From: Candidatus Andersenbacteria bacterium RIFCSPHIGHO2_02_FULL_46_16
Lineage (GTDB): Bacteria; Patescibacteriota; Andersenbacteria; UBA10190
Length of the DNA: 64,000 nt
Assembly (NCBI GenBank): GCA_001817065.1
Contig: MHHQ01000009.1
Location: 16,211 to 80,210, forward strand
Reading direction: 5' to 3'
Notes under the pieces: model-generated
The model's database searches: none
The model's input: the letters and a program-made list of their open reading frames with translations, nothing else
What the model was told of the DNA's origin: nothing
Made by a program: the position numbers and the translations under genes
Shown: positions 1 through 64,000 of the stretch, piece by piece
How positions within the stretch are numbered: the stretch's first letter is position 1
How the letters are laid out: every line of letters begins with the position of its first letter

Positions 1-38
1 AACGAGATCTGGTCAAGTTATTTATTTACGGCGCCTAA
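1..38. repeat. Partial copy of MITE family 3 (terminal segment), truncated by the window edge
   Basis: Positions 1-35 (aacgagatctggtcaagttatttatttacggcgcc) closely match the terminal ~35 nt of the copy at 60335-60376 (gaacgagatctggccaagttatttttggatggcgcc). Confidence 0.4.
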
Positions 39-42
39 TCGT

Positions 43-570
43 ATGCTTTACACTGGTCGCGGTGATGACGGAACCACGACTTTGTACGGAGGCAAGAAGA
101 GAATTGGCAAAGACAGTAAGATAATAGGCGCATTGGGTAGCGTCGATGAGACTAATTCTTTTGTTGGTTGGTGTAAGGCGGAGGCTTGCGAGGAGGAGAT
201 GAAGCAGGTGTTGGAAGCGGCCCAACAAGTATTATTTGTGCTGCAAGCAGAGATAGCGGGATCGGATAAAACGGTTCGAGTTAGGGATGTGCAACGGATG
301 GAAAAAGATATAAAAAAGTTTAGTGCTGAACTGGCACCTATTAAGGGGTTTGTCTTAGCTGGAGAAACTAAGAGAGCGGCTATGCTGGATGTGGCACGCA
401 CAATAGCACGTCGAGCTGAACGATGTATTAATAAGGGACTGAACGAAGGGGAACTTAAAATTGGGGAGGCGGCTTTAGCCTATTTAAATAGACTATCCAG
501 TCTGTTGTATGTGTTGGCCAGAGTGACTAACGTGCGGGCACGAAAGAAGGAAAAGCCACCCAAGTATTAA
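43..570 (+). CDS. ATP:cob(I)alamin adenosyltransferase, PduO-type
   Basis: N-terminal YTGRGDDGTTTL motif and overall length/helical pattern are typical of PduO/MMAB-type adenosyltransferases. Confidence 0.8.
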   Translation: MLYTGRGDDGTTTLYGGKKRIGKDSKIIGALGSVDETNSFVGWCKAEACEEEMKQVLEAAQQVLFVLQAEIAGSDKTVRVRDVQRMEKDIKKFSAELAPIKGFVLAGETKRAAMLDVARTIARRAERCINKGLNEGELKIGEAALAYLNRLSSLLYVLARVTNVRARKKEKPPKY

Positions 571-583
571 GGGTGAGGCGAGT

Positions 584-1216
584 TTAGTGCTCGTCGTACT
601 CGAGAGAAAAGTCCAGCGCTTCTTCAATGGCGCCTTTAAGTTGAGAGGGGTAATCGATAATTGATTGCGGGTTGCCTTGTTTAAGGAGAGACTCGTTGTG
701 ATAACCCCAGGTGACGCCGATACAAGGAATAAGCACCTGCTGTGCTTCCATAATATCACCTAAGGTGTCGGTAATGAAAACGCATTCAGTCGGCTGAACC
801 TGGTAATGCTGCAGGAGAAGCGAAAATTTGTCTGACTTTAAGTTGGGAAAGTCATTGGAAAAAATCGCGCTAAAATAGCGAGCTAGGTGATGTTTTTGCA
901 GGTATTGCTTAATGGGCGGACTAGTGGTGGAGGAGACCAGAATAGTGGTGAAATTAGCACCGATGAATTCTAGAGCATCCGCCATGCCGGCAATTAGCGG
1001 CCGGTCAATGATACCTTTGGAATATTCAGTAAAGAAATCAAAACCAGCGTGGGATAATTTCTGCAGCATATCCGCTCGGGAACTATCACGAGCAAATCTT
1101 TGGCGAAAAGATTGTTCTGACTCCTGGGGGTTTATCCGAGAGACGATATCGAAACAGAGGCGAAAAGAATCAACGATTACTCCGTCGAAATCTATTAAGA
1201 CAAATTCTGATTGCAT
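584..1216 (-). CDS. HAD-superfamily hydrolase (phosphatase-like)
   Basis: N-terminal LIDFDGVIVDS (DxDG/T motif I of HAD fold), 210 aa. Confidence 0.75.
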   Translation of the reverse strand: MQSEFVLIDFDGVIVDSFRLCFDIVSRINPQESEQSFRQRFARDSSRADMLQKLSHAGFDFFTEYSKGIIDRPLIAGMADALEFIGANFTTILVSSTTSPPIKQYLQKHHLARYFSAIFSNDFPNLKSDKFSLLLQHYQVQPTECVFITDTLGDIMEAQQVLIPCIGVTWGYHNESLLKQGNPQSIIDYPSQLKGAIEEALDFSLEYDEH

Positions 1217-1343
1217 GGTCTTTGATTGTAATATTTACGTGAAAAGCAACTCGAGGGTGGTTGTATTATAAGATAGATTGGTCATAGATAGAACAAACGC
1301 CCGAGTAGAAACTGGGGCGTTTGCTGACAACTAAAAAATTCGG

Positions 1344-1481
1344 CTAGACAGTTGTCTCTGCCTCATCGCCCTCTGCCGGAGTTTCCGTTGGAGTTTCTTC
1401 GGCTGGAACAGCCGGGGTCTCTTCTGGAGTTTCTTCGGTTGGAGCTACCGGGGTTTCTTCTGGCATTGTTTCATCATCCAT
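1344..1481 (-). CDS. Small (45 aa) acidic Pro/Glu/Thr-repeat protein, hypothetical
   Basis: ATG at 1481 (minus) preceded by a strong SD (aagaggaggtgatc). Translation MDDETMPEETPVAPTEETPEETPAVPAEETPTETPAEGDEAETTV with repeated EETPxxP units. Below the ORF-track length cutoff. Confidence 0.4.
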   Translation of the reverse strand: MDDETMPEETPVAPTEETPEETPAVPAEETPTETPAEGDEAETTV

Positions 1482-1588
1482 AAAAGATCACCTCCTCTTG
1501 AGTAAGATAAGTTATTACTAATATTTGCTGATCCTTATCAGCATTAAACTAAGTCTAAAGGTAAATAATAATTTATACAATGAAGTTT

Positions 1589-2599
1589 TTAGTTGGCGGC
1601 AGTTATAGCTTGCATGTTTCGCAGCATTAAGTCGATGTAGCTATCGTGAGGATCAATGCCACCGGTTGGATCAATGGTCATAATTTTTAACTCAAATTCC
1701 TGCTGCATTAGACGGATACCGGCAGAGGTTGTTTTTTGCGGCTCGGTGTAGAAAGATTTTATCTGGTACTGCTGGATTAGCTGTTGCAGTCGTTGCAGAT
1801 CATTGATGGTAGGGGTGCGACCTTCCAACGGTTCATAAGTAGCGACTAGGGAGAGACCATAATGTTGCGCAAAATATGACCAGGCATCATGCACGGCAAT
1901 AAAGTTACGCTGGGTGGCTTGGGAAGCTAACTGTTGGAGTTCCTGTTCCAGCTGGTCGAGCGAGCGGAGGTAATTGGTAAGATTGGTTTGATAATCGGTG
2001 GTGTTGGTAGGATCGATGCGGATTAGTTCTTGGGCGATGGTGGACGCGATAGCCTGTGCATTGGGTACTGTTAACCAATAATGCGGATCTTCGTTGGAAC
2101 TTTCGTGATCGGAATCGGTTTGATCAGAGTTCTCGAGATTGGGGCCAAATTCACGCAGAGTAATGTTTTGATCGACTATGATGGTTGAGTAAGGCAAGGT
2201 CTTAAAAGCAGAATTGACGCCTCGTTCATCGCCAATGGCTTTAAGGGTGGCGTCAGTAACGCGTTGGTCTAAACCATGTCCGATGGCAAAGGTGGTTACC
2301 ACGTATGTTAATTGTCGGATTTGCTGGGGGGTCAGGTTAAATGAGTGGGCAGTGGAGTTGCTGGGAATTAATTGAACGACTTGGGCATGCGGTCCAGCAA
2401 TTTGTCGCGTGATATCGGCTAAAGGAAAAATAGTAGCGGCAACAACTAATTGATCGGGAGGAGGGGATGGGGGGCGAGTCAAAATTATGCCGGCTAACAA
2501 GGCAAAGGCAACTAGGATTATGAAAAACAAGAGGATAACAAATTCTTTATTCATAAAGTGTTTGATGGGGTAAAAATAAGTTAGCGAAAAATTTCCCAA
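1589..2599 (-). CDS. Metal ABC transporter substrate-binding protein (ZnuA/TroA family)
   Basis: N-terminal TM anchor. HDAWSYFAQHYGL-type motif and His/Asp/Glu-rich loop typical of cluster A-I metal-binding SBPs. Alternative start at 2554 (MNKEF...). Confidence 0.75.
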   Translation of the reverse strand: MGNFSLTYFYPIKHFMNKEFVILLFFIILVAFALLAGIILTRPPSPPPDQLVVAATIFPLADITRQIAGPHAQVVQLIPSNSTAHSFNLTPQQIRQLTYVVTTFAIGHGLDQRVTDATLKAIGDERGVNSAFKTLPYSTIIVDQNITLREFGPNLENSDQTDSDHESSNEDPHYWLTVPNAQAIASTIAQELIRIDPTNTTDYQTNLTNYLRSLDQLEQELQQLASQATQRNFIAVHDAWSYFAQHYGLSLVATYEPLEGRTPTINDLQRLQQLIQQYQIKSFYTEPQKTTSAGIRLMQQEFELKIMTIDPTGGIDPHDSYIDLMLRNMQAITAAN

Positions 2600-2703
2600 C
2601 TAAAAGGATGGATAGTGACAGTATACAACAATAAGGATGTTATCAGGGGGGCGTGAAAAAGGAGGCGCCTAAGCATGCGATGATTAATCGAGAGTGGTTG
2701 TTA

Positions 2704-4047
2704 TCAATGAGATAAGGAATGGCCGGCTGTGTCTTGAGGACGTGGGCGTACCCAACCGCGCAGCAACATAGATTGCTGGAGGCGCCTAATGGCAAGGGCG
2801 TAAGCGGCTTGGCGAAGATTACCGGATGGTGATTGCTCGCTTAGAACATCCCGAGTCGATTCCTGCATTTTCTGTCTTAGTTTAGAGTTGATGGCTTTTT
2901 CGCTCCAGTACAAATTCTGAATGTTTTGCGTCCATTCGTAATAACTAACAGTGACTCCGCCAGCATTGGCTAGAATGTCAGGAATGACGGGGATTTTTTT
3001 CTGATCAAGGATGTCTTGAGCGGCGGGGGTCGTTGGCCCATTAGCGAGTTCTAATATGAGCCGGGCTTGAATTTGCGCCGCGTTGTCCGCAGTAATTTGG
3101 TTTTCGATCGCGGCGGGTACTAGTACATCTACTTTAAGTTCAAGGAGTTCCTGGTTGGAAATTTGCTGGCAGCTATCATCAGCGGAAGAACCAGCTTGTT
3201 CAACAGACAGTTTGGGGTAGCAGAGATTGCGATCTAGTTTACCACCGTGCTGGATAGCCTTGATAACAGATGGGATGTCAAGGCCTTGAGGGTGGTAGAT
3301 ACCACCCTCGGCATCAGAAATAGCCACGACTTTGAAACCAGACTGATCGGCTAAGCAAGCAAAATTTGATCCCACATTCCCGAACCCTTGAACGGCTATG
3401 GTTAGATTAGACTGGGTTTGTTTGGTTTGCGCGAGGTATTCTTGCAGAACAGTTAATCCACCCAGGCCAGTGGCGGCTTCGCGACCTAAGCTGCCACCTA
3501 GGGCAATGGGTTTGCCGGTAAAGGTAGCGGTGATGTGTTCGTGATGGTTATTGAGACGGGAATATTCATCGGTAAACCAAGCCATGATTTGTGAATTTGT
3601 ATTAACGTCAGGAGCAGGAATGTCATTAGTAGGGCCGATATTATTACCCAGCTGAGCGATGTAACGGCGGGCTAGACGCTGCAACTCGCGGTCACTTAAT
3701 TGCTGGGGATCGATAGTGATACCTCCCTTAGCACCTCCGAAGGGTATGTTAACAACAGCTGTTTTTAGTGTCATCCAGGCAGCCAATGCCTTCATTTCGT
3801 CTAAATCTACATTGGGATGAAATCTAACACCGCCCTTATAGGGGCCGCGTGCGTTGTTGTGTTGAACGCGGTAGCCTTGATAGATAGCAATCTCACCAGT
3901 GTCTTTTTCGATCGGCAACTCAACCTCAATCACTTTTTGTGGTACGGAAAGAAGGGCAATGATGTCAGGGTGAGCATCAATTGATCGTCCCACTTGCTCC
4001 AAGGTGGAAGTGAAACTAAAGAAAGGTGAATTTTTTTTCTTAGACAT
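2704..4047 (-). CDS. gdhA: Glutamate dehydrogenase (Glu/Leu/Phe/Val dehydrogenase family)
   Basis: KGGVRFHP and GGAKGG motifs plus an NAD(P)-binding GFGNVG region. 447 aa. Confidence 0.9.
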   Translation of the reverse strand: MSKKKNSPFFSFTSTLEQVGRSIDAHPDIIALLSVPQKVIEVELPIEKDTGEIAIYQGYRVQHNNARGPYKGGVRFHPNVDLDEMKALAAWMTLKTAVVNIPFGGAKGGITIDPQQLSDRELQRLARRYIAQLGNNIGPTNDIPAPDVNTNSQIMAWFTDEYSRLNNHHEHITATFTGKPIALGGSLGREAATGLGGLTVLQEYLAQTKQTQSNLTIAVQGFGNVGSNFACLADQSGFKVVAISDAEGGIYHPQGLDIPSVIKAIQHGGKLDRNLCYPKLSVEQAGSSADDSCQQISNQELLELKVDVLVPAAIENQITADNAAQIQARLILELANGPTTPAAQDILDQKKIPVIPDILANAGGVTVSYYEWTQNIQNLYWSEKAINSKLRQKMQESTRDVLSEQSPSGNLRQAAYALAIRRLQQSMLLRGWVRPRPQDTAGHSLSH

Positions 4048-4077
4048 GGATAATGTTTAAATATAAAATCAATAGTG

Positions 4078-4106
4078 TTGACAAGTGTTTTATGATGGAT
4101 AATGAT
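4078..4106 (+). promoter_or_regulatory. Candidate sigma-70-like promoter in the divergent gdhA/arsR intergenic region
   Basis: TTGACA at 4078-4083 followed by AT-rich -10-like hexamers (gataat/aatgat) at 14-17 nt spacing. Weak, by-eye only. Confidence 0.2.
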
Positions 4107-4145
4107 TATTAAGTGATTGCTTAATCTATTAATAAATGTAGTAGG

Positions 4146-4487
4146 ATGTTAACTAAGAAGCAAGCCGAGATTATAAAGAATGATGTCAGCAAGGGCAGTG
4201 TACAGTTGGCAGTTATGTTGAATGCTTTGAGTGATACTGGCCGGTTAAAAATCTTTCGGTTGTTGACAAAGTACGAAGACTTGTGCGTAACTGATCTGGC
4301 CAATGTTTTAGAGGTTTCCGTACCGGCAGCATCACAAGGGCTTCGAATTATGGAATTGAGTGGATTGGTTAAAAAAGAACGACGTGGACAGATGATTTGC
4401 TATGTTGTAGCTAGAGATATGCCATTGGTTCGTGCGCTGCAGCGGATCGTAACAGGAGTACATGTGACCGCGAAGGATAGTAGGTAA
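4146..4487 (+). CDS. ArsR/SmtB-family HTH transcriptional regulator
   Basis: 113 aa. The LKIFRLL...CVTDLANVLEVSVPAASQGLRIM segment matches the ArsR winged-helix recognition region. Confidence 0.65.
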   Translation: MLTKKQAEIIKNDVSKGSVQLAVMLNALSDTGRLKIFRLLTKYEDLCVTDLANVLEVSVPAASQGLRIMELSGLVKKERRGQMICYVVARDMPLVRALQRIVTGVHVTAKDSR

Positions 4488-4512
4488 TAGTTTATCATTA
4501 AATATATAACTT

Positions 4513-4746
4513 ATGCCAAATGTAGTAATTTATACAACACCAACCTGCGGATATTGTCATCTCGCCAAAGCTTATTTCGCTGAGAATAATATTGCCTATG
4601 AGGAAAAAAATGTAGCGACAGATCTAGTGGCGCGGGAGGAAATGATGAAAAAGACACAACAGAGCGGAGTGCCAGTCATTAATATTGACGGAGACTCAGT
4701 AATTGGTTTTGATCAGCAGAAGATTGCGCAATTATTAGGTATATAG
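4513..4746 (+). CDS. Glutaredoxin-like protein (YruB/NrdH-like thioredoxin fold)
   Basis: 77 aa. TCGYCHLAK (CxxC) near the N-terminus, and VPVINIDGDSVIGFD typical of glutaredoxin-like proteins. Confidence 0.75.
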   Translation: MPNVVIYTTPTCGYCHLAKAYFAENNIAYEEKNVATDLVAREEMMKKTQQSGVPVINIDGDSVIGFDQQKIAQLLGI

Positions 4747-4857
4747 AGATATAATTAGTTGTGAGGTTGGGGGGATAGATGTTTTATCCTTGACTTGTAA
4801 CAGTAAGCTGGTCATAAAGTAGCGAAAGGTTTAAAAGTAATATGTTTATAGTTTGGT

Positions 4858-5628
4858 ATGGATGAGCAAATAGAGAATAGCGGGATTGTGGAAGAAAACA
4901 AAGCTGTGAAAAAGGTGGAAAGAAAGCGACAACGGCGAGAGGAAAAACAACGGTTAAGAGCAAACGAGGTGCAAAAGCAACGGATTAAACGGGCGGTGGT
5001 GTGGGGTCTGGTGGCATTGGGGCTCGCCGGTATTATTTTCTTGGCCGTCAATTTGAGTGGGGAGCAACCAGGCAGTACCGGGGCGGCAGTCGAGGGGATG
5101 CAAATTAGGGCAGATGATTGGATTAAAGGTAATCCAGCAGCGAAGGTTGTCTTGGTGGAATATGCTGATTTTCAGTGCCCAGCGTGTGCTATTTTCAGCA
5201 AGGTGGTAGAAAAATTAAGCAGTTCTTATGGTGATCGGGTGGAGTTTGTCTACCGCCAATTTCCTCTTAAGCAAATTCATCGCAATGCCGAGATAGCAGC
5301 TTATGCGGCTGAAGCAGCGGGTAAACAAGATAAGTTTTGGGAGATGCATGATATATTATATGAGCGGCAGAGTGATTGGTCGGAGAGTGACGAAGCTCGG
5401 AAATTGTTTACAGATTATGCGACAACACTATATTTGGATTTAGGGCGATTTCAGGCAGATAGTGAAGCTAAGGAGATTCAGGAAAAGATTAATGCTTCCT
5501 ATGCAGAGGCAGTCGGGTTAGGTTTGACCTCAACGCCGTCGTTTATATTAAATGGCAAAAAGATTGAAGCTCGGTCTTATGAACAACTTGAACAGCTTAT
5601 CAGACAAGAGTTGGGAGAAGGGACCTAG
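4858..5628 (+). CDS. DsbA-family thiol:disulfide oxidoreductase, membrane-anchored
   Basis: N-terminal Lys/Arg-rich region plus a TM helix. FQCPACAIF CxxC active site. Thioredoxin-fold length. Confidence 0.8.
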   Translation: MDEQIENSGIVEENKAVKKVERKRQRREEKQRLRANEVQKQRIKRAVVWGLVALGLAGIIFLAVNLSGEQPGSTGAAVEGMQIRADDWIKGNPAAKVVLVEYADFQCPACAIFSKVVEKLSSSYGDRVEFVYRQFPLKQIHRNAEIAAYAAEAAGKQDKFWEMHDILYERQSDWSESDEARKLFTDYATTLYLDLGRFQADSEAKEIQEKINASYAEAVGLGLTSTPSFILNGKKIEARSYEQLEQLIRQELGEGT

Positions 5629-5635
5629 CTGGTTA

Positions 5636-6037
5636 GTGGGTGGACAGATTGGGTTGGCGGTGATCGGTTTGTTTTTGGCTACGTTCTTAGCGGCAGAATA
5701 TTTGCGGGGTGCGTGGCCGCCTTGTTCTCTAACTGACGGGTGTCAGACAGTGCTGGGAAGCAAGTATGCCCAGATTGGTCCAGTACCGACGGCTTCGTTG
5801 GGAATTATTTATTATCTGCTGTTAGTAATACTGGGGGTGGCGTACCTACAGGGGAAGCGATTGAGGTGGCTTCATTTATCACTGCGGCTAACAGTGGTGG
5901 GAGCAATGGTGTCGTTTTATTTAGTTTATTTGCAGCTGTTTGTAATCAAAGCAATCTGTCCCTACTGTATGTTATCGGCGGCTCTGTGTTTTTTGCTGCT
6001 GGGAATTGACTTGATTGTTTGGCGGCGATATTTATAA
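5636..6037 (+). CDS. Vitamin K epoxide reductase (VKOR) family protein (DsbB functional substitute)
   Basis: Loop Cys pair (CSLTDGC), a TM4 CPYC motif and four or more TM helices. Lies directly downstream of DsbA in a different frame. Start is ambiguous (GTG 5636 or TTG 5633; the ORF track's ATG 5552 overlaps DsbA). Confidence 0.7.
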   Translation: MGGQIGLAVIGLFLATFLAAEYLRGAWPPCSLTDGCQTVLGSKYAQIGPVPTASLGIIYYLLLVILGVAYLQGKRLRWLHLSLRLTVVGAMVSFYLVYLQLFVIKAICPYCMLSAALCFLLLGIDLIVWRRYL

Positions 6038-6080
6038 AACACTCACAATATTCTGATTTAGATGGTTTTGAACTGGTGAT

Positions 6081-6129
6081 CCCACTGTGCAGAAAACCAC
6101 CCCGCCGCAGGCGGGGTGGGGGCTCCATT
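6081..6129 (+). repeat. Family-1 GC-rich element, short 'solo hairpin' copy
   Basis: gtgcagaaaaccaccccgccgcaggcggggtgggggctccat. Shares the 5' (gcagaaaacc) and 3' (ggggctccat) termini of the long copies at 7209 and 26478, and contains a perfect 10-bp hairpin. Confidence 0.5.
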
Positions 6130-6181
6130 AGATAATTTTAGCAGCAACGGAGCGGAAATTAGTCAGGCTGGTGATGGGGGA

Positions 6182-7042
6182 TCACTTGATTGAGTCTTTA
6201 ACTAACGCTAACGCACCATAAAATGCTCGATCGTCGCCGAGTGTGGCTGGTTTGATGACGGGTGGGGTGGGTATGAAAGAAGTAAGATTGGTGGTCGCTT
6301 TGATAACCTGACCTAGGGGGATGTCTCTCATCATGGGTCCACCCAGGACTATAACAGAAGGGGACCATAAGAAAGTGATATTGGTTAAACCGTAAGCGAG
6401 CCACTCAGCTAGTGATGACCATACTTGCGGATCCTTAATGGCTTTGGGGTGGCAATTGAATCGTTTGGCGATACTGGCACCGCCGACTAAGTCTTCGAGT
6501 GAAGAAGGGCTATGGCAGTCGGGGCAGAGAGTACCGCTGGCATCGATAATGTGGAAGCCTGGCTCAAAGCCATACGAATTAGCATCAATCTTTTGATTGA
6601 CAATGCGTGCGCCGCCAACACCGGTGCTGATAGTTAAATAGGCAACAATATCGAAATCACGGCCAGCTCCACTGCAGGCCTCACCCAGGCCAGCGAGGGC
6701 AGAGTCATTGATAATGCGAACCGGAACCTGCGTCAGGTTCTCCAGCTCTTCTTGGATAGGATGACCGATCCAGTCGCTTAAATTTGGCGAGGCGGCTAAG
6801 CGACCCGTTTCTTTATTCATGGTTCCGGGCAAGCCAACAACGACACCTTGAATCGGCTGGTCAGCAACTAGAGGAAGGATTTGGGCGGAGAGGGCAGCGA
6901 TAGCTTCGGTAAAAATTGGCGGGGTAGGGCATTTAACAGGCGGGGTAAACGCATCTGGTGAAGACGTGGTGGTAATACGTGTGTTGGTGCCGCCAATATC
7001 AAGAAAGAGAAACATGAATGTAGTATAAAATTCAAATGACAA
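6182..7042 (-). CDS. ROK-family sugar kinase (glucokinase-like)
   Basis: N-terminal LFLDIGGTNTR ATP-binding motif, GLPG, and a CPDCH zinc-motif region typical of the ROK family. Confidence 0.7.
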   Translation of the reverse strand: MSFEFYTTFMFLFLDIGGTNTRITTTSSPDAFTPPVKCPTPPIFTEAIAALSAQILPLVADQPIQGVVVGLPGTMNKETGRLAASPNLSDWIGHPIQEELENLTQVPVRIINDSALAGLGEACSGAGRDFDIVAYLTISTGVGGARIVNQKIDANSYGFEPGFHIIDASGTLCPDCHSPSSLEDLVGGASIAKRFNCHPKAIKDPQVWSSLAEWLAYGLTNITFLWSPSVIVLGGPMMRDIPLGQVIKATTNLTSFIPTPPVIKPATLGDDRAFYGALALVKDSIK

Positions 7043-7208
7043 AGTTCAAATATTCTGAAGGGATTTCCTGGGGGTAAACTTTGATATAACGATAATAAAC
7101 TTAACAAACAGAAAGGACCAGAGTAGCACGATCCTTCAAACAACGAACTCTAAAGTGTAAATGTCAAAGTTCCCTCCTTCGCTCGATTAAAAGCTAAAGG
7201 AAATTTTA

Positions 7209-7428
7209 TTCCACGGTGCAGAAAACTACCCCGCTGGTGGTGGTTGAATCAGCTGTCGCCAATGCTTTGGCCGACAAGACAAGGTGCGAATGGGATAATC
7301 CCTCGCTGCCATTCAAAGCTCCGTGAGCAAGGGAGGGTAGCTCCGCCGATAGCGGAGCAAGTGAGATTGACAGTTGGCTGCTACGCGGGATTCCGCTCCC
7401 AGTCCAGGGGGCGGGATGGGGCTCCATG
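7209..7428 (+). repeat. Family-1 GC-rich structured element, long copy A (~220 nt)
   Basis: Shares termini and an internal core (ccattcaaagctccgtgag..., gctgctacgcgggattccgct...cagggggcgggatg) with the copy at 26478-26702. Three overlapping ORF-track ORFs here are judged spurious. Confidence 0.5.
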
Positions 7429-7557
7429 TAAGTAGTGTAACGATAGGCGGGATACCCTGAACGTGCGTACCTTGAACGTGCACTTGGACGGGCACTGCAC
7501 TTGTGTATTAAGTGAGCTTAGTTATAATGATTTGATAATTATTTATATATTTAATTT

Positions 7558-8307
7558 ATGACTGAAGATAAACTGACAACAGTTGCCGACACGCAATCAG
7601 CGGTGGGGGTGCCTGTAGCTATTGTTGTAGCAGGAGCGTTAATAGCGGGGGCGATTTATTTTAGTGGGTCGCCGATAGGAAAGGGAGGTACTAAAGAAGT
7701 TAATGAACCGACTGCAGCAGCGGTACAGCCAGCGGACGATGGACAGGTAGCGGGAGCGGTGGTGGGTGACTTAAGGGCAGTTGACGAAAAGGACCATGTT
7801 AGAGGATCAGCTAACGCTAAGGTCACAATAATTGAGTATTCCGACATTGAATGTCCATTCTGCAAAAGGTTTCATCCCACGCTAAGGAAAGTACTTGATA
7901 CCTATCCAAACGATGTAAGGTGGGTATATAGACATTTCCCGTTAGAGCAATTACATCCAAATGCTAAGGTGGCTGCTTTGGCAACGGAATGCGCGGCAGA
8001 ACAGGGTAAGTTCTGGGAAACATTGGATTACCTGCTGGAGAAGGTACAAACAGGAGAAGAGCTAGCCGAGGACAAATTACCCGCATTAGCCCAGAAGGCG
8101 GGGGTGGTCGGAGTAAGTCAGTTTACGACATGTTTGTCGTCAAAGAAATATGAAGCGAGAATTGCTAGTGATATACAGGATGCAGCTGTGGCGGGTGGAC
8201 AGGGGACACCTTATAGCGTGATCATCGGGCCTAATGGAGAGAAGGAGCCTTTGTCGGGAGCGCAGCCTTATGAGGCTGTTAAGGCCGCAGTAGACAAGTA
8301 TTTATAG
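7558..8307 (+). CDS. DsbA-like thioredoxin-domain protein, membrane-anchored
   Basis: N-terminal TM, an ECPFCKRFH CxxC motif, thioredoxin-fold length. Confidence 0.75.
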   Translation: MTEDKLTTVADTQSAVGVPVAIVVAGALIAGAIYFSGSPIGKGGTKEVNEPTAAAVQPADDGQVAGAVVGDLRAVDEKDHVRGSANAKVTIIEYSDIECPFCKRFHPTLRKVLDTYPNDVRWVYRHFPLEQLHPNAKVAALATECAAEQGKFWETLDYLLEKVQTGEELAEDKLPALAQKAGVVGVSQFTTCLSSKKYEARIASDIQDAAVAGGQGTPYSVIIGPNGEKEPLSGAQPYEAVKAAVDKYL

Positions 8308-8444
8308 CAGAAACTAAACAATTAAGGTGGGGCCGGTAAGCTGAAGCAGCATAAATAAATTAAGGGAAGTCAGTGACAGGCGGAGTGTTAGTGTGGTGTA
8401 AATTAGAGCCGAATGACTGGGGTGCTATGGTATAATGTTGAGTA

Positions 8445-9506
8445 ATGAGAGATTGGCTTTTCAATAGTCCGATTTGGGACACAATACTTTTTGGTAATGC
8501 CTTATATGACTACTTAATGGCGGTCGTATTATTTGCGTTGTTCGTGCTCATCTTTAAAGGGCTGCAGTGGGCAGCGCTACGCTCTGTTGAGGACGTGATA
8601 AAAAGAACAGAAACGAACTGGGACGATGCGATGGTGACAATTATTAAAACCATCAGGCCACCTTTTTACTGGTATGTCGCATTTTATATTGCACTGAGCT
8701 ACTTGAAGATCGAAGGCATCGCGGCCAGGGCAGTCGATTTAGGATTGATCACTTGGCTGGTTTATCAAGCGGTGCTCGCTTTAAGAATTCTCATTGATTT
8801 TTATGTTGAGCAGCGCCTCTCCAAGAGCGACCGCGGAGCCCAGGCGGCTATTCAGCTAGTGCACAGTTTAGCGGGAGCGGGACTATGGCTGCTGGGAGGT
8901 TTATTCTTACTGCAGAACTTCGGGGTTAATGTGACATCTTTAATTGCTGGCTTGGGGATTGGTGGTATTGCTATTGCGCTTGCGGCGCAAAATGTTTTAG
9001 CGGATTTATTCAGCTCGTTAGCGATCTTTTTTGATAAACCTTTTGTGCCGGGCGACTTTATTGAGCTAAATGGCAACAAGGGAACGGTACAGAAGATTGG
9101 TATAAAGACGACGCGGATTAGAGCTTTAAACGGAGAAGAGGTCATAGTGCCGAATCGGGAAGTGACCGGAGTGGTTATAAAGAATATCGGGAGAAGGAAA
9201 GAGCGGCGGGTAACGTTTAAAATAGGCATTGTTTATGAGACCTTAACAGAAAAGGTAAAGAAGGTACCCGAGCTTATTAGGGAGGTAATTGAGATGCAGG
9301 ATAAAATCGAGTTTGATCGGGTGCATTTGAAAGAGCTGGCCGAGTCATCCTTGAGCTTCGAGGTTGTTTATCATGTGAAGTCGAATGATTATCAGGTATA
9401 TATGGATGTCAATCAACGGGTGCTGTTGGGTATTAAGGAGGCGTTTGAGAGAAATGGCATTGAAATCGCCTATCCAACTAGGATGGTTTATGTCAATAAA
9501 CCATAA
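8445..9506 (+). CDS. Mechanosensitive ion channel (MscS family)
   Basis: Multiple N-terminal TM helices and a conserved MscS beta-domain segment (FDKPFVPGDFIELNGNKGTVQKIGIKTTRIRALNGEEVIVPN). Confidence 0.85.
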   Translation: MRDWLFNSPIWDTILFGNALYDYLMAVVLFALFVLIFKGLQWAALRSVEDVIKRTETNWDDAMVTIIKTIRPPFYWYVAFYIALSYLKIEGIAARAVDLGLITWLVYQAVLALRILIDFYVEQRLSKSDRGAQAAIQLVHSLAGAGLWLLGGLFLLQNFGVNVTSLIAGLGIGGIAIALAAQNVLADLFSSLAIFFDKPFVPGDFIELNGNKGTVQKIGIKTTRIRALNGEEVIVPNREVTGVVIKNIGRRKERRVTFKIGIVYETLTEKVKKVPELIREVIEMQDKIEFDRVHLKELAESSLSFEVVYHVKSNDYQVYMDVNQRVLLGIKEAFERNGIEIAYPTRMVYVNKP

Positions 9507-10221
9507 GTAAAATAGGCTTTAATGGGCCATAATATTGATAGAAAAATGAGACAGAGGCACTAGTTTATTTTGTCAGCTAGTTTTGACAAAATTTATAAAT
9601 GCTCGCACAATCCTTATGTGTGGTTCCTTTTATGTTATGTCGAGGCCTTTTTTGCAAGGACGTTGGTATGGGTAAGCTGCATGAATTCTCTTTCCGATCC
9701 ATGTTTGGACGGGACATTAGTGATGGGGATGTGAGAAGGATGTGCAAAGGAATGACGTGTTGTTTATCCGGAAAACAGATTAAGCACGATACCTGGCTGG
9801 CGATCGTACGAAAGCGGGGGAAATTGTGCGTTTGTTTACCGGAGCATGTCAATGGCCACGAAACTTGCGTTCCAACAAGAGAGATGGTCGAGAAGTTAGT
9901 ACCGGGTCTGAGCAGTATGAACTTAACAGTACTGGATCGCTATTCGACGGGAACACGGAAGAGGAAACGGGCGAAAGCTGTTGCTGGTGTTTAACGATGG
10001 TAGCGGGTGTTGTTGCTTTTTTCCTTGATCTCATTGGAGTATTGGAATGACGAAGAAACCTGATGGGAAGAACAAGAAGCGATTGGTGACCAGCGGTTCT
10101 GGAGAGGGTATCTTCTATAACCCCCCAAAAACGATACGGCGTCACAAAGCTCCTGGGCCCAATGTCCGTGTTTACCTGCCGCCGACCCGAAAATAGCGAA
10201 GGCATCGAGATATTCTCTTTA

Positions 10222-10271
10222 GGCGAATCTGTTCACTGCTTTACTCTAAGCAAACAGACTCGCCTTTTTTT
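10222..10271 (+). terminator. Intrinsic (rho-independent) terminator-like hairpin
   Basis: 12-bp stem with one mismatch (ggcgaatctgtt ... aacagactcgcc) followed by T7. The nearest upstream plus-strand CDS ends 700 nt away, so this may terminate an unannotated RNA or act as an attenuator before lgt. Confidence 0.45.
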
Positions 10272-10299
10272 CTTGGCAAAGATGTGTTGAACTATAAGA

Positions 10300-11037
10300 A
10301 TGATTGAGTTATTTCCCAGCCGAGAAGTAGCACTGGGTATTGGCAGCTGGTCAGTGCATTGGTATGGGGTGTTGTATGTGCTGGCGTTTGGGATGGGCCT
10401 TGGGCTAGCGCTCCGACTGCAAAAGTATCGGGGATTACACCTTAGGGCAGGCGAGTGGCTAGAGGTCGTTACATGGGTGATGGCAGGGGTGCTGATCGGG
10501 GGACGGCTGGGGTATGTGCTATTGTATGGTCGAGAATATTTCTGGGAGCAACCCGGGCAAATCTTTAATTTAGGGCAAGGCGGTATGGCTAGTCATGGCG
10601 GGTTTGTTGGTGTGGCCATAGCGTTATGGTTGGCAAGCCGGTTACAAAAATTAAATTATTGGCAATTGATGGATGTAGTGGTGGTACCGATAGCACTTGG
10701 TTTGTCTTTGGGGCGGATTGGCAATGTGATTAACCAAGAAATATTTACTACGCTGCTAGCGCAAATCTTGGCAGTAGGGAAAGATTTAGTGATTGCCGGA
10801 GTTGTTTGGTGGCATTTGCGTCGAGCAAAAGGACGAGCAGGAAAGACGACGGCATTATTTTTAGGGATGTACGGGGTTCTGCGTTTTTTGATTGAGTATG
10901 GGCGCGAGCAGGCTTGGCCGATCGTATCGGGTCTGACACGCGGACAATGGTATACGGTACCGATTATAGTAGCAGGAGTGGGATTGTGGTGGTATTTTAA
11001 GCAGACGGATGATCAAGCTAAGACAACAAGTAAATGA
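10300..11037 (+). CDS. lgt: Prolipoprotein diacylglyceryl transferase
   Basis: HWYGVLYVLAFG signature, GGxxSHGG-like region (GGMASHGGFVG), polytopic, 245 aa. Confidence 0.85.
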   Translation: MIELFPSREVALGIGSWSVHWYGVLYVLAFGMGLGLALRLQKYRGLHLRAGEWLEVVTWVMAGVLIGGRLGYVLLYGREYFWEQPGQIFNLGQGGMASHGGFVGVAIALWLASRLQKLNYWQLMDVVVVPIALGLSLGRIGNVINQEIFTTLLAQILAVGKDLVIAGVVWWHLRRAKGRAGKTTALFLGMYGVLRFLIEYGREQAWPIVSGLTRGQWYTVPIIVAGVGLWWYFKQTDDQAKTTSK

Positions 11038-14000
11038 CCATGTAAGAGCTAGGCAGGAACTGCGTGCCCATTTCGCGGAGCTTTATAAACAGCTTAATCC
11101 AGAGCAGCGCGAGGCGGTGGATACTATTGAAGGGCCGGTGATGGTAATGGCCGGGCCGGGTACGGGAAAAACACAAGTATTAACGATGAGGATCGCTAAC
11201 ATTTTGCGCCAGACGGATACTGACGCGAGCAGCATTTTATGTTTAACGTTTACGGAGTCAGCCGCCGCCGCGATGCGAGAGAGGCTGCTGAATATAATTG
11301 GCACGGACGCATATCGGGTACGAATTGGTACCTTCCATGCTTTTTGTAACGACATCATTCAAGAGAATCCGGAAAAATTTGCTTTGGCGCGGGAATGGCA
11401 GGCGTTGTCTGAAGCGGAACGGATTGAGATGCTGTGTGATGAGATAGATCGGCTTCCGGCAACTAGTCCATTGAAACCTTTTGGCAGTCCCTATTTATTT
11501 TTACCGGACATTATTGAAAACTTGCAGTGGTTGAAAAAGGAAGGAGTCGAGGCGGAGGAATTAAAACAGTTAGTGCAAAGCAGCCGAACTTTAATTGAAG
11601 AAATTGGGCCACTGGTGAGTGACTATTGTGGGCAGCGGGCAACTGATAGAACAGAGCAGGCAATCAATGTTTTAATTGAAGAGCTCAAGAGACGACAACG
11701 GGTTACTATGGCAAGAAAGGCAGTATGGCAGCAGGTTCAGGAAGTAGTGGTGGACTATGCAGAGGCGGAGAAGCAGGCAGAAAACAAAAGAGAGCTGGGG
11801 AAGGCGCGAACCCAATTTAAGAATAAGTTAAAAAATCTTTTAGACGGGATTACTAAACAAGCGCCGCGGCAAGAGCAACTGGTGCAGCTGTACCAAGGTT
11901 ATCAGAAACGACTGAAAGAGATGGGACGATATGACTTTGATGACATGATAATGCAGGTGTTAGCAGCATTGGAAAAAGATGATGAATTGCTGGCGCAAAA
12001 CCAAGAGAGGTGGCAATACATATTAGTCGATGAATACCAGGACACTAACGGAGCGCAAAATGAGGTGGTCAATTTGATCAGTTGTTGGCACGATGCGCCT
12101 AACGTATTCGTCGTAGGTGATGATAAACAATCAATCTTCCGTTTTCAAGGCGCATCACTAGAAAATTTACTTAGTTTTTGGCAGCGTTACCAGAAACAAA
12201 TAAAGGTAATTGCACTGAAGAAGAATTACCGCAGCCACCAATTAATTTTGGATGCTGCCGCGCAGCTGATTAGCCATAATCGGGAATCGGTGGCGCGTTA
12301 TGTGCCAGGAACCAAAGCAACATTAACGGCAGCGAATGGCAATCAGACAGAAAAGATAGAGGAGATGAAATTTGAGACGGAGGAGATGGAAGGATACGGT
12401 GTGGCACAGCGGATTAAAGGTTTGATTGAAGAAGGAGTGGCGTTGGCTGAAATAGCGGTGTTAGGACGCTACAACAGAGACATAGAAGAGATGGGTGAAA
12501 TACTAACTAAAATGGGAATACCGGTCGCTTTGCAGGTGGGATTTAACGTGCTGCGTGAGGTCCGGGTTCAGCAATTTAAACGTTTAGTGGAATGGGCGAT
12601 AAACCTGGAGCATGAAGAGAGGTTAGCTGACGTTTTGCAATATGATTGGTGGGGATTTAAACCCTTAGACGTTTTGAAAGTGATTTATTTTGCTGGCCAT
12701 AACCGCGAGGGGCTGCTGGGCGTGATTATGAATGAGCAAAAGCTAAAGCAGGCGGAAGTCGAGCAGCCAGAAATATTTATGGAATGGGCAACGAAGGTTG
12801 CCAAGTGGAAGCGGATTTTGGTCAACCAGCCGTTAATATATGTGTTTGACGAATTGCTGAATGACACAGGGTTGTTAAAACGAATTTTACATGAACCGAA
12901 CGGATTGAATATTCTGCATGCGCTGAATGCCTTATTTGGTGAGCTGAAACAAATGAGTGAAGGAAAGCCGGATTTAACAATGGAGGATTTTATCGATCGA
13001 TTGGCTTTAATGGAAGAGAATCGTTTGCCATTAACGGCCGAAGCAGGACTTACGGGCAGTAAGGCGGTTCGTTTAATGACGGCGCATAAAGCAAAGGGTT
13101 TGGAATTTGAGCACGTCTTTATTATTAAGCTGGTGGATAGGCATTGGGGCAACCAGCAGAGCCGGACGAAATTATCCCTGCCAGCTGGCATTGTGAGGTT
13201 TGATCCTGTGACAGGACAGGAAAATGATGAGGATGAAAGACGCTTATTTTATGTCGCACTAACGAGAGCAAAAAAGCGGTTATATTGGTCTTATTCCCAA
13301 TATAACGTTAACGGGCGCGAGCAAATACCGGCGCAGTTCCGGGGTGAAATTGGCACAGAGCTGGTGGAACAGAAGGTTTGGCCGGCTGACCAAACTCATA
13401 TCCAAGAGCGAGCACACGTGGCGCATCGGCGGACGGAAAGCAAAGTTAATAGCGAGATGATTAGAGGCTGGGCAGATGAGAAATTAAAAAATTACATTAT
13501 GAGCGTAACGCATCTCAACTACTATTTAGAGTGTCCCCGGATGTTTTATTACCGTAGTTTTTTGCATGTACCGGCGGCTAAAAATAAGCACTTGGCTTTT
13601 GGTACGGCGGTGCATGGTGCGTTATATGATGCGTGGCAGATGGCTAAGCAGACTAAGCAAGTGTCAGAAAAATTTCTGTTAGACCGTTTTAACAAGCGGC
13701 TGCGACGGGAAATATTGTCGGTGAAGGATAGGAAAGACAGTTTGGTGATGGGTGAGGCGGCTTTGCGAGAATATTTCCGGTTTTATGGAATAGCGCCTAG
13801 CCAAAAGATTGAGCTGGAATATAGTTTTCGACGGCATGGGGTGATGGTGGGGGAATTACCGTTAACCGGGCAATTAGACAAAATTGAATACCTGAATAAT
13901 GAACAGGTGAAAGTAGTGGATTATAAGACAGGTAATCCAGACAGTGCTTATAAAGAAAGCCGACCGGGCGGAAAGTATTACCGGCAGTTGGTGTTTTATA

Positions 14001-14242
14001 AATTGCTGTGCGACGAATCGCAAAGATTTAATCATCAGATGGTGAGCGGCGTGTTGGATTTTATTCAGCCGAGTAAGCGTCGGGGGAAACTGGTCCGGAT
14101 GGATTATGTAATTACACCCAAAGAAGTGGCGGAATTGAAGGAAACGATCGAAGGGGTATGGGCAGATATTAAAACTTTGCGGTTCATGGAAGAGGAAGCG
14201 GGATGCGGCGTGTGTGAGTATTGTACGGCCGGGTGGCGATGA
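11009..14242 (+). CDS. UvrD/PcrA-family helicase fused to a C-terminal PD-(D/E)xK (Cas4/AddB-like) Fe-S nuclease domain (AddA-like helicase-nuclease)
   Basis: Walker A (AGPGTGKT), helicase motifs (VDEYQDTN, VGDDKQSIFRFQGA) and a C-terminal Cys cluster (CGVCEYCTAG) after a nuclease-like region. 1077 aa. Confidence 0.8.
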   Translation: MIKLRQQVNDHVRARQELRAHFAELYKQLNPEQREAVDTIEGPVMVMAGPGTGKTQVLTMRIANILRQTDTDASSILCLTFTESAAAAMRERLLNIIGTDAYRVRIGTFHAFCNDIIQENPEKFALAREWQALSEAERIEMLCDEIDRLPATSPLKPFGSPYLFLPDIIENLQWLKKEGVEAEELKQLVQSSRTLIEEIGPLVSDYCGQRATDRTEQAINVLIEELKRRQRVTMARKAVWQQVQEVVVDYAEAEKQAENKRELGKARTQFKNKLKNLLDGITKQAPRQEQLVQLYQGYQKRLKEMGRYDFDDMIMQVLAALEKDDELLAQNQERWQYILVDEYQDTNGAQNEVVNLISCWHDAPNVFVVGDDKQSIFRFQGASLENLLSFWQRYQKQIKVIALKKNYRSHQLILDAAAQLISHNRESVARYVPGTKATLTAANGNQTEKIEEMKFETEEMEGYGVAQRIKGLIEEGVALAEIAVLGRYNRDIEEMGEILTKMGIPVALQVGFNVLREVRVQQFKRLVEWAINLEHEERLADVLQYDWWGFKPLDVLKVIYFAGHNREGLLGVIMNEQKLKQAEVEQPEIFMEWATKVAKWKRILVNQPLIYVFDELLNDTGLLKRILHEPNGLNILHALNALFGELKQMSEGKPDLTMEDFIDRLALMEENRLPLTAEAGLTGSKAVRLMTAHKAKGLEFEHVFIIKLVDRHWGNQQSRTKLSLPAGIVRFDPVTGQENDEDERRLFYVALTRAKKRLYWSYSQYNVNGREQIPAQFRGEIGTELVEQKVWPADQTHIQERAHVAHRRTESKVNSEMIRGWADEKLKNYIMSVTHLNYYLECPRMFYYRSFLHVPAAKNKHLAFGTAVHGALYDAWQMAKQTKQVSEKFLLDRFNKRLRREILSVKDRKDSLVMGEAALREYFRFYGIAPSQKIELEYSFRRHGVMVGELPLTGQLDKIEYLNNEQVKVVDYKTGNPDSAYKESRPGGKYYRQLVFYKLLCDESQRFNHQMVSGVLDFIQPSKRRGKLVRMDYVITPKEVAELKETIEGVWADIKTLRFMEEEAGCGVCEYCTAGWR

Positions 14243-14276
14243 AAGCTGGTGAAAAAGAAACGAAGTTGATATAATA

Positions 14277-14885
14277 TTGGCGATGAAGAATATCGGTTTA
14301 ATTGGGTTGGTGATAGTGTTATTAGTTGTGTTTGGAGGTTATTGGTCGTATCGAGCAACCGTGCCGGAAGCAGATAGTCCGGCCCAGGTTACTGATAATA
14401 ATGTGAACGAGGCTGGTACGCAGTTTATTCAAATGAAACCGGATAGTTTGCCGCCGATTATCGACGATGAGGCGGGTGTGTCTGTAGAACCAGAAATTCC
14501 GGCAGCGAATAAAAATAACGAAAAGAATGGGGTGGTTAGCGGAGCGCAGGATGAAAATGCGAATCAAACTAATAATGAAACTAAGGAAGATAGCCAAACA
14601 ACAGTTGATCAGCCGGGGGTGGTGGTATCTATGACTGATACCGGATTCTTTCCTTCGCTGATAACGGTCAAGGCTGGAACAAAAGTAAGTTTTGTTAATG
14701 ATGGGCAAGCGTTGCATTGGCCGGCGTCAGATCCGCATCCGGCTCATGATGGTTTAGCGGGATTTGATGCGGGCAGCGGAGTAGCGACCGGAGAAAGTTA
14801 CGTTTTTCAATTTGACCAACCAGGAGAGTGGAGTTTTCACGATCACTTATCTGTGGATCAGACGGGAAAGATAATTGTTGAGTAA
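14277..14885 (+). CDS. Membrane-anchored cupredoxin-like domain protein (no copper-ligand Cys)
   Basis: N-terminal TM plus an acidic low-complexity linker. The C-terminal PSLITVKAGTKVSFVND...FHDHLSVDQTGKIIVE resembles the plastocyanin/amicyanin fold, but Asp sits where the ligand Cys is expected. Confidence 0.45.
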   Translation: MAMKNIGLIGLVIVLLVVFGGYWSYRATVPEADSPAQVTDNNVNEAGTQFIQMKPDSLPPIIDDEAGVSVEPEIPAANKNNEKNGVVSGAQDENANQTNNETKEDSQTTVDQPGVVVSMTDTGFFPSLITVKAGTKVSFVNDGQALHWPASDPHPAHDGLAGFDAGSGVATGESYVFQFDQPGEWSFHDHLSVDQTGKIIVE

Positions 14886-14943
14886 ACCGCTTAGAAGTTT
14901 ATTAGCGGGCAGTTAGGACAAGGCTAAGTTAGGGGAGATTATT

Positions 14944-16347
14944 ATGCTAACAGTGACGTTTTATGGGGGAGCAGGCGGTGTAACCGGGTCTAAGCATTTA
15001 GTGGAAGTGAATGGCAAGCGAACCTTGCTGGACTGCGGCACCTTTCAGGGGTTGTCTGATGTGCGGGAAAGAAATCGCGTCTTACCTTTTCGACCGGAAA
15101 CGATTGATCGGGTAGTGTTGTCGCATGCACATATCGACCACTGTGGGATGCTGTTGGTTTTAGTAAAACGGGGTTTTGCCGGGCCGATTTTTGTGACCGC
15201 GGCAACTAAAGAAGTAGTTAATTATATGTTGTTGGACATGGTGGGTATTGAAGCGGGTGATGCAGAGTTTAGACGGAAACATAAAATTGGTGCACCGGAT
15301 GAGCGAGAACCTTTGTTTGTCGAAGAAGATGTGGCGCCGGTGATGGAGCAATTTGTGGAGGTGCCATACGTGAGAGAGAGTAAGGAGTGGTATAAGATTG
15401 ACGATGATACGGAGCTCAAGTTTTATGACGCTGGTCATATCTTAGGATCAGCGGTTAGTGTGTTGCGGTTTAAGTCGAGCGATATCACGATGGCATATAC
15501 AGGAGACCTAGGGCAAGTGGGCATGCCGCTGCTCTTTGATCCAGAGGTGCCAACTGAAGAAGTGCAGTTTGTCATTTGTGAGAGCACTTATGGCAGCCGC
15601 AAGCATCAGCCATTACAGCAGGCATTAGACAGAATGGCAGACGTAATGAAGCAGACGTGTGCGCGAGGCGGCAAAATGATTGTGCCAGCTTTTTCTTTGG
15701 GCAGGACCCAAGAGCTGGTTTATTGGTTGCATAAAATGGTTGATGATAAACAAATCCCTCGATTTCCGATATATGTTGATTCACCCCTGGCAACTGATTT
15801 AACAGAGGTTTATCGGCATCATCGTGATGATTATGACGAGGAGTCTTGGACAGATTTTCCGCGAGCAGATGACAGGCCGCTAGCTTTTAGTAATTTGCGC
15901 TATGTTACGTCACGCAGCGAATCGATGAGTTTGAATAAAAAGCCAGGTCCTTTCATGGTGATTTCCGCTTCGGGTATGATGTCAGCCGGACGAGTGGTGC
16001 ATCACCTGAAGCACAATTTGTCTGATCCAAATAACGTAATTTTTGTGACAGGCTACCAAGCAGAGGGGACGTTAGGACGCAGGATATTAGAAGGGGCAAA
16101 AAGTGTGGAGATATTTGGCGAGCAGATAAGAGTTAAGGCGCAGGTGGAATTACTTAATGAGCTATCGGCGCATGCCGATCGTGATCAATTACAGCATTAC
16201 TTAGAACGCATCAAGGGATTAAAACAAGTAGCCTTGGTACATGGGGAGCCGCATCAAGCAGGCGATTTTAGGAGGCAATTGCAACAAGCTCATCCAGAAT
16301 GGACAGTGACGAGGCCGGAGGAAGGAGAAGTACTTGAGGTCAGTTAG
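14944..16347 (+). CDS. MBL-fold beta-CASP ribonuclease (RNase J/CPSF-like RNA-metabolising metallo-beta-lactamase)
   Basis: HAHIDHCG metal motif near the N-terminus, beta-CASP region, 467 aa. Confidence 0.8.
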   Translation: MLTVTFYGGAGGVTGSKHLVEVNGKRTLLDCGTFQGLSDVRERNRVLPFRPETIDRVVLSHAHIDHCGMLLVLVKRGFAGPIFVTAATKEVVNYMLLDMVGIEAGDAEFRRKHKIGAPDEREPLFVEEDVAPVMEQFVEVPYVRESKEWYKIDDDTELKFYDAGHILGSAVSVLRFKSSDITMAYTGDLGQVGMPLLFDPEVPTEEVQFVICESTYGSRKHQPLQQALDRMADVMKQTCARGGKMIVPAFSLGRTQELVYWLHKMVDDKQIPRFPIYVDSPLATDLTEVYRHHRDDYDEESWTDFPRADDRPLAFSNLRYVTSRSESMSLNKKPGPFMVISASGMMSAGRVVHHLKHNLSDPNNVIFVTGYQAEGTLGRRILEGAKSVEIFGEQIRVKAQVELLNELSAHADRDQLQHYLERIKGLKQVALVHGEPHQAGDFRRQLQQAHPEWTVTRPEEGEVLEVS

Positions 16348-16420
16348 AATTTAGCAGGGACTTCCTCAAGTAAAATAAAAAACTAATATTTATTACGAAA
16401 AAGTTGATGACGGGTGAGGC

Positions 16421-16642
16421 TTAATGTTTAGGAGTGCGCCATTTATTATGCGTCGGATGCCACTGGGCGTTATGGGTATCAGCTGATTTTATGTTTTTGG
16501 CATATTTATCACTAATTGAACTTTTGCCCCATGCACCCATGGTGTTGCCGGCAATAATCCCTAGCATGATTCCTGGGCCGAACCCGGTAATGGCATAAAG
16601 AACCACATAGGATAGAGTTTGCAGAATAATAATGATGGCCAT
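16421..16642 (-). CDS. Small membrane protein, hypothetical
   Basis: 73 aa with one N-terminal TM. Immediately preceded on the minus strand by another 38-aa hydrophobic mini-ORF (16649-16765). No recognisable homology. Confidence 0.3.
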   Translation of the reverse strand: MAIIIILQTLSYVVLYAITGFGPGIMLGIIAGNTMGAWGKSSISDKYAKNIKSADTHNAQWHPTHNKWRTPKH

Positions 16643-17019
16643 ACCTTACCGCACTTTTGTGTTACTCGCTGACGCTAGAGTCCAGACGATGAAAAACCCC
16701 AGGACGAAGCCGGCTAAAAAGAAGGCTCCCCAAAGGGAAATATGGTTTAACAAGGTAAGCATAGGACAGTTTGATTATATCTAAGTTTACCTGGCATCCA
16801 CAACATGCGTAAGCCTTAATATTATAGTGCAAATGAAGGCCAGCGGTCGTATTAGGAATACCCCGATTTTGGTAAACACTCACGCTAGCGAAGTTATCTT
16901 AATTATTTATGCTTAGTTAAGTTTTTTCTTGTCATTGCCCGGCTTAACCGGGCAATCCAGCTAATCATAAAAAATGGCTCTGGATTCCCGCTTTCGCGGG
17001 AATGACTTCGGAGGAGTGA

Positions 17020-17310
17020 GTGTTTACGATTTTGGCCCTTGTATATATACTTGCTTTGTGGTACTATATACGAGTGAAACAAAAGAAAAACCAGGAGGAG
17101 GATGTAAATTTTATCGGAGCTACGACTGATGGCTTTATAAAATATTACAATGAAAACATCCCTGCTTCTTTTCCACGGGCTACACTTAAGATATTGAAAA
17201 AATTTCAAGCATTATATCCAGCGCTTTTTAAAGAAGGCAGTGAATGGACTATAAACCGGCACCGGAAAAAATTAATGGATTGGCTGTCTTCGTATCGGGA
17301 CGAGGATTAA
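17020..17310 (+). CDS. Hypothetical protein with N-terminal TM helix
   Basis: 96 aa ORF followed by an intrinsic terminator. Confidence 0.35.
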   Translation: MFTILALVYILALWYYIRVKQKKNQEEDVNFIGATTDGFIKYYNENIPASFPRATLKILKKFQALYPALFKEGSEWTINRHRKKLMDWLSSYRDED

Positions 17311-17336
17311 ATACCTGACAAATTTTCAAGTTAATG

Positions 17337-17366
17337 ATCAGGCACTAGATGAGCGCCTGATTTTTG
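17337..17366 (+). terminator. Intrinsic terminator
   Basis: atcaggc-N11-gcctgat hairpin immediately followed by TTTTT. Confidence 0.5.
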
Positions 17367-17427
17367 AGGGTAAAAAGTTGACAGTAATTTATGGTAAAAA
17401 ATAATAGAAAGTGCGGACGGCGTTGTA

Positions 17428-17874
17428 ATGGGTGTTGTAATGGGGGAACTTTATGGAGATGTAGTATATAATTTACTTATGAATGAATATGACTGGTATG
17501 CGCAGCTGAGTAAGCCAGTATGGTCGCCGCCAGCGGAAATTTTTGGTCTGGTGTGGATAGTGCTTTATGCTTTGATTGCGTTCTCGTTCGGCAAAGTTTT
17601 TTACATGGCTTGGCGAAGAGAAGTACCAGGTTATGTGGTCTGGCCGTTTGTGCTAAATCTTGTCTTCAATGCTGCTTTTACGCCGCTGCAATTTGGGTTA
17701 AAAAGTAATCTTCTGGCGGCGGCTGATATATTATTAGTATTGGGAACATTGGTTTGGGGGATGGCGGCCATATATTCATACCGACGCTACCTTGTTTATC
17801 TGCAAATACCTTATTTGTTGTGGGTAGGTTTTGCCACGTTTTTACAATTAACGATTACTTATTTAAACAGATAG
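17428..17874 (+). CDS. TspO/MBR family (tryptophan-rich sensory protein)
   Basis: W..LSKPVWSPP...VWIVLY motif and five TM helices, 148 aa. Confidence 0.8.
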   Translation: MGVVMGELYGDVVYNLLMNEYDWYAQLSKPVWSPPAEIFGLVWIVLYALIAFSFGKVFYMAWRREVPGYVVWPFVLNLVFNAAFTPLQFGLKSNLLAAADILLVLGTLVWGMAAIYSYRRYLVYLQIPYLLWVGFATFLQLTITYLNR

Positions 17875-17879
17875 TTTTA

Positions 17880-18026
17880 ATGGATGAAACATATAAAAAT
17901 TGCCAAAGTTGCGGGATGCCGATTAAGAAAGATCCGCAAGGCGGGGGAATGAATGTTGATGGAAGCTGTGTACGCCGGCGATTGGTCTTGCGAGGGAAAA
18001 ATGTACATACATATCGCGCTTTTTAG
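17880..18026 (+). CDS. Putative zinc-ribbon protein (PF12674-like), possibly degenerate
   Basis: CQSCGMPIKKDPQGGGMNVDGS matches the N-terminal half of the putative zinc-ribbon domain family. The second Cys pair is missing, and the ORF overlaps the next gene by 26 nt. Confidence 0.35.
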   Translation: MDETYKNCQSCGMPIKKDPQGGGMNVDGSCVRRRLVLRGKNVHTYRAF

Positions 18027-18297
18027 GTGGAAACCGGGTGTCGAGCCCGAGGAAATTAAGCGTGCACTTCGGGAAGTGGAGTCGCTCAAGGACAAAGTAC
18101 CTGGCGTGGTAGATATTAGCACTGGTAGAAACAGTTCTCGCTATTCTGCGGGATACACGCATGTCGTGTTGGTACGTGCCGAAAGCCAAGAAGCAATCGA
18201 TGCGTATCGGCAACATCCCGATCATGTGAACGTTGCCCAAAAGATCGATGCGATGGAGGAACACGGTATTGGTGTGGATTTAATGACGAATACATAG
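18001..18297 (+). CDS. Dabb-family stress-responsive dimeric alpha/beta-barrel protein
   Basis: MYIHIALFRWKPG...VPGVVDISTGRN...YTHVVLV, typical Dabb domain of ~98 aa. Confidence 0.7.
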   Translation: MYIHIALFRWKPGVEPEEIKRALREVESLKDKVPGVVDISTGRNSSRYSAGYTHVVLVRAESQEAIDAYRQHPDHVNVAQKIDAMEEHGIGVDLMTNT

Positions 18298-18642
18298 CGG
18301 TCTATAGAAGTAGATGTCGTGGTATAGGATGGAAGGCCGGGAGATGGGGATGTGGTCTTAGGTGGCGGACATGGCTTTAAGGTTAGTTAGAACTGCTCAA
18401 CAACCAATTTAGCAGCCGCTTTGATGGGTAACAAAGACGCCAGAGACTGACAGGAAAGAGTAACTGCTCACAGGTTAAGGGTGGATTACTAGGTTAAGCC
18501 ATATTTAGAGCCAGAAAAAGAAGGTTTTCTTAAAAGTGAAAAATTATAACGTCTTATCTTAGCCAATAGTCTTCCTCGACCAGTGAGCAGTTACAGGAAA
18601 GAGTCTGGACAGATGGAAGATGATATACTATAACAATCTCTT

Positions 18643-20526
18643 ATGCGATCAGACAAAATAGTAATTGGCGCTAGGCGGATAGGTGAAGGCGAACCAGTAT
18701 TTATAATTGCCGAGGCCTCGATTAATCATAACGGGAGCATCAAACGGGCGCGACAGTTGATCAAAGCGGCAGCTGCTACTGGGGCCGACGCAGTGAAGTT
18801 CCAGAAGCGTAATTTGGAGGAAGTTTACCAGAAAAAACTGTTAGATAATCCCAATAGTGCTGAACAGAAATATCAATATTTGATTCCTTTGCTAAAGGAA
18901 TTTGAGTTGCCGGATGAAGCATTTGTAGAGCTGGAAAAATATGCGGAAGAGCTAGGTATCATTTTTCTGGTTAATGGCTGGGACGTGAAGAGTGTGGGAT
19001 GGATTGAAGATAATTTGCATATTCCGGTACATAAAGTCGGGTCGCCGGACATGACTAATGACGAGCTGCTGGAAGTTATCGCAGCGACCAAGAAGCCGAT
19101 GATTGTTTCAACGGGGATGAGCAGGGAAGAGGAAATTGACCATATGGTGCTGCTGCTGCAAGGTTTAGGCACCAAGTTTGCTTTGATGCATACAAACAAT
19201 ATTTATCCGGCACCGTTTGATGAAATTAATTTGAAGTTTATGGATCGGCTGCGTAAATATGGTCTGCCGGTAGGTTATTCTGGTCATGAGCGAGGGATAG
19301 CGGTAGCGATCGCAGCTGTCGCGCGCGGAGCTGTGATTGTCGAACGTCATTTGACGGTCGACCGTTTACTGGAGGGGCCAGATCACAAAGCCAGTTTACT
19401 GCCAGAGGAGTTTAAGGAAATGGTAACGAGCATTCAACAGGTGGAGAAGTCCTTAGGGGATGGGCAGAAAAGGTTTATTCGGATAGAACAAATGAATCGG
19501 GAGCAACTGGGCAAGAGTATTGTGGCAAAAACTTTTATCAGTGATGGAACGGTCATTACCCGGGACATGTTGATGACCAGGAGTCCCGCGAAGGGTTTAT
19601 CGCCGCAAAGGATGGAAGAAGTAGTGGGGGTCATAGCACCCCGCGATATACCCGCGGGCGAAGCTTTGATGGAGGATGATTTAACAGCGGACGAGATATT
19701 ACAAACATTCAACGGACATGGTATACCATTGAAATGGGGACCAGTGGTTCGGCTGCGTGAGGATTTTGAACGATATATGGGTTTTGAACCCAAGGTCTTT
19801 GAGTTTCATTTAAGTGATAAAGATTTGGATGAGGAAGTGCCCCAGGGTAAATTTCAGCAAGAGGTGGTCGTGCATGCGCCAGAGTATATGCACCGGCTGT
19901 ATTTGAATCCGGCGACGGAGAATAAGGAAGAGCGGCAAATTGCCATTAAGACATTACAGCGCAGTATCCAGGTAGCGGAGCAGCTGGCCGAATCGTTCAA
20001 GGGACCGGCGAAGTTAGTGATTCATCCTTGCGGCGTAACCTTGCAACCGGCGACGGATGCGGCAAAGCTGCTAGAAATATTTGTGGATACACTGCAGCAG
20101 CTAAAGACGAATAATGTTGAACTGCTGCCGGAGAATATGCCGCCGCGGCCCTGGGTATTTGGGGGAGAGTGGGTAGGTAATATATTTCTGCTGGATGAAG
20201 AAATTAAACGGTTTCTAAATCAGACGGGACATAAGATGTGTTTTGACACATCACATGCAGCACTGGCGTGTAATGCTGCCGGTTATGATTTAATAAGAAT
20301 GGTACGAGAATTAAAACCTTATATTCGCCATTTGCATGTGTCTGATGCTAGCGGGATTGGGGATGAAGGATTACAAATTGGTGAAGGGACAATTGATTGG
20401 GCGAAGGTATTTAGGGAGTTAGAAGGTTATCAGTATACGATGGTACCAGAAATATGGCAGGGACATTTGCATGGCGGAAAAGGTTTTTTGCAGGGAATGG
20501 AGCATTTGCGTAAATATTGGCAATAA
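18643..20526 (+). CDS. N-acetylneuraminate/nonulosonate synthase (NeuB/PseI/LegI family) fused to a C-terminal xylose-isomerase-like TIM-barrel (sugar-phosphate isomerase/epimerase) domain
   Basis: NeuB N-terminal motifs (IIAEASINHNGS, AVKFQ, SGHERG) and a SAF domain, then a ~270-aa extension ending in HLHVSDASGIGDEGLQIGEGTIDW, typical of AP-endonuclease-2/xylose-isomerase-like barrels. 627 aa versus ~350 aa for a typical NeuB. Confidence 0.8.
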   Translation: MRSDKIVIGARRIGEGEPVFIIAEASINHNGSIKRARQLIKAAAATGADAVKFQKRNLEEVYQKKLLDNPNSAEQKYQYLIPLLKEFELPDEAFVELEKYAEELGIIFLVNGWDVKSVGWIEDNLHIPVHKVGSPDMTNDELLEVIAATKKPMIVSTGMSREEEIDHMVLLLQGLGTKFALMHTNNIYPAPFDEINLKFMDRLRKYGLPVGYSGHERGIAVAIAAVARGAVIVERHLTVDRLLEGPDHKASLLPEEFKEMVTSIQQVEKSLGDGQKRFIRIEQMNREQLGKSIVAKTFISDGTVITRDMLMTRSPAKGLSPQRMEEVVGVIAPRDIPAGEALMEDDLTADEILQTFNGHGIPLKWGPVVRLREDFERYMGFEPKVFEFHLSDKDLDEEVPQGKFQQEVVVHAPEYMHRLYLNPATENKEERQIAIKTLQRSIQVAEQLAESFKGPAKLVIHPCGVTLQPATDAAKLLEIFVDTLQQLKTNNVELLPENMPPRPWVFGGEWVGNIFLLDEEIKRFLNQTGHKMCFDTSHAALACNAAGYDLIRMVRELKPYIRHLHVSDASGIGDEGLQIGEGTIDWAKVFRELEGYQYTMVPEIWQGHLHGGKGFLQGMEHLRKYWQ

Positions 20527-20581
20527 GAATAATGAGTAAGATGATATTTTAAAAATAATTTTTACTAGATAGTCTAATAAT

Positions 20582-21370
20582 ATGTATAAGCTGAGAAAAT
20601 TTTATCCACCGGGATTTGATCCGCAGCAGTATTGGGAGGATAGATATGCACAGGAGCACATTGCAGGTCGGAGCAGCGATGAGTTTCGTAAACAAGGTTT
20701 TTGGCCACTAATGGAGCGTCATTTGCCGCGGGATAAAAAAGTGTTAGATGCTGGTTGCGGAGTCGGGGGATGGATTGTTTTTTTGAAGGAGGAGGGTTAT
20801 GACATCGAAGGCATTGATAACGCAGCGCGCATGGTTCGAGCAATGACGGAGTATGATCCTGACCTAAAGGTGAAGATAGCGGCGATTGATGCTATCCCCT
20901 ATCCAAACAACTGTTTTGGGGGAGTGGTAGCGGTCGGTACGCTAGAGTATGTAGAAGATAAGGTGGATGAGGCATTAAGAGAAGTGAATCGTGTTTTGAT
21001 GCCCAATGGAATATTCTTTTTGGAGGTACCAATTATCAATGGCTTGCGGCGATTTTTTTATATTCCATTGAAAGATCTAGAGAGGTGGCTCAAGGGAAAA
21101 AATAATCGACCGGTTTTCGCTAATTATTTCTTCGGTCGTCAGGAGTTAAGAAGGAAACTAGACGAGGCTGGTTTTACGGTTATTACAGAGCAGCCGCATG
21201 AACTGCCAGATGATCATAGTCATTATGGTCTGTACGTGGATTGGAAATGGTTACGAGGAAGCCAGCCTTATCGGCTAAATATTGTTGGGTTAGCCATAAA
21301 AAAATTAGCCAACATTGTATCACCATGGATAGCTTCAACAGGAATGGTGATAGTCGCTAAGAAGCGTTGA
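20582..21370 (+). CDS. Class I SAM-dependent methyltransferase
   Basis: VLDAGCGVGGW motif I. 262 aa. Confidence 0.7.
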   Translation: MYKLRKFYPPGFDPQQYWEDRYAQEHIAGRSSDEFRKQGFWPLMERHLPRDKKVLDAGCGVGGWIVFLKEEGYDIEGIDNAARMVRAMTEYDPDLKVKIAAIDAIPYPNNCFGGVVAVGTLEYVEDKVDEALREVNRVLMPNGIFFLEVPIINGLRRFFYIPLKDLERWLKGKNNRPVFANYFFGRQELRRKLDEAGFTVITEQPHELPDDHSHYGLYVDWKWLRGSQPYRLNIVGLAIKKLANIVSPWIASTGMVIVAKKR

Positions 21371-21395
21371 CTAATTTTTACTTGGTAACATCAGA

Positions 21396-21491
21396 TTAAA
21401 AACCTCCGCCAAAAACAGCGAGACCGACCGTAAGTGCAATGAAAACAAGTAGAGCGAAAGTTAGCCACTGCATCGTATTTTGCTCATTCAT
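21396..21491 (-). CDS. Small (31 aa) single-TM peptide, hypothetical
   Basis: Strong SD (gggaggtgatcc) 7 nt upstream of the ATG. Translation MNEQNTMQWLTFALLVFIALTVGLAVFGGGF. Confidence 0.3.
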   Translation of the reverse strand: MNEQNTMQWLTFALLVFIALTVGLAVFGGGF

Positions 21492-21716
21492 GAAGGATCA
21501 CCTCCCGTAGTTTATCTATAAAAGATAGATAACTAGTAATTATTAGTTTACCTCAATTTGTTTGAAGTGGCGAATAAGGTGTTTCCATAGACTTGAAGAG
21601 GTAAAGTGAGAGAGAAAGTAGTCAAATGCGGTGCAACTAAAGATGCGCTATACTTGACTTATAGACGATAACGCGTAGTCTTCTACTTTATTAGTATACG
21701 TCTTTAGCTTGAGCAA

Positions 21717-22469
21717 ATGAGCAGAGAAAACAAAAGTCTAAAAGGCAAGGTGGTGGTACTGACCGGTGGTGTCGGATTTTTAGGTCAGTACTTTAGTCGC
21801 TTATTGCGGGAAGTCGGGGTAGTCGTGATAGTGACTGATGTGGCTAAAGAAGCTGATGTGATAATGGACGTTACTGATCAAGACTCAATTGATCAAGGAT
21901 TAAAGGAGATTAGGCAGGAACAAGGGAAGATTGATGTGGTTATAAATAACGCAGCCATCGATCCTAAGTTTGATATTGGGGCGGCGCAGAATAAATACGA
22001 GTTTGTAAATTATCCAGAGGAGGCCATGCAGCAAAGTGTTAATGTTAATTTGCTGGGGACCTGGCGGGTTTGTAAGACAGCGATAAAAATTATGTGCGAG
22101 CAAGGCTTTGGCAATATTGTGAATGTAGCTTCGTTTTATGGAGTAACACCGCCGCGACAGGAAATCTATCCGACCGGCACAGAAAAACCGGTTGATTATC
22201 CGGTGACGAAAGCTGGAGTGATTATGCTGAGCAGACACATTGCGTCGCAGTTTGGCCGGGATGGGATCAGGTGTAATGTTTTAGCGCCGGGGGGAGTGGT
22301 TAGGGAACAGGCCAAGGATTTTCAGGAGAAATACAGTGAACACACGTCGTTAGGGCGGATGTCTACACCAGAGGAAGTAAGTGATGCGTTATTGTTTCTG
22401 GTAAGTGATAATTCTCGCGGGATGACCGGTGAAGTGCTGGTAGTGGACGCTGGCTGGCGATCTAGATAA
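21717..22469 (+). CDS. SDR-family oxidoreductase
   Basis: TGGVGFLG Rossmann motif, NNAAI, and a catalytic Y..K region. Confidence 0.8.
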   Translation: MSRENKSLKGKVVVLTGGVGFLGQYFSRLLREVGVVVIVTDVAKEADVIMDVTDQDSIDQGLKEIRQEQGKIDVVINNAAIDPKFDIGAAQNKYEFVNYPEEAMQQSVNVNLLGTWRVCKTAIKIMCEQGFGNIVNVASFYGVTPPRQEIYPTGTEKPVDYPVTKAGVIMLSRHIASQFGRDGIRCNVLAPGGVVREQAKDFQEKYSEHTSLGRMSTPEEVSDALLFLVSDNSRGMTGEVLVVDAGWRSR

Positions 22470-23411
22470 TTAAACAGAAGGCCAATGGGCCGGATCGACT
22501 AAGTTGGGATCGGCAATGGCTAGGTTGGATAGTTTGCCCAATACTGGTGGGCTAAGAGGGCCTTCTTTGATAGCAGACAGGGCGCTATGTAAATGCCGTG
22601 GTTCGATGGTGCCAATTAATATAGTGGAGACAGCGGGATGGGAGGTGGCAAAGCGGATGGCTAAGCTGGGCAAGTCGGTGGATAATTTTTTAGCTATGGC
22701 AGCGGCTTGGGCGGAATTTTCTTTTAGGGGATCTAAGGCGGGAGGAAGGTGCCAGACGGAGGAGGTGAGAGCTCCTTTTAATAAAACTGACCGATTAATG
22801 ATGCCAATATTACTGGCAAAAGCAGCGGGAAAGACTTGAGCTGCCATGCGTTGGTCAAGAATGCTGTAAGCAGTTTGAATGGTAGAGAAAAAGTTGGTTT
22901 CAATGGCAGCGAGGGGTGCATCGGTGCCGCGTGTGGCAATACCGATATGCTGTATTTTCCCCTCATCCTTTATACGTCGCAAAATATCTATTAATTCTCC
23001 ACGTTCCAACTGCTCGGCGGATCCGCCATGCAGCTGTAACAGCTGGAGGGAATCGGTGCGCAGGCGCCTAAGGCTTTCTTCTACCTCGCTCCTGATAGCC
23101 TGCTCCAATTCCGGGCCGCGCGGATCCTGGCCTTTTTCTAAAAATTGAGCACACTTGGTGCCAATAACAATTTGAGGCAGGCGAGCTATGCCAGATCGTC
23201 CGATACGTTCTTCTGCGACGCCATAGCTATGGGCAGTATCGAAATAGGTGATACCTAAGTCTACAGCGGTTTTAAGGATGCGATCTGCTTCTTTGTCAGT
23301 GGGAAGAGTAGTGACTCCAATACCATAAGGCAGACCAATCTCAACAGTTCCAAGACCAATGGAAGAAACATTTAATTTGGTGGAACCTAAGGGGTGACTG
23401 GTTAATGCCAT
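22470..23411 (-). CDS. Aldo/keto reductase family oxidoreductase
   Basis: GLGTVEIG...YFDTAHSYG signature. 313 aa. Confidence 0.8.
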   Translation of the reverse strand: MALTSHPLGSTKLNVSSIGLGTVEIGLPYGIGVTTLPTDKEADRILKTAVDLGITYFDTAHSYGVAEERIGRSGIARLPQIVIGTKCAQFLEKGQDPRGPELEQAIRSEVEESLRRLRTDSLQLLQLHGGSAEQLERGELIDILRRIKDEGKIQHIGIATRGTDAPLAAIETNFFSTIQTAYSILDQRMAAQVFPAAFASNIGIINRSVLLKGALTSSVWHLPPALDPLKENSAQAAAIAKKLSTDLPSLAIRFATSHPAVSTILIGTIEPRHLHSALSAIKEGPLSPPVLGKLSNLAIADPNLVDPAHWPSV

Positions 23412-23483
23412 ATTTGCAGCGTAGCATATTGAGAGAAATTACTATCTATTCAGAGTCCAAATGCGTATGCGTGAAGGCAGAGG

Positions 23484-24127
23484 TTAAGTTAATAGACGAA
23501 GTGGCACTTTAATAATAATTTTTTGCACAAAAGTAGTAGAGGGATGAGAAAAACCAGGCCGGTGGGCGTCATAGGGGAAAAGAATTGCGACATAGCGGGG
23601 CAGCATGGGAATAGATTGGGCGGCTGGTGTGGGATTGTATAGGACATAGTCTTCTTGGTCATTCCGCGAGACTGATATTAGACCGTCGACGGGAACTACT
23701 TGAATGATTTCGCTACCCGATAAACAAATATGGACATCTATAGATGTCACATTATGAAATGCCACTCTTAAATAAACGGGTGGCGGCGCGGGGGACCCCC
23801 ACCGAGCGCCTGCAGGCTGCCCGCCTGGCAGGCCGAAGCCGTCGGGTGGGGGTGCAGCGCCGACAGGGCCCGTCACTATATTTGTGGCATTTCATAATGT
23901 GACTTCCATATGTGACGCATATGTGACTCATATTTATCAGAGCTGGACTTTGTGGTGGGTATGGTTTTTAAATAAGCTTTAATGGTTGGGAGATTCGGAT
24001 TAATAAAAGTGTTGTTTTGATCGGAGAGCGGTATCTGAGTAAGCCAGGTAAAAACGGTGCGCCAAGCGGGATGTGGCAGTTGTTCATACACCTGGGCAAG
24101 GTTGTCCAGATCGCCAATGATAGACAT
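23484..24127 (-). pseudogene. YhcH/YjgK/YiaL (DUF386, NanQ-like) family gene disrupted by a MITE insertion
   Basis: The upstream fragment (24127->~23906: MSIIGDLDNL...KYESHMRHI) and downstream fragment (~23745->23484: ...HICLSGSEII...AILFPYDAHRPG...KIIIKV) together match the ~155-aa DUF386 layout (MIIG.L.NL, (E/K)xHxxYIDIQ, FFP.D.H.P, KVVVKV). They are separated by the 160-nt TIR element and lie in different frames. Confidence 0.5.
23737..23910. mobile_element. MITE family 2, copy 1 (TIR-flanked GC-rich core) inserted in the DUF386 gene
   Basis: 20-bp perfect terminal inverted repeats gtcacattatgaaatgccac (23745-23764) / gtggcatttcataatgtgac (23884-23903) flank a GC-rich core homologous to the element at 56639-56864. 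Confidence 0.5.
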
Positions 24128-24171
24128 AGGTTTGTCTTTAGGATAACCATTTAACTAGTAAAAGGAATATA

Positions 24172-25086
24172 TTGGTAGCAACACGGCTTGCGGTGCTGGT
24201 CAATCAATGGTATAGAGAACGCATGAGTCAGCAAAGCGATAATCCAAAGAGGGAACTGATAGAAACGGTGGCGATTATTCCGGCGCGGGGAGGCAAACAG
24301 AGCATCCCCTACAAAAATTTACAAAAACTTGGGGGGAGGACTCTGTTGGCATGGGCGGTAGAAGTGGCCTTAGCGGCTGAGAGCGTGGATGCTGTGTTAG
24401 TATCAACGGAAGACAAGAAGATAGCCCAAGAAGCAGAAAGGTTGGGAGCAATAGTAGTTCCCCGGCCAAAAAAATATTCGCAACCTCAGAGCAGCGATGC
24501 CGGTTGGTATTCCCATGCGGTGGACTGGATGGAAACAGAAAAAGGCTGGAAACCGGAATTATTGGTTAATTTACGGCCAACTAGTCCACTGCGGTTCGTG
24601 TATGATGTGGAGGCGATGGTTAAGTATATGAAGAACAATCCGCAGGCGGATGGTCTAAAAAGCGTTGTCTCGGCGCCTATACATCCTTATAAAATGTGGG
24701 TATTTGCTGGTGAAAACAGTGTCAATAATGATGAGTCAGGCTTATCAGGATCACAGGACGAAGATAGTGGCCGGGAATTAGCGGTTGGTGGGGCAGGGAC
24801 CCTTAAAGGAGTCTTTGATAATGATTTTCGCCGGCTGCATGGACCAGACCACCCCCGACAAAAAATACAAAAAAGCTGGCCGGTTTATTGGCAGGATGGG
24901 CAGGTAGATATTACACGTCGGCGTTTTGTTTTGCGCCCAGAATGTTTACAGTACAATAATGTTTGGGGAGAAAACTTGCATGGCTATGTGCTGGATCCGC
25001 GAACGAGTACCGACTTAGATACACTGGAGGATTTTCACCGAGCAGAAAAAATATATAAAGAGCTGCAAAAAGAACGAGGCAATTAA
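24172..25086 (+). CDS. Acylneuraminate (CMP-nonulosonate) cytidylyltransferase family protein (NeuA-like)
   Basis: VAIIPARGGKQSIPYKNL...VLVSTED...A..LGA pattern of CMP-NeuAc/CMP-Kdo synthetase-like enzymes. A likely later start lies at MSQQSD (24223). Confidence 0.7.
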   Translation: MVATRLAVLVNQWYRERMSQQSDNPKRELIETVAIIPARGGKQSIPYKNLQKLGGRTLLAWAVEVALAAESVDAVLVSTEDKKIAQEAERLGAIVVPRPKKYSQPQSSDAGWYSHAVDWMETEKGWKPELLVNLRPTSPLRFVYDVEAMVKYMKNNPQADGLKSVVSAPIHPYKMWVFAGENSVNNDESGLSGSQDEDSGRELAVGGAGTLKGVFDNDFRRLHGPDHPRQKIQKSWPVYWQDGQVDITRRRFVLRPECLQYNNVWGENLHGYVLDPRTSTDLDTLEDFHRAEKIYKELQKERGN

Positions 25087-25204
25087 AGAAAAATTGTCAG
25101 GCGGTTTTTATATTGTCTGGCGATAGACTTTAGTTTAGTGCGGCAGGTAGTTTTTGCTTGCTTTGACTGGGTCAGATTAGCCGAGCAGAAACCAAATAGT
25201 CTAA

Positions 25205-25525
25205 TTATTTTTGACGAAGCTCGTCTTCCAAATCTTTCATTCCCGCTGGCCCTTTTTGAGCGGCTTGTTCAATCTTGGAGCGAAGGTTAGCTGGCATCTT
25301 GGCTAGAAGCCCCTGCATTAAGTCTTCTGCTGTCACTGTGTCGTGATCGACGAGACGTGCTTGGTTTTCAGCCGCCTTGGTGAGTTGCTTTCGTACGGTT
25401 CCCTTCAACGCACTGGGTACGGGTGCTTGGCTGAGGGCTTTTTCTAAAGCTTGGGAAGCTGTGGGGTCCCAAGAGAGTGTTTTAGTGACACTTGGAGAGC
25501 TTTTTTTGGAAAATAATTTAAACAT
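25205..25525 (-). CDS. PCP_red-like domain protein (PF08369-like), hypothetical
   Basis: LSWDPTASQALEKALSQAPVPSALKGTVRKQLTKAAENQARLVDHDTVTAEDL resembles the protochlorophyllide-reductase 57 kDa subunit C-terminal domain that also occurs as stand-alone proteins. Confidence 0.35.
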   Translation of the reverse strand: MFKLFSKKSSPSVTKTLSWDPTASQALEKALSQAPVPSALKGTVRKQLTKAAENQARLVDHDTVTAEDLMQGLLAKMPANLRSKIEQAAQKGPAGMKDLEDELRQK

Positions 25526-25647
25526 ATTCCTTACTGTAATCGAGTGGCATAAAAGGTAAAGAGTAAAAATAGCGAAATGACTAATTGAAGTGGAAAATTA
25601 AGGATAAAGGTGAGAGAAAAATGAATTTTATTGTATGATGAACCGCG

Positions 25648-26379
25648 ATGATAAAACAATCAACAATGAAGGGACAAATTATAGTGCAGGGACGGAGGTA
25701 TGAATATACACTGCGGCGAAATAGGCGAGCTAGGCGTTTGATACTAAAAGTTGGTCCGGTCGGGGACATAGTGGCAGTTATGCCGTGGCGTGTGTCCAGG
25801 AAAGTAGCGGAAGAATTTGTTTTAAGTAAGGCAAAGTGGCTGGATCAAGCCATAAAGAAACAAGAAGAAAAACCTGTGCAGCCATTGGTTGAATTTAGAT
25901 CGGGGGCTTGGCTGCCAATATTGGGGGACATGATACAGCTGTTGGTGACGGTCGAAAAAGATCGTCAGCGGACAAGTTTTATAGAAGAGGGTAATATGCT
26001 GCGAGTGGCGGTGTCACAATTCGCAGGAGTCAAGAAGGCGCTAGCCAAGTGGTATTGGACGAGAGTGAAAGGATATGTTAAAAAACGGGCAGATGATCTG
26101 GCCGATCAGATGGGGTTACGAATAGATAAGATTGTGATATCAAGTGCCAAGTCCCAATGGGGCAGTTGTATAAAAAGCAAAGGGAGGATTTCTATCCAGT
26201 GGAGACTAGCTCAAGCACCGCTCGGTGTGATTGATTATGTCATTACCCATGAAGTAATGCATTTAAAGTGCAGCGGTCACGGGAAGGATTTTTGGCAGGG
26301 AGTGGAAGAGGTCTGTCCGGATTATCGGGAACGGCGGCGGTGGCTGAAGGAGAACGGACATCGATTGTATTGGCGATGA
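25648..26379 (+). CDS. YgjP/DUF45-family metal-dependent hydrolase (SprT-like zinc metallopeptidase fold)
   Basis: C-terminal HEVMHLKCSGHGKDFW (HExxH...H) and an N-terminal basic region typical of DUF45. Confidence 0.7.
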   Translation: MIKQSTMKGQIIVQGRRYEYTLRRNRRARRLILKVGPVGDIVAVMPWRVSRKVAEEFVLSKAKWLDQAIKKQEEKPVQPLVEFRSGAWLPILGDMIQLLVTVEKDRQRTSFIEEGNMLRVAVSQFAGVKKALAKWYWTRVKGYVKKRADDLADQMGLRIDKIVISSAKSQWGSCIKSKGRISIQWRLAQAPLGVIDYVITHEVMHLKCSGHGKDFWQGVEEVCPDYRERRRWLKENGHRLYWR

Positions 26380-26477
26380 TGCAGTTTAGGATTGTTGCGA
26401 ATAAGGCACTTGTCGAGCAAGGTGTGATTTTTAATTAGTGTTTGACACTTGTTTATACCAGTAAATTTTACAATTTA

Positions 26478-26702
26478 TTCCACTGCGCAGAAAACCACGC
26501 CGCCGGTGGCGGGGGTGGATGAATCAGCGTCGCCAAGGCTTTGGCAGACAAGGAATGGGATAACCTCGCACTACCATTCAAAGCTCCGTGAGTAAGTGGG
26601 GTAGATAGTTGGTTGCTACGCGGGATTCCGCTATCCCACCCAGGGGGCGGGATGCCCCGTTATCGCGGGGACCGCCCCGCCTGCGGCGGGGTGGGGCTCC
26701 AT
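26478..26702 (+). repeat. Family-1 GC-rich structured element, long copy B (~225 nt), with hairpins at both ends
   Basis: 5' hairpin ccacgccgcc-ggt-ggcgggggtgg and 3' hairpin ccgccccgcc-tgc-ggcggggtgg. Internal core shared with copy A. Followed by a further GC-rich structured tract to ~26950. Confidence 0.5.
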
Positions 26703-27031
26703 AGGTTGTAAACAAGACATTAGGCTGATTGGTATGAGCTCACAAGACTGAAATGACGCCTGGCACAGCCGGCCCTATTCGCTCATTCTCTCTCGCCCCA
26801 GCGGCTCGTTGAGAGAGGAGTTCGGCCTGGTTGCCACGCCTACGCATGCAGCCTGCCGTCCGGCAGGCAGGCTTCGGCGGGGACCAGGCCGAAAAGACCT
26901 CACAATTCGCTCCTAGCACTGGCTGTGCGATGCTGGGTTAGCTAGGTTACTCGGGTTGGTGAGTAGATAAACTGATTGTGTTGACAGCCGAATAGATATA
27001 TGGTAGTCTATTAGTGATAATAATTTACTAA

Positions 27032-27331
27032 ATGGTTATGGCGTTCATAACAGGGGGGAACACAATGGTAATGGCGAGTGTGACGATGGGATTGATGCTT
27101 GTCGTATTAATGTTTTTGGTGTTATCGGCTTTTAATTTCGACAATTTGTTATCGGTGGCCAATATTGGCGGGAAGGGAGAACAAGAGAATGAGGAACCGG
27201 CACCTGAGCAGGTGACTGAGGAGCCAACGTTGGATGCGGAAGTAGCGCGTCAATTGTTAGGTTTTGTGGATTACCCGGTGGTAAAAGTGCGACCGACAGT
27301 GATCAGTTTATTCTCACCGGAAGCGCGATAA
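27032..27331 (+). CDS. Small membrane protein, hypothetical
   Basis: 99 aa, N-terminal TM, acidic tail. No homology recognised. Confidence 0.3.
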   Translation: MVMAFITGGNTMVMASVTMGLMLVVLMFLVLSAFNFDNLLSVANIGGKGEQENEEPAPEQVTEEPTLDAEVARQLLGFVDYPVVKVRPTVISLFSPEAR

Positions 27332-27604
27332 GTTATTGGAAGTCTCAGTGAGGTTGAGATACAGCAAAGATGTGCGTATATTTTCATTGATTTTAACCGC
27401 GACCGTTGTGTGCGAGCGGAGAGGGCTTGCGCGGAGAGTGTTACTTCTGATCAGGGGCATTGGGCCTGTCTGAACGGCCATGATTTTTGGGTTGGAAAAG
27501 AGTTGTCGTATTTAGAGCGGACTACTCAGTAATTATTGGGGGGCAAAAAATACAGCAAAAAATACAGGCTTGGCAAGTACACGGTTATCTGATAAACAGA
27601 CGTT

Positions 27605-28162
27605 ATGTTAGGAATGAATGATATTAAGAAGGGACGGATGGTGGTGTTGGAAGGTCAGCCCTTTTTGGTGATGTCTGCAGACTTTTTAAAGAAGCAACAG
27701 CGGCGTCCGGTGGTGCGAGCAATATTAAAGCACATTAAAACAGGACAAAACAAAGAGCATACGTTTATGCAGTCGGACAAAATCGCGGAAGCGGAGATTG
27801 AACGGCGGCCATTTCAGTTTTTGTATAAAGATGAAAGTGGTTGGCAGTTTATGGACCCAAATACTTATGAACAGGTAATTTTGTCCGACGATGTGGTGGG
27901 TGAAATGGGAAAGTGGTTCGTTGAAGGGCAGGAAGCATCCTTATTAATGTTTGAACAGCAACCGGTTTTAGTGGAGTTGCCGATCAAAATTGACCGTGAG
28001 GTTATTATTGCACCACCGGGTATCAAGGGAGATACTTCGACGAATGTTATGAAAGAAGTCGAAATTGAAGGAGGAACTAAAGTAAAAGCACCGCTTTTTA
28101 TTAAGACAGGCGATAAAATTAGGATTGATACCAGGACGGGAACGTACGTGGAGAGAGCATAG
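27605..28162 (+). CDS. efp: Elongation factor P
   Basis: KOW-like N-terminal region (DIKKGRMVVLEGQPFLV) and OB-domain C-terminus (GDTSTNVMKEVEIEGGTKVKAPLFIKTGDKIRIDTRTGTYVERA). Confidence 0.85.
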   Translation: MLGMNDIKKGRMVVLEGQPFLVMSADFLKKQQRRPVVRAILKHIKTGQNKEHTFMQSDKIAEAEIERRPFQFLYKDESGWQFMDPNTYEQVILSDDVVGEMGKWFVEGQEASLLMFEQQPVLVELPIKIDREVIIAPPGIKGDTSTNVMKEVEIEGGTKVKAPLFIKTGDKIRIDTRTGTYVERA

Positions 28163-28309
28163 GATTTTTTAGTTGGTGAGGAGCTTTGGTAATGCCTAAA
28201 GTCCAGAGCACAATTCACAAAATCCAAACAAAGCACAAACTGAATAGAATACAAACTTGATCACGCTGTTTGAGATTTGTTAAGTTTGTGTACTGTATTT
28301 TGTTCTTTT

Positions 28310-29155
28310 TTATGACGAGGCGCTGCTGTAACGACGCAGACCAGCCCGCCAGGCGAGGTTGGCTAGAATGAGAAAAATTGCAGCTAGGGCGATAGCGGTA
28401 GGTAGCTGCCAAAGTTGGAGCCGGCCGGTGATGGCTTGAGCAGGGACGAAGACGATGAAAGCAAGTGGTAGGGCATAAGTTAAGGCTAGACGGGGTGTGG
28501 TAGGAAACACATCAAAAGGAACCGTGAGAGGCTCCGTTATTAACTGCAGAAAACTCCAAAGTGCTTCCAGTCTCTCAATATAAAATACCAGCGAAGCAAG
28601 GAGAATGAGGAGGCTATAGAAAATGATAAGTCCGGTCATGACCAGCAAGATCATTATTAACCAGGCATTAAGGTTGGGTTGATAATTCAGTTGGGATAAC
28701 GCATAGAGAAAAGTAGCTAGTCCTCCACCTATCTGGCCGATGGTGCTATGCAGGTAGAATTGTTTAAAAGAAGTGTAGAAAAGCACGGGACTGGGTTTGG
28801 TTAGATAAAAATCAAAACTTCCTTTTTGCACAATAGATGGTAGGTCGGCTATATTATGGGTGAAAAAAGTGTCCATAATACCTTCGACAATACGAGAAAG
28901 GGCAAGAATAATCAGTGCTTCCGGTTTTTGCCAGCCAGCGATGGACTGAGTATGACTGAAAATTGTTTCAATCATAAAAATGAAGGCGGCTAGCCACAGC
29001 CCTTGTCGCAAGATACCGAGAAAGAAATTGGACCGGAACTCCATTTCGCGAATAAGGCTGGCACGGGTGTTAGCGCGCCAAACTCGCCACAGGTAACGGC
29101 TATTGGCCAGGAACGGCATAGCGCTGTAAGCCTTTTTGCCAGAGAGTATAGGCAA
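28310..29155 (-). CDS. ABC-2 family transporter permease
   Basis: Six TM helices. Same operon as the ATPase at 29896-30882. Confidence 0.55.
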   Translation of the reverse strand: MPILSGKKAYSAMPFLANSRYLWRVWRANTRASLIREMEFRSNFFLGILRQGLWLAAFIFMIETIFSHTQSIAGWQKPEALIILALSRIVEGIMDTFFTHNIADLPSIVQKGSFDFYLTKPSPVLFYTSFKQFYLHSTIGQIGGGLATFLYALSQLNYQPNLNAWLIMILLVMTGLIIFYSLLILLASLVFYIERLEALWSFLQLITEPLTVPFDVFPTTPRLALTYALPLAFIVFVPAQAITGRLQLWQLPTAIALAAIFLILANLAWRAGLRRYSSASS

Positions 29156-29957
29156 GCATGATTATTAGGAAAATCCAAACTGTTTGGTAGAGCAATAATT
29201 GAATTGATTGGTTAAAGGAGGCTTGGCCGAGTAATATTTCGGCCGGGACAGATACAATGTACCGGAAGGGCAGAAAACTAAGAGCGGTACGGACGGTCGG
29301 GGGCATCAGAATAAAGGGTATTAAAACACCGGAAGCGACAAGTTCGAAAATATTTTTAAAGCTTCTGATTTGTTGTGCTTCTTCAAGCCAAAAAGCCAGG
29401 AAGCCAAAACAGGTTTCCAGGGTGAAGGATAAAATAAGGGCTAAGAGGAGGCTGGGGATAAAAAGCAACCAGTGGGAGGGGATAAATATTTGGGGGGAAA
29501 AGGTGTGGGGAAAACTAAATAGAAAAAAGATAAAAAGGGGAAGTGGAATAAGTAATTTAATACATTTTTCCACGGTATTGTTGATAATGTCATTCCAGAT
29601 CATGGGAAAAGGCCTGATTAGATATTTGACGATATCGCCATTAAGAATTTCCCAGGCCGTAAAAAAACCGTTCCAGGCATCGGTAATGATTTTAATGAAG
29701 ATTACCAGCAGGAAGTAAGTTAAAGTTTCTTGGGGTGAGAGACCAGTTGGATTTTGCAGCGACACGTTATACCAAAGAGCCAGGGAGACAAGAGGGATGG
29801 AGGCCGCGGCTAAAGACCAAGCGATGACATCGATGCGGTATTCGAGTACGCGACCCCACTCCATGGCATATATCCGCCCGATTTTTTGGAAAAATTTACG
29901 CATAATTCTGATTAGTGAAAAGCTCACGGACAACATTTTCGAGCGAGGGTTCGTCAA
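29100..29957 (-). CDS. ABC-2 family transporter permease
   Basis: Polytopic membrane protein between the second permease and the ABC ATPase, with overlapping gene ends. Confidence 0.55.
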   Translation of the reverse strand: MTNPRSKMLSVSFSLIRIMRKFFQKIGRIYAMEWGRVLEYRIDVIAWSLAAASIPLVSLALWYNVSLQNPTGLSPQETLTYFLLVIFIKIITDAWNGFFTAWEILNGDIVKYLIRPFPMIWNDIINNTVEKCIKLLIPLPLFIFFLFSFPHTFSPQIFIPSHWLLFIPSLLLALILSFTLETCFGFLAFWLEEAQQIRSFKNIFELVASGVLIPFILMPPTVRTALSFLPFRYIVSVPAEILLGQASFNQSIQLLLYQTVWIFLIIMLAYTLWQKGLQRYAVPGQ

Positions 29958-30882
29958 TGGAAATATCTTCGACCGGAAACTTGGTTAGCAGTTGGGCAGC
30001 GCGCTTGGTAGTTTGGTTGCGGGGGACATGTAAGATAGTGTGCAGCGGCTGATATTTAATAATCTGTCCATATGGCAGCAGGGCAGTTTTGGCCACTGGT
30101 TGGAAGAAGGTTAGAACAATACGTCGATGGTCGACATGCTGCTTGATGAGATTTTCGGTTGAACCATCATAGGCGATACGACCATGGTCAATAATGACTA
30201 GGCGGCGAGCCAGTTCGCGGACATCATCAAGATAATGGCTAGTGAGGATAATGGTGGCGTTGTATTTTTGCTGGTATTGTTTAATAAATTTACGGACTTT
30301 TTTTTGCACGACGATATCAAGACCGATGGTAGGTTCGTCCAGTAATAATACTTGCGGGTGGTAAACTAAGGCGGCGGCTAGTTCGCCGCGCATGCGCTGT
30401 CCCAGCGAAAGTTTGCGGACTTGCACTTTAAGAAATTTATCCAAGTCCAATAATTCGGTTAGTTCCTGCAAACTGGACCGAAAGACAGATTTATCTATTT
30501 CGTAGATATCTCTTTGCAATAGCAGAGAATCGTAAAGCGGCAGATCCCACCAGAGCTGGGCTTTTTGGCCCATGACAAGCGAGAAATTCTTGAGAAAATC
30601 CCTTTTGCGTTGCCAGGGGGTATAATCCATCACCGTGGCAGTACCGGAAGTCGGATAAAGTAAGCCGGAGAGCATCTTTAACGTGGTGGTTTTTCCAGCG
30701 CCATTTGGTCCGATAAAGCCAACGAGCTCGCCGGTCTGTATGGAAAGGCTGATGTTGTCAACAGCTGTGATCGTTTTATAACGACGGTTAAATAAACCTT
30801 GGATAGAGCCGATAAAACCTGGCTCCTTCTGATGTACTTGGTAAGACTTACTTAAGTCCTTGATGTTTATGATAACGGACAT
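29896..30882 (-). CDS. ABC transporter ATP-binding protein (ABC-2 exporter type)
   Basis: Walker A GPNGAGKTTTLKML, signature LSLGQRMR, Walker B LLLDEPT. Confidence 0.85.
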   Translation of the reverse strand: MSVIINIKDLSKSYQVHQKEPGFIGSIQGLFNRRYKTITAVDNISLSIQTGELVGFIGPNGAGKTTTLKMLSGLLYPTSGTATVMDYTPWQRKRDFLKNFSLVMGQKAQLWWDLPLYDSLLLQRDIYEIDKSVFRSSLQELTELLDLDKFLKVQVRKLSLGQRMRGELAAALVYHPQVLLLDEPTIGLDIVVQKKVRKFIKQYQQKYNATIILTSHYLDDVRELARRLVIIDHGRIAYDGSTENLIKQHVDHRRIVLTFFQPVAKTALLPYGQIIKYQPLHTILHVPRNQTTKRAAQLLTKFPVEDISIDEPSLENVVRELFTNQNYA

Positions 30883-31043
30883 AGAAAGAGATGATGAGAA
30901 ATTAGGTACTAAATCAAGATGGCTTAATAATTAGAAAATTGATATTGGAGCATTTTACTCGTACTGCGGTTAGGCTAAACTACTATAACAGTATTAAGTA
31001 GCAGAAGGTGGGTGTGGATAAATCAAACGGTAATAAATAAAAA

Positions 31044-31904
31044 ATGAGCATTAGCAGAACAAGAACAAAGCAAGCGTCCTCTTTACGGCAATATCTAGAA
31101 GAGATTGGCCAGACGCCATTGTTAACCAGTGAGGAAGAGGCGAGATTGGCCATAAGAATTCAGGAAATGAATGATGAGGATGCGCGCCAGTTATTAATGA
31201 AAGCAAATTTGCGATTGGTTGTTAGTATTGCTAAGCAATATGCAGCGCCACAGGACCAGGATATGCTGCTGGACTTTATTCAAGAAGGGAACATGGGCCT
31301 GATGCGGGCGGTAGATCGCTTCAAGCCGGAATTTAAAACCCGCTTCTCAACTTATGGTGTGTATTGGATTAGGCAGGCGATTTTGCGGGCCTTAAAAGCA
31401 CGCCGGATTGTTCGGTTGCCAGAGAACGTGGTTGATTTAGTAATGCAGATGAAGCGAGTACGGCAGGCTCTTTATCAGATATTTGGACGGTGGCCAACGG
31501 CGGATGAGTTAGCGGAAGAAATGGAAGTGCCAGTGAAAACGATAAATATGTTAGAAGCGGCGGGGGCGGAAGTGGTTTCGTTGGATCAGCCAGTGCGGGG
31601 TAAGGAGGGAGAAGAAGAAACACAGTTAAAGGATATGATTGAGGATACGGACACGATGAGTCCCAACCAGGAAACTCAACGTGAGATGGTACGAAACGAG
31701 ATAAGTTCGGCAGTGGCATCTTTACCGCCGAGAGAAAGGAAGATACTTGAGTTAAGATTCGGTTTGGGAAATAAAATACGGCCTTACACATTAGAGGAGA
31801 TTGGCCTAGAGTTTGGGATTAGCCGAGAGCGGGTGAGGCAACTACAAAACGTGGCTTTATCCAGATTGCGCCAACGGAAAACTATGCAGAATTTTTATGA
31901 GTAG
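31044..31904 (+). CDS. RNA polymerase sigma factor, sigma-70 family (RpoD-like, compact)
   Basis: Region 2 ([37 protein letters not shown]), region 3 and region 4 HTH ([27 protein letters not shown]). Confidence 0.85.
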   Translation: [286 protein letters not shown]

Positions 31905-31955
31905 AAAAATTGAATAACGGGTGGTATAAGGCTGTCGGTGATTGGTAGGTAAAAA

Positions 31956-33155
31956 ATGGTGACAAAATGCTACAATATTAGCATGGGTCAACCGTTTTTA
32001 TATGGTGCAGCTACTAGTGCTCACCAAACTGAGGGAAATAATGTTCATAATGATTGGTGGGCGTGGGAGATGGGAAGGCCGATTGAGATGAGGTCTGGTT
32101 TGGCGGCTGATCATTACGATCGTTTTCGAGAAGACTTTCGTTTGGCTAAAGAATTGGGACATAACGCACATCGATTTTCGCTGGAATGGAGCAGGATTGA
32201 ACCCAAACGGGGACGGTGGGACAAACAAGCATTGGGGCATTATCGACATGTCTTAGAAGAGCTAAAGAAATTAGAGATAACGCCATTTGTTACTTTGCAT
32301 CATTTTACGAATCCCCGATGGTTTGCTGAACGAGGGGGGTGGCTCAGGTCTGATGCAGCAGAGCTGTTTACTCGATATGTGCAGACGGCAGCTGATTATC
32401 TGGGTGATCTAGTACCGTTTTGGATTACGTTGAATGAGCCTGTTTTATGGAGTAGTCTGGCGTATTGGCAAAGACGATGGCCGCCCCAACAGCGTAGTTT
32501 AATAAAATTTAACCGATCGGTACACCATTTGGCGGTGGCGCACAATCAGGCTTATCAAGTACTGCATCGTAAACATGCGCAGACGCAAGTCGGACTAGCC
32601 AGGAATCTGGTGGCTTATCAGCCGGCTAGTGAGTCTTGGTTGGATCGGGTAGCGTGCCAGACAGTAGACTGGTGGTTTAACCGAAGATTTTATAATATGA
32701 CTTGGCCGCAGCACGACTTTTTGGGTATAAATTACTATTTCCAAACAAAGATACATTGGGAGACTAAGTCGTTTAGCATAGTGCAAAGTGATACTCAGGG
32801 TGAGCGAAGCGACGTTGGCTGGACGATAGCACCGGATGGTTTGCGGCAAGTGCTGGAAAGTGTCCGGCGGTATAAATGTCCAGTTTATGTAACAGAGAAC
32901 GGGCTAGCGGATCGGCACGACAAATTACGAGCTGATTTTATTAGAGACCACTTGAGAGCGGTGGAGAGGGCGCAGGAGAGTGGCGTCGATGTACGGGGAT
33001 ATTTTCATTGGTCATTGTTGGATAACTACGAGTGGGATTTAGGGGTAACGCCTAGATTTGGTTTGGTGGCAGTGGATTATAAAACAATGTCCCGTAGTAT
33101 TAGACCGAGTGCCTATGTGTATAAGAGCATTATCGAACAAGCGAGAGGCGGGTAG
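31956..33155 (+). CDS. Beta-glucosidase, glycoside hydrolase family 1
   Basis: N-terminal F.YGAATSAHQTEG, acid/base LNEP, nucleophile YVTENG. 399 aa. Confidence 0.85.
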   Translation: MVTKCYNISMGQPFLYGAATSAHQTEGNNVHNDWWAWEMGRPIEMRSGLAADHYDRFREDFRLAKELGHNAHRFSLEWSRIEPKRGRWDKQALGHYRHVLEELKKLEITPFVTLHHFTNPRWFAERGGWLRSDAAELFTRYVQTAADYLGDLVPFWITLNEPVLWSSLAYWQRRWPPQQRSLIKFNRSVHHLAVAHNQAYQVLHRKHAQTQVGLARNLVAYQPASESWLDRVACQTVDWWFNRRFYNMTWPQHDFLGINYYFQTKIHWETKSFSIVQSDTQGERSDVGWTIAPDGLRQVLESVRRYKCPVYVTENGLADRHDKLRADFIRDHLRAVERAQESGVDVRGYFHWSLLDNYEWDLGVTPRFGLVAVDYKTMSRSIRPSAYVYKSIIEQARGG

Positions 33156-33244
33156 CAGCAGCTGGATGCGTGCTCGGCGGAATTAAAGTATAAAAAACGT
33201 AGTGGCATGAAGACTCTAGACAAGCAACTTCTTAGTAGATTGCA

Positions 33245-33655
33245 CTAAACTAGTGGCGACAAGGCGCTAAGCTGACTTTGCAGTTGCTTCAAGCTTTTAT
33301 ATCTAATAACCTGGTTAGCCATAGTAGAGATGTACCGAGTGGCAACTCCTTGTCTAATGGCAGCATATATAGGTTTTTTTAAGGCATAGGCGTAACCAAT
33401 TTCTAACAGCATGCCTTCGCTCTTATCGTTGCTTTTTATGTAGGCTAATAATATATCAGCTGCTCTTAAATGGGGCAGTGATGAATCGATAATTTGTTTA
33501 GCAGTATAGTGGTGTTGTTGGAATAGACCTTCCTGCTGAAAAGCACAGAAAACAGTATGGTCGGCGGCTTCCAAGGTGTGGATGATAGCATTCAGGTCGG
33601 TTTTTAGAACAGTGCGTTTTTCCCCGGTAAATTTGTACGATAGATAGATTTTCAT
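33245..33655 (-). CDS. Nucleoside 2-deoxyribosyltransferase-like protein
   Basis: GMLLEIGYAYALKKPIY resembles the NDT-family motif (ElG.A.alGKPv). 136 aa. Confidence 0.4.
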   Translation of the reverse strand: MKIYLSYKFTGEKRTVLKTDLNAIIHTLEAADHTVFCAFQQEGLFQQHHYTAKQIIDSSLPHLRAADILLAYIKSNDKSEGMLLEIGYAYALKKPIYAAIRQGVATRYISTMANQVIRYKSLKQLQSQLSALSPLV

Positions 33656-33698
33656 GGTTTTTAATGGCTATGAGCGGAGGTTGCTATAAATACTGTAC

Positions 33699-34673
33699 TT
33701 GGTTTTTAATCGGTTAGTCGAATGGATTCGGCAGGTAGGGTACAATCAACTCATGTGGTGGCTTTTTTATGCCTTGTTGGCACATGTAATGAATGCAGGC
33801 GTTTTTGTTGTTGATAAAAGTCTTTTAGCCACAAATAGTAAGATTAGTTCACCGATTAAATATGCAGCTTGGTCGGGGGTGTTGGCGGGAGGAGCGGTTT
33901 TGCTGCTACCCTTTTACTGGGTGGCGCCGACTTGGGCAGTGGTTAATTGGTCGTTGGTCGCCGGTGTTTGTTGGGTCGGGGCGTTATGGTTTTCTTTCGC
34001 GGCTTTAAAGGTGGGTGAGCCGTCGGTCGTGGTGCCGCTAACCGGTTCAGTAGTCCCGATATTCACATGGTTGATAGCTGTTGTTTTTTTAGGAGAACGG
34101 CTGTCTAACGTAACGATGACCGCAATGGTGCTGTTGGTGTTGGGTGGTGCGGTGTTGTCTTTGCGATTATCTAAGGCGGCGCGAATGAACTCACTGGTGA
34201 TTGGTACGGCGGCGCTAAGTGGTATGTTTTATGCGGTATACTTTGCGGTGGTGAAGCATGTCTATATTGTATTCCCTTTCTTCTTGCCAGCTTTTGCTTA
34301 TACGAGGATGGGGGTTGGAATAGCGGGACTAGCGTTAGTGTTTTGGCTGATGAGAAGGCCAGCAGAAAAGCAGTTGGTTAAGGAAAGAAAAAATGGCAAT
34401 AAACTTACCGTATATATTATCGGGGCGTTGGTCATAAGCAAGGGTTTTGGTATGATGGCGCTTATTTTACAAAATTACGCGATTAGTTTGGGTAGTGTGA
34501 CGGTGGTTAATGCTTTACAAGGTACGCAGTATTTGTTCTTACTTGGTTTGGCGGTACTGGTGTCACGGTATTATCCCCGATTATGGAAAGAGGAATACTC
34601 AAGAGTCACTCTTACCCAGAGATTAGTGGGAATGAGCCTAGTAAGTATGGGTTTAGTATTGTTAGTTATGTAA
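33699..34673 (+). CDS. DMT-superfamily (EamA-like) transporter
   Basis: ~10 TM helices arranged as two 5-TM halves. Confidence 0.5.
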   Translation: MVFNRLVEWIRQVGYNQLMWWLFYALLAHVMNAGVFVVDKSLLATNSKISSPIKYAAWSGVLAGGAVLLLPFYWVAPTWAVVNWSLVAGVCWVGALWFSFAALKVGEPSVVVPLTGSVVPIFTWLIAVVFLGERLSNVTMTAMVLLVLGGAVLSLRLSKAARMNSLVIGTAALSGMFYAVYFAVVKHVYIVFPFFLPAFAYTRMGVGIAGLALVFWLMRRPAEKQLVKERKNGNKLTVYIIGALVISKGFGMMALILQNYAISLGSVTVVNALQGTQYLFLLGLAVLVSRYYPRLWKEEYSRVTLTQRLVGMSLVSMGLVLLVM

Positions 34674-35677
34674 TGCAGACGGTAAGAAAAAAATGGTGGA
34701 GGGTAATATCGATTACAGTAATTGTTACATTATTAATAATCGTTACTTGGCTCGGAAGACCAGAGTTTAAGGCAGAGCAGATGGAGTACGGAGTGACCTT
34801 TTCTGCGCCTAATGCTGAGTGGGTAGTGGGAAACTGGAAAGAAGCTTACGAGGCAACACTAGTAGATTTGGGGGTGAAGAGGCTGCGCTTATCGGCGTAT
34901 TGGAATATCATTGAACCGGCAGACGGCAAGTTTGATTTTAGCGGACTGGATTACCAAATGGATCGGGCAGCAGAGGAAGGAGCGCAGGTAATTTTATCGA
35001 TTGGAAGAAAGTTGCCGCGGTGGCCGGAGTGTCATACGCCAGACTGGGCAGTCGGATGGCCGGAAGAGCAACAACAGGCCAGAGTCATGAAAATGTTAGT
35101 GATAGTGATTGAGCGTTACCAAGAGCATCCGGCCTTACGGATGTGGCAATTAGAGAATGAACCATTGCTGGATTTTGGGGGTTGTCCGCCAGAGGACAGG
35201 CGGTTTTTAGCAGAGGAAGAACGGTTGGTGAGAACCTTAGATGATCAACATCCGATATTAATAACTGATTCGGGAGAGCTTAACTGGTGGCTGGATGCGG
35301 CCAAATACGGTGATATTTTAGGGACGACGATGTATCGGACTGTTCATTCAACACGAACTAATCGTCTATTTTCGTACGACTATATCTTTCCATCATGGCT
35401 GTACCGAGCTAAAGCAAGGCTAGTTAATTTGGTGGAAGGGAAAGACATAATAATCTCTGAATTGCAGGGGGAACCGTGGGGGTCTGGCGCTTATATTTAT
35501 TTGTCGGAGCAGGAGCGAGGCGAGTCGTTTTCGCTGGATAGATTTATTGAACTGCAGAAATTTGCTGAACGTACACAACTTAATGAGGCGTACTGGTGGG
35601 GGGTGGAATATTGGTACTGGGAAAAAGTTAAAAACAATAATCCGGCTTATTGGAATTTCGCTAAGACACTGTTTTAG
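34673..35677 (+). CDS. Membrane-anchored TIM-barrel glycoside hydrolase (clan GH-A-like, NEP motif)
   Basis: Start ATG overlaps the upstream stop (TAATG). N-terminal TM. GVKRLRLSAYWNIIEP and WQLENEP (GH-A acid/base NEP) motifs. Confidence 0.5.
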   Translation: MQTVRKKWWRVISITVIVTLLIIVTWLGRPEFKAEQMEYGVTFSAPNAEWVVGNWKEAYEATLVDLGVKRLRLSAYWNIIEPADGKFDFSGLDYQMDRAAEEGAQVILSIGRKLPRWPECHTPDWAVGWPEEQQQARVMKMLVIVIERYQEHPALRMWQLENEPLLDFGGCPPEDRRFLAEEERLVRTLDDQHPILITDSGELNWWLDAAKYGDILGTTMYRTVHSTRTNRLFSYDYIFPSWLYRAKARLVNLVEGKDIIISELQGEPWGSGAYIYLSEQERGESFSLDRFIELQKFAERTQLNEAYWWGVEYWYWEKVKNNNPAYWNFAKTLF

Positions 35678-35827
35678 TGAGCTCTAGCAGAGCGTGAATT
35701 TGTTTTAAGTAGAAAACGAAAGAAAACAGTGAAATTGGCTTGTCTGGGCAGGAAAAAATATTTAGTATGGGCTAGAGTTCTTCGGTGTTCTTTTTAGGAA
35801 GAGTCTGCGAAAATAGGGAGAAATAAT

Positions 35828-36253
35828 GTGTTGCAGATAGGAGAAACAATTGAGTTACGACGAAGTGTGGTAGGGCTGGCGACTTCTTGGGTAGGGTTAA
35901 TACATTACGTGTATAGGGAGGAGGAGGTAGATATTCCCCGCCCAGTAAATTGGTATTTATTTACCTCTTGGATATTTAGTCAGTGTAGTATGGTTTTACC
36001 GAGAGATTTGGGAAAACAGAGTTGGTGTGGGCAAGGGGTGGAAAGCCGATTGGAATGGGCGTTAGCTGATTTAGTCTTCACGAAAGGCAGCCAGGGACAA
36101 GAGTTTACTGATGGTGTTGGTCATGTCGGTATCGTCGGCGACGATGTAGTGATTCATGCTAGTTGCAAGAGAGGATCCGTGATAGCAGAACCGATAGATG
36201 ATTTTTTAAGTAGCTATGAATTAGTACGGGTGCGACGAGTTGTTAATTATTGA
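35828..36253 (+). CDS. NlpC/P60-family domain protein with Ser in place of the catalytic Cys
   Basis: LPRD...GDLVF-like spacing and HVGIVGDDVVIHAS...GSV match NlpC/P60. The canonical DCSG is FTSW here. Confidence 0.5.
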   Translation: MLQIGETIELRRSVVGLATSWVGLIHYVYREEEVDIPRPVNWYLFTSWIFSQCSMVLPRDLGKQSWCGQGVESRLEWALADLVFTKGSQGQEFTDGVGHVGIVGDDVVIHASCKRGSVIAEPIDDFLSSYELVRVRRVVNY

Positions 36254-37539
36254 CCACTTTGTGAGCAGGGTGGTTTTTTAAATGTCACTAATACGTCACC
36301 AATTAGATAAAGGGATCCGGTGACTAATAATAAGTTGTTTGGTCGCAGTGCCTGCTGGGCAAATAAGAGGGCTTGGCGAGGATCGGCGATCGCATGCAAG
36401 GAAGATTGGCGAGGGTTAAATAGCGATATGAGCTGGGAGGCGGGCAGAGGATTATAATTGGCTTGGGTGACGATAATGCGGCGGAAGCGAGGGGCAATCT
36501 TCTTTATTATTGGCTGAGGGTTGGTGTCGGCTTTAAGGCCGACGACTAAAGTGTCCGGGGGAGGGAAAGGGCCAGTGTCCAGCGCATTGGATAAAGAAGC
36601 AATACCGGCGTCATTATGTGCTCCGTCCAGTAAAATAAAAGGATCGCGTGAGACAATATCCAGACGGCCAGGCCATTTAGCATTAGCTAGTCCTTGGTGA
36701 ATAGTCTGTCTGGTGATAGCCGGCAGGCTTTTTTTGAGTACGAAGGCGGCAGTAATAGCGGTTCCGGCGTTAGTAATTTGATGCGGGCCTAAGAGAGATA
36801 TCTGGTAAGTGTCATTAATTATACCGGAGGCGGCAAAGCTTTGGCCGTCTAGTGTGTTCTGCTCGGGGATAGTGGTAAGAAGCGAAGAAACAGAGTAAAA
36901 AGGCGAGTTAAGATGAGAGCAGCGGCTAGCAAAAAATGAGCAAATTGATGGATTGGTTTCCGCTGTGACGAGGGGGACACCTGGTTTGATGATCCCGGCT
37001 TTGCGTTGGGCGATGGTTGGCCTGGTTCGTCCTAACCACTCTGTATGATCGATGGTCACATTGGTGATGATAGACAGGAGAGGGGCAATGACATTGGTGG
37101 CATCGAGATCGCCGCCCATGCCAACTTCTATAACAGCGATATCAATTTTTTGTGCAGCGAAGTGAAGAAATGCTAGGGCGGTAGTAAATTCAAAGAAAGT
37201 GGGTGTGAGATGGGCGTGGTGGGCGGCGGCACGTGTCTGGCTAATGAGGTGGCTTAAATGAGTGTCGGTAATTGGCTGACCGTCAATGACTACTCGCTCG
37301 GGGAAGGAGCAAAGATGAGGGCTGGTGTACAAACCGGTGTGATATTTTGATTGTTGCAGGATTGAGGCTATAAAGGCGGCTGTGCTACCCTTGCCGTTGG
37401 TGCCGGCGATGTGGATAGAAGAGAACTTGGTTTGCGGATTACCGAGAGCCTGCATTAATGACAGCATAGTTTGAAGGCCAGGTTTGATTTTTTCAAAACG
37501 ATGGAGGTGGGTAAGGTAGTTGAGCTGCTTGTCTATCAT
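36247..37539 (-). CDS. folC: Folylpolyglutamate synthase / dihydrofolate synthase (Mur-ligase family)
   Basis: HIAGTNGKGSTAAFIASIL P-loop and Mur-ligase middle and C-terminal domains. The ORF-track start at 37611 is probably too long (alternative M at 37539). Confidence 0.8.
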   Translation of the reverse strand: MIDKQLNYLTHLHRFEKIKPGLQTMLSLMQALGNPQTKFSSIHIAGTNGKGSTAAFIASILQQSKYHTGLYTSPHLCSFPERVVIDGQPITDTHLSHLISQTRAAAHHAHLTPTFFEFTTALAFLHFAAQKIDIAVIEVGMGGDLDATNVIAPLLSIITNVTIDHTEWLGRTRPTIAQRKAGIIKPGVPLVTAETNPSICSFFASRCSHLNSPFYSVSSLLTTIPEQNTLDGQSFAASGIINDTYQISLLGPHQITNAGTAITAAFVLKKSLPAITRQTIHQGLANAKWPGRLDIVSRDPFILLDGAHNDAGIASLSNALDTGPFPPPDTLVVGLKADTNPQPIIKKIAPRFRRIIVTQANYNPLPASQLISLFNPRQSSLHAIADPRQALLFAQQALRPNNLLLVTGSLYLIGDVLVTFKKPPCSQSGQ

Positions 37540-37602
37540 AGGAAAGACAATAACACTAATCTCCCTGGACGCCCAACAATAGATGAGCCAAACTATAGAC
37601 AG

Positions 37603-38466
37603 ATGAAACATTATCTGGACATGGTGCGTTATGTGCTGGAGAACGGGGAACGAAAGGTAAACCGGACAGGCGTGGCCACGCTGGCGTGTTTTGCTTATTT
37701 TTATAAAGTGGATTTACAGACTGGCTTTCCCTTGCTGACGACCAAAAAGATGTATTGGGATTCCTTGGTGCATGAGCTGTTCTGGTATTTGTCTGGAGAA
37801 GCGCACATTAGGAGCTTGCGGAAGAAAACGAAAATCTGGGATGCTTGGGCAGATGACGAGGGGAGACTGCAAACAGCCTATGGCCGGTTTTGGCGTAGGT
37901 TTCCGATGCCGGAGAAGGGGATGGAGGGAGAGAAGTGGGGGACTAAGTGGGTGACAAGAGATGAAGAAACTGGTCAAAAGACATTTGATCAGATCCAGTA
38001 TGTGATCGATTCATTGAAGGAAATAAGGGTGAATCCTGAGCATCCTAATTTGCGTCGGCTAGTAGTATCAGCTTGGCATCCGGGAAATGCGGCGGAAAGT
38101 CGGTTGCCGCCGTGTCATTATACTTTCTGCTTTAACGTAATGGGCGATAAACTAAATTGTCATCTGACGCAACGATCGTGTGATATTGCGCTGGGTGTAC
38201 CGTTTAACTTGGCTGGCTATGCACTGCTGACGATGATGATTGCTCAGGAAACAGGCTTTAAGGCAGGGGAATTTGCTCACTCTCTTTTGGACGCGCACAT
38301 TTATGAGAACCATATTGAGGGATTAAAAGAGCAATTGAAAAGAGAACCTAAGCGGCTGCCGCGGGTGGAGATAGCCAGTAAACCGTTTGATAGATTGTCA
38401 TTTGATGACGTGACGTTGCATGATTATGTGGCAGATGAAGTAATTAAGTTTCCGGTGGCAGTGTAG
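37603..38466 (+). CDS. thyA: Thymidylate synthase
   Basis: MKHYLDMVRYVLENGERKVNRTGV, LLTTKKMYW, FWYLSGE and PPCH motifs. Start reassigned to the ATG at 37603 (in frame with the ORF-track ORF). Confidence 0.9.
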   Translation: MKHYLDMVRYVLENGERKVNRTGVATLACFAYFYKVDLQTGFPLLTTKKMYWDSLVHELFWYLSGEAHIRSLRKKTKIWDAWADDEGRLQTAYGRFWRRFPMPEKGMEGEKWGTKWVTRDEETGQKTFDQIQYVIDSLKEIRVNPEHPNLRRLVVSAWHPGNAAESRLPPCHYTFCFNVMGDKLNCHLTQRSCDIALGVPFNLAGYALLTMMIAQETGFKAGEFAHSLLDAHIYENHIEGLKEQLKREPKRLPRVEIASKPFDRLSFDDVTLHDYVADEVIKFPVAV

Positions 38467-38591
38467 GGACGAAAGCACAAAACACAAATTACAAAACCCA
38501 AAGAAACTTAACAAACGTGACAAGCTTTGCAAACAAACGTTACAAACCGAGCAAACTAAATAAGAACTAATAAACAATAAAGAAAAGAGGA

Positions 38592-39173
38592 ATGAAAATA
38601 CATTTAATTGTGGCGATTACTGCGCAAGGAGTTATTGGAAATAAGAAAGGTTTACCCTGGCATATACCGGAGGATTTAAAACAATTCAAGAAGATAACGT
38701 CCGGCAACACTATCTTAATGGGACGACGGACTTATGAAACAATCGGACGGCCATTGCCAAACAAGGAGAACCTTGTACTAGATGCCGAAAAGAAGCCAAT
38801 AGCCGGAGCCACGGTTTGCGGTTCTATAGATGAAGCTCTGACTTGGGCGGAAAAGCAAGGGAAGGAATTATATGTGATAGGCGGGGCTAGTGTGTATGCG
38901 CAAATGTTACCGATGGTTGAGGTGATGCATATATCGCACGTAAAGAAAGATTATCCTGGGGATGTTTATTTTCCTGAGTATGATAAATCCAAGTGGCAGG
39001 AAATCAAACGGGAAGAATATGATGAGTTCACGGCCATAACATATCGCAGAAACTCCAAATTATCTCCCAAGTATCCCCTAGGGACAAAACGCAAGAATTT
39101 TATAGCGAGTTTGAAATCCGAAAGCTTAAAATCCTCCCTAAAAGGGATCCCTTCGGGAGAAACAAATCAGTAA
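38592..39173 (+). CDS. folA: Dihydrofolate reductase (with C-terminal extension)
   Basis: IVAITAQGVIGNKKGLPWHIPEDLKQFKKITSGNTILMGRRTYETIG, classical DHFR N-terminus. 193 aa. Confidence 0.85.
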   Translation: MKIHLIVAITAQGVIGNKKGLPWHIPEDLKQFKKITSGNTILMGRRTYETIGRPLPNKENLVLDAEKKPIAGATVCGSIDEALTWAEKQGKELYVIGGASVYAQMLPMVEVMHISHVKKDYPGDVYFPEYDKSKWQEIKREEYDEFTAITYRRNSKLSPKYPLGTKRKNFIASLKSESLKSSLKGIPSGETNQ

Positions 39174-39279
39174 GTTTAAAAACTTTATAAACCTTAACAA
39201 AACGATAACAAACTTAACACACAGATGGGATAAACTGATAAATATTTTCAATTTTTGAATTTACTTTTAATTTTATTTT

Positions 39280-40665
39280 ATGCTTAAACAATCAGATCCA
39301 GAGGTGTATGCCATTTTGAAGAAAGAAGAAAAGAGGCAGCAGGACAAGTTGTCGTTGATTGCTTCAGAAAATTGTTTTTCGCCAAGTGTCCGGGAAGCAG
39401 TGGGGTCTGTTTTTAGTCATAAGTATTCGGAGGGTAATGTCGGAGAGCGATATTACGAGGGGAATGAAAATATTGATCAATTGGAGCAGTTGGCAATTGA
39501 TCGAGCCTGTCAATTGTTTAAAGTGCCAAAAGATTGGACAGCGAATGTGCAAGCGTTGTCAGGCAGCAACGCTAATTTAGCCGTGTACTTGGCGCTGATG
39601 GAGGCAGGGGACACTTTAATGTCGATGTACTTGCCGGATGGCGGTCATCTATCACATGGATGGTCTTTCGAGCCGGATGAGAGCAAGCGAAAGGCCGATT
39701 TAGTGTCGGGCAGCTTAGTGTATTTGGGGGGCAAACGGAAGGTGCATCTGACATCGCGGCTGTATAAAGTAGTGCAATACAAGACTGAGCCGCAAACAAA
39801 GCTTTTTAATTATGATGAAGTGGAGAAGATAGCCGTGAAATATAAGCCGCGATTAATTATTACGGGAGGGACGGCATACCCGCGTAATATTGATTACAGG
39901 CGGATGCGCGAGGTTGCCGACAGAGTAGGTGCTTTATATTTAGCGGATATCGCCCATGAAGCGGGACTGGTGGCAGGAAGGGCGGTACGGTCGCCGGTCG
40001 GGGTGGCTGATGTGGTGACTATGACTACGCATAAAACACTACGAGCAGGCCGGGGAGCGATTATTCTCGCTGACAAAGGATTAATTGGCAAGATTAATCG
40101 CGGGTTACTGCCTGGCTTACAAGGTGGACCGCATAACCACAATATTGCTGGTATTACTGTGGGATTAGGAGAGGCGCTGCGCCCGGAATTTACCAAGTAT
40201 GCCCAGCAAGTTGTTAAGAATGCGAAGCATTTAGCCAAGGCGTTGGAGAAGCAGGGCTTTAAGATTGTGACAAAAGGGACGGATAAACACTTGTTATTGG
40301 TTGACCTGAATGATCAGCCGATATTAGGTAAAAATTTTGCTTTTATTCTAGACGAGGCAGGGTTAGTGACTAATGCGACTACTTTACCATGGGATAGTTC
40401 CCCGCCGCGGAATCCGGCTGGTCTAAGGTTAGGGACGCCATGGGTAACCACGAGAGGTATGAAAGAAAAAGAGATGGATATTATTGCCAGCTGGATCAAG
40501 CAGGTGATGAATATTGCAAGCTCGTGGTCAAAGTTAACTAGCCAAGAGTTAGAAGAGAAAGCGGGAGCGTCAATGGAGTTAAAAAATATTGCGCGGGCGG
40601 TTAGCAAATTAGGACGTAATTTTATGGATTTTCCCAAGAAAGGAATGGTAGCAAGGGCTATATAA
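39280..40665 (+). CDS. glyA: Serine hydroxymethyltransferase
   Basis: LIASENCFSPSVREAVGSVFSHKYSEG and the PLP-lysine region TTHKTLRAGRGAIIL. Confidence 0.9.
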   Translation: MLKQSDPEVYAILKKEEKRQQDKLSLIASENCFSPSVREAVGSVFSHKYSEGNVGERYYEGNENIDQLEQLAIDRACQLFKVPKDWTANVQALSGSNANLAVYLALMEAGDTLMSMYLPDGGHLSHGWSFEPDESKRKADLVSGSLVYLGGKRKVHLTSRLYKVVQYKTEPQTKLFNYDEVEKIAVKYKPRLIITGGTAYPRNIDYRRMREVADRVGALYLADIAHEAGLVAGRAVRSPVGVADVVTMTTHKTLRAGRGAIILADKGLIGKINRGLLPGLQGGPHNHNIAGITVGLGEALRPEFTKYAQQVVKNAKHLAKALEKQGFKIVTKGTDKHLLLVDLNDQPILGKNFAFILDEAGLVTNATTLPWDSSPPRNPAGLRLGTPWVTTRGMKEKEMDIIASWIKQVMNIASSWSKLTSQELEEKAGASMELKNIARAVSKLGRNFMDFPKKGMVARAI

Positions 40666-40784
40666 GGGGTAAAAGGTGACTAATTGTAGAAATTAGTAAT
40701 ATACTTACCATATGGTCTTGATAGTGCAATTAGATATTGTTTCAGACGAAATTTGGAGACAGTCGGTGAAAATTATGGAGGGGG

Positions 40785-41048
40785 GTGATTGTCGTGGATA
40801 ACAAGAGTCTTAGTTTATGGGCAGCAGTCTTACTGCTTGTGGGTGGTTTGGTGCATTTGATACCGGGACTGTATTCCGGTTTGACTGGTTTGACAGGAGG
40901 TTTCCCGTGGATTCAGGTCGTGGTAGGTATTTTGTCGGTGATTGTGGCTTTAGTCATGTTTGCAGGCGACAAGCAGGATGGTAATGAGACTACAAAAAAC
41001 GAACCAGAGAAGCCGCCAGTTGACAATAATATAAAAGTTAATGGATAA
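40785..41048 (+). CDS. Small two-TM membrane protein, hypothetical
   Basis: 87 aa, two hydrophobic helices, polar tail. Confidence 0.35.
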   Translation: MIVVDNKSLSLWAAVLLLVGGLVHLIPGLYSGLTGLTGGFPWIQVVVGILSVIVALVMFAGDKQDGNETTKNEPEKPPVDNNIKVNG

Positions 41049-41139
41049 AACTGCCGGTTGAGATATGGGGGGGGCTGTTCTTCCTGGGAGATTGAATTAT
41101 CAGTACCTGTTTTCAAAGGTATTGATTTTTCTATCCTAG

Positions 41140-41265
41140 CGAGAGCTCCACGGGCGTAAGCCCGTGGGTGAGAGCCGTTCCGACAGCAGTCGGACAGGCA
41201 ACACCTGCTCCGTTGTGGTTAGAACCACGGGCGTAAGCGCGTGGGTGTCTATAGGTGAGTTATAA
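41140..41265 (+). repeat. Tandem-hairpin structured element
   Basis: Two near-identical hairpins (ccacgggcgtaagcccgtggg and ccacgggcgtaagcgcgtggg) ~60 nt apart, flanked by ctatcctag/ctatagg. Confidence 0.3.
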
Positions 41266-41806
41266 AAATTTTGCTGGACAAACGAAATCTATGGGAACTT
41301 ACGGTGCTGGTTGGTGTTACGGTGTTGGCAAAGGATGTGGGGAAGGCACAGAACAAAAGGGATGGAAAAGAAAACCCCCGTGACAAATTGTCATAACGGG
41401 GAAAGAGAGCAAGGTAGACAAGTATTTTGTCTAGGGAAGGAAGATCAATAGTTTTCGGACAAAATTTTTTGAGCCTCTAGACTAAGTAGTCGGCTGTTGT
41501 GTGGGCCTGGGCCGTAAGTAGGTTCACCGAATAACCCGATATGATGGTTCGCGCATGATTGAAGGTGAACGGGAAAAGTACGAAGAGGTATTGGTTGGTT
41601 ACAGATGTTGCACGTTTGAGTTTTGTCGTCCTCACTATTGTTGCACATGAGATTCTTCCTCGAAGTTGGTGAAGGAACCATCAAGCTAAGTAAATTGTTA
41701 TTAGTGTAGCGATTAGAAAGTGACGTGTCAAAGAGGAGTGGTGGAGTGGTGGAGAAAAGTGATGTTACGCAGTGAGCGGCAATGATTTGGTAGGTGAAAA
41801 CAATTT

Positions 41807-41995
41807 TACTAAGGCGCCATCCAAAAATAACTTGGCCAGATCTCGTTCAATATGCGTCGAGATACGGCTTTTCCAATTGAGCGAACCAGGAGCCGTAGCC
41901 AAGCTACGGTGAGTGGTTCGCGATTGAAGAAAAGTCGTAGATTGGCGCATAGTGGGCGAGAGATGGTTAAGTTATTTACGGATGGTGACTAAGGC
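41807..41995 (+). mobile_element. MITE family 3 copy with 8-bp target-site duplication
   Basis: Direct repeat ACTAAGGC at 41807-41814 and 41988-41995. Imperfect ~22-bp TIRs (gccatccaaaaataacttggcc / ggttaagttatttacggatggtg). Structured core (gcgaacca-ccgtagccaagctacgg-tggttcgc). Confidence 0.55.
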
Positions 41996-42037
41996 TGATT
42001 ATAATTTTATTGATATTACGGTATGCTAGGTTAGAAG

Positions 42038-42640
42038 ATGGCTAAGTTATCAAAATTTGAGCAGTGGTGGCTGAACGCTTGGCCGCACCGATTACATGTC
42101 CGGAGATTTGTACCAAAGTTTTTACGGGCGTGCCCGGAGCCTTTTCGAGGAGAAGTTTTGGAAGTGGGGGCGGGCAGCGGTTGGTCCTCCAGAATGATTT
42201 TAGATACTTTTCCACAAGTCGAATTGACTGCCTCTGATGTTGACCCAAAAACAAAGAGCAAATTTGAGCGTATACGGAGCAAGTACGGGCAGCGGTTGAT
42301 TTTCAAGCAAGCGGACTTAATGAGCTTACCCTTTGATCGAGAGTCATATGACCTCGTCTTGGCTATTCATGTGCTCCATTACGCCTTCGATTTACGAGGG
42401 GCAATTAGACAGTTTATTCGAGTATTGCGACCAGGCGGTTTGCTGGGTATTGGTGATTTTAATCCTAAGTATCAGCGCGGTATATTAAAAAAATTCTTTC
42501 CTACATCGTCTCTGCCCTGGCGCAAGATGATGACGGATATGTTGGTAGAGGAAGGTTGTGAAATCTTGGTGTCGCAAGGTGAATTACATTATTACATTTG
42601 GGCGCGAAAGCCATACCCGATAGAACCAAAGCGTGATTAG
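42038..42640 (+). CDS. Class I SAM-dependent methyltransferase
   Basis: VLEVGAGSGW motif I. 200 aa. Confidence 0.7.
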   Translation: MAKLSKFEQWWLNAWPHRLHVRRFVPKFLRACPEPFRGEVLEVGAGSGWSSRMILDTFPQVELTASDVDPKTKSKFERIRSKYGQRLIFKQADLMSLPFDRESYDLVLAIHVLHYAFDLRGAIRQFIRVLRPGGLLGIGDFNPKYQRGILKKFFPTSSLPWRKMMTDMLVEEGCEILVSQGELHYYIWARKPYPIEPKRD

Positions 42641-42651
42641 GGAACAGAGTA

Positions 42652-42987
42652 ATGAAGTTAATCAAAAGATCAGAACTTGAGTGCGAACCCATCTCGCATA
42701 ACCCTGAGTTATTAAAGACGGTTTGGATAAGAAAGGGGATAATACGGCATTTAACTTTCCTGTCAGAAACAGAGATCCCGGCAGGAAAAATTGTGGCTTC
42801 CCATTCACATACAGATATGACTGAAGTATTCATTGTTACTTCAGGAATAGGATCATTTCAGGTCAATAAAAGTACGTATAATATTAGGGCAGGTATTAGT
42901 GTGGTGATAGAGCCGGGTGAGACACATACGATTGAAAATACCGGGCGGGACCCATTAAAGATGACCTATTTTGGCATTGCTTATTAG
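42652..42987 (+). CDS. Cupin-domain protein
   Basis: HSHTDMTEVFIVTSG...GETHTIENTG, the two-motif cupin pattern. 111 aa. Confidence 0.65.
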   Translation: MKLIKRSELECEPISHNPELLKTVWIRKGIIRHLTFLSETEIPAGKIVASHSHTDMTEVFIVTSGIGSFQVNKSTYNIRAGISVVIEPGETHTIENTGRDPLKMTYFGIAY

Positions 42988-43114
42988 CTGAGTGAGGGCC
43001 AGTAAGTGTTGCGGCAGGTTTGGTATAATCGGTCTGTTTTGGTATTTACGGGCAACAAAACACAACAAAACACGCTATTGACTATGGCGATCGCTTGTCG
43101 CATGCTGCTAAGTT

Positions 43115-44626
43115 ATGGCAATCGCATATAAAATAAGTTCTGTACGGCCGGTCAAGGCAGAAGTTGAGGTGTTAGCAATACCGCGGCAAGACGTAAAGTC
43201 ACAATGGGTGGGGTGGCCGAAGAAAGCGGTTGATAAATTAAAGAAAGAATTGCGTCGCCGCGGGTGGCAAGCACAATGGAGCCAAGTAGAAATTCTAGCT
43301 GAGGCAAAAGTAGGTCGCGCGACGCTTTTGGCCATGATTGGTTTAGGCCAGAATGAGAATAGCGCGCGACAACAGGAAGCCTTGCGACGCGGTATGGCCA
43401 GTGTGGTTAGTGAAGCAGGCCGGCTGGGTTTAAGAACAGTAGGGATTGATTTGTTGAGTAATAGTCTGGGGGCAGACATGGCAGCAGCAGCGGTAGAAGG
43501 AATAGAAATGGTTAGTTATGGTTTTACTGCCTATTCACGTAAGCTTGCTAAAAAACAGAAGAAAAGTAGTATCAACCAAGTAGTGCTGTTGTGTCGCGAG
43601 GAACAAGCAATGGCGGTGCGTCGAGCAGTTCAGCAGACCAAGCAGTTAATGAAAGGAGTGGAGTTAGCTAGGGATCTGGTTAATAAACCGGCCGGGGATA
43701 TGTCGCCAGTCAAATTGGCTAAGGAGGCGCAAGGGATAGCGAGGAGGTCTAAACTGATTAATGTTAATATCTTAAACCGTGAACAAGCACGGCGGGAAAA
43801 GTTCAACGCCTTTTTGGCTGTGGCGGGTGGGTCGGCCGAAGAGCCTTGTGTTATTCACCTCAAATATGTACCGATCGCCGGAAACAATAAGAGAAAGAAA
43901 TTATGGGTAGTAGGCAAAGGAGTTACTTTTGATTCCGGAGGTTTGAGTATTAAACCGGCGGAGCATATGGAGTTGATGAAAAGCGATATGGCTGGGGCGG
44001 CAGCAGTGTTAGGTTTATTTGCGGTATTGGAACGAATGGCGTTGGATGTGGAAGTTCATGGCTTGATAGCGGCCTGTGAAAATATGCCTTCTGGCACGGC
44101 TTATCGTCCGGGTGATGTCTTAACCGCCTTGAATGGAAAAACAATTGAGGTATTAAATACGGATGCGGAAGGGCGAATTACGTTGGCAGATGCGTTATCT
44201 TTTGCAGCGAAGAGTGAACCAAACGCCATTATCGATCTGGCCACATTAACTGGGGCCTGTCTGGTAGCATTGGGGGAAACGGTGGCTGGGTTATGGAGCA
44301 ATAATGAGGAATTAAAGCAAAAAGTAGTGCAAGCAGCCAACCAAACGGGGGAGAGAGTAGAAACAATGCCTATGCCTGAGGAGTATGAAAGTAAGCTAGA
44401 TAGTCCCATTGCTGATATGCAGAATATACCCAGTTCTCGCTATGGTGGGGCTATATCTGCCGCGATGTTCTTACGTGAATTTGTCGGAGATGTGCCGTGG
44501 GCACATTTGGATATTGCTGGTCCATCGTATGTGGAGCAGCGGTATTTGACTTATTGGAATCGAGGGGCCACTGGTTATGGTGTCAGGTTATTAGTGCGCC
44601 TGTTGGAGGATATTGCGGCGAAGTAA
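43115..44626 (+). CDS. pepA: Leucyl aminopeptidase (M17 family)
   Basis: NTDAEGRITLADAL signature and the VGKGVTFDSGG metal-site region. Confidence 0.85.
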   Translation: MAIAYKISSVRPVKAEVEVLAIPRQDVKSQWVGWPKKAVDKLKKELRRRGWQAQWSQVEILAEAKVGRATLLAMIGLGQNENSARQQEALRRGMASVVSEAGRLGLRTVGIDLLSNSLGADMAAAAVEGIEMVSYGFTAYSRKLAKKQKKSSINQVVLLCREEQAMAVRRAVQQTKQLMKGVELARDLVNKPAGDMSPVKLAKEAQGIARRSKLINVNILNREQARREKFNAFLAVAGGSAEEPCVIHLKYVPIAGNNKRKKLWVVGKGVTFDSGGLSIKPAEHMELMKSDMAGAAAVLGLFAVLERMALDVEVHGLIAACENMPSGTAYRPGDVLTALNGKTIEVLNTDAEGRITLADALSFAAKSEPNAIIDLATLTGACLVALGETVAGLWSNNEELKQKVVQAANQTGERVETMPMPEEYESKLDSPIADMQNIPSSRYGGAISAAMFLREFVGDVPWAHLDIAGPSYVEQRYLTYWNRGATGYGVRLLVRLLEDIAAK

Positions 44627-44642
44627 GAGGGAATGTGTATGA

Positions 44643-45452
44643 TTAGGCTGATTTAATCAGAGGGCGTAATAACAAAGAGATTATAAATAGAACGGAACCG
44701 ACTAATACCACCGTGGGGCCGGAAGGGGTGTTTAGAGTGGCGCTGAGAAACAAGCCAAAAACCATGGAGATTAAGGAAAGCGCGACACTTCCTGTGAACA
44801 TGCTAGTGAGCGAGCGGGTAAGGTTTTGTGCCGTGGCGGCGGGAATAACCAGTAAAGCGGTTACTAACACAACGCCGACTAATTTGATAGCTAAGGCTAT
44901 AAGTCCTGCCAGCAATAACATAAAGAGCAGTTCGTAGGTCTTGACGTTGATGCCTTCCGCTTGGGCCAGGTTAGCGTCAAAAGTAATGGCAATAAAATGT
45001 TTGCCAGAAAAAATAATAATAATTAGAGCGATCAGAGAAACCGCTACCGTAAGGTAAATATCGAACTGGCTTACAGCTAAAATGTCGCCAAACAAAAAGC
45101 TGATTAGATCGGATTGGTATCCGGGGGTAAGTTGCACCAGGATAACACCGAGCGCAACCGAACTTGAGAAAAGGACGCCTAATAAGGTGTCGAGTGGCAA
45201 CTTAGTATGACTGGCGGCGAGAGAGATGCCGATAGCAATGACTAGAGTGAAGATTAAGGCACTTAAGTAGGGATTGATATGAAGCAAAAGACCCAAGGCG
45301 ATGCCGGTCAAGGCTGCGTGGCCAATCGCGTCAGAGAAAAAAGACATACGTCTTAAGACAACAAAAACACCAACAATAGCCATCAAGACGCCGAGAATAA
45401 CACCGATGATTAAGGCTCGTTGGAAGAAGGGGAGGAGAAGTAGGTCAAGCAT
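44643..45452 (-). CDS. Metal ABC transporter permease (ZnuB/TroC-like)
   Basis: 8-TM permease of the ABC-3 family. Same strand as the ATPase at 45780-46526. Confidence 0.75.
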   Translation of the reverse strand: MLDLLLLPFFQRALIIGVILGVLMAIVGVFVVLRRMSFFSDAIGHAALTGIALGLLLHINPYLSALIFTLVIAIGISLAASHTKLPLDTLLGVLFSSSVALGVILVQLTPGYQSDLISFLFGDILAVSQFDIYLTVAVSLIALIIIIFSGKHFIAITFDANLAQAEGINVKTYELLFMLLLAGLIALAIKLVGVVLVTALLVIPAATAQNLTRSLTSMFTGSVALSLISMVFGLFLSATLNTPSGPTVVLVGSVLFIISLLLRPLIKSA

Positions 45453-45592
45453 GAGTTAAATTATAACGTAAATAAAAATAGAAAATAATCCGTACTTGGA
45501 GAACGATGGGATCAACATAGGCCCCATGAAGACACTCGGCGATGTGTCTTCATTTGTTGGTAGGATGATTTGGAATTTGGTTTTTGACATGG

Positions 45593-45779
45593 GGATTTAG
45601 GCACCGCAACGAAATAATTTCTTAAGGTTTCGTTCAAGATGTGTCCAGCTATGGCTTTTTCGATTGAGCGAAATACGAGGCGTAGCCAAGCTACGGTGAG
45701 TATTTCGTGATTGAGAAAAAGTCATAGATGGGTGCAGATTGGGCGAAAGGTGGGAAATTATTTTGTGGCGGTGCCTTAG
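45593..45779 (+). mobile_element. MITE family 3 copy (diverged) between the metal-ABC ATPase and permease genes
   Basis: TIRs ggcaccgcaacgaaataatttc / gaaattattttgtggcggtgcc. Core (gagcgaaatacgaggcgtagccaagctacggtgag) homologous to the 41807 copy. Short TTAG repeats flank it. Confidence 0.5.
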
Positions 45780-46526
45780 TTAACGATGGTCATGCAGGAA
45801 GTGTCCTACTTCCGTACCATACATACGCTGCAGGGTTTCGTTAGTCAGGACTTTGTGGGGAGCACCGGCGCAAAGCAGTCTTCTGTTTAAACAGAGTACT
45901 TGGTCGGCATAATTCATAACGATTTGCAGCTCATGACTGATGAGAACCATGGTTAATTTCTCTTCATGTTGGATGCGAGAGAGGAGGGTATAGATGGTGT
46001 CTTGTCCTTCGGCATCAATGCCGGCAGCTGGTTCATCCAGAAGAAGTACTTTAGGATGGTCCATTAGACTGTAAGCGAGAATAATACGCTGCAGCTGACC
46101 GCCTGATAAAACACTAAGTCGACTGTTGATCAAGTGCCTAGTATTAGTTTTTGCAAGGAGGTCGTGCATATGTCGTTTTTCGATGGGGCTTAAACCCAGG
46201 GGGCGTGGTGATTTTAGAGAAAAGAGACCGGCTACAGTCAATGGGAACTGGTGGTCAATGTTGATGTATTGAGGGATATAGGAAACTAAGGGAGCGATTT
46301 TGTGATATTGGTCATGGTTGGTATCCATTATTTCGACCGTCCCGCTTTGTTTAGGCAACAGATTTAAGATGCATTTGATCAGAACGGATTTGCCGGCACC
46401 ATTAGGTCCAATAATAGCGGTAACTGAGCCAATGGGCACTTGAAAAGATATACCATCGATAATGCGGTGTTTGTCCAGCTCCACAACTAAGTTTTGCACA
46501 TTTAACGCCAGGGTCGGGGTGGTCAT
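45780..46526 (-). CDS. Metal ABC transporter ATP-binding protein (ZnuC-like)
   Basis: Walker A GPNGAGKSVL, signature LSGGQLQR, Walker B LLLDEP. 248 aa. Confidence 0.85.
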   Translation of the reverse strand: MTTPTLALNVQNLVVELDKHRIIDGISFQVPIGSVTAIIGPNGAGKSVLIKCILNLLPKQSGTVEIMDTNHDQYHKIAPLVSYIPQYINIDHQFPLTVAGLFSLKSPRPLGLSPIEKRHMHDLLAKTNTRHLINSRLSVLSGGQLQRIILAYSLMDHPKVLLLDEPAAGIDAEGQDTIYTLLSRIQHEEKLTMVLISHELQIVMNYADQVLCLNRRLLCAGAPHKVLTNETLQRMYGTEVGHFLHDHR

Positions 46527-46563
46527 AAAAAATAATTGTTATTCTTTATGTTACACTAAGGTG

Positions 46564-48297
46564 ATGGTGGATGATAATAATAAAAACGTATTAGTGGTTT
46601 TGGCGGAGCAGGGGCTGATAAAAGGCGAGAGTCAGATTAGTGACATCACGCAGCAATTAGATGGTGGTGCCACCCTTGACCAAGTATTAGTGGAAACAGA
46701 TTTGGTTGAGCCGGAGGCTTTGGCCAAAGTCAGAGCGCAAGTGGCGGGGCTGCCTTATGTGGATTTACGGGAGAAACAAATACCTAAGAACGTACTTGAT
46801 ATTATTCCGGAATCAACGGCACGCGGGCACATGATCATCGCTTATGAGCAGACTGATAACGTGGTACGAGTAGCTATGTCTGACCCAAGCGATCGACAAA
46901 TTGTCGAATTTATCCGAAAGAAGGTGGATCGACCAGTGGAGGTAGGTGTCGCATCGGCGGGGGCGGTGAGGAACACATTAGGTAATTATCAGGAGAGTCT
47001 CGAGGCGGAATTGGATGATGTGGTAAGTAAGGAACTAAAATTGGTAAATGAAATAGTGAATGATTTAGGCAAGGCAGCGGAAGACCTACCAATCGTCAGG
47101 ATTACTCAAGCAATTTTAAAACATGCCATAGTGGAGGGAGCGTCAGATATTCACATTGAGCCAACAGATAAGGACGTCATTATCAGATACCGGGTGGACG
47201 GCATTTTACACGATATGTTGGTATTACCCCGGGCAGTTTTAGCTGGATTAGTAGCGCGGATAAAAGTGTTGAGTAATCTGAAAATAGATGAACATCGGTT
47301 ACCGCAGGATGGTCGATTTATGATTGAGTCGGACGAATATAAAGTGGCTTTCCGTGTTTCCACCTTACCGGTGTTTGATGGTGAAAAGGTAGTAATGCGT
47401 TTGTTGGATGAGTCGGGTAAAAAGTTGAGTTTGGATGATATCGGTATTAGACCGGCCGCTTTAGAACTGATGCGACGGATTATAAAACGTCCACATGGCA
47501 TGGTGTTAGTAACTGGCCCAACTGGATCTGGTAAAACAACCACGTTGTACGCGGCCATGAAAGAAGTTAATACGGCGGATGTTAATATCAGCACTATAGA
47601 AGATCCGGTGGAATACCGAATGCCGCGGATAAATCAAACACAGGTTAAACCGCAGATTGGCCTAACTTTTGCTAATGGATTAAGAGCGCTGGTTAGGCAA
47701 GATCCTGACGTTATTATGGTCGGCGAGATTAGAGATGAAGAGACAGCTTCCTTGGCGATCAATGCTGCCTTAACCGGACATTTGGTTCTGACTACTTTGC
47801 ATACCAACAGTGCAGCTGGCGCGATACCGCGGATGCGAGACATGAAGGTTGAGGCTTTCTTGTTGGCCTCAACCGTAAATTTGATAATGGCACAACGGTT
47901 AGTGCGGAAATTGTGCGTGAAGTGTCGCAAGGAGCGAAAGCTAGACGCGCAGGTTATTGGAGAAATAAAGAAGGAGTTTAATAGTGAAGAAATTTTCAAA
48001 ACCTTAGTAAGGGAAAAAGTAGTGAAAGAGGGCTCAGGCTGGAAGGATGTTGTAATTTACCAGGCAGTGGGATGTAAGAGGTGCCACGATGGATATAAAG
48101 GCCGTATAGGGATTTATGAAACTATGGAGATAACACCGGAGATACAGAAGATGATTAAGCCAAGCGTAACAGCAGAACAAATAGAACAAGCGGCCAGAGA
48201 AAATGATGGCATGGTAAGTATGTTAGAAGATGGGATAATTAAAACGGTGGAAGGTACTACTACGCTGGAAGAGGTGCTTAGGGTAGCGCGAGAGTAG
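46564..48297 (+). CDS. pilB: Type IV pilus assembly ATPase PilB (GspE family)
   Basis: GspE N-terminal domain, Walker A GPTGSGKTTT, Asp box, His box and a C-terminal tetracysteine motif (CVKC...CKRC). Start set at ATG 46564 with an SD (aaggtg), to avoid overlap with the convergent ZnuC-like gene. Confidence 0.85.
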   Translation: MVDDNNKNVLVVLAEQGLIKGESQISDITQQLDGGATLDQVLVETDLVEPEALAKVRAQVAGLPYVDLREKQIPKNVLDIIPESTARGHMIIAYEQTDNVVRVAMSDPSDRQIVEFIRKKVDRPVEVGVASAGAVRNTLGNYQESLEAELDDVVSKELKLVNEIVNDLGKAAEDLPIVRITQAILKHAIVEGASDIHIEPTDKDVIIRYRVDGILHDMLVLPRAVLAGLVARIKVLSNLKIDEHRLPQDGRFMIESDEYKVAFRVSTLPVFDGEKVVMRLLDESGKKLSLDDIGIRPAALELMRRIIKRPHGMVLVTGPTGSGKTTTLYAAMKEVNTADVNISTIEDPVEYRMPRINQTQVKPQIGLTFANGLRALVRQDPDVIMVGEIRDEETASLAINAALTGHLVLTTLHTNSAAGAIPRMRDMKVEAFLLASTVNLIMAQRLVRKLCVKCRKERKLDAQVIGEIKKEFNSEEIFKTLVREKVVKEGSGWKDVVIYQAVGCKRCHDGYKGRIGIYETMEITPEIQKMIKPSVTAEQIEQAARENDGMVSMLEDGIIKTVEGTTTLEEVLRVARE

Positions 48298-48403
48298 CAG
48301 TAGCGCGCTAATCAAGACTGGCACATTGTGTTAAGCTGGTGATAAATGGTGGAAATGACGGGCGGCGTAGGGTTTTGTCGTAAGGGTTTTTATAAGTAGG
48401 TTT

Positions 48404-49621
48404 ATGCCAATATATTCTTTCGAAGGACGGCGAGAAAAAACCGGTGAGGTAATAAGGGGCTTACGTGAAGCGCAGTCTCATGCATTACTGGGTCAAGATC
48501 TTCTAACGGAAGGCGTATTGTTGACGCGCTACACACAAAAAGTCCAACGCTTGCCTGGTGCAACGTTGTATTCAATGATTTTTAATCGTGTGCCGGTAAT
48601 CGAGCGAGTGCTTTTTTCGCGCTATTTTTCTCTGATGTTGCGGGCTGGTATGGATGTTAAGCGGTCACTGCAAGCCCTGCAGCAACAGACGCGCAGTAAA
48701 CCCCTGAAAATGGCTTTAGAGAGTGTTTATCATGATATTGAACGAGGTAGAACGTTAGCGGAAAGTATGCAGGTATTTCCGGCGGCATTTCCTCCGATGT
48801 TTATAAGTTTTATTGAGGTAGGTGAAACAACGGGGCGATTACAAGAGTCTTTAGAAGTATTGGCGAGTCAATTGCAGAAGGAATATGAGCTGCGAAGAGC
48901 GGTTAAGGGAGGGTTGATGTACCCGGCAGTGATTATTTTAGCTTTAATCGCAGTGGCCATTGCCATGATGTTTTTCGTTGTGCCAAAACTAGTGGAAGTG
49001 TTTGAAGGTTTTAATGTGCAGTTACCAATAGCAACGCGGATATTGATATTTGCCAGCGATATTTTTCAAAACTATTGGATGTGGATATTTATAGGTGTTT
49101 TTGTGTTGTTGGTAGGTGCTTGGGGTTTGATGCAGGTAAAATCGGTTTATGCAGTGGTAAATGAAGGACTATTACATTTGCCTATCTTTGGTGGAATTAT
49201 TCAAAAAGTTAACTTGGGCAGGTTCGCGCGAAATTTAAGTTCCCTCTTACAGAGTGGAGTGTCCTTTATTAGGGCGCTGGAGATATTAGGTCAAAATACG
49301 CCACATCCCAGTTATGCTCGCGTCTTCTCTGCAGCGCGAGAGCATGTCAGGCAGGGTAAAGAATTGAGCAGCTTTTTGGCTGATTTTCAACGACTGTTTC
49401 CACCGATTGTAATTAACGTGATTAAAGTGGGAGAGGAAACAGGAGCGCTAGACCAGGTGTTGGCTGAGACTGCTTTGTTTTATGAGAGTGAAGTTGACCA
49501 AACTATGAAGAATCTGACGTCTATCATGGAGCCAATATTAATGGTGGCTGTCGGATTGGCGGTTGGTGCATTAGCGGTGTCGGTAATCTCGCCAATCTAT
49601 GACTTGGTTAATGTTGTTTGA
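48404..49621 (+). CDS. pilC: Type IV pilus inner-membrane platform protein PilC (GspF family)
   Basis: Two GspF repeats and three TM helices. 405 aa. Confidence 0.85.
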   Translation: MPIYSFEGRREKTGEVIRGLREAQSHALLGQDLLTEGVLLTRYTQKVQRLPGATLYSMIFNRVPVIERVLFSRYFSLMLRAGMDVKRSLQALQQQTRSKPLKMALESVYHDIERGRTLAESMQVFPAAFPPMFISFIEVGETTGRLQESLEVLASQLQKEYELRRAVKGGLMYPAVIILALIAVAIAMMFFVVPKLVEVFEGFNVQLPIATRILIFASDIFQNYWMWIFIGVFVLLVGAWGLMQVKSVYAVVNEGLLHLPIFGGIIQKVNLGRFARNLSSLLQSGVSFIRALEILGQNTPHPSYARVFSAAREHVRQGKELSSFLADFQRLFPPIVINVIKVGEETGALDQVLAETALFYESEVDQTMKNLTSIMEPILMVAVGLAVGALAVSVISPIYDLVNVV

Positions 49622-51206
49622 TAAGAGGCAAAGCGAGCGTATTAATCCAGTTTGGCGACAATTCTTGTTTAGTGACGCAAGGGATAATGGTGTAGTTAGC
49701 AAAAGACCGAAGAGGAAAGTGGCTTCGTCCGGCTTTACGATTATTGAGGTGCTGGTGGCAACTTTTGTGATAGGGACTGCAATTGTAGGATTGTTTGGAT
49801 TGTTTGCGTTGGGACTGCGATTAGCTGGAGAAAGCGAGAATAGACTAATAGCTATTGCCTTGGCTAATGAAAAGATGGAGTTAATCAGAAATCTGCCCTA
49901 CGTGGATGTCGGAACGGCTGGTGGAATTCCAGCCGGAACTATAGTGCAGGAGGAGTCGATGGTGCGAAATAACGTTAATTATCTGGTTAAAACAGATATT
50001 CGATATGTGGATGATCCTTATGATGGGGTAGCTAGTGGTGGAGGAACAGGCGGATGTGTTGCTGTAGCGCATACACCGCCAGGGCAATCGACAAATTGCA
50101 ATGACTTGTGTGTTAACAGCTCAGCGGTGAATGCGCATTTAATGCATGGTGATGTGATGGGTAATTGTGATGGTACATACAGCGGACCGGATGTACTAAA
50201 TACCGATTATAAACAGGTAAGAGTAGAGGTCTCTTGGCCTAGTCCGAATGAACCACGGCCGATTTTACTCATCACGAAAGTGGCGCCGAATGGCGTGGAG
50301 GGCGGCGAATTGTTTGGGACATTAGATTTTCTGGTCATTAATAGCCAAGGCTTGGGAGTAACAGCGGCGAATGTCAGTTTAATTAATAGTGAAGTGGATC
50401 CGGCGGTAAACTATGCAACGCAGACCAATAGTGAGGGACGGGTAGTAGTACCGGGGCTACCGGAAGGCGCGCAAAATTATAAATTGATGGTCAGTAAATC
50501 AGACCATACCACAGAGCAGACGTTTGATGTCTTGTCCGACTTTATACCTGACCCGGACCATACGCATTTATCCATGCTAATTGGGGAAGTCACACAAAAA
50601 ACTTTCGTGATTGATCTGGCCAGCTCGTTGCAGATCACTTTTGAAGAGGGTGGGGATAGTGTGGAAAATTATTGCGAGGGAGCGCCACCTCAACCGTTAG
50701 CAGCGATTGATTATAGTTTGCGAGGAACTAAAACGATTGGGATGGATGACGTTGGTGATCCAGTATATGTGTACGATTATGCCGGTGCGTCGGACGCAAA
50801 CGGGCAAAGTAATCATGAAAATTTGGTATGGGATACTTATGAATTAGATCTAGTAGATGGAGTTGTGTGCGATATTAAGGAAACAAGTTTGATCAGGCCA
50901 GTAACTATTAATCCTGGGGAAGATTTAGCCATGACGGTTAAATTAGTGAAGCATACGGAGGTTTCTTTGCACGTAACGGTGGTTGATACGGCGGGTTTGG
51001 CAGTGGACAACGCCACGGTACGCTTGATAGGAGATGGTGCGGATGAAACACTCGGAACCGGACCGTGGGGTCAAATATTATTTGCTGATTTGCCGGCTAA
51101 TGACCAGTTCGTTTTAATAGTGCAAGCGCCTGGTTATGCGGAATGGCAGGATAATGTTGATGTGGAAGGTACTTCATTGGTACAAGTGGTCATGAGCAGT
51201 CTTTAA
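49599..51206 (+). CDS. Prepilin-type (PilV-like) protein with large C-terminal carboxypeptidase-regulatory-like beta-sandwich domains
   Basis: Class III signal ...SSG|FTIIEVLVATFVIGTAIVGLFG, with an alternative GTG start at 49719 that gives a 5-aa leader with GAGGA SD. PilV-like helix. Two CarboxypepD_reg-like repeats (GxxVxxDxxGxxVxxA...PGxYxLxVxAPGY). Confidence 0.7.
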   Translation: MTWLMLFDKRQSERINPVWRQFLFSDARDNGVVSKRPKRKVASSGFTIIEVLVATFVIGTAIVGLFGLFALGLRLAGESENRLIAIALANEKMELIRNLPYVDVGTAGGIPAGTIVQEESMVRNNVNYLVKTDIRYVDDPYDGVASGGGTGGCVAVAHTPPGQSTNCNDLCVNSSAVNAHLMHGDVMGNCDGTYSGPDVLNTDYKQVRVEVSWPSPNEPRPILLITKVAPNGVEGGELFGTLDFLVINSQGLGVTAANVSLINSEVDPAVNYATQTNSEGRVVVPGLPEGAQNYKLMVSKSDHTTEQTFDVLSDFIPDPDHTHLSMLIGEVTQKTFVIDLASSLQITFEEGGDSVENYCEGAPPQPLAAIDYSLRGTKTIGMDDVGDPVYVYDYAGASDANGQSNHENLVWDTYELDLVDGVVCDIKETSLIRPVTINPGEDLAMTVKLVKHTEVSLHVTVVDTAGLAVDNATVRLIGDGADETLGTGPWGQILFADLPANDQFVLIVQAPGYAEWQDNVDVEGTSLVQVVMSSL

Positions 51207-51228
51207 CTGTTGAGAAATATTTATTGCT

Positions 51229-51876
51229 ATGGAGCGTGGCATAGGGCAACAGGGGCAAAGTAGGCAAAGGGGTCTGACAATAATGGAAATATTAGTGGTG
51301 GTATCTATCAGCTCGATAGTACTAATGGCACTACTACGTTTTTTAGTGGCCGGTTATCCTTTGTCAAAGACAATGGTGTTGCAGCAGCGCTCAACAGAAA
51401 CGGCCAGGGTTAATTTGAAACGGATAGTGAAAAGTTTACGCGAGGCTCGCCATTCTGATACTGGGGCGTATCCGTTGGTAGCAACCGAGCCGCAAAGGAT
51501 TGTTTATTATGCTAATGTGGATAGCGATCCGGCGACAGAAAAAGTTCGCTTGGAATTGTCGGGTAGCGACTTGGTCCGGGGCGTAACTAAGCCGACTGGA
51601 GACCCATTAATATATGACCAAAACAATGAGGTGACAGCGGTGATTATCGCTACGGTCAGGAATGGGACAGAGAAAGTATTTAGTTATTACACTGGAGAGT
51701 TCCCGGTGGATACAGGCGAGTTAACGCCAACGGATTTAACTGAGGTTAAATATATTGCATTCAGTTTACTTATTGATGCCGATCCGGCGGTTGAGCCACC
51801 CGCAATTCAGGTAAAGTCACAAGTACAACTGCGTAATTTGAAGACAAATTTAGGTCAAGTGGTGGAGGCGCCGTAA
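51229..51876 (+). CDS. Minor pilin-like prepilin-type protein
   Basis: QRG|LTIMEILVVVSISSIVLMALL N-terminal methylation-type helix. 215 aa. Confidence 0.6.
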   Translation: MERGIGQQGQSRQRGLTIMEILVVVSISSIVLMALLRFLVAGYPLSKTMVLQQRSTETARVNLKRIVKSLREARHSDTGAYPLVATEPQRIVYYANVDSDPATEKVRLELSGSDLVRGVTKPTGDPLIYDQNNEVTAVIIATVRNGTEKVFSYYTGEFPVDTGELTPTDLTEVKYIAFSLLIDADPAVEPPAIQVKSQVQLRNLKTNLGQVVEAP

Positions 51877-51988
51877 AAGTTACCGACGGGGACTATGATG
51901 TCTGACAGAGGCGGAGGACGAAGGGTAGGCAGAGGTGAAGGAGGGTCAGATGTTTTTTATTGTGACGCAATAACTTATAATAACTGCT

Positions 51989-54343
51989 ATGGGGATGATT
52001 AAAAGACAAGCCGGTCAATCGTTAGTGGAAGTATTAGTGGCGGCATTTATTTTGGGCATATTGGCTGTAGCGCTGGCGGGCGTCTCAACTCTGGGAACGA
52101 AAACGGCGGGGGTCAGCGAGCAAAGAACGGTGTCGCAAGCAATAGCTAACAAAAAAGAGGAGATCCTCAAGTTAACACCTTATTTAGATGTTGGTTATGT
52201 AGGGGGGGGAATACCGGACGGTATTTTTGCTGCCAGTGAAATGGTGAGCATGAATAACCAATCCTATGAAGTAAAAATGGAAATTACGATGATTGATGAT
52301 CCGGCGAATGGCTGCCTGGATGCTGGTGGTACTTGCGATGGCAGCACATTAGATGAAGATACGGCGGATTATAAAAGGGTAGTGATTAGTATTAAATATC
52401 CCTCATCTAATAATGCGACAGATGAGGTTAAAGTCACCGTTCTGAGTATGCCTGGCCAAGCGGAAGATTTATTGAATATGGTGGCGTGTGATTCGACTGA
52501 TACGTCGGGATCTTGCGGAGCCGGGAAGATCTGTTGTGACGAAAGATGTTTGCCCAGGTGCGAGCCTGGCTCTTGTCCGTCGGGCTACACGTGCGCAGCA
52601 GATGGATGTGGATGTGAAGTGGAAAGCTGTCCGACCTGTGGCATGGCGTCTTGTTTCGATGACTTTGAGTGCGCTGCCACTAACCAGCAATGTAAAAATG
52701 GTAGTTGTGTATATAAATGCGTTGATGATGGTGATTGCGGGGGAGAGACTTGCGTTTATGGCATCTGTCAATCTTTTTGTATCAACAATGGCGAATGCAA
52801 TGATGACCAGTTTTGCCAAGACGGAGTATGTCATATGAGCACTTGCCTTGATAATTTCGATTGCCGAGTAGGTTATAGTTGTGTTGATTTTCAATGTCAA
52901 CCGACCGACTGCGTCGATGCCGGTTATTGCCAGTCTAATTTCGAGTGCGTCGAGAATACCTGTATGCCGGCCGCATGTTCGACTGGAACTTGTCCGGGCA
53001 GTTGGGAATGTGTGTTTGGCAAATGCCAGCCGCCGCAGTGTACGGCTGCGCAATTGTGTAATGGACGATCTTGCGTGGAAAGCAAATGCCAGCCGCCATC
53101 CTGTGAAAACCATGAACAATGTGGCGGAATAGCTGTTTGTTTAGGCGGGGTCTGTTCAAGCCCACCGGCATGCGGAGCGGGTTGTCCGGTATCACTATCA
53201 TGTGTGTATGGCCAGTGTTATAAACCCAATATGAGCGTGACGCCATTGATTGTTTCCGAAGAGTGTCCGGCACCGCTCGCTTTTCCATGCCTGCCGGCGA
53301 TGGGTGAGATTACGGTGAATTGGCTGCCGGTTGAAGGCCAAAATTATTGTGAGCCAGCGGTAACAATTGGCTCTTGTACGACGGGCGCTGATCCGGCAGC
53401 CCAATGGAGTGATACGGATGGAGATGGAATTACGAATTGCGGAGCGGTTGGGACTACACCAGCGATAAATGCTTGTACACCAATAAATCCCATTGAATGC
53501 GGTGCTAGTTGTCCGGGGTGCCCGAGTTGTCCCGCTAACGAGTCTTGTATAGAAGGCCAGTGTATGCCGGAGCAACCTTGCCCGGTTGGGTATGCTAACC
53601 ACCCGACTATCGATGGAGCATGCGCAGAGGAAGTGCCGGTGGTACCGCCCATTACGTGTCCGCCGGAAATATGTTCTGGCGCAGCTTATTGTTCGGCTGG
53701 CCAGTGTAAGACCGCCGGTTGTTTAACTGACGATCAGTGCGGAGCTCATGGTAAATATTTATGCCGTAATAATATTTGTATACCGTCACTGGCGAGAGAC
53801 TGCGAGTATTGCATTCCAGCAGAACGAATCCAGTATTGTTATCAGGAAGATTGTTCGACTTGCGGCCAGGGGCCTGGTTCGGCATGCACAGATACACTGG
53901 GTAAGCCGAGCGTAGTAGTATGGGCACAGGATAGTGAAATAGGTTGCAACTATTTGAATTGCGAATACGCACCAACTGTCTGCGGTGACGGTATTTTACA
54001 GCCGGGAGAACAATGTGACGCTCCCGATGATAGCAATTGTCCCGGAGAGTGTGGGCCGCAAGGTGGCTCGATTGAACCAGCTTGCCAGTGCCCGGCACCG
54101 GTATGTGGTAACGGAATACTTGAGCTAGATGAGGAGTGTGATGCACCGCAAGATGCCGCTTGTCCAGACCAATGCGGATCTGCTGGAGCGCCGCCATGTA
54201 TCTGTCCGACACAGGCGGCGCCACCTTTATGTGGAAATGGCTTAATAGATACTATGTTTGGGGAAATGTGTGATTGGTCAGTGGGTGATGCTACGTGTCC
54301 AGGAGGTTATTGCCTTGATATATGTGAGTGCGCGTATCCGTAA
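51989..54343 (+). CDS. Giant cysteine-rich prepilin-type protein (PilV-like N-terminus plus ~35 tandem Cys-rich repeats incl. Myxococcus-type disulfide repeats)
   Basis: AG|QSLVEVLVAAFILGILAVALAG prepilin helix. ~110 Cys in 784 aa in CxxxxC-x4-6-C repeats. C-terminal CGDGILQPGEQCDAPDD..., CGNGILELDEECDAPQD..., CGNGLIDTMFGEMCD repeats match the Myxococcus cysteine-rich repeat (TIGR02232-like). Confidence 0.7.
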   Translation: MGMIKRQAGQSLVEVLVAAFILGILAVALAGVSTLGTKTAGVSEQRTVSQAIANKKEEILKLTPYLDVGYVGGGIPDGIFAASEMVSMNNQSYEVKMEITMIDDPANGCLDAGGTCDGSTLDEDTADYKRVVISIKYPSSNNATDEVKVTVLSMPGQAEDLLNMVACDSTDTSGSCGAGKICCDERCLPRCEPGSCPSGYTCAADGCGCEVESCPTCGMASCFDDFECAATNQQCKNGSCVYKCVDDGDCGGETCVYGICQSFCINNGECNDDQFCQDGVCHMSTCLDNFDCRVGYSCVDFQCQPTDCVDAGYCQSNFECVENTCMPAACSTGTCPGSWECVFGKCQPPQCTAAQLCNGRSCVESKCQPPSCENHEQCGGIAVCLGGVCSSPPACGAGCPVSLSCVYGQCYKPNMSVTPLIVSEECPAPLAFPCLPAMGEITVNWLPVEGQNYCEPAVTIGSCTTGADPAAQWSDTDGDGITNCGAVGTTPAINACTPINPIECGASCPGCPSCPANESCIEGQCMPEQPCPVGYANHPTIDGACAEEVPVVPPITCPPEICSGAAYCSAGQCKTAGCLTDDQCGAHGKYLCRNNICIPSLARDCEYCIPAERIQYCYQEDCSTCGQGPGSACTDTLGKPSVVVWAQDSEIGCNYLNCEYAPTVCGDGILQPGEQCDAPDDSNCPGECGPQGGSIEPACQCPAPVCGNGILELDEECDAPQDAACPDQCGSAGAPPCICPTQAAPPLCGNGLIDTMFGEMCDWSVGDATCPGGYCLDICECAYP

Positions 54344-54823
54344 ATGATGTCTGGAGAAGAAGGAATGAACAACAGCAAAAACAATCAGGCGGGCGGGGTG
54401 ATGTTGTTGGTTTTAATAATAATGATAATTTTTATTGTTATTGCGAGCGCTACCTTGCGCTATGTTATTAGACAATCACATGAGACGATTGACCAGGAAC
54501 AAGAGGAGCAAGCGTTTAACGCGGCAGACAGCGGCGTATCGTATGTGTATTGGTTGTTGGATCCGGCAGGGGGACAGAAAGTCGTGACAGATATTCAGGC
54601 GGTAACCAAGACGGTATATGACGACTTGGATGCAGCAATTGGTACGTTTACGATCGATGACATTGTTACAGATACTAACGAAATTGAATTCACATCAACC
54701 GGGAGAGATATTGCACTGCCTGATCGCTGCCAAGTGATACAAGTTCGTTTGCGACAAGTAGAAGCGAATGAAAGGCATGTCTTAACGGACTGGGATAATT
54801 TGGTGGGGTATCCTTGTTCGTAA
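54344..54823 (+). CDS. PilX-N-like minor pilin/pilus assembly protein
   Basis: Hydrophobic N-terminal helix (GGVMLLVLIIMIIFIVIASATLRYV) followed by EQAFNAADSGV, resembling the PilX_N domain. Confidence 0.5.
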   Translation: MMSGEEGMNNSKNNQAGGVMLLVLIIMIIFIVIASATLRYVIRQSHETIDQEQEEQAFNAADSGVSYVYWLLDPAGGQKVVTDIQAVTKTVYDDLDAAIGTFTIDDIVTDTNEIEFTSTGRDIALPDRCQVIQVRLRQVEANERHVLTDWDNLVGYPCS

Positions 54824-54848
54824 TTTAGCAGATAGATCGACAGATATT

Positions 54849-56486
54849 ATGGGAAATCGCCAGCGAGGGAAATTCTGGAAGCTGATCAAGCAGATAGTCA
54901 AAGGGGCTGAGGATGGGGTAACCGTTGTGGAGTTATTGGTATTTATTGGCATCGGATCGGTTCTGATTGCGACGCTAGCGGTGATCGTATCTGGAACGTC
55001 TCGCGTCTCGCGGCAGCAGATGGAGCAAGGAGTAATCACAGAAAAGGCGCGGGTACAATTAGAAAGAATAAGTGATGAAATCCGGAATGCCCAGTATGTG
55101 GACTGTAACTTGGATAGCGATACGGCTGATGTCAATGAATACTGGTTGTACGGCGCGAGTGATTGGGAAATAATTGTTTTAAGCAATGTGGATGATGATG
55201 TGGAAGCAGAACGGGTGAGATATTTTGTGCAGGCTAGTACTACCGGTGAAACAAAGAAGTTAAAGAGGGCGGTGACGCAGCCAGGTGCATCATTGTGCGA
55301 TTTTTCACCTAATTCTGAAAATATCACAACAGTCCTAGATGGTTTAGTAAATGTGACACTCGACCCTGACAGGCCGCTTTTTCAGTATTTCATGAGTGGC
55401 CAGGATGCAGCCCGTTTAACCACGCCGGTGATACGATTATCGAGCGTGCTTAGGGTGAGGTTGCATTTAGTAATTGACGAGGATATAAACACCGATCCGG
55501 CGCTGGTGGAGGTGGTGACTGATGTGGTACCGCGCGGCGTGGAGGATCCGGGAGCATGTGTGATCAATAGGGTTGATTTTTATCGATACCATATGACCGA
55601 ATCGTTTGCCGATGCCGCTTTTATTTCATGTCAGTCTCATTGCCTAGGGATAGCAGTGCTACCGCCTGGTGAATGTTGTCCCTGGTCAACGGCTTTTTAT
55701 CTGGATTCAGCTACTGGCTGGGTGTGGTCCACGTGCCAGTGCGCTGATACCTATTTGCCGCCGGATATAATTCCAGAAAATGTTAATCTTAACCAATATA
55801 CGTCTTCTGTGAGAGGGTGTTTGGACGGAACCAGATGCGCGGGGCTAAAGGGCGAGGCGGTCTGTGAGGCAGGCTGCCTAGACACACCAGGAGAATGCGT
55901 GTGTGTTTGTCCGGCCGGATTACCGCCGACGACGGCGTGCAATGACGGGGTTGATAATGATGGGGACGGGACGGCAGATTGTTCGGGTTGTGGCGGTGTG
56001 GCGGGTTTATTAGATGATCCAGGATGTTCGGGTTACGGCGATAGCTCAGAGTGGGGCACCACCCAATGTGATGACGGTATCGATAATGACGGTTGTAACG
56101 GAACTGACTTTAAGATTAACGGGACCGGAGATATTGACTGTGTTGATCCGGCGGATGACGACGAAGGCCCTTGTTTGAGTGGTTCTCCGTCAGGTTGCGT
56201 GCCAACACAGATTCCGAGCATACCACAATGCAGTGATGAATTGGATAATGACTGCGCAGGTGATGGGATTGATTATGCCGGTGGGGCGGGGGACTTGCAG
56301 TGCCAAAATATTAACGATAATAATGAATGGTCAATCAACAAGCAGTGCAATGATGGGTTTGATAATGATGCAGACGGGACAGTTGATTGTTGGTGGCTAT
56401 TTTGTGCTAGATTAAGACCTGATGATAAGTCCGCGGACACTGATTGCACCGGTCCAAATGACGACAGTGAGTTTTCGGATGTATAG
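54849..56486 (+). CDS. Prepilin-type protein with C-terminal MopE/thrombospondin-type-3-like Asp-rich Cys repeats
   Basis: AEDG|VTVVELLVFIGIGSVLIATLAV prepilin helix. The C-terminal 200 aa contain CNDGVDNDGDGTADC, QCDDGIDNDGCNGTD, CSDELDNDCAGDGID and QCNDGFDNDADGTVDC repeats (putative Ca/metal-binding, C.DG.DNDCDG..D). Confidence 0.65.
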   Translation: MGNRQRGKFWKLIKQIVKGAEDGVTVVELLVFIGIGSVLIATLAVIVSGTSRVSRQQMEQGVITEKARVQLERISDEIRNAQYVDCNLDSDTADVNEYWLYGASDWEIIVLSNVDDDVEAERVRYFVQASTTGETKKLKRAVTQPGASLCDFSPNSENITTVLDGLVNVTLDPDRPLFQYFMSGQDAARLTTPVIRLSSVLRVRLHLVIDEDINTDPALVEVVTDVVPRGVEDPGACVINRVDFYRYHMTESFADAAFISCQSHCLGIAVLPPGECCPWSTAFYLDSATGWVWSTCQCADTYLPPDIIPENVNLNQYTSSVRGCLDGTRCAGLKGEAVCEAGCLDTPGECVCVCPAGLPPTTACNDGVDNDGDGTADCSGCGGVAGLLDDPGCSGYGDSSEWGTTQCDDGIDNDGCNGTDFKINGTGDIDCVDPADDDEGPCLSGSPSGCVPTQIPSIPQCSDELDNDCAGDGIDYAGGAGDLQCQNINDNNEWSINKQCNDGFDNDADGTVDCWWLFCARLRPDDKSADTDCTGPNDDSEFSDV

Positions 56487-56638
56487 TGGTATCGCCGTCT
56501 CCTACTATTCCGATACCGACTCCCTAGTCTTCGACTACCTTATTTTTTCTCTGTGCTTGACGATGTACGGTTCAATGATTCGATAATATAAGGATGGGAA
56601 AAATAACGGTCCGGCAGAAGAGTGATTGATGATAGCGA

Positions 56639-56864
56639 CTATAGACATCACATCATAAAATGTCACTGCAGAATAAGCGGGTGGCGGCGCGGGGGTCCCC
56701 CACCGAGCGCCAGCAGCCCTGAGCCTGCCTACCGGTAGGCAGGCTTGTCGAAGGGCGATGCCGTCGGGTGGGGGGAGCAGCGCCGACAGGCCTGCGGGCC
56801 GAAGCCATAGCGAAGGCTGGACCCGTTTCTTGTCTGGTGGCTTTTCATGATGTGACACCTATAG
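56639..56864. mobile_element. MITE family 2, copy 2 (TIR-flanked GC-rich core)
   Basis: TIRs ctatagacatcacatcataaaatgtcac / gtggcttttcatgatgtgacacctatag. The core shares aagcgggtggcggcgcgggggtcccccaccgagcgcc and gccgtcgggtggggg.gcagcgccgacagg with copy 1. Confidence 0.5.
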
Positions 56865-56971
56865 TTAGGTGGTTATATAATTACCAGATCACGCCTTAAC
56901 GATGGTACTAAAGGGATATTATAAAGAAAGACATATTTGCCGAAAGTTAGGAAAAAGGCTAAACAAAATAA

Positions 56972-58510
56972 ATGGGGCACCTAGCGCAACTTTATGAATG
57001 GCGAAACTGGTCAAGCAAGACTTGGCTAGTTTTAATTTTGCTGACAGCCAGCGTGGTTACCCATTTTATCTGGTTTGGTTATCCTACGCAGGTAGTGTTT
57101 GATGAGGTGCATTTTGGTAAGTTTGTGACGGCATATTGCTGCACCCACCAACGTTTTTTTGACATTCATCCCCCCCACGCCAAGTTGTTAATCGCTGGTA
57201 CGGCATATGCCTTAGGCTATCGGGGCGGGGTAAGTTTTGAGAATATAGGTCAAGACTTTGGCAGTGTGAGTACGTGGCCACTGCGCGTTTTTCCGGCAAT
57301 AACTGGAGTGCTGTTACCGCTGGTTATATATGCATTACTTAGGCAATTAAAGGCGTCAGCCGCAGCGGCGTTTTTTGGCGGCATGCTGGTTGTGTTGGAT
57401 AATGCGTTAACGGTGCAGACAAGGATGATCGCTTTAGACGGTTTATTACTAGTGTCAACCTTTGGAGCGCTGGCGGTATATTTAGCAGCGAGAAAAGAGA
57501 TGCAGCAGTACAGAGAGTCCCCAGATCAGAATGGAGGACAAAGCAACTGGTGGAGTAGGTTGACTGGCGGGATCAGGATGCGACGAGAGGGGTGGATGTT
57601 TGGTCTAGCGGGGGGTCTGGCTGGTTTAGCGGTGGGTACCAAGTTTACAGGGCTCACAGCCGGTGGATTGTTAGTGCTATTGTTGGGTGCGTGGCTGGTG
57701 CAGATTAGATCATGGGGGGAAATTAAGCGGTGGAGGACAGCGGTGGTGTTTATAGTACTGGCGGCGATCGTGGTGTATGGGTTGGGCTGGATGATACATT
57801 TTATGATTTTAACGGAAGCAGGGGACGGGGACTTGTGGCGCAAACCACAATGGGAACAACCGATCATGGCTAGTTTTTGGCGGGAGACAAAAGCTATACA
57901 CAAATTAATGTATGACGCTAATAGTGGATTAAAAGCGGAACACCATGATGCCAGCCATTGGTGGTCTTGGCCTTTAGTACAGACCCCGGTATTTTATTGG
58001 CAATTGAGTCAGAACGAAGGAGGGGTAAGTCGATCGGGATCGATCTACTTCCTGCCAAATCCGATTTTGTGGTGGGGTACATCCGCCGTGTTTGCGGTAA
58101 TACTTTTATCGATGCTGATAACGGGGGTAAACAATTTAGTCAGATGGCATGGCGGGTGGCAAAAGAGAGTCGGGCGAATGAGGCAGCAGTGGCAACAGTC
58201 GTTCTTGAAACAAGCATGGTTACCGTTAATGGGCTATGCAGCATCATATATACCATTAATGAAAGTGACGAGAGTGTTATTTCTTTATCACTATCTGACA
58301 CCATGGTTGTTTTCACTATTGGTGGTGGTGTTGTGGTTAGAACGAATAGGCTGGATTGCACGGGAGGAGATAGTTGATCAGCCAAAGAGGTATTGGTTGG
58401 TACTAGCCATTATCCTTGGTGCCTTTATATTTTTTAGTCCACTGACATACGGATTTCTATTGTCGGAAGTGAGCCGGAGCTGGCTATTTTGGTTTAAGAC
58501 ATGGTTGTAA
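56972..58510 (+). CDS. PMT-family (GT39-like, dolichyl-phosphate-mannose-protein mannosyltransferase-type) integral-membrane glycosyltransferase
   Basis: VVFDEVHFGKF...FFDIHPPHAKLL, the loop-1 DE motif and flanking residues characteristic of protein O-mannosyltransferases. About 11 TM helices, 512 aa. Confidence 0.75.
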   Translation: MGHLAQLYEWRNWSSKTWLVLILLTASVVTHFIWFGYPTQVVFDEVHFGKFVTAYCCTHQRFFDIHPPHAKLLIAGTAYALGYRGGVSFENIGQDFGSVSTWPLRVFPAITGVLLPLVIYALLRQLKASAAAAFFGGMLVVLDNALTVQTRMIALDGLLLVSTFGALAVYLAARKEMQQYRESPDQNGGQSNWWSRLTGGIRMRREGWMFGLAGGLAGLAVGTKFTGLTAGGLLVLLLGAWLVQIRSWGEIKRWRTAVVFIVLAAIVVYGLGWMIHFMILTEAGDGDLWRKPQWEQPIMASFWRETKAIHKLMYDANSGLKAEHHDASHWWSWPLVQTPVFYWQLSQNEGGVSRSGSIYFLPNPILWWGTSAVFAVILLSMLITGVNNLVRWHGGWQKRVGRMRQQWQQSFLKQAWLPLMGYAASYIPLMKVTRVLFLYHYLTPWLFSLLVVVLWLERIGWIAREEIVDQPKRYWLVLAIILGAFIFFSPLTYGFLLSEVSRSWLFWFKTWL

Positions 58511-58782
58511 AGATGAAACATACTCAAAACACCCTCCTACGCTAAAGCTACGGATGGGCAGGCAAAGCATAAAACTCAGACAAAGCACAGGTTATTATAA
58601 ACTTTCCAAACCATAACAAATCGGTAACAAACTTAACAAACAACAGACACGAAAATTTCAAGGTCCATCCTGCCTAAAAGCTTCTGACGGGATCCCCTCA
58701 GGACAATTATTAAATAATGACCACTGACCTTGCCTTCCCGTAAGCCGTGGGGGTAAGGTAGGCGATGTGATATTATTAAGGG

Positions 58783-60171
58783 ATGAATAAGAGGAGGACA
58801 GACGGGTGGAGCAAGGGTGGCGGCGTGTTGGTGATGACACTGGTGTTTGTGAGCATGTTCTTAGTGATTTTTATTGGTATCTCTGGCATGGTGAGCCGGA
58901 CTTATCATGAAACGGTTCTCCAGGCGCATGACGAATTGGCTTTTCAGGTGGCCGAGGCGGGACTAAATTATGCACGATGGAGATTGGCTCATAATGGTGA
59001 TGATTTAGCAGCGGCGGAGGGCGTGTTAACAGATCAGTTAGCGGGTGATTTGGGTGAGTATGAATTGACGTTTGCGCAATCGCAGCCAGGCAATTCGGTA
59101 ATCAGAATAACTTCAGTAGGAACCACCTTAAGCCAACCGATGAGGCAAGTGACCTTGAATGCATTATACGGAAAGCCTTCCTTGGCGCGTTATGCTTCCA
59201 TTACTAACAATGATGTTTGGTACGGAGGAACCATTTCTGGTCCGGTTCATGCTAATGGGGGCATTAGAATGGACGGACAGTCAGATAGTTTAATGACCTC
59301 AGCTAAAGAAACCTATGCCTGCCAGCCTTACCATGGATGTTCATCGCCTTATCAAACTAAGCCGGGTATTTGGGGGACGGGTGAAATACAAGAACTGTGG
59401 GAATGGCCAGTAACCAATGTGGACTACGCTTCGATTACCCTAGATTTATTGGATATGCGTGCGGCCGCTGATGAAACCGATACGCACTATGGGTCATCCG
59501 GTGGCTTTGGTTATCAGATAGAGTTTGCCAGTAATAATACTTACTCCATTTACAAGGTGACGAAGAGAGGATCAAATATTTGGTCCTGGACTCATGAAAC
59601 GGATTGGCAATATACGTCGCATGATGTGGGTAGTAAAACATTAATTGAAACAAGGGCAGTGCCGTCAGGTGGAGTGATTTATTTAGACGATAGGACTTGG
59701 GTAAAAGGAGATATTCGTGATCGGGTGACGGTGGCGGCTGGTGTTTCTCCGGCAACCCCGTCTACCAATGTTGATATCATAGTCAATGGAAATATCAGTT
59801 ATGGCGATGTGCATGATGGGACACGGGCTTTTGCTGCTGTAGCGCAACGGCATATTCAAATTCCTTGGTCTGGTGTACCTGATAATATGCGTATGGATGG
59901 AGCATTTGTTGCCCAGAACGGATCGTTTCATCGGCGATATTATCCGAATTGCTGTGGGGCACAAGCCCATCGTCTAAAGACAAGCTTAACGCGGTTTGGC
60001 ATGGTGGCAAGTAACGGGGTGCCGGCCACGGCGTGGCTCGAGAACGGCAATATAGTTAGCGGTTTTAGATCGGGCCAGGCTACTTATGATGCCAACCTAC
60101 TTTATGGTCCACCACCTTATTTTCCGGCCAACAGCCAATATGAATTAATCTCTTGGGAGGAGGACCAGTAG
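58783..60171 (+). CDS. PilX-N-domain pilus-associated protein with large C-terminal domain
   Basis: GGVLVMTLVFVSMFLVIFIGISGMVSRTY...AFQVAEAGLNYARWRL matches the PilX N-terminal domain. 462 aa. Confidence 0.6.
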   Translation: MNKRRTDGWSKGGGVLVMTLVFVSMFLVIFIGISGMVSRTYHETVLQAHDELAFQVAEAGLNYARWRLAHNGDDLAAAEGVLTDQLAGDLGEYELTFAQSQPGNSVIRITSVGTTLSQPMRQVTLNALYGKPSLARYASITNNDVWYGGTISGPVHANGGIRMDGQSDSLMTSAKETYACQPYHGCSSPYQTKPGIWGTGEIQELWEWPVTNVDYASITLDLLDMRAAADETDTHYGSSGGFGYQIEFASNNTYSIYKVTKRGSNIWSWTHETDWQYTSHDVGSKTLIETRAVPSGGVIYLDDRTWVKGDIRDRVTVAAGVSPATPSTNVDIIVNGNISYGDVHDGTRAFAAVAQRHIQIPWSGVPDNMRMDGAFVAQNGSFHRRYYPNCCGAQAHRLKTSLTRFGMVASNGVPATAWLENGNIVSGFRSGQATYDANLLYGPPPYFPANSQYELISWEEDQ

Positions 60172-60193
60172 GCGGTAAGACATTAAATTAGGT

Positions 60194-60376
60194 AAGTCAC
60201 CATCCGTAAATAACTTAACCATTTCTCGCCCACTATGCGCCAATCTACGACTTTTCTTCAATCGCGAACCACTCACCGTAGCTTGGCTACGGCTCCTGGT
60301 TCGCTCAATTGGAAAAGCCGTATCTCGACGCATATTGAACGAGATCTGGCCAAGTTATTTTTGGATGGCGCCTAAG
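60194..60376 (-). mobile_element. MITE family 3 copy (inverted orientation)
   Basis: Reverse complement of the 41815-41987 element: gtcaccatccgtaaataacttaacc ... ggccaagttatttttggatggcgcc. Confidence 0.5.
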
Positions 60377-60514
60377 GAAAAAAGTGAATTATGCGACCCA
60401 ATTTTGAAGCGAGGAGGTGGGTTTGGGATAATTCAGAAAAATGGATGAACGAGGTATAGTTAAGAGTGAGTTTAATTATTTTCTTATTATGGGAAGGGAT
60501 GAAAGGAATAAATT

Positions 60515-61543
60515 ATGATAGGCATTGATATCTCAGACGGGTCAATCAAATTAGTACAACGATCAAAGACGGAAGGGGATATGTTGCAGTCTTTTTGTTG
60601 GCGGGTGATTGAAGAAGGAGTGATAGAACGAGGTGTTATTGTTGAACCTAAGAAGCTTCGCCAAGCGATTGTGCAAACTTTTGAACAATGCCATCTTGAA
60701 GTAAATACAGATGATGCGGTGGTGGCATCAATTCCAGAGACACAGTCTTTTCTGCGTGTCATTGAGGTGCCGGATATGACGGACGAAGAAACGGACGAAG
60801 GAGTGCGCTGGGAAGTAGCCCAGCATATCCCCTTTGGCTTGGAAAATGTTTATATTGACTGGCAACCCATTCCCCGTGGTCACCAGGCGGCGAAGGGGAT
60901 TAGAGAGGTGCTGGTTGGCGCTGCCCAGAAAAAGGTAGTTGATCCGTTGTTGGCAGTATTGAAGGATCTGGACTTGGATGTGGCGGCGCTGGAGTTGGAA
61001 AGCCAGGCAATTGTTCGTGCTTTAATATCACCGGAACTGCAGAACAAACAAGGTATGCTGATAGTCGATTTAGGTGGCAGTGCGACGAATGTCATTATTC
61101 ATGATCATGGAGCGATGAGATTTACGGCTAGTTTGCAGCACGGGGTAAGAAGAATAGCTGAAACATTGTCGCATAAAGACAAGGAAGAATTACTAGTGCC
61201 CACCACCACAGATATACCGACAGAATCGGCTAATCGGATCGCGGAAGCAATGCGACCAGCACAAGAGGAATTAGTGATGGAGATTAAAGGAATTGTAGAA
61301 TTTTATAACGGAATCGATGACAAACATGAGGTGACGGAAATATTATTGACTGGCGGTGGATCTAACTACCCGGGTCTGGATCGAGTGGTCGCCAAGTATT
61401 TTGATGATGTGCATGTACAGCGAGGCAATCCCTGGGTGAATTTGTTACCGCACAACCAGATGAGCAAGGCGCCTATGTCACTCAAAGAGTCGGTGCATTT
61501 TTCCACGGCGATTGGTTTGGCATTAAGAAAGATAGACGCATGA
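60515..61543 (+). CDS. pilM: Type IV pilus assembly protein PilM (actin-like ATPase fold)
   Basis: MIGIDISDGSIKLV start and DLGGSATNV in the second actin-fold half. 342 aa, followed by pilN/pilO-like genes. Confidence 0.8.
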   Translation: MIGIDISDGSIKLVQRSKTEGDMLQSFCWRVIEEGVIERGVIVEPKKLRQAIVQTFEQCHLEVNTDDAVVASIPETQSFLRVIEVPDMTDEETDEGVRWEVAQHIPFGLENVYIDWQPIPRGHQAAKGIREVLVGAAQKKVVDPLLAVLKDLDLDVAALELESQAIVRALISPELQNKQGMLIVDLGGSATNVIIHDHGAMRFTASLQHGVRRIAETLSHKDKEELLVPTTTDIPTESANRIAEAMRPAQEELVMEIKGIVEFYNGIDDKHEVTEILLTGGGSNYPGLDRVVAKYFDDVHVQRGNPWVNLLPHNQMSKAPMSLKESVHFSTAIGLALRKIDA

Positions 61544-62073
61544 AGGACGACATAAATCTCTTACCAAAACAGCTTGTAGTAGGTCGAGAAAGACGAGCAT
61601 ATTTGTTCGGATTTGGTCGTTTGCTCCAGCGAGTAGCCTTTTTACTAGCGGCTATTATTTTGGGAGAGGCGATAATTTATGGCGCTTATTATTATTTCGA
61701 TTATACGTTAGAAAAGAGCTGGAACTCGCAGGTACAAAGTATGAGCGCTACTTTGGAAACACAGAATATGAATGATTTATTGACGTTGGTGGACACTACA
61801 CGGAAACAGTTTGTGAGCTGGTCTTTGTATAGTGAAGAGGTGCTAAATAGTGCGCCGAGAGAAATCACTATTAGTAGATTGGAAGTAAAGGAAAATCTAG
61901 GTGTTTTAGAGATTGATGGTTATACCAGCCGGCGGTCGTCTGTGTTGGAGTATAAAAATATTTTAGCTGGGTTGAGCTGGGTCGACCAGGTGGAAGCACC
62001 GCTGCAGAATTATGCAATTGGGCCTGATTCTGGTTTTTCGCTTAGCTTAGTTGTTGATGAAGGAAAACAATGA
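61540..62073 (+). CDS. pilN: PilN-like pilus assembly protein
   Basis: N-terminal INLLPK motif, single TM, ~175 aa. Start overlaps the pilM stop. Confidence 0.6.
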   Translation: MKDDINLLPKQLVVGRERRAYLFGFGRLLQRVAFLLAAIILGEAIIYGAYYYFDYTLEKSWNSQVQSMSATLETQNMNDLLTLVDTTRKQFVSWSLYSEEVLNSAPREITISRLEVKENLGVLEIDGYTSRRSSVLEYKNILAGLSWVDQVEAPLQNYAIGPDSGFSLSLVVDEGKQ

Positions 62074-62714
62074 AATCATTGCGCTTGAAAAAACTAATTA
62101 TTACCCGGGCGATTGGGATCTTCATTGTAATTTTGTTGATAGCGCTGGTAATATATGCGGCTAAATTAGTGCAGGGGGTGAGGATTCGATTAATGGAGCG
62201 ACAAATAAAAATGGAAGAGAGTCTGGATGAGGCAGTGCATCGGGCAGTGGTGGCGGATACGTTAGTGCAATATGAAAAAGAGATGAAGCGCGTGAGAGGT
62301 ATTGTTCCCTGGCGTGATGAAATTGGACAGGTGGTCGAGACAGTAGATGGCGAAGCAAAACGTTGGGACGTCGCTGTACTGGTGCCGAAAATTAGCGAAG
62401 AGCCAATATACGATGAGAGTGGCATGGTTATTGCGCAAACTGGGCCGACTCGCTTGATTCGTTTAACGGTTGAAGCAGCTGGTGGTCCATGGGCATTGAT
62501 TAATTTGTTACATAGCCTGGAAAGCTTGCCTTACTTAATGAGCCCGGTGTCATATGTGCTTGATAACGAAGCAGATGAGATAAATGCGTTTGGTGCAACA
62601 GCTTTGGCACCAGCTTTACCACTCTCCAAAGACACAGTGAAAACAATGCCGGTGCAGCTGGCTATATTGAAAGCAGATTTTTTACTAACCATCAGAGTTG
62701 AGGAGGGTAAATAA
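62070..62714 (+). CDS. PilO-like pilus assembly protein
   Basis: Single N-terminal TM, coiled-coil region and periplasmic domain. Position after pilN and an overlapping start. Confidence 0.45.
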   Translation: MKSLRLKKLIITRAIGIFIVILLIALVIYAAKLVQGVRIRLMERQIKMEESLDEAVHRAVVADTLVQYEKEMKRVRGIVPWRDEIGQVVETVDGEAKRWDVAVLVPKISEEPIYDESGMVIAQTGPTRLIRLTVEAAGGPWALINLLHSLESLPYLMSPVSYVLDNEADEINAFGATALAPALPLSKDTVKTMPVQLAILKADFLLTIRVEEGK

Positions 62715-63069
62715 AATGATTAATATTAACTGGCAAAATCTACGTAGTGCAATCGAAAAGAAAAACTGGTATCTAATAGGTAGCCGTTTGCGGGTATTGA
62801 TACACCAAATGCCGCGAGCCTTGTTTATTAGGCATAGCCACATTATAGACATAATAGCAGTGGGGATTGGGTTACTGGTGGCGATATATTTAGTGCTGGT
62901 ACTGGTGTTTAGGCCACCGGTGGCGGTTAACACGCAACCAGTGCAGACTGGGGATTTATCCGTTGACGTGTTAAGAAACTTGAATAACTGGGTGGCTGAC
63001 CGTCAGAGAGAGAAAGAACGGCGAATAGAGTTGAACAGAATTGACATCTTTAAGTTACCAAGTAATTAA
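62698..63069 (+). CDS. Small single-TM protein in the pilus locus (PilP-like position), hypothetical
   Basis: 123 aa (an alternative start at 62716 gives MININWQ...). One TM, basic C-terminal tail. Confidence 0.3.
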   Translation: MRRVNKMININWQNLRSAIEKKNWYLIGSRLRVLIHQMPRALFIRHSHIIDIIAVGIGLLVAIYLVLVLVFRPPVAVNTQPVQTGDLSVDVLRNLNNWVADRQREKERRIELNRIDIFKLPSN

Positions 63070-63078
63070 ACAAGGTAT

Positions 63079-64000
63079 ATGATAGGGATAGATTTATCTG
63101 ACCGATCGATAAAAATTGTCGAAATTAGAGGCGATGACAATCCAACTTTGCGAACTTTATGTTGGTCACCTTTGGTGCCAAACTTACTGAGACGCGGGGT
63201 AGTGCAGGATGTTGCTTTAGTTTCCGAGGCCCTTAAAGAGGCAATGTTGAAATGTTCGCCGACGCCGGTCGAGGGTGGTGATGTAGTAGCCTCTATTCCG
63301 GAAGTACAGTCTTTTGTCAGGGTGTTAGAGGTGCCTGTGATGTCGGAACGGGAAATGGACGAGGCAGTGCAATGGGCTGTCAGGCGCCATATTCCATTTG
63401 ATTTGGACCGAGTTTACATTGATTGGGAAGAGTTAGAGTTAGCCTCAGGACAACCGCAACATAAGCAGGTATTAGTTGGCGCAGCACAGCGTGATGTGGT
63501 TGATCCGCTACTGACAGTATTGGATAGTTTAGGATTTAATGTGGTGGCATTGGAGTTGGAGGCGCAAGCGGTTATGCGGTGCTTGTTACCCAGGGACATT
63601 AAGGAAAACAGGGATATTCGAGGAGTGCTGGTCATTGATCTAGGGGCGACTTCCACCAACGTAATTTTGTTTGATCAAGGGGCGATGCGATTTACGGCCA
63701 GTATTCAAGTAGGTGGGGATGATCTGACGCAACAACTAGCCCATGATATGAATCTTAGCCCCGTTGAGGCGATGGAGATAAAGGCTAAAGTTGGAGCAGG
63801 ATTTACTAAAGAAAATCCGGCAGCGGCACAAGCATTAGAGAGTGCGACATTAAATTTAGCCCGTATGGTGGAACGAGCAGTTCAGGAAATGACCGTACAG
63901 TTACCGCGGGAACAACGGGTGAGAACAATATTACTAACGGGGGGGAATGCTAATCTGGTTGGTATAAAAGAGCTGTTCGGCAGTGTTTTTACTAATATAC
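63079..64000 (+). CDS. pilM: Second PilM paralog (partial, runs off window end)
   Basis: MIGIDLSDRSIKIVEI...ASIPEVQSFVRVLEVP...VLVGAAQRDVVDPLLTVLDSLGFNVVALELEAQA...LVIDLGATSTNV is clearly homologous to the PilM at 60515. Not in the ORF track because no stop lies within the window. Confidence 0.75.
   Translation, partial: MIGIDLSDRSIKIVEIRGDDNPTLRTLCWSPLVPNLLRRGVVQDVALVSEALKEAMLKCSPTPVEGGDVVASIPEVQSFVRVLEVPVMSEREMDEAVQWAVRRHIPFDLDRVYIDWEELELASGQPQHKQVLVGAAQRDVVDPLLTVLDSLGFNVVALELEAQAVMRCLLPRDIKENRDIRGVLVIDLGATSTNVILFDQGAMRFTASIQVGGDDLTQQLAHDMNLSPVEAMEIKAKVGAGFTKENPAAAQALESATLNLARMVERAVQEMTVQLPREQRVRTILLTGGNANLVGIKELFGSVFTNI

Follow-up and report, generated by a model that had tools for sequence, protein, structure and literature searches.

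The GC-rich repeats that make up family 1 are probably copies, now fixed and in decay, of a small mobile DNA element without genes that belongs to the IS200/IS605 type and resembles the elements known as PATEs. The family itself is new, and most likely represents a kind of element that is already known, not a new class of RNA. We describe the copies and how they are built, show that sister species lack them, relate the motifs at their ends to one another, and weigh other accounts of the repeats where the evidence bears on them.

Family-1 copies in the window and elsewhere in the species

The window is the 64,000-nt stretch of DNA that was analysed, and its sequence corresponds to part of contig LCKH01000005.1 (Candidatus Andersenbacteria; Parcubacteria, CPR). 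Three copies within it have the ends CCACTGYGCAGAAAAC and GGGGCTCCAT in common, two of them long, at about 220 nt, and the third a hairpin form of 48 nt. The 5' motif CCACTGTGCAGAAAACC, with two mismatches or fewer, matches the window at 6082, 7211 and 26480 only; three matches were found in 0 of 100 shuffles. The 3' motif GGGGCTCCAT closes the copies at 6128, 7427 and 26702. Three copies with common termini had been reported in the preliminary description of this DNA, and both motifs match all three.

The short copy, S, spans 6081-6128 on the plus strand and comprises a left end CCCACTGTGCAGAAAA (6081-6096), a GC hairpin (6097-6119) and a tail GGGCTCCAT (6120-6128). Its two ends are joined round a perfect 10-bp GC stem, CCACCCCGCC-GCA-GGCGGGGTGG, as the preliminary description had it. 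The 5-mer on its left flank is GTGAT (6076-6080, plus strand), a variant of the target-like motif TTTAT/TTGAT. Between S and the first long copy lies the ROK gene (6182-7015, minus strand), again as first described. Long copy A (7210-7427, plus strand) follows a TTTAT 5-mer (7205-7209, plus strand) and has its left end at 7210-7225, a remnant of the 5' hairpin at 7226-7243 from which 6 nt are deleted, a core with an extra hairpin (7340-7358) and a terminal TCCAT (7423-7427); the 3' end hairpin is missing. Long copy B (26479-26702, plus strand) is also preceded by TTTAT (26474-26478, plus strand). Its left end (26479-26494) finishes in AAAA and leads into a 5' hairpin (26495-26518), a core (26519-26654), a small hairpin (26655-26670), the tetranucleotide GGGA (26668-26671), a 3' hairpin (26672-26694) and the tail GGCTCCAT (26695-26702).

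The earlier claim of two long versions of about 220 nt with a conserved core holds in that A and B align over the core, at 83% identity with gaps ignored. They differ by insertions or deletions of whole hairpins, with an extra GCTCCGCCGATAGCGGAGC hairpin in A and two additional 3' hairpins in B. Hairpins of the type CCGCC-N3-GGCGG are confined, within the window, to family-1 copies.

Five further copies (three long, two short) were located in the same species, bringing the family to at least eight (five long, three short). Long copies C (L043:4406-4621) and D (L040:3973-4199) and short copy E (L047:4979-5025) were detected on other contigs of the species by scanning with the 5' end pattern, and the proteins adjoining them are UW94, DDW41 and RIFCSP Andersenbacteria proteins. 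Short copy G (L052:14081-14127) and long copy F (L052:15544-15735) were detected in 10 kb fetched past the right edge of the window; a stretch of about 84 kb carries five family-1 copies. All five further copies retain the conserved termini, the lack of which the preliminary description had named as counting against its reading.

Insertion status in relatives and strains

We compared the copies with syntenic loci in relatives, in which ROK is 84, 79 and 59% identical and YgjP 77 and 75% identical. These loci carry neither long A, nor S, nor long B, and the three are therefore lineage-specific insertions. At the A site, the relative with the 84% identical ROK (L014) aligns well on both flanks and has 5 nt where the window has 218; at the position of the flanking TTTAT its empty site reads GTAAT. 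At the S site, the region is absent from L014 and from a second relative (L017), in both of which ROK and VKOR overlap. At the B site, the two relatives with YgjP (L022, 77%; L023, 75%) have neither B nor the GC-rich island that follows it, and their empty sites read TTAAT and TGAAT respectively. The junctions in these filled-versus-empty comparisons (A against L014; B against L022 and L023) show no target duplication. An 8-bp direct repeat around S, ATCACCAG, was considered as a target duplication and rejected: it is compatible with chance and is absent at the other copies. The preliminary description had proposed a search for insertion differences in related genomes, and that search finds the copies missing from sister-species loci.

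Within about 120 kb of relatives' DNA, no copy was found by BLAST or by an nhmmer profile. Every strain assembly of the species has the copies, at 99-100% identity, and they are therefore fixed; we saw no presence/absence polymorphism among the strains and no sign of current activity. The strain variants of A and B differ at few positions and carry no structural information. Presence/absence differences of 125 nt between two contigs (L047 and L048) were set aside, as they fall at arbitrary spots inside coding sequence and look like assembly artefacts.

No family member was found outside the species in metagenome, genome and viral contigs or in plasmid and phage collections. A core 19-mer had no match in metagenome contigs, and blastn gave none in the plasmid and phage collections. 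The five genome-contig matches of a core 18-mer were rejected as chance, coming from unrelated phyla with no similarity past the seed, as were the matches of three patterns in viral contigs, all of them in high-GC coding DNA.

Two neighbouring sequences are not part of family 1. The GC-rich hairpin stretch that the preliminary description placed after B does exist (about 26740-26932), but it is a separate lineage-specific insertion, divided from B by sequence that relatives also carry. It had been described as related to the core of family 2, and a single hairpin module is all that it has in common with family-2 copy 2. Beside A, a 39-nt insertion (7461-7499) is likewise missing from L014; its similarity to the palindrome beside the RAYT-like gene discussed below is weak, with an alignment score of 25 against a shuffle 95th percentile of 22. 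Families 2 and 3, in the same window, have inverted termini, and one of the two splits a gene.

Anatomy of the element and its target-like flank

Similarity among the copies starts and stops sharply. The ends, YCCACTGCGCAG on the left and GGGGCTCCAT on the right, are not reverse complements of each other, and terminal inverted repeats are absent. The 16-nt left end, YCCACTGCGCAGAAAA, leads into a GC hairpin. Copies B and D have another, similar GC hairpin before an 8-nt right end, GGCTCCAT, and the spacing is accordingly 16 nt from the left boundary to the foot of the 5' hairpin and 8 nt from the foot of the 3' hairpin to the end. Both end hairpins are kept only in B and D; A, C and F have the left one only, and S, E and G have a single hairpin.

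Five copies (A, B, D, F and G) have TTTAT as their left-flanking 5-mer; C has TTGAT, S has GTGAT and E has CTTTT, so that TTTAT or TTGAT flanks six of the eight copies. Six copies end in TCCAT, F in TTCAT and G in GCTAT. None of the three empty sites reads TTTAT; the motif could therefore belong partly to the element, or the sites may have diverged.

This layout is that of the IS200/IS605 elements and their PATE derivatives. TTGAT is the flanking motif of ISDra2. TTTAT is the TAM of ISGst2, motifs of this kind flank IS200/IS605 elements, and PATEs are gene-less elements with conserved ends (PMC10055086). In IS608, 19 nt separate the left hairpin from the target TTAC on its 5' side and 10 nt separate the right hairpin from a TCAA site on its 3' side; the cleavage sites pair with the tetranucleotides 5' of the hairpin feet (PMC3201880). 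Family 1 has in common with the group (IS608, ISDra2, ISGst) its multiple copies, the absence of inverted termini and target duplication, subterminal hairpins at unequal distances from the two ends (in B and D, 16 and 8 nt; in IS608, 19 and 10 nt), a conserved flank (TTTAT/TTGAT here, TTTAT in ISGst2) and an internal terminal motif (TCCAT here) with complementary 4-nt tracts 5' of the hairpins. It differs in that no TnpA or TnpB was identified, in its sequence, which is unrelated to any described IS, in its CPR host, in the loss of one hairpin from most copies and in its core, an unusually GC-rich cluster of hairpins over 150 nt.

The tracts at the hairpin feet were compared in silico with the predicted cleavage sites. 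In IS608, the left guide AAAG pairs with TTAC through T-4:A-34 and C-3:G-35; as a rule, T-4 is matched to guide base 2, the base after it to guide base 1 and the last base to guide base 4 (PMC3201880). In B and D, the AAAA at the left foot fits TTAT and the GGGA at the right foot fits CCAT, with an A at -2 in both sites. All three canonical pairs are present, and the two ends co-vary (TT with AA, as against CC with GG). A rough estimate puts the probability of such a fit by chance at about 1%, which is not negligible, and since the fit was found after the boundaries had been chosen we regard it as suggestive only.

The top strand lies on the G-rich strand, which is the lagging-strand template, in seven of eight copies, and a bias towards the lagging-strand template has been reported for the IS200/IS605 family (PMC5027513). 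Since five of the six copies that were examined first (S and A to E) come after a co-oriented gene, this strand bias is inseparable from an effect of gene direction.

Classical MITEs (Correia, RUP, ERIC) are a further point of comparison. Like family 1 they are small, non-coding, multi-copy and intergenic and can supply terminators or promoters; unlike them, family 1 has neither terminal inverted repeats nor target-site duplication.

Proposed transposition mechanism

From these motif relationships and the analogy with IS608, we infer both the transposition chemistry and a transposase acting in trans. The full form, as in B and D on the plus strand, would consist of a TT(T/G)AT flank, the 16-nt YCCACTGCGCAGAAAA, a GC hairpin, about 150 nt of hairpin-rich core, another GC hairpin like the first and the 8-nt GGCTCCAT. 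A Y1 (HUH) transposase supplied in trans would bind both hairpins in single-stranded DNA at the replication fork. The cleavage sites would be found by pairing of the foot tetranucleotides, AAAA with TTAT and GGGA with CCAT, after which the element would be excised as a single-strand circle and inserted 3' of a TTTAT-like site. Such an element would have spread in the Andersenbacteria lineage after its split from the sampled relatives, and would then have degenerated through substitutions and the loss of hairpin-sized pieces. The 3' hairpin would have gone from A, C and F, and S, E and G would be what remains after recombination between the directly repeated hairpins.

Candidate transposases and comparison with REP sequences

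In the part of the genome that was scanned, no cognate TnpA with matching ends was found, and about 190 kb of annotated sequence of the species contains no TnpB or IscB. The only Y1 gene seen (L047:1105-1779) encodes a 224-aa Y1/RAYT-like protein, which matches Y1_Tnp with an E-value of 4e-5 and has as its best match the NCBIfam REP-associated tyrosine transposase (E 1.3e-17). The enzyme class is therefore present. The gene is flanked by a different palindrome, GTACGTTCCWGGAACGTAC (CTTTGTACGTTCCTGGAACGTACAAAG), and not by the family-1 hairpin; this palindrome occurs four times in L047 and not at all in the window.

The RAYT-like protein raises the alternative that family 1 consists of REP-like sequences mobilised or maintained by a RAYT, the short hairpin being the basic unit and the long forms composites. 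The short copies, like REP/BIME sequences, are short intergenic GC palindromes with conserved nucleotides beside the stem, REP/BIME sequences often stand after genes, and the enzyme would belong to the same superfamily; one short copy lies 3.2 kb from the RAYT-like gene in L047. Against this, the palindrome beside that gene is GTACGTTCCWGGAACGTAC, and only a handful of family-1 copies were found, whereas REPs are reported in high copy number (PMC8266576). Inverted doublets of the BIME/REPIN kind were not seen among the copies, and an asymmetric layout with two different ends and a flanking target-like motif is that of an insertion sequence. We consider a REP origin unlikely.

Variation, decay and origin of the short form

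Pairwise identities among the copies are 80-86%, so that they are roughly equidistant. Conservation was scored over four copies, without the middle block and the far 3' part, each of which is absent from one or two of the four, and is fairly even over the aligned left end and core. Such even divergence fits a burst of copying followed by near-neutral decay. Substitutions are mainly C/T and G/T and are not adenine-specific, and a diversity-generating retroelement was rejected on this ground.

Larger changes remove whole hairpins. Copies A, C and F have no 3' hairpins, and the deletion is bounded by GCGGGATG and GCGGGGTG, between which slippage could therefore produce it repeatedly. A 32-nt deletion common to D and F takes out two helices. 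In the short copies, the left arm of the hairpin comes from the 5' hairpin and the right arm from the 3' hairpin; in S, the arms match the 5' and 3' hairpins of B respectively. We therefore read the short form as a solo remnant and not as an empty site. It is best understood as the solo hairpin that would remain after recombination between two directly repeated end hairpins. The preliminary description had offered an empty version of the element, lacking the interior, or a solo-hairpin derivative, and this agrees with the matching arms.

RNA and protein readings of the core

The repeats had been described at first as a possible small ncRNA family. One alternative to the PATE-like element is that each long copy specifies, as a gene or as a 3'-UTR module, a plus-strand structured RNA (omega-RNA-like or regulatory) whose function is what has been selected, the sequence having spread by duplication. 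Across the four long copies compared, pairing in ten candidate helices stands at 93% and falls to 30-53% when the partners are slid. Changes in the stems leave 21 G-U cells but 9 A-C cells on the plus strand, single changes being mostly C-to-U and so preserving G-U pairs; the copies often differ by whole-hairpin insertions or deletions; five of the six copies examined first come after a co-oriented gene, as noted above; and PATEs frequently encode omega RNAs (PMC10055086).

Other observations weigh against it. None of the 67 candidate base pairs shows a compensatory double change among the four long copies, a number of sequences that gives the comparison low power, and their covariation score equals that of shuffles and is no better. 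RNAalifold counts two compensatory pairs on the plus strand and none on the minus strand. The excess of G-U does not settle the strand, because C-to-T is the commonest change on the plus strand and such an excess is expected from that bias. Minimum free energy z-scores are modest, between -1.6 and -2.4, with little difference between the strands.

Rfam 15 gave no match in the window at the gathering threshold, and round the copies, at E<=10, chance-level matches only; the HEARO and IS605-orfB models do not match the copies, and ARAGORN found no tRNA or tmRNA. Assignment to a known housekeeping RNA by Rfam/Infernal had been named in the preliminary description as an outcome that would count against it, and no family was assigned. 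No conserved promoter lies beside the copies on either side, and copy C starts 3 nt past the T-run of a terminator. Two helices are missing in D and F, and no TnpB or IscB was found. Taken together, the missing Rfam match, the 0 of 67 compensatory pairs, the lack of a conserved promoter and the two helices missing from D and F tell against the initial ncRNA reading, as do the absence of the copies from sister-species loci and ends that have the motif, hairpin and guide layout of IS200/IS605 elements. We judge a selected structured RNA to be an improbable explanation of the family.

A related reading combines the two. The 150-nt core could conceivably be an omega-RNA-like scaffold, a reading that nothing observed here positively supports. 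Like the omega RNA and reRNA scaffolds of TnpB and IscB, which are structured non-coding segments of about 150-200 nt, it stands beside a transposon end and is co-oriented with the top strand. It is unlike them in having no HEARO or IS605-orfB match, no covariation and no nuclease gene that we could find, and it is known from DNA alone. That the long copies are PATEs with a working guide scaffold of this kind, or that the core is a new structured RNA exploiting single-strand transposition, is distinctly unlikely in our estimate. If the core were such a scaffold, its plus strand would be read in the direction of the right end, the flank beyond TCCAT would supply the guide, and a TnpB or IscB elsewhere in the small CPR genome or the host community would use it in trans.

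We also considered a small protein encoded by the minus strand of the repeats, with an ATG at the GGGGCTCCAT end and a stop at the flank. In A, D and E a frame opening with ATGGAG runs to a stop at or just past the end of the element, and the translated frames start with MEPHPA or MEPRPA and finish with GVVFC(A/T)V. In B and C the frame is broken by internal stops or by frameshifts. Copies A and D translate the central DNA that they share in different frames (APLSAEL in A, CSAIGGAT in D), a comparison that contradicts protein coding, and long minus-strand frames are expected by chance because stops are rare on the C-rich strand. We give the protein reading almost no credence.

Terminator-like hairpins

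Since an A4 tract adjoins the GC hairpin, every copy presents on its minus strand a hairpin followed by TTTTCTGC. A terminator scan called two of these terminator-like, the 5' hairpin of B and the hairpin of S (6093-6119, minus strand), for which it gave 10 pairs, 9 of them G-C, and a tail TTTTCTGCAC. The S hairpin starts 63 nt past the ROK stop codon, and the relatives lack the spacer in which it lies, so that S plausibly terminates ROK. By this positional argument, S probably now ends ROK transcription as a by-product of its insertion.

A stronger version of this idea would make the elements primarily minus-strand transcription terminators, or plus-strand mRNA-end stabilisers, kept to insulate packed genes. 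The hairpin with TTTTCTGC in each copy, the scan's calls for S and for the B 5' hairpin, and the position of S, immediately after ROK and between two convergent genes whose counterparts in relatives overlap, are what would be expected. Only S and D, however, lie downstream of a minus-strand gene, and the terminators of B, C and E face none. A terminator function also leaves unexplained the 12 conserved nucleotides past the T-run, the 150-nt core, the conserved right end and the spread over several loci, and the genome has canonical terminators of different sequence, as upstream of C. We regard termination as a very unlikely primary role for family 1.

Significance

CPR/Patescibacteria genomes are small and are usually called streamlined. 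Within a stretch of about 84 kb of one such genome we find five hairpin-ended copies together with two families that have inverted termini, and the species additionally has a RAYT-like gene with palindromes of its own. GC-rich islands in an AT-leaning genome are a signal used in searches for structured RNA; they can be transposon relics, and recognising them as such avoids false RNA discoveries. Family 1 supplies a concrete pair of ends with which single-strand transposition can be tested in an uncultivated lineage, and copy S may be an instance of a transposon end that has been co-opted to terminate a gene.

Insertions associated with family-1 copies

The family-1 elements, GC-rich and probably PATE-like, coincide with breaks in genome assembly. 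Contig ends from assemblies of the same species (L007, L029, L030, L031, L034 and L035) map to window positions of approximately 7326, 26479, 26689, 26722 and 26790, and the interior or edge of family-1 copies forms a break point in several independent assemblies, as expected of dispersed repeats.

Both long copies in the window are accompanied by further inserted sequence. Adjoining long copy A is a 39-nt insertion (7461-7499) that is missing from the syntenic locus L014 of a related species and contains a tandem ACGTGC..CTTGA duplication. On the 3′ side of long copy B, a GC island (26740-26932) constitutes an insertion of its own relative to the related loci L022 and L023, and shares with copy 2 of the family-2 element only the hairpin GCCTGCC..CCGG..GGCAGGCTT. 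Just beyond the right end of the window (L052), a CTP_transf_like ORF (L052:13665-14129) contains short copy G at its 3′ end. The reading frame crosses the element and ends at a TAA directly 3′ of it, so that the insertion appears, from the sequence, to have replaced the C-terminal tail.

Other repeat families and strand composition

Family-2 GC-rich elements are present at window positions 23739-23910 (copy 1) and 56639-56860 (copy 2), and on another contig of the species at L047:9506-9688 (copy 3), with inverted termini of approximately 22 bp (GATGTCACATTATGAAATGCCAC). Copy 1 interrupts a DUF386/YhcH gene, leaving two ORFs that match Pfam profile positions 2-68 (23876-24127) and 67-144 (23484-23876); the ortholog in the relative's locus L023 is unbroken at 158 aa. 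A third repeat family of approximately 190 nt occurs at window positions 1-38, 41804-41990, 45597-45764 and 60195-60381, and at L052:14215-14425. Its inverted termini span approximately 30 bp (CACCATCCGTAAATAACTTAACCATTTCTCG / CGAGATCTGGCCAAGTTATTTTTGGATGGCG), two copies in inverted orientation share 98% identity, and the family is MITE-like.

Every 1-kb bin of the window has a GC skew of +0.25 on the + strand, a very strong and uniform bias, and most genes lie on this positively skewed strand. The contig carrying family-1 copy E, L047, has a skew of -0.12 despite its + strand genes.

A transposase-like gene flanked by palindromes

L047 also encodes a 224-aa Y1 transposase-like protein (1105-1779), whose top match is the NCBIfam REP-associated tyrosine transposase (E 1.3e-17, under the cut-off). 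Perfect palindromes (CTTTGTACGTTCCTGGAACGTACAAAG) surround the gene at 993, 1041, 1799 and 6513; none occurs in the window, and the 39-nt insertion beside long copy A bears a weak likeness to them (alignment score 25; the 95th percentile for shuffles is 22). Together, the Y1-like gene and its palindromes give this CPR genome what resembles a RAYT-plus-REP arrangement.

What the first reader, a model, noticed from the sequence alone, without database searches (positions are those of the whole stretch)
18643..25086. Partial nonulosonic-acid (sialic-acid-like sugar) biosynthesis cluster
A NeuB-family synthase, a SAM methyltransferase, an SDR, an aldo/keto reductase (opposite strand), a DUF386/YhcH (NanQ-like) remnant and a NeuA-like CMP-sugar synthetase cluster together. 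This suggests synthesis and activation of a 9-carbon keto-sugar for surface glycoconjugates, possibly modified (methylated). Combined with the PMT-type GT in the pilus locus, pilin or surface-protein glycosylation is a speculative but testable link. No UDP-GlcNAc 2-epimerase or PseB/PseC/LegB/LegC-type genes are present, so the pathway is incomplete or non-canonical.
Basis: partly seen in the sequence, partly recalled or inferred. Interest (0 to 1): 0.6.

Follow-up and report, generated by a model that had tools for sequence, protein, structure and literature searches.

The report
Conserved sialic-acid-like sugar gene module
Six neighbouring genes in a small uncultured (Patescibacteria/Andersenbacteria-like) bacterium look like a self-contained kit that builds, modifies and CMP-activates a sialic-acid-like sugar using an uncharacterised two-in-one synthase, and one accessory gene has been broken here by a 168-bp mobile element.

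Summary
They are: a NeuB-family synthase, a SAM methyltransferase, a PtmA-like SDR, an aldo/keto reductase (minus strand), a split DUF386/YhcH gene, and a NeuA/PseF-like cytidylyltransferase.

1. The synthase is a 627-aa fusion: NeuB + SAF + a C-terminal xylose-isomerase-like/Endo-IV-like metal TIM barrel. This TIM subfamily is almost always fused to NeuB.
2. The six genes form a syntenic module in about 30 Andersenbacteria-type MAGs. The fusion plus a CTP_transf_3 gene also recurs in actinobacterial cell-wall polysaccharide loci and in several other phyla. NeuC was seen in only one of those loci, and no adjacent PseB/C- or LegB/C-type gene set was seen.
3. The YhcH "remnant" is a recent clean insertion of a multicopy MITE with a TA duplication. 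Removing it restores a 157-aa ORF.

"Partial cluster" is therefore probably wrong. I read it as a complete, non-canonical route to a CMP-activated, probably non-aminated (Kdn-like), epimerised and methylated ulosonic acid.

The role of the fused TIM domain is inferred, not shown. A phosphatase for a 9-phospho intermediate is my favoured reading; a sugar isomerase is the alternative. No link to the PMT-type transferase or to pili is supported.

Verdict: a new variant of a known kind, of moderate interest.

The parts
18643..20526 (+). Fused ulosonic-acid synthase, 627 aa: NeuB domain (nt 18757-19470), SAF domain (19516-19683), C-terminal MJ1311/Endo-IV-like metal TIM barrel (about 19696-20523; Pfam hit 19861-20517)
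   Evidence: Pfam and NCBIfam. Alignment to N. meningitidis NeuB keeps the metal and PEP residues but has Ser at Arg314. The TIM domain models with pLDDT 82.7. It resembles ketose 3-epimerases and Endo IV equally well. Its only real PDB sequence relative is MJ1311. Relatives are 59-82% identical in CPR and 38% identical end-to-end to the actinobacterial CBS-NeuB-SAF-TIM proteins.
20582..21370 (+). Class I SAM-dependent methyltransferase (Methyltransf_23/11)
   Evidence: It lies directly downstream of the fusion in all Andersenbacteria loci. A methyltransferase also follows the fusion in Aquihabitans and is fused to it in the 959-aa P0403. These methyltransferases are not clear orthologues.
21717..22469 (+). 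Short-chain dehydrogenase/reductase, PtmA/PRK09186-like
   Evidence: Conserved in the module, in either orientation.
22470..23411 (-). Aldo/keto reductase. Closest solved relatives are AKR11C1-like proteins and L-galactose dehydrogenases
   Evidence: Always adjacent to the SDR in the module.
23484..24127 (-). DUF386/YhcH (NanQ-like) gene, interrupted
   Evidence: Two fragments match DUF386 profile positions 2-68 and 67-144. Intact 150-190-aa orthologues are present in 24 related loci. Excising the insert restores a 157-aa ORF.
23741..23908 (.). 168-bp MITE inside yhcH, with about 25-nt terminal inverted repeats, a GC-rich foldback core, and a TA target-site duplication at 23739-23740 and 23909-23910
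   Evidence: A second copy of a longer subtype lies at about 56648-56861. The core sequence occurs in 20 metagenome contigs with different flanks.
24172..25086 (+). CMP-ulosonic-acid synthetase-like cytidylyltransferase (CTP_transf_3). Probable start is the ATG at 24223
   Evidence: The PARGG, RPTSPLR and DLDTLED motifs are visible in the alignment to 6ifd. It is 28% identical to the cytidylyltransferase next to the Gulosibacter fusion.

Best explanation
This is a self-contained biosynthetic module of an Andersenbacteria-like (CPR/Patescibacteria) bacterium. Its product is a CMP-activated, modified, sialic-acid-like 3-deoxy-2-ulosonic acid.

Proposed steps:

1. The NeuB+SAF part of the fusion condenses PEP with a common aldose, probably a sugar 6-phosphate such as Man-6-P. 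This would follow the animal/Bacteroides Neu5Ac-9-P/Kdn-9-P synthases, which it resembles more than it resembles N. meningitidis NeuB.
2. The fused His-rich metal TIM barrel carries out the adjacent step. My favoured reading is hydrolysis of the 9-phosphate, replacing the usual KdsC-type HAD phosphatase.
3. YhcH helps deliver the right ring or anomeric form. It is dispensable and is broken here by a MITE.
4. The NeuA-like enzyme makes the CMP-sugar.
5. The AKR and the SDR together invert one carbinol centre through a keto intermediate, as ElaA/ElaC do at C8 of CMP-legionaminic acid.
6. The methyltransferase adds a methyl group, probably as an O-methyl ether.

The product would be donated to a surface glycoconjugate by a transferase encoded elsewhere.

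Shown: gene content, domain architecture, conservation, synteny and catalytic-residue conservation. Inferred: substrate identity, the TIM-domain reaction, the order of steps and the acceptor.
For: - Families and intact catalytic motifs.
- Six-gene synteny in about 30 loci, with YhcH present in 24.
- Purifying selection where computable.
- The TIM subfamily has 184 clusters at E<1e-30. All eight longer (368-773 aa) representatives scanned carried NeuB and/or SAF N-terminal to the TIM domain. The length distribution of the best 150 clusters at about 620-680 and 730-777 aa.
- The fusion plus CTP_transf_3 is the only ulosonate-related pair in Gulosibacter and Kocuria Wzy/Wzz/GT loci. It recurs with GFO and/or SDR oxidoreductases and methyltransferases in Elusimicrobia, Uhrbacteria and other MAGs.
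- A NeuB-SAF-TIM-MTase single polypeptide exists.
- No amino-sugar tailoring genes in the 64-kb window. The N-acetyl-contacting Arg314 of NmNeuB is Ser here, and Ser314 is kept in at least 98% of 121 CPR-type fusions.
- The NeuB domain scores 227 bits against human NANS and 150 bits against NmNeuB. The NANS sequence was recalled from memory; only its C-terminus was validated, against 1wvo.
- TIM-domain invariants are His-rich (H389, H411, H538, H565, H608 plus D535, D568, E575, E603). The first Glu of the epimerase tetrad is Gln in 157/157 CBS-type relatives.
- The nearest PDB relative, MJ1311, is listed as an Endo IV homologue. The best NCBIfam matches are nfo and CbiR, both weak.
- Precedent for an oxidoreductase + SDR + CTP-transferase trio that epimerises a CMP-NulO: PMC13656337.
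- Streptomyces teichulosonic acid is a Gal+Kdn polymer, often methylated, made by a cluster with only NeuA- and NeuB-like genes: PMC11481543, PMC3479208.
Against: - No enzyme here has been assayed.
- The TIM domain resembles ketose 3-epimerases as much as it resembles Endo IV by fold. All family-level HMM hits for it are weak.
- One Endo-IV ligand position (the H231 equivalent) is an invariant Gly. Two more vary in actinobacterial relatives.
- The distant locus L034 carries the fusion together with a KdsC/Kdn-9-P-phosphatase-like HAD, so the TIM domain need not be the phosphatase.
- L040 has an Epimerase_2 gene near the fusion. L041, L042 and L044 have NAD-dependent epimerase/dehydratases next to it. 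Some family members may therefore use NDP-sugar-derived or N-acetylated substrates.
- Loss of Arg314 is also seen in the (recalled) human NANS sequence, which uses ManNAc-6-P. It is weak evidence against an N-acetyl sugar.
- An AKR stands in place of the GFO oxidase of ElaABC, so the epimerisation idea is an analogy only.
- No glycosyltransferase for a CMP-sugar was identified in the window.
Confidence: 0.45

Rival explanations
1. Same self-contained pathway, but the fused TIM barrel is a sugar or sugar-phosphate isomerase/epimerase. It would make the aldose acceptor (for example Fru-6-P or Glc-6-P to Man-6-P, or GlcNAc-6-P to ManNAc-6-P) just before condensation. Any phosphate would be removed by a generic phosphatase.
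For: - Pfam AP_endonuc_2 is mostly populated by sugar isomerases and epimerases.
- The top Foldseek hits include D-tagatose, D-psicose and L-ribulose 3-epimerases and UlaE.
- The window protein keeps an E-D-H-E set (E497, D535, H565, E603).
- L034 has a separate KdsC-like phosphatase beside the fusion.
- A HAD phosphatase and a ROK kinase exist elsewhere in the window.
Against: - The first Glu of the tetrad is Gln in all 157 CBS-type relatives and in 14 of 33 CPR-type relatives. This is hard to reconcile with the two-Glu acid/base mechanism of ketose 3-epimerases.
- Five invariant His residues are more than a mononuclear isomerase site needs.
- The only convincing sequence relative is the Endo-IV-like MJ1311.
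Confidence: 0.25
2. This is the tail end (synthase and CMP-activation, plus decorations) of a canonical amino-nonulosonate pathway (Neu5Ac, legionaminic or pseudaminic acid). The upstream genes (NeuC, or dehydratase/aminotransferase/acetyltransferase/hydrolase) lie elsewhere in the genome.
For: - The best NCBIfam model is NeuB_NnaB.
- The SDR is PtmA-like, a family typical of legionaminic acid clusters.
- L001 has two NAD-dependent epimerase/dehydratase genes 4-6 kb upstream of the module.
- L040 has Epimerase_2 near a fusion homologue.
Against: - None of those genes is in the 64-kb window.
- No aminotransferase or acetyltransferase is adjacent to the fusion in any locus examined.
- Scores are below the NeuB and PseI equivalog cut-offs.
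- Arg314 is replaced.
- The actinobacterial loci contain only the fusion and a cytidylyltransferase.
Confidence: 0.15
3. The product is an 8-carbon (Kdo-like) or other non-9-carbon 3-deoxy-ulosonic acid. It would be made by a NeuB-type enzyme from a pentose or pentose phosphate.
For: - The acceptor specificity is unknown.
- UDP-glucose dehydrogenase and epimerase/decarboxylase-like genes flank fusion homologues in L041, L042 and L044, so UDP-pentoses are conceivable precursors.
- The cytidylyltransferase has weaker but real KdsB similarity.
Against: - The synthase is not a KdsA/DAHP-type enzyme (E about 1e-5 against 4e-95 for NeuB).
- The cytidylyltransferase is clearly closer to NeuA/PseF.
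- The YhcH orthologue's best model is the N-acetylneuraminate anomerase.
Confidence: 0.07
4. The module is decaying or non-functional in this genome, because yhcH is disrupted.
For: The yhcH reading frame is broken by a 170-nt insertion.
Against: - The other five ORFs are full length and 77-82% identical to L005.
- dN/dS is about 0.07-0.09 where computable.
- The insertion is a clean, apparently recent MITE event.
- No YhcH ORF was recovered in the AKR-to-cytidylyltransferase interval of a few otherwise complete related loci.
Confidence: 0.04

Closest known systems
Bacterial NeuABC sialic acid pathway (N. meningitidis/E. coli K1: NeuC, NeuB, NeuA)
   Same: A NeuB-fold PEP-condensing synthase with a SAF domain and conserved metal and PEP residues, followed by a CTP_transf_3 CMP-sugar synthetase.
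   Different: - No NeuC.
- The synthase scores below the NeuB equivalog cut-off and has Ser at Arg314.
- It carries an extra C-terminal metal TIM barrel.
- The module adds an AKR, an SDR, a methyltransferase and YhcH.
Phosphorylated route: animal NANS/NANP/CMAS and Bacteroides thetaiotaomicron Kdn-9-P synthase + KdsC-type Kdn-9-P phosphatase + CMP-Kdn synthetase (from general knowledge)
   Same: - The synthase domain is more similar to (recalled) human NANS than to NmNeuB.
- No NDP-sugar tailoring genes are needed.
- A related locus (L034) pairs a stand-alone NANS-like NeuB with a KdsC/Kdn-9-P-phosphatase-like HAD.
   Different: - There is no HAD phosphatase in the module. An Endo-IV/MJ1311-like TIM barrel is fused to the synthase instead.
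- Use of a phosphorylated substrate is not demonstrated.
Actinobacterial teichulosonic-acid (Kdn) clusters, e.g. S. coelicolor SCO4879-SCO4881 (NeuE-like, NeuA, NeuB)
   Same: - A minimal NeuA + NeuB gene pair inside a cell-wall glycopolymer locus, with no NeuC.
- The polymer contains Kdn, often methylated.
- Gulosibacter, Kocuria and Aquihabitans loci with the CBS-NeuB-SAF-TIM fusion have the same layout.
   Different: - I could not verify that SCO4881 itself has the fused architecture.
- The CPR proteins lack the N-terminal CBS pair and are only 38% identical.
- The CPR module adds an AKR, an SDR and YhcH.
ElaA/ElaB/ElaC of Acinetobacter baumannii KL49 (and the PtmF/LegF/PtmA gene trios of legionaminic acid loci)
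   Same: Two NAD(P)-dependent oxidoreductases, one a KAR-like SDR, sit next to a CTP-transferase. They are proposed to epimerise a CMP-nonulosonate through a keto intermediate. L034, L040, L042 and L044 carry GFO and/or SDR genes next to the cytidylyltransferase.
   Different: - The partner of the SDR here is an aldo/keto reductase, not a Gfo/Idh/MocA enzyme.
- The SDR scores below the PtmA cut-off (119 against 350 bits).
- The substrate and the carbon acted on are unknown.
MJ1311 (PDB 3wqo) and endonuclease IV: xylose-isomerase-like TIM barrels with multinuclear metal sites
   Same: - Same fold.
- Profile E 3e-15 to MJ1311, with shared HAP, HPG, EN, FDxxH, HxHxxD and IGEG motifs.
- MJ1311 is listed as an Endo IV homologue.
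   Different: - The domain is fused to NeuB.
- The position matching Endo IV H231 (His in MJ1311) is an invariant Gly.
- The nfo model scores 28 bits against a 130-bit cut-off.
- No DNA-repair context.
NanQ/YhcH N-acetylneuraminate anomerase
   Same: The intact orthologue in L001 passes the YhcH/YjgK/YiaL subfamily cut-off, and its best model is the anomerase.
   Different: - It scores below the equivalog cut-off (103 against 160 bits).
- It sits in a biosynthetic rather than a catabolic context.
- The copy in this window is insertionally inactivated.

Membership tests
NeuB / nonulosonic-acid synthase family | Full-length NeuB TIM-barrel domain followed by a SAF (antifreeze-like) domain | tested here: met
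   PF03102 255.7 bits over profile positions 1-241 of 241. PF08666 39.4 bits.
NeuB / nonulosonic-acid synthase family | Metal ligands and PEP/catalytic residues of N. meningitidis NeuB (E25, K53, Q55, K129, S132, S154, N184, Y186, S213, H215, E234, H236, D247; roles from the literature, recalled) | tested here: met
   Aligned to E24, K52, Q54, K131, S134, S156, N185, Y188, S213, H215, E234, H236 and D247. All are at least 98% conserved in 121 fusions.
NeuB / nonulosonic-acid synthase family | Arg314 from the SAF domain, which contacts the N-acetyl group of ManNAc | tested here: not met
   Arg314 aligns with Ser314 in an invariant SPAKG motif.
NeuB / nonulosonic-acid synthase family | Equivalog-level score for N-acetylneuraminate synthase (TIGR03569) or pseudaminic acid synthase (TIGR03586) | tested here: not met
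   318.8 against a 399.65 cut-off, and 214.1 against 340.25.
Canonical Neu5Ac / Pse / Leg gene clusters | Upstream enzymes in the cluster: hydrolysing 2-epimerase (NeuC/LegG), or 4,6-dehydratase + aminotransferase + N-acetyltransferase + nucleotidase | tested here: not met
   None among the called ORFs of at least about 130 aa in the 64-kb window. The rest of the genome was not available.
CMP-nonulosonate synthetases (CTP_transf_3: NeuA/PseF/LegF) | CTP_transf_3 domain with the N-terminal PARxGSK-type loop, the TSPLR motif and the C-terminal DxDT motif | tested here: met
   PF02348 56.4 bits against a 22.6 cut-off. The motifs IPARGGKQ, RPTSPLR and DLDTLED are seen in the alignment to 6ifd.
CMP-nonulosonate synthetases (CTP_transf_3: NeuA/PseF/LegF) | Closer to NeuA/PseF than to KdsB, and an equivalog-level score | tested here: inconclusive
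   Closer to PseF (E 2e-25) and CMP-NeuAc synthetase 6ifd (4e-22) than to KdsB (2e-14; PDB 9e-7). However, 89.6 bits is below the PseF cut-off of 205.7.
Endonuclease IV / MJ1311-like multinuclear-metal TIM barrels | Nine metal-ligand positions of Endo IV (H69, H109, E145, D179, H182, H216, D229, H231, E261; numbering recalled) | tested here: not met
   Eight positions are occupied in the window protein (H411, H461, E497, D535, H538, H565, D574/E575, E603). The H231 equivalent is an invariant Gly576. H461 and E497 become S/N and Q in the CBS-type relatives. The nfo model scores 28.5 against 129.65 bits.
Ketose 3-epimerase / sugar-phosphate isomerase members of AP_endonuc_2 | Conserved Glu-Asp-His-Glu metal and catalytic tetrad, with both Glu acting as acid/base | tested here: inconclusive
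   The tetrad is present in the window protein. Its first Glu is Gln in 157/157 CBS-type relatives and in 14/33 CPR-type relatives. Fold similarity is TM about 0.65, the same as to Endo IV.
NanQ/YhcH anomerase | Intact DUF386 protein scoring above the family cut-offs | tested here: not met
   The window copy is split by a MITE. The orthologue in L001 passes the subfamily cut-off (101.3 against 45.5) but not the anomerase equivalog cut-off (103.4 against 160).
ElaABC-type CMP-nonulosonate epimerisation system | Gfo/Idh/MocA oxidase + KAR-like SDR reductase + CTP-transferase encoded together | tested here: not met
   The SDR and the CTP-transferase are present, but the second oxidoreductase is an AKR. 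GFO versions occur next to fusion homologues in L034, L040, L042 and L044.

The most novel reading that the evidence does not exclude
The NeuB-SAF-TIM fusion defines an uncharacterised, widespread class of bifunctional enzyme. It occurs in CPR, Actinomycetes, Elusimicrobia, Chloroflexota-type MAGs, Acidobacteriota and others, with 184 clusters at 50% identity. In this reading, an Endo-IV/MJ1311-like multinuclear-metal TIM barrel has been recruited as a small-molecule phosphoesterase. It would act either as an ulosonate-9-phosphate phosphatase or as an NDP-sugar hydrolase, channelled to a NANS-like synthase. In Andersenbacteria the module would then yield a methylated, epimerised Kdn-type sugar for the cell surface of an episymbiotic, genome-reduced bacterium.
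Probability: 0.3. Interest if true: 0.7.

Novelty: new variant of a known kind. Interest (0 to 1): 0.55.

Why it matters
CPR/Patescibacteria have very small genomes and few biosynthetic pathways. A six-gene sugar module kept in synteny in about 30 Andersenbacteria-type loci, with dN/dS of about 0.07-0.14 against the closest relative where computable, implies that the product is important. It is probably important for the cell surface through which these bacteria meet hosts, phages and the environment. My full-text searches returned no paper combining nonulosonic or sialic acids with this group.

The fused synthase is the more general point. The architecture is common in metagenomes and in cultured actinobacteria. 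It sits in cell-wall polysaccharide loci with only a cytidylyltransferase as partner. It is not mentioned in a large NulO-synthase phylogeny paper. If the TIM domain is a phosphatase or hydrolase, it is a new activity for that fold and a missing step of Kdn-type sugar biosynthesis. Gulosibacter and Kocuria would offer a tractable experimental system.

Tried and rejected
- **Rfam:** the whole window at gathering thresholds, and the MITE copy at 56.6 kb at E<=1, gave no family. No tRNAs were found.
- **Look-up of the window's own fusion protein (P0001):** not on record.
- **NCBIfam on the isolated TIM domain:** only weak, mixed hits (nfo, IolE, CbiR, IolO).
- **Literature:** the searches combining nonulosonic or sialic acid with CPR, Patescibacteria or Andersenbacteria found nothing. 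The MJ1311 structure paper is not held, so its statement about Endo IV ligands is from memory.
- **SCO4881:** I could not establish whether it has the fused architecture.
- **Methyltransferase orthology:** tested between the window, Aquihabitans and the P0403 fusion. They share only generic class I similarity, so orthology is rejected.
- **Genes inserted inside the module in some MAGs:** a DsbA/VKOR-like pair, a membrane protein, a malic-enzyme-like gene and GFO-like genes (identities read from the sequences, not scanned against Pfam). They are variable and judged unrelated to the core.
- **Promoter and terminator scan:** no signal above the shuffles.
- **dS against L005:** saturated for several genes, so those dN/dS values are missing.
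- **PMT/pilus link:** rejected for lack of any positional or biochemical support.

Full report
**What is there**

The interval 18643-25086 holds six genes.

- 18643-20526 (+) encodes a 627-aa protein with three domains: NeuB (aa 39-276, E 5e-76), SAF (aa 292-347), and an AP_endonuc_2 "xylose isomerase-like TIM barrel" (aa 407-625, E 2e-24).
- Downstream are a class I SAM methyltransferase (20582-21370, +) and an SDR (21717-22469, +). The SDR's best NCBIfam models are PRK09186 and, more weakly, PtmA.
- An aldo/keto reductase lies on the minus strand (22470-23411).
- A DUF386/YhcH gene lies on the minus strand in two frames (24127-23484).
- A CTP_transf_3 cytidylyltransferase follows (24172-25086, +; probable start 24223).

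The flanks are housekeeping genes: an RNase J-like beta-CASP protein, TspO, a Dabb-domain protein, a PCP_red-like small protein, YgjP, EF-P and sigma-70. The called ORFs of the 64-kb window hold no NeuC, dehydratase, aminotransferase or acetyltransferase genes, and no CMP-sugar transferase was identified.

The synthase matches NeuB_NnaB (319 bits, E 4e-95) and PseI (214 bits). It matches DAHP-type synthases only at E about 1e-5. The cytidylyltransferase matches PseF (E 2e-25) and the Vibrio CMP-NeuAc synthetase 6ifd (E 4e-22) better than KdsB (2e-14; PDB 9e-7). So this is not a Kdo pathway of the KdsA/KdsB type.

Neither protein reaches an equivalog cut-off. The alignment to N. meningitidis NeuB keeps every metal, PEP and catalytic position. 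It replaces Arg314, which contacts the N-acetyl group of the substrate, with Ser inside an invariant SPAKG motif.

**It is a conserved module, not a leftover**

The fusion protein has relatives of 58-90% identity (plus its own 100% record), all with the same three domains. Where a source names them, they come mostly from Candidatus Andersenbacteria MAGs.

In 33 genome loci and several metagenome contigs, the order fusion, methyltransferase, SDR, AKR, YhcH, cytidylyltransferase is kept. It usually continues into the PCP_red-like and YgjP genes. Occasional unrelated insertions occur. An intact YhcH gene of 150-190 aa is present in 24 of these loci.

Against the closest relative (L005, 82% identity for the fusion), dN/dS is 0.07-0.14 wherever dS is not saturated. 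The window therefore most likely comes from an Andersenbacteria-like member of the Patescibacteria.

**The YhcH "remnant"**

Alignment with L005 shows a 170-nt insertion. It consists of a 168-bp element (23741-23908) plus a duplicated TA. The element has about 25-nt terminal inverted repeats and a GC-rich foldback core. Removing the element and one TA restores an uninterrupted 157-aa DUF386 ORF.

A longer subtype sits at about 56648-56861, also flanked by TA, just upstream of the PMT-type transferase gene. The 32-nt core occurs in 20 metagenome contigs, several per assembly, with unrelated flanks. This is a multicopy MITE, and the inactivation of yhcH looks recent. The gene is evidently dispensable, which fits an accessory role such as anomerase or ring-form supply.

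**The fused TIM barrel**

An AlphaFold model of aa 352-627 is confident (pLDDT 82.7). Foldseek against the PDB ranks ketose 3-epimerases and endonuclease IV side by side (TM about 0.65).

By sequence profile, the only real PDB relative is MJ1311 (3wqo, E 3e-15). It shares the motifs HAP, HPG, EN, FDxxH, HxHxxD and IGEG. MJ1311 is tabulated as the M. jannaschii Endo IV homologue (PMC2770678). From memory, its structure paper reported that all nine Endo IV metal ligands are conserved.

An exhaustive profile search found 184 clusters (50% identity) at E<1e-30. All eight longer (368-773 aa) representatives I scanned carry NeuB and/or SAF N-terminal to the domain, four of them full-length with NeuB. 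The length distribution shows two main classes: about 620-680 aa, and about 730-777 aa with an extra N-terminal stretch in which a CBS domain was detected in two of four scanned.

Across 239 full-length domains the invariant residues are E387, H389, D394, H411, D535, H538, H565, D568, E575, G576, E603, W605 and H608. E497 is Gln in all 157 CBS-type proteins, and H461 is Ser or Asn there.

The first Glu of the epimerase-type Glu-Asp-His-Glu tetrad is therefore not required family-wide. The site is also unusually rich in His. I read this as favouring a metal-dependent hydrolase (phosphoesterase) over a two-base epimerase. It is an inference, and HMM hits to nfo, CbiR, IolE and others are all weak.

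**Context in other phyla**

The CBS-type fusions are actinobacterial and 38% identical end-to-end to the window protein.

- In Gulosibacter molinativorax and Kocuria massiliensis, the fusion lies directly after a CTP_transf_3 gene inside a Wzy/Wzz/glycosyltransferase locus. No other sugar-tailoring enzyme is present.
- In Aquihabitans it is followed by a methyltransferase, and the cytidylyltransferase is fused to a Wzy domain.
- The 620-aa type occurs in Uhrbacteria, Yanofskybacteria, Elusimicrobia, Nitrospinota, Dehalococcoidia, Anaerolineae, Acidobacteriota and others.
- Its neighbours repeatedly include a cytidylyltransferase, a Gfo/Idh/MocA oxidoreductase and/or an SDR, methyltransferases, and sometimes NAD-dependent epimerase/dehydratases, UDP-glucose dehydrogenase or (once) Epimerase_2.
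- One protein joins NeuB, SAF, TIM and methyltransferase domains in 959 aa.

The invariant partnership is fusion plus cytidylyltransferase. This argues that the fusion alone converts common metabolites into the acid that is then CMP-activated.

**Which sugar?**

The absence of amino-sugar tailoring genes points to a deaminated, Kdn-like product, as does the minimal actinobacterial loci. The loss of Arg314 points the same way only weakly, because the recalled NANS, which uses ManNAc-6-P, also lacks it.

Streptomyces cell walls carry a Gal-Kdn teichulosonic acid, often methylated. The responsible cluster contains NeuA- and NeuB-like genes SCO4880 and SCO4881 (PMC11481543, PMC3479208, PMC13011467). 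I could not verify that SCO4881 is a fusion.

The NeuB-SAF part of the window protein scores 227 bits (37% identity) against human NANS, 150 bits (30%) against NmNeuB, and 257 bits against a stand-alone NeuB in locus L034. L034 also encodes a KdsC/Kdn-9-P-phosphatase-like HAD.

NANS and the Bacteroides Kdn-9-P synthase use sugar 6-phosphates (general knowledge). A phosphorylated route, with the TIM barrel as the phosphatase, is therefore the most economical reading. The co-occurrence of the fusion with a HAD phosphatase in L034 cuts against it. The isomerase alternative stays open.

**The redox pair and the methyltransferase**

In Acinetobacter KL49, a Gfo/Idh/MocA enzyme (ElaA), a KAR-like SDR (ElaC) and a CTP-transferase (ElaB) are proposed to convert CMP-legionaminic acid to its C8 epimer through a keto intermediate (PMC13656337). 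The same gene trio (PtmF, LegF, PtmA) marks legionaminic acid loci.

Several fusion-containing loci carry GFO and/or SDR genes beside the cytidylyltransferase. In L034 they are a single GFO-SDR protein. Andersenbacteria have an AKR in the GFO position. Its nearest solved relatives include L-galactose dehydrogenases and a DON 3-epimerase chain.

I therefore propose an oxidise-then-reduce epimerisation of the (CMP-)sugar, followed or preceded by methylation. This is analogy, not membership.

**Verdict**

It is probably wrong in calling the cluster partial, and it is unsupported in linking the cluster to the PMT/pilus locus.

The module is a new variant of a known kind of system (CMP-ulosonic acid biosynthesis). 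It is built around an uncharacterised but widespread fused synthase. The exact product, the reaction of the fused domain and the acceptor remain to be shown.

Noticed in passing
window 23741-23908 and about 56648-56861; loci L045-L064: A multicopy MITE family of 168 bp (short subtype) to about 214 bp. It has about 25-nt terminal inverted repeats (TAGATGTCACATTATGAAATGCCAC...), a GC-rich foldback core and TA target-site duplications. One copy disrupts yhcH. The other sits just upstream of the PMT-type glycosyltransferase gene. The core occurs in 20 JGI metagenome contigs with different flanks. No Rfam match for the 56.6-kb copy.
   Followed up: yes
window 21396-21491 (-), within the 21371-21716 gap: A 31-aa hydrophobic ORF (MNEQNTMQWLTFALLVFIALTVGLAVFGGGF) with a strong Shine-Dalgarno sequence. 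The surrounding approximately 190 nt are about 95% identical to L005, more conserved than the flanking coding DNA. It may be a small membrane peptide gene wedged between the methyltransferase and the SDR in the closest relatives only.
   Followed up: partly
whole window 1-64000: GC skew is strongly positive (+0.17 to +0.33) in every 2-kb bin, with most genes on the + strand. There are no tRNA genes and no Rfam family at gathering thresholds in 64 kb.
   Followed up: no
window 25205-25525 (-) and 25648-26379 (+): A 106-aa protein with a weak PCP_red (protochlorophyllide reductase C-terminal-like) match and a YgjP-like metallopeptidase follow the module in about 20 Andersenbacteria loci. Their function, and any relation to the module, is unknown.
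   Followed up: partly
window 17953-18297 (+); L044 2166-2465: A Dabb (stress-responsive A/B barrel) gene lies directly next to the ulosonic-acid genes, both here and in an Uhrbacteria locus. This may be coincidence or an unrecognised accessory protein.
   Followed up: no
L040 5828-8707 (protein P0403): A 959-aa single polypeptide that combines NeuB, SAF, the TIM barrel and a class I methyltransferase domain. It sits next to CTP_transf_3, GFO, SDR and a 628-aa Epimerase_2 protein.
   Followed up: partly
L034 1-17848: A high-GC "Patescibacteria group" contig carries both the fusion and a stand-alone NANS-like NeuB. It also has a KdsC/Kdn-9-P-phosphatase-like HAD, a GFO-SDR fusion, a TPP enzyme, a PanB-like/methyltransferase fusion and a Zn-ADH. 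This looks like a much larger ulosonic-acid tailoring cluster.
   Followed up: partly
window 6182-7042 (-) and 584-1216 (-): A ROK-family sugar kinase and a HAD phosphatase lie 12-18 kb from the module. They could supply or process sugar phosphates, but nothing ties them to it.
   Followed up: no
window 46462-63069: A type IV pilus locus: a PilB-like ATPase, PilC, prepilin-like proteins with N_methyl motifs (one of 784 aa), PilM, and a PMT-family GT-C transferase at 56972-58510. Two large ORFs (54849-56486 and 58783-60171) have no Pfam match.
   Followed up: partly

Follow-up and report, generated by a model that had tools for sequence, protein, structure and literature searches.

The closest described systems to the element analysed here are RUP of S. 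pneumoniae, the Correia/NEMIS elements of Neisseria and the IS630/Tc1-mariner transposons. RUP is a MITE that is thought to be mobilised by IS630-Spn1, a member of the IS630 family; it is small and non-coding, carries terminal inverted repeats, inserts at TA, is present in many, mostly intergenic, copies and relies on a transposase provided in trans (PMC2229807). The Correia/NEMIS elements have a terminal TA and inverted repeats of ~24-26 bp, give long stable stem-loop transcripts, come in size classes (~107 vs 155 bp) set apart by an internal block and are inserted beside and occasionally inside genes (PMC2229807). For the IS630/Tc1-mariner group, almost exclusive targeting of TA together with a 2-bp duplication is the hallmark, and for ISY100 of Synechocystis repeats of ~24 bp were sufficient in cis and insertion at TA was shown in vitro (PMC2170065). 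As to the gene family concerned, YhcH (NanQ) of E. coli acts on N-acetylneuraminate as a metal-dependent anomerase (PMC8141875).

In the window (the whole stretch of 64,000 nt of 'Candidatus Andersenbacteria' DNA analysed here), a gene of the DUF386/YhcH family was found in two parts on either side of a 168-nt element, and it is very probable that a MITE inserted at a TA of this gene; the inactivation of the gene, the polarity of a terminator, the recent date of the event and mobilisation by an IS630-type enzyme are the inferred parts of this reading. The element is like RUP in all the respects listed above, with the transposase in trans as a proposal in our case. RUP, which could be compared with the present element by description only, is 107 bp long and has short repeats resembling a known IS630-family element, whereas the present element measures 168-220 nt, has repeats of ~25 nt and a G+C-rich core, has no matching IS known and resides in a CPR host. 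With the Correia/NEMIS elements it shares the terminal TA, the length of the repeats, the long stable stem-loop and the occurrence of several sizes (142-220 nt), and its insertions also lie beside and occasionally inside genes. However, host and sequence are unrelated, an IHF site and promoter function are features of the Correia side, and the copy number of the present element is apparently far lower: in the contigs seen, each genome bin has a handful of sites. The agreement with IS630/Tc1-mariner elements such as ISY100 lies in TA insertion, the 2-bp duplication and repeats of ~24 bp (PMC2170065), but those elements are 0.9-1.3 kb long and encode a transposase, while the present element encodes nothing and its parent element was not found.

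Anatomy of the inserted element

The coordinates of the element, the split gene and its neighbours are collected in Table 1. The perfect 20-bp terminal inverted repeats reported in the preliminary description of this locus were present (GTCACATTATGAAATGCCAC, on opposite strands), compared with 0.02 matches per window expected by chance in shuffled sequence. The repeats extend to ~25 nt out to the tips with two mismatches (TAGATGTCAC... vs TGGAAGTCAC...), and the complete element is 168 nt long rather than the 160 nt given before. Between the repeats lies a core with a G+C content of 66-67%, compared with ~40-50% in the flanks, bordered by one A-rich and one T-rich stretch on opposite sides. 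Folding of the element gave -58.4 kcal/mol as DNA (z=-9.4) and -103.7 kcal/mol as RNA of the gene strand (z=-8.5). The internal ORFs are only 52-59 aa long, and a protein search with the 52-aa ORF returned one cluster only, located outside the element, which offered no route to further copies or to a parent. No Rfam family was found for the element in a permissive scan of 23300-24400 or in a scan of the whole window at gathering thresholds, and no tRNAs were found in the window. Being shorter than ~300 bp and non-coding, with terminal inverted repeats, a target-site duplication visible between filled and empty sites, and multiple copies, the element has the properties of a bacterial MITE.

Table 1. 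Positions of the element, its second copy and the surrounding genes in the window.
Feature	Position	Strand	Description and basis
DUF386/YhcH-family gene, N-terminal part	23909..24127	-	codons 1-73 (MSIIGDL...ESHMRHI); ORF list, PF04074 positions 2-68, L003 alignment
DUF386 gene, C-terminal part	23484..23738	-	codons 74-157 and stop (DVHICLSGSE...PLRLLT); PF04074, L003 alignment
Type A MITE, 168 nt	23741-23908	+	TAGATGTCAC...GTGACTTCCA; non-coding; one long hairpin
Left terminal inverted repeat, 25 nt	23741..23765	+	inner 20 nt (23746-23765) perfectly paired with right repeat
Right terminal inverted repeat, 25 nt	23884..23908	-	inner 20 nt (23884-23903) perfectly paired with left repeat
TA target-site duplication	left 23739..23740, right 23909-23910	.	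right copy is the last two bases of the N-terminal gene part
G+C-rich palindromic core	23766..23883	.	composition, folds
Type B family member, 220 nt	56642-56861	+	TA on both sides (56640-41, 56862-63); intergenic, between plus-strand ORFs 54849..56486 and 56972..58510
Aldo/keto reductase gene	22470..23411	-	PF00248; directly downstream of DUF386 gene, same strand
CMP-sugar cytidylyltransferase gene (CTP_transf_3)	24172..25086	+	PF02348; divergent from DUF386 gene; conserved in L001

The split gene and its empty site

The N-terminal fragment is encoded by an ORF of 83 aa (24127..23876, minus strand) that starts with MSIIGDL and ends in ...ESHMRHIWKSHYEMPQI before a stop, and the C-terminal fragment lies inside the ORF 23876..23484 (minus strand), which reads ...HNVTSIDVHICLSGSE...PLRLLT before its stop. 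Compared with Pfam PF04074 (DUF386, YhcH/YjgK/YiaL), the first fragment covered profile positions 2-68 and the second positions 67-145 (E=1.2e-14). When the two were joined as ...ESHMRHI-DVHICLSGSE..., the resulting 157-aa protein matched positions 2-144 of 145 with 86.3 bits (E=2.6e-24), above the PF04074 gathering score of 26.5 bits and essentially over the full length. The fragments abut on the profile and the joined match runs end to end, and they are therefore co-linear halves of one gene, as the preliminary description had proposed. The restored protein is also a distant relative of HI0227/YhcH (PDB 1JOP/1S4C; E=1.4e-09, residues 57-156), and the insertion falls in the E-H-x2-(Y/H)-(I/L)-D segment of the aligned region.

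When the restored sequence was searched against proteins, intact homologues of 157-158 aa and 62-70% identity were retrieved. Two contigs (L001 and L002) carry an intact gene with ~68% amino acid identity and the same gene neighbours; the automatic alignment to these contigs misplaced the gap, and the junction was settled with a closer relative, the JGI contig L003. L003 encodes an uninterrupted protein of 157 aa (P0007, in the same 90% cluster as P0004, see below), and its neighbours match those in the window: a cytidylyltransferase-like gene upstream, then aldo/keto reductase, SDR, methyltransferase and a NeuB fusion. The comparison with related genomes that had been suggested as a check thus gave an intact, syntenic gene lacking the element on all three contigs.

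When the gene region was aligned base by base with L003:937-1410, nucleotide identity was 93.9% and there was a single gap, exactly 170 nt long. L003, the empty site, carries a single TA (...CGTCA(T)A-TA-GATGTCC...), and the filled site in the window reads ...CGTCACA-TA-(TGGAAGTCAC...GTGACATCTA)-TA-GATGTCC.... Since the gap is 170 nt and L003 has only one TA, the insert consists of the 168-nt element plus one extra TA. Removal of these from the window restores a gene of 474 nt, exactly the length of the orthologue. Duplications of 3 bp or 5 bp were ruled out, as the bases next to the TA differ between copies, so that the duplication is 2 bp. An arrangement in which the TA belongs to the element and nothing was duplicated was also rejected, because the frame would be lost if 172 nt were removed, and because the observed difference is 170 nt.

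It had been suggested that a longer piece of the gene, the H..IDxH segment, was partially duplicated as the target site. H-rich peptides do occur near the break in both fragments, and strings like GTCACAT are present on both sides. The look-alike residues, however, have two other sources: the inverted repeat translated at the fragment ends (WKSHYEMPQI vs AFHNVTS), and a tandem repeat, GTCACATATGC/GTCACATA, that is native to the gene and also present in the uninterrupted L003 gene. With the exact orthologue length regained after removal of 168 nt and one TA, a longer duplication is extremely unlikely, and the alignment of filled and empty sites refutes it; the TA alone was duplicated. There is a similarity between the native tandem repeat and the beginning of the inverted repeat (GTCACATTATG), which may be a coincidence or a target preference; the other insertion sites have no string resembling the inverted-repeat start.

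Codon 73 (ATA) of the 157-aa gene contains the target TA. The element and the additional TA add 170 nt and shift the frame, and in the DUF386 reading frame the element contributes WKSHYEMPQI, ten codons, and then a stop. In an alignment of close homologues, the break point falls between the invariant H72-I73 and D74. We infer that the gene was inactivated. Continued function through RNA-level excision, translational bypass or assembly of a split protein would fit the very stable RNA hairpin (-103.7 kcal/mol) and an ORF that starts inside the element and enters the C-terminal half in frame. Such a rescue is nevertheless very improbable: 170 is not a multiple of three and the frame meets a stop, no Rfam match was obtained, self-cleaving and self-splicing RNAs included, the break separates invariant residues, and every other copy lies between genes, which is what harmful effects of genic insertions would predict. 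Inactivation is thus the preferred reading.

The repeat family and its mobilisation

The two copies in the window were found through their repeats and not through the core. Metagenomes were scanned with a core pattern of 30 nt, and 20 further stretches (L004-L023) were returned. Among the window and these stretches 18 distinct left junctions were present, and TA preceded the element at 17 of them, the exception being L016 with AA; all ten distinct complete copies had TA on both sides. The mobility of the insert proposed in the preliminary description is further supported by at least 18 distinct insertion junctions in the family and by identical copies at four sites. Type A members are 168 nt long with the repeat TAGATGTCACATTATGAAATGCCAC, plus one deletion variant of 142 nt; type B members are 199-220 nt long with the repeat TAGACATCACATCATGAAATGTCAC and have extra internal hairpins. 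Across the family the size classes are 142, 168, 199-200 and 218-220 nt. The 168-nt type A copies were base-for-base identical at four unrelated sites (the window, L004, L008/L014/L022 and L017). When each complete copy was removed in silico, only the DUF386 copy restored a long ORF (81 + 85 codons), the other complete copies lying between genes or at their ends.

Seven distinct copies, when aligned, retain one hairpin over the whole length, with 54 predicted pairs. Between the subfamilies six pairs were altered on both sides, some of them in the repeats and some in the core (one example is A-U to U-A, columns 55/135). In the two window copies the core arms (CGGGTGGCGGCGCGGGGG[A/T]CCCCCACCGAGCGCC; GCCGTCGGGTGGGGG...GCAGCGCCGACAGG) show higher conservation than the repeats.

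Several variants were observed within the family. A palindrome of 19-20 nt, CCTGCCTACCGGTAGGCAGG, is nested in some type B copies (the second window copy, 56724-56743, and L021), with a similar sequence at 26852-26871, and is absent from L005 and L019; it is either an indel at the hairpin tip or a tiny nested insertion. The L010:77-196 region holds a hybrid copy with a type B left repeat and linker and a type A centre and right part, which reflects either recombination between the subfamilies or an assembly chimera. Four Ga0075963 contigs (L011, L015, L020 and L023) leave the element exactly at the hairpin tip (...CTGGCAGGCC) into unrelated sequence, and L006, L007 and L013 likewise leave it partway. 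Rather than real half-copies, these contigs probably represent chimeras formed at the palindrome during assembly or amplification.

The exits of the Ga0075963 contigs at the hairpin tip mean that the repeat does cause chimeras, and this speaks for the possibility that the insertion itself is an assembly artefact with a repeat wrongly threaded into the gene. However, six contigs carry the same split gene, and they come from NCBI and ENA assemblies of 'Candidatus Andersenbacteria' MAGs that are separate from one another; a variant of the N-terminal fragment with one residue changed was also present in JGI, so that a one-off assembly error does not account for it. The junctions are precise to the base, the TA is duplicated and the element is complete. 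An artefact thus has next to no probability, and we treat the insertion as genuine.

The insertion also appears to be recent, because identical copies exist elsewhere, the gene halves are otherwise undamaged, and a 98-aa protein fragment (P0004), 100% identical to the restored sequence, spans the junction uninterrupted by the insert (...ESHMRHIDVHICLSGSE...). The uninterrupted P0004 allele is known as this protein fragment only, its DNA not being on record.

Very probably a lineage-restricted, non-autonomous DNA transposon (MITE) inserted by cut-and-paste at the TA in codon 73, thereby duplicating the TA and splitting the DUF386/YhcH gene within a nonulosonic-acid-type cluster of a groundwater bacterium of the CPR. 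The transposase would have been supplied in trans, and an IS630/Tc1-mariner-type DDE enzyme is the most likely candidate because of the TA-only insertion with a 2-bp duplication and the inverted repeats of ~25 bp; TA insertion with this duplication was seen at the 17 junctions noted above and at the empty site.

Movement by another transposase family, such as the IS5 group or another DDE enzyme that prefers TA-containing targets, or an orphan element that has no active partner, was weighed against this proposal. No transposase domain was found among the 30 window ORFs scanned, and no autonomous element with matching inverted repeats was found in the window and L004-L023 (~235 kb), where the matches were the MITEs themselves. 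In the representative genomes a degenerate inverted-repeat pattern gave 42 single matches scattered over unrelated taxa, roughly as many as chance would give and none of them with a credible inverted partner or core, and a 33-nt core pattern gave 0 matches. Viral contigs gave 0 matches with the core pattern and 0 with the repeat pattern, and plasmids and phages gave no blastn match to the element. This lack of an IS630-type partner or matching repeats in related contigs, representative genomes, viral contigs, plasmids and phages favours the alternative. Against it stand the strict 2-bp TA duplication at 17 of the 18 junctions, which is the IS630/Tc1-mariner signature (PMC2170065), and the identical copies at four sites together with the polymorphic site, which point to recent activity and so to a working transposase that was present recently. 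On balance another enzyme or an orphan element seems rather unlikely, and mobilisation in trans by an IS630-type transposase is still the preferred reading. Much more speculatively, this could be an active, lineage-restricted and TA-specific MITE family in a small CPR genome that has no transposase of its own and draws the enzyme from another replicon or a partner organism, with the core acting as a portable two-way terminator; we consider this a long shot, in which the terminator role would explain why the core is better conserved than the inverted repeats between subfamilies.

Other repeats were observed in the window. A second MITE-like family of ~187 nt, unrelated in sequence to the DUF386 element, occurs at 41804-41990, 60195-60381, 45597-45764 and 1-38 (the last truncated at the edge of the window); two of its copies, in opposite orientation, share 98% identity, a third shows 74-77% identity, and the inverted ends are long and imperfect (TTAGGCGCCATCC...AACTT... 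/ ...GGATGGTGACTAAG). A third dispersed repeat of ~220-270 nt (7208-7430 and 26477-26745) starts with ATTCCACNGYGCAGAAAACYAC, ends with GGGGCTCCAT and contains G+C-rich hairpins; it matched no Rfam family, and a short form at 6079-6128 looks like both ends joined directly, the middle being left out. With at least two other families of dispersed structured repeats in the window, the repeat load of this small genome is notable. An A-rich motif (...AACGATAACAAACTTAACAAACA) is found in intergenic positions at 7063-7110, 38488-38516, 39176-39223 and 58595-58642. It lies ~55-140 nt upstream of the plus-strand ORFs 38592, 39280 and 58783, and ~450 nt from the next ORF in the case of the copy at 7063-7110; the motif may represent a common promoter or leader signal.

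Gene neighbourhood and meaning of the disruption

By Pfam, the neighbours of the DUF386 gene encode a NeuB fusion, a methyltransferase, an SDR, an aldo/keto reductase and a CMP-sugar cytidylyltransferase. The sugar-cluster setting was correctly recognised in the preliminary description: this is a nonulosonic-acid-type cluster with a NeuB fusion next to a CMP-sugar cytidylyltransferase, and it is of the biosynthesis type, not a sialic-acid catabolic one. The fusion (18643-20526) is a 627-aa protein joining NeuB and SAF domains to a xylose-isomerase-like TIM barrel (AP_endonuc_2), and its length is conserved in L003. The window ORFs scanned with Pfam included no NanA.

The name 'NanQ-like' given earlier to the DUF386 protein stands at the level of the PF04074 family, to which the restored 157-aa product belongs together with E. 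coli YhcH/NanQ and HI0227, and of the distant similarity to HI0227/YhcH. It does not extend to an orthologue-type context: the nan operon is catabolic and of the NanA type, whereas the DUF386 gene here lies in a biosynthesis-type cluster with NeuB and a cytidylyltransferase. As judged from the sequence, the name is justified as a family label only.

The order of the DUF386 gene and then the aldo/keto reductase gene is kept in L001 and L003. On the gene strand the G+C stem of the element is followed by UUUAUUU, and the other strand has a weaker T-rich stretch; read by eye, the core looks like an intrinsic terminator. The long hairpin went unreported in a simple terminator scan, as its stem and loop are larger than the scanner allows. 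The hairpin and U-run probably end transcription and would lower expression of the downstream aldo/keto reductase gene.

The disruption of a gene by a MITE is a well-known kind of event, and the understanding of MITE mechanisms is unchanged by this case. The element family itself appears to be undescribed, as it gave no match in the searched collections outside groundwater Andersenbacteria contigs, and a full-text literature search found no papers on MITEs in CPR bacteria. For annotation, the C-terminal half is deposited at NCBI as a 130-aa 'hypothetical protein' (OGY35484.1) with a GTG start inside the element, and OGY35484.1, OGY35485.1 and their equivalents in several Andersenbacteria MAGs represent gene halves entered as separate 'hypothetical proteins'; OGY35484/OGY35485 should be annotated as a single transposon-disrupted pseudogene. 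The locus would be a natural knock-out of DUF386 in a conserved nonulosonic-acid-type cluster, which suggests that the gene is dispensable there. The identical copies and the uninterrupted protein fragment crossing the junction also point to recent transposon activity in an ultra-small CPR genome.

Follow-up and report, generated by a model that had tools for sequence, protein, structure and literature searches.

A palindromic repeat family in Candidatus Andersenbacteria, a probable MITE of the IS5/PIF-Harbinger type

What is the palindromic repeat that recurs between genes on a contig of Candidatus Andersenbacteria, and how would it have come to lie within a putative metal-transporter gene pair? 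Genomes of the CPR (Patescibacteria) are about 1 Mb in size, streamlined and usually called poor in mobile DNA, and they encode few conventional regulators. Our full-text literature search found MITEs and CPR mentioned together in a single paper, and there in passing only. We analysed a stretch of 64,000 nucleotides (hereafter the window), for which a sequence-only reading had proposed a MITE family with an 8-bp target-site duplication and four occurrences. Comparison of copies and relatives leads us to regard the repeat as very probably a non-autonomous MITE family mobilised by a DDE transposase of the IS5/PIF-Harbinger type. Elements of this kind are commonplace; the host is not.

Copies, size variants and neighbouring repeats

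Three full copies and one truncated copy were recovered from the window, essentially where the sequence-only reading had put them. These copies and the genes that border the second of them are as follows.

41813..41989, plus strand: copy c1, short form, 177 bp, with ends GGCGCCATCC...GGATGGTGAC
45600..45775, plus strand: copy c2, diverged subfamily, 176 bp, about 79% identity with c1
60196..60372, minus strand: copy c3, short form, 177 bp, inverted relative to c1, between a 462-aa ORF and pilM
1..35, minus strand: copy c4, truncated by the window start, with a TAA flank at 36-38
45780-46526, minus strand: znuC-like ABC ATPase gene (ABC_tran by Pfam), upstream neighbour of c2
44643-45452, minus strand: znuB-like ABC-3 permease gene (by Pfam), downstream neighbour of c2

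Copies c1 and c3 are 99.4% identical and lie in opposite orientation, which bears out the inverted copy previously placed at 60194-60376; a repeat finder reports the pair as 187-nt inverted matches that are 98% complementary. A four-way alignment identifies c2 as a direct copy with 77-79% identity and window positions 1-38 as the outer end of c4, the ortholog of which is present in full at L017:1734-1910 with TTA/TTA flanks (L numbers denote loci outside the window). The common core that had been noted is also real, as the 16-nt segment CGTAGCCAAGCTACGG has three exact matches against a chance expectation of 0.32 when up to three mismatches are allowed. At c1, a methyltransferase gene begins 48 nt downstream. 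Of the neighbours proposed for c3, pilM on the downstream side is supported by Pfam (PilM_2), and the upstream gene labelled PilX-like is a 462-aa ORF that lacks a Pfam match. Orientation relative to flanking genes is mixed, with the element in sense at c1, L023 and L025 and in antisense at c2, c3 and c4.

An exact-protein look-up of the methyltransferase places the c1 locus in at least six independent assemblies, including Rifle aquifer metagenomes and the MAGs GCA_001817175.1 and GCA_001817135.1. Homologous proteins carry source names that indicate Candidatus Andersenbacteria. Recurrence of the same copies in at least six independent assemblies rules out an assembly artefact as their origin. 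Further copies came from the methyltransferase-matched loci, from one metagenome pattern scan and from a protein-database search with the element's translation, which finds copies where gene callers placed spurious mini-ORFs. Together with the window, these sources yield nine complete copies at independent sites and several partial or hybrid ones, and at least 10 distinct insertion sites are known for the family. The sample of independent sites is thus only about 10, and genome and metagenome pattern scans added few matches: the exact core pattern had none in GTDB species genomes, a relaxed version had 10 there (all single chance matches in unrelated phyla), and a gapped pattern matched only six loci in JGI metagenomes, two of which (L021 and L022) are chance matches. 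Two element patterns each gave no match in viral contigs, and a distant blastn search of plasmid and phage collections returned nothing that resembles the element. In several independently assembled contigs an end falls within the element (at the window start and in L006, L019 and L020), which is how a dispersed repeat behaves.

The sequence-only reading had allowed that the shared sequence might instead be a conserved protein-coding segment. Most frames of the element contain stop codons, and the protein-database search with its translation returned just six tiny orphan 'proteins', none with a Pfam domain. A conserved coding segment is ruled out by the stops and by matches to orphan mini-ORFs only, and the element is non-coding with no conserved reading frame.

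Copies fall into three size classes, namely short (176-177 bp), medium (about 208 bp, range 207-210) and long (267-288 bp). The longer classes differ by a 30-nt GC-rich module:

medium copies, L002b/L026, L018 and L033: right arm with module GCCTGCCGGCCGTAGCCTTGGCGAAGGCTG following GATT
long copies, L023 and L024/L025: besides this, a left arm with a related, nested module that occupies the mirrored site and points in the same direction

The module, 30-31 nt long, reads GCCTGC(C/G)GGCCG(T/A)AGCC...GCGAAGGCTGG and has the form stem-GTAGC-loop-GCGAA-stem, sometimes nested. Its sites are the following:

window 56790-56820
L002:3770-3800
L018:3137-3167
L023:10025-10055 and 10173-10183
L024, L025, L026 and L033

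A near-identical module lies inside a second, unrelated hairpin-repeat family (window 56790-56820 and L023:6444-6668), and among the DNA compared the module is confined to variants of these two MITE families. It may represent a very small unit of its own, either mobile or structural.

The window contains other repeats. The second, unrelated hairpin or MITE family occupies window 23739-23910 and 56639-~56858 as well as L023:6444-6668, has ends TATAGATGTCACATYATRAAATG... and an interior of GC-rich sub-hairpins. Segments shared by window 6079-7397 and 26477-26691 contain GC-rich hairpins, among them CCCCGCCGCAGGCGGGG, and probably make up a third repeat family. Finally, a 48-nt A-rich motif ending ...AAACTTAACA(A/C)ACA occurs three times (window 39176-39223, 58595-58642 and 7063-7110); each copy is intergenic and adjoins a gene boundary, and the motif may be a promoter or leader motif.

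Target-site duplication and empty site

Alignment of all copies, a check that the sequence-only reading had proposed, defines invariant element ends of the form 5'-GGC(G/A)CC...GGTG(A/C)C-3'. The trinucleotide T(A/T)A lies directly outside these ends on both sides. Flanks match as TAA/TAA or TTA/TTA in eight of nine complete independent copies:

c1, 41810..41812 and 41990..41992: TAA left, TAA right
c2, 45597..45599 and 45776..45778: TTA left, TTA right
c3, 60193..60195 and 60373..60375: TTA left, TTA right in element orientation (plus-strand TAA at both positions)
L017, ortholog of c4: TTA left, TTA right
L002b/L026: TAA left, TAA right
L018: TTA left, TTA right
L023: TTA left, TTA right
L037 (element 141-317): TTA left, TTA right
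L024/L025, a complete copy: ATA left, TTA right, mismatched

Because the flanks are identical in direct rather than inverted orientation, the trinucleotide is a duplication and not part of the terminal inverted repeat; were it part of that repeat, a left TTA would pair with a right TAA. Were each flank drawn independently from TAA and TTA at the frequencies observed, all eight pairs would match with P ~0.01. Beyond the three bases the flanks disagree, although the preceding base is often C and the following base usually G, so the putative target preference is about C-TWA-G, where insertion often occurs. As read from these junctions, the target-site duplication is 3 bp, TWA (TAA or TTA). A 2-bp TA duplication is ruled out, since TAA and TTA copies would then need different element ends.

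The 8-bp duplication originally proposed would imply another transposase class, such as IS1595, IS66 or ISL3. Its direct repeat, ACTAAGGC, does bracket c1, at 41808-41815 and 41988-41995, but it is found at c1 only. There it is composed of 'AC' (from the right end and the left flank), TAA, and 'GGC' (from the left end and the right flank), and the right 'AC' and left 'GGC' are the invariant end bases of the element (GGCGCC...GGTGAC), present in all copies. In the eight other junction pairs just the central 3 bp, TAA or TTA, agree. At the empty site described below, a single TAA is present and insertion adds 176 + 3 bp. We therefore consider an 8-bp duplication refuted by the copy alignment and the empty site, and accord the associated transposase classes next to no probability.

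Orthologs of the ZnuB-like protein led us to syntenic loci from three related lineages. L034-L036, with ZnuB 97% identical, are collinear with the window over 18 kb at 87-91% DNA identity, and L034 provides an exact empty site for c2: AAC-TAA-ACC, compared with AAC-TAA-[176 bp]-TAA-ATC in the window. The znuC-znuB spacer of L034-L036 reads ...GACCATCATTAAC-TAA-ACCCCCATGTC..., and the window on the same strand reads ...GACCATCGTTAAC-TAA-[176 bp]-TAA-ATCCCCATGTC..., so that L034 has one TAA (minus strand) and no element at the c2 site. BLAST alignments between the window and L034 stop exactly at the c1 and c2 boundaries. Copy c1 is absent from L034, L027 and L030, where the empty site is not base-exact and the left junction has diverged; no copy was found in the syntenic stretch compared in any of L027-L032 and L034-L036, which represent the three related lineages. 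At the level of sequence, this comparison shows that the c2 insertion duplicated TAA at a pre-existing single TAA. Since copies that are 99% identical occupy different loci and are absent from a relative about 90% identical in DNA, the comparison also shows a hairpin family that has, on this evidence, been recently active.

Insertion in znuCB and rearranged junctions

Pfam assignments uphold the placement of c2 between two minus-strand genes, one for an ABC_tran ATPase and one for an ABC-3 permease. The copy is antisense to the znuC-like and znuB-like genes between which it lies. Its right TTA (45776-45778) is one base off the znuC-like stop codon (45780-45782, minus strand), and a 147-nt spacer remains between c2 and the znuB-like ATG. 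In the most distant relative, L030 (ZnuB 74% identical), only 3 nt separate the znuC stop from the znuB ATG. Spacers of the two closer lineages show that a length of 149-186 nt predates the insertion, with 149 nt in the closest (L034), and a TATAAT-like box near znuB can be recognised by eye within this pre-existing 149-nt spacer. Because the spacer and its TATAAT-like box existed beforehand, these comparisons suggest that the c2 insertion may be nearly neutral with respect to a putative effect on znuCB expression, for which the sequence-only reading had proposed a possible change in operon polarity or an internal regulatory RNA. Its position within znuCB offers a natural test of the effect of an 80-bp stem on operon expression in a CPR organism. 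The genes of the transporter are split in the window, where a ZnuA-type periplasmic binding protein gene (1589-2599, minus strand) lies 43 kb from the znuCB pair. Another insertion abuts a gene at L002:3651-3653, where the upstream NTP_transferase gene has the duplicated TAA as its stop codon, so that the insertion left the end of the reading frame intact.

Several junctions outside the window are rearranged. On the JGI contig L002 (9600-10020), the pilM-side flank of c3 is joined to the methyltransferase-side flank of c1, such that pilM (minus strand) adjoins the methyltransferase gene (plus strand), and the junction copy has mismatched TTA/TAA flanks. An inversion of the 18.2 kb that separates c1 from the oppositely oriented c3 would be expected to yield this arrangement. 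Since the duplications of c1 and c3 are matched and GC skew is uniform across the segment, the window has the original arrangement, and L002 arose by a recent inversion or is itself a chimera of assembly. At L005:353-555 we identified a hybrid element with a left half from another subfamily, a right half from c1, TTA/TAA flanks and a different left neighbour, and at L033:780-1000 the pilM-side flank of c3 is joined to another locus, with an element of the medium form. The L002, L005 and L033 junctions could reflect either element-mediated recombination or assembly artefacts, between which short-read contigs cannot discriminate. Dispersed repeats that are 99% identical can rearrange small genomes, and they certainly break or mis-join metagenomic assemblies, as at these three loci.

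The hairpin, its origin and its relatives

The arms of the element pair along its whole length and make it an imperfect palindrome from end to end, in which the terminal GGCGCCATCC pairs with GGATGGTGAC. The ~22-bp terminal inverted repeats previously assigned to it turn out to be merely the tips of a palindrome that spans the entire element. Predicted folding is stable, with -53.8 kcal/mol (z = -11.1) for c1 as DNA and -63.2 kcal/mol (z = -11.2) for c2 folded as RNA of the operon strand. Five distinct copies give a consensus fold of 71 pairs, with 96.3% of cells paired. Compensatory changes, in which both sides differ, occur at 11 pairs, compared with 5.1±1.5 in shuffles (none of 500 reaches 11) and 0-2 in slid controls, and six of the 11 sit in the inner helix. 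The alignment thus shows a hairpin maintained by compensatory change.

The two strands of the hairpin are not equivalent. Read along the plus strand of c1, here called forward, the stem has about 10 G·U pairs, against 0-2 on the reverse strand, and minimum free energies of the forward and reverse strands are -108.6 and -74.9 kcal/mol, respectively, for RNA and -53.8 and -43.1 kcal/mol for DNA. Mismatches between the c1 arms comprise nine G·T and one A·C, and the forward strand of c1 has 53 G and 34 C. Since the hairpin is kept by compensatory changes and is far stabler on one strand, the pattern suggests that its single-stranded form matters, whether as RNA in transcripts or as DNA while the element is replicated or transposed. 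The base composition of the region permits another explanation. GC skew is strong and uniform, at +0.21 to +0.29 in every 4-kb bin of window 1-64000, where G+C is 44-49%; most long ORFs of the window lie on the plus strand. The element's forward-strand G excess equals this genomic skew of ~+0.25, and mutational bias is therefore a live alternative to selection on RNA or single-stranded DNA. Acting on a long-lived master copy, such bias could explain part of the asymmetry without RNA-level selection; given a 1.67:1 bias, at least nine G·T among 10 mismatches has P ~0.06.

These properties bear on two accounts of the repeat that differ from the MITE assignment. One gives RNA function the leading part: the repeat would be a structured RNA, such as a hairpin for regulation or processing or a family of sRNA genes, RNA function would have driven its spread and conservation, and its transposon-like features would be secondary. 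It would account for the 11 compensatory stem pairs, six of them in an inner helix far from a plausible transposase-binding end, and for one-sided changes that almost always give a forward-strand G·U and leave a gap of about 30 kcal/mol between the strands. Template switching in quasi-palindromes during replication can also produce concerted changes in both arms, however, and the G excess equals the genomic skew. Rfam gave no match at the gathering score for the window, nor at E <= 1 for the element. Consensus scanning of 41000-46600 found fewer promoter-like sites than in shuffles, and the whole element forms no terminator, with no T-run tail after the stem. With orientation relative to flanking genes mixed and close relatives that lack the element at the same loci, we consider a primary RNA function unlikely, despite the precedent of Correia and ERIC hairpins that act on mRNA, with known effects through RNase III/E (PMC10969869).

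The strand asymmetry and the GTAG-containing GC-rich sub-hairpins of the longer variants would also suit a palindrome moved by a single-strand (Y1/HUH) transposase, either of the REP/BIME-RAYT kind or as an IS200/IS605-derived PATE. Such systems make no target duplication and insert 3' of a fixed tetra- or pentanucleotide, whereas here the flanks co-vary in eight of nine copies and the empty site reveals a duplication; 177 bp far exceeds the length of a REP, and scanned ORFs and gene tables contain no Y1 transposase or RAYT gene. This origin is accordingly very improbable. Two other structured elements were also rejected. An integron attC site does not fit 99% identical copies that have a target duplication and no cassette array, nor does a retron msr/msd fit a dispersed repeat that lacks a reverse transcriptase gene. 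A broader proposal combines strand-specific selection on the hairpin as RNA or single-stranded DNA, in a domesticated or dual-purpose role such as a processing or stability signal, with the 30-nt 'stem-GTAGC-loop-GCGAA-stem' units of two unrelated MITE families as perhaps a separate, undescribed module; we hold it to be doubtful.

The MITE assignment made by the sequence-only reading is sustained by a small, non-coding, multicopy element with inverted ends, a target-site duplication and an exact empty site in a close relative. At 176-288 bp, the copies lie within the size expected of prokaryotic MITEs (about 50-800 bp); their inverted arms, which pair over the full length, exceed the minimum of 10-15 bp, their 3-bp duplication falls within the expected 2-10 bp, and dispersed copies exhibit presence/absence polymorphism. 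The TWA form of the duplication is that of IS5/PIF-Harbinger-derived (Tourist-like) elements. Tourist MITEs mobilised by PIF/Harbinger, such as rice mPing, are recognised by their 3-bp TTA/TAA duplication (PMC2836001), and Harbinger groups phylogenetically with the IS5 family (PMC12730594), on which basis we attribute the repeat to this type. A 176-177-bp non-coding palindrome would thus insert at T(A/T)A and duplicate those three bases through cut-and-paste by a DDE transposase of the IS5/PIF-Harbinger type, presumably supplied in trans. No transposase and no autonomous partner with the same ends emerged from the window ORFs scanned or from gene tables that cover about 300 kb at related loci, and viral contigs contained no partner. 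Once dispersed, near-identical copies would provide sites for homologous recombination or points at which assemblies break, and the single-stranded hairpin may act as RNA or as DNA in replication or transposition. Prokaryotic MITEs typically give stable full-length hairpin transcripts (PMC10969869).

In a CPR host, at least five copies of one recently active MITE family within about 70 kb, together with at least one further hairpin-repeat family, would imply a working transposase in the Andersenbacteria lineage, now or recently. Insertion polymorphisms of this kind could serve as strain-level markers for aquifer populations. The points of note are the streamlined CPR host, the strand-asymmetric conservation of the hairpin and the GC-rich modules common to another repeat family.

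A comparison with known systems places the element closest in its junctions to Tourist/mPing and IS5, with which it shares a TTA/TAA 3-bp duplication, termini that start with GG, a short non-coding body and a transposase that would act in trans; as in Tourist/mPing, the exact empty site keeps one copy of the trinucleotide. It differs from Tourist/mPing in its CPR bacterial host, in a superfamily assignment that follows from the duplication alone, and in being a full-length palindrome where those elements have short terminal inverted repeats around an unrelated core. It has no sequence similarity to known elements in Rfam or in plasmid and phage collections. In architecture it resembles Correia elements of Neisseria and ERIC/IRU elements of Enterobacteria, which are intergenic imperfect palindromes of 100-180 bp that form long RNA hairpins if co-transcribed, can sit in operons and provide copies as recombination substrates, as here. 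Correia and ERIC duplicate TA, whereas this element duplicates TWA, and its sequence is unrelated to theirs. Length variants of ERIC arise by internal insertions at fixed sites. The GTAG-containing, GC-rich small hairpins of REP/BIME resemble the 30-nt modules of the longer variants; unlike REP/BIME-RAYT, this element as a whole is AT-moderate, spans 177 bp and duplicates its target, and no RAYT gene was seen.
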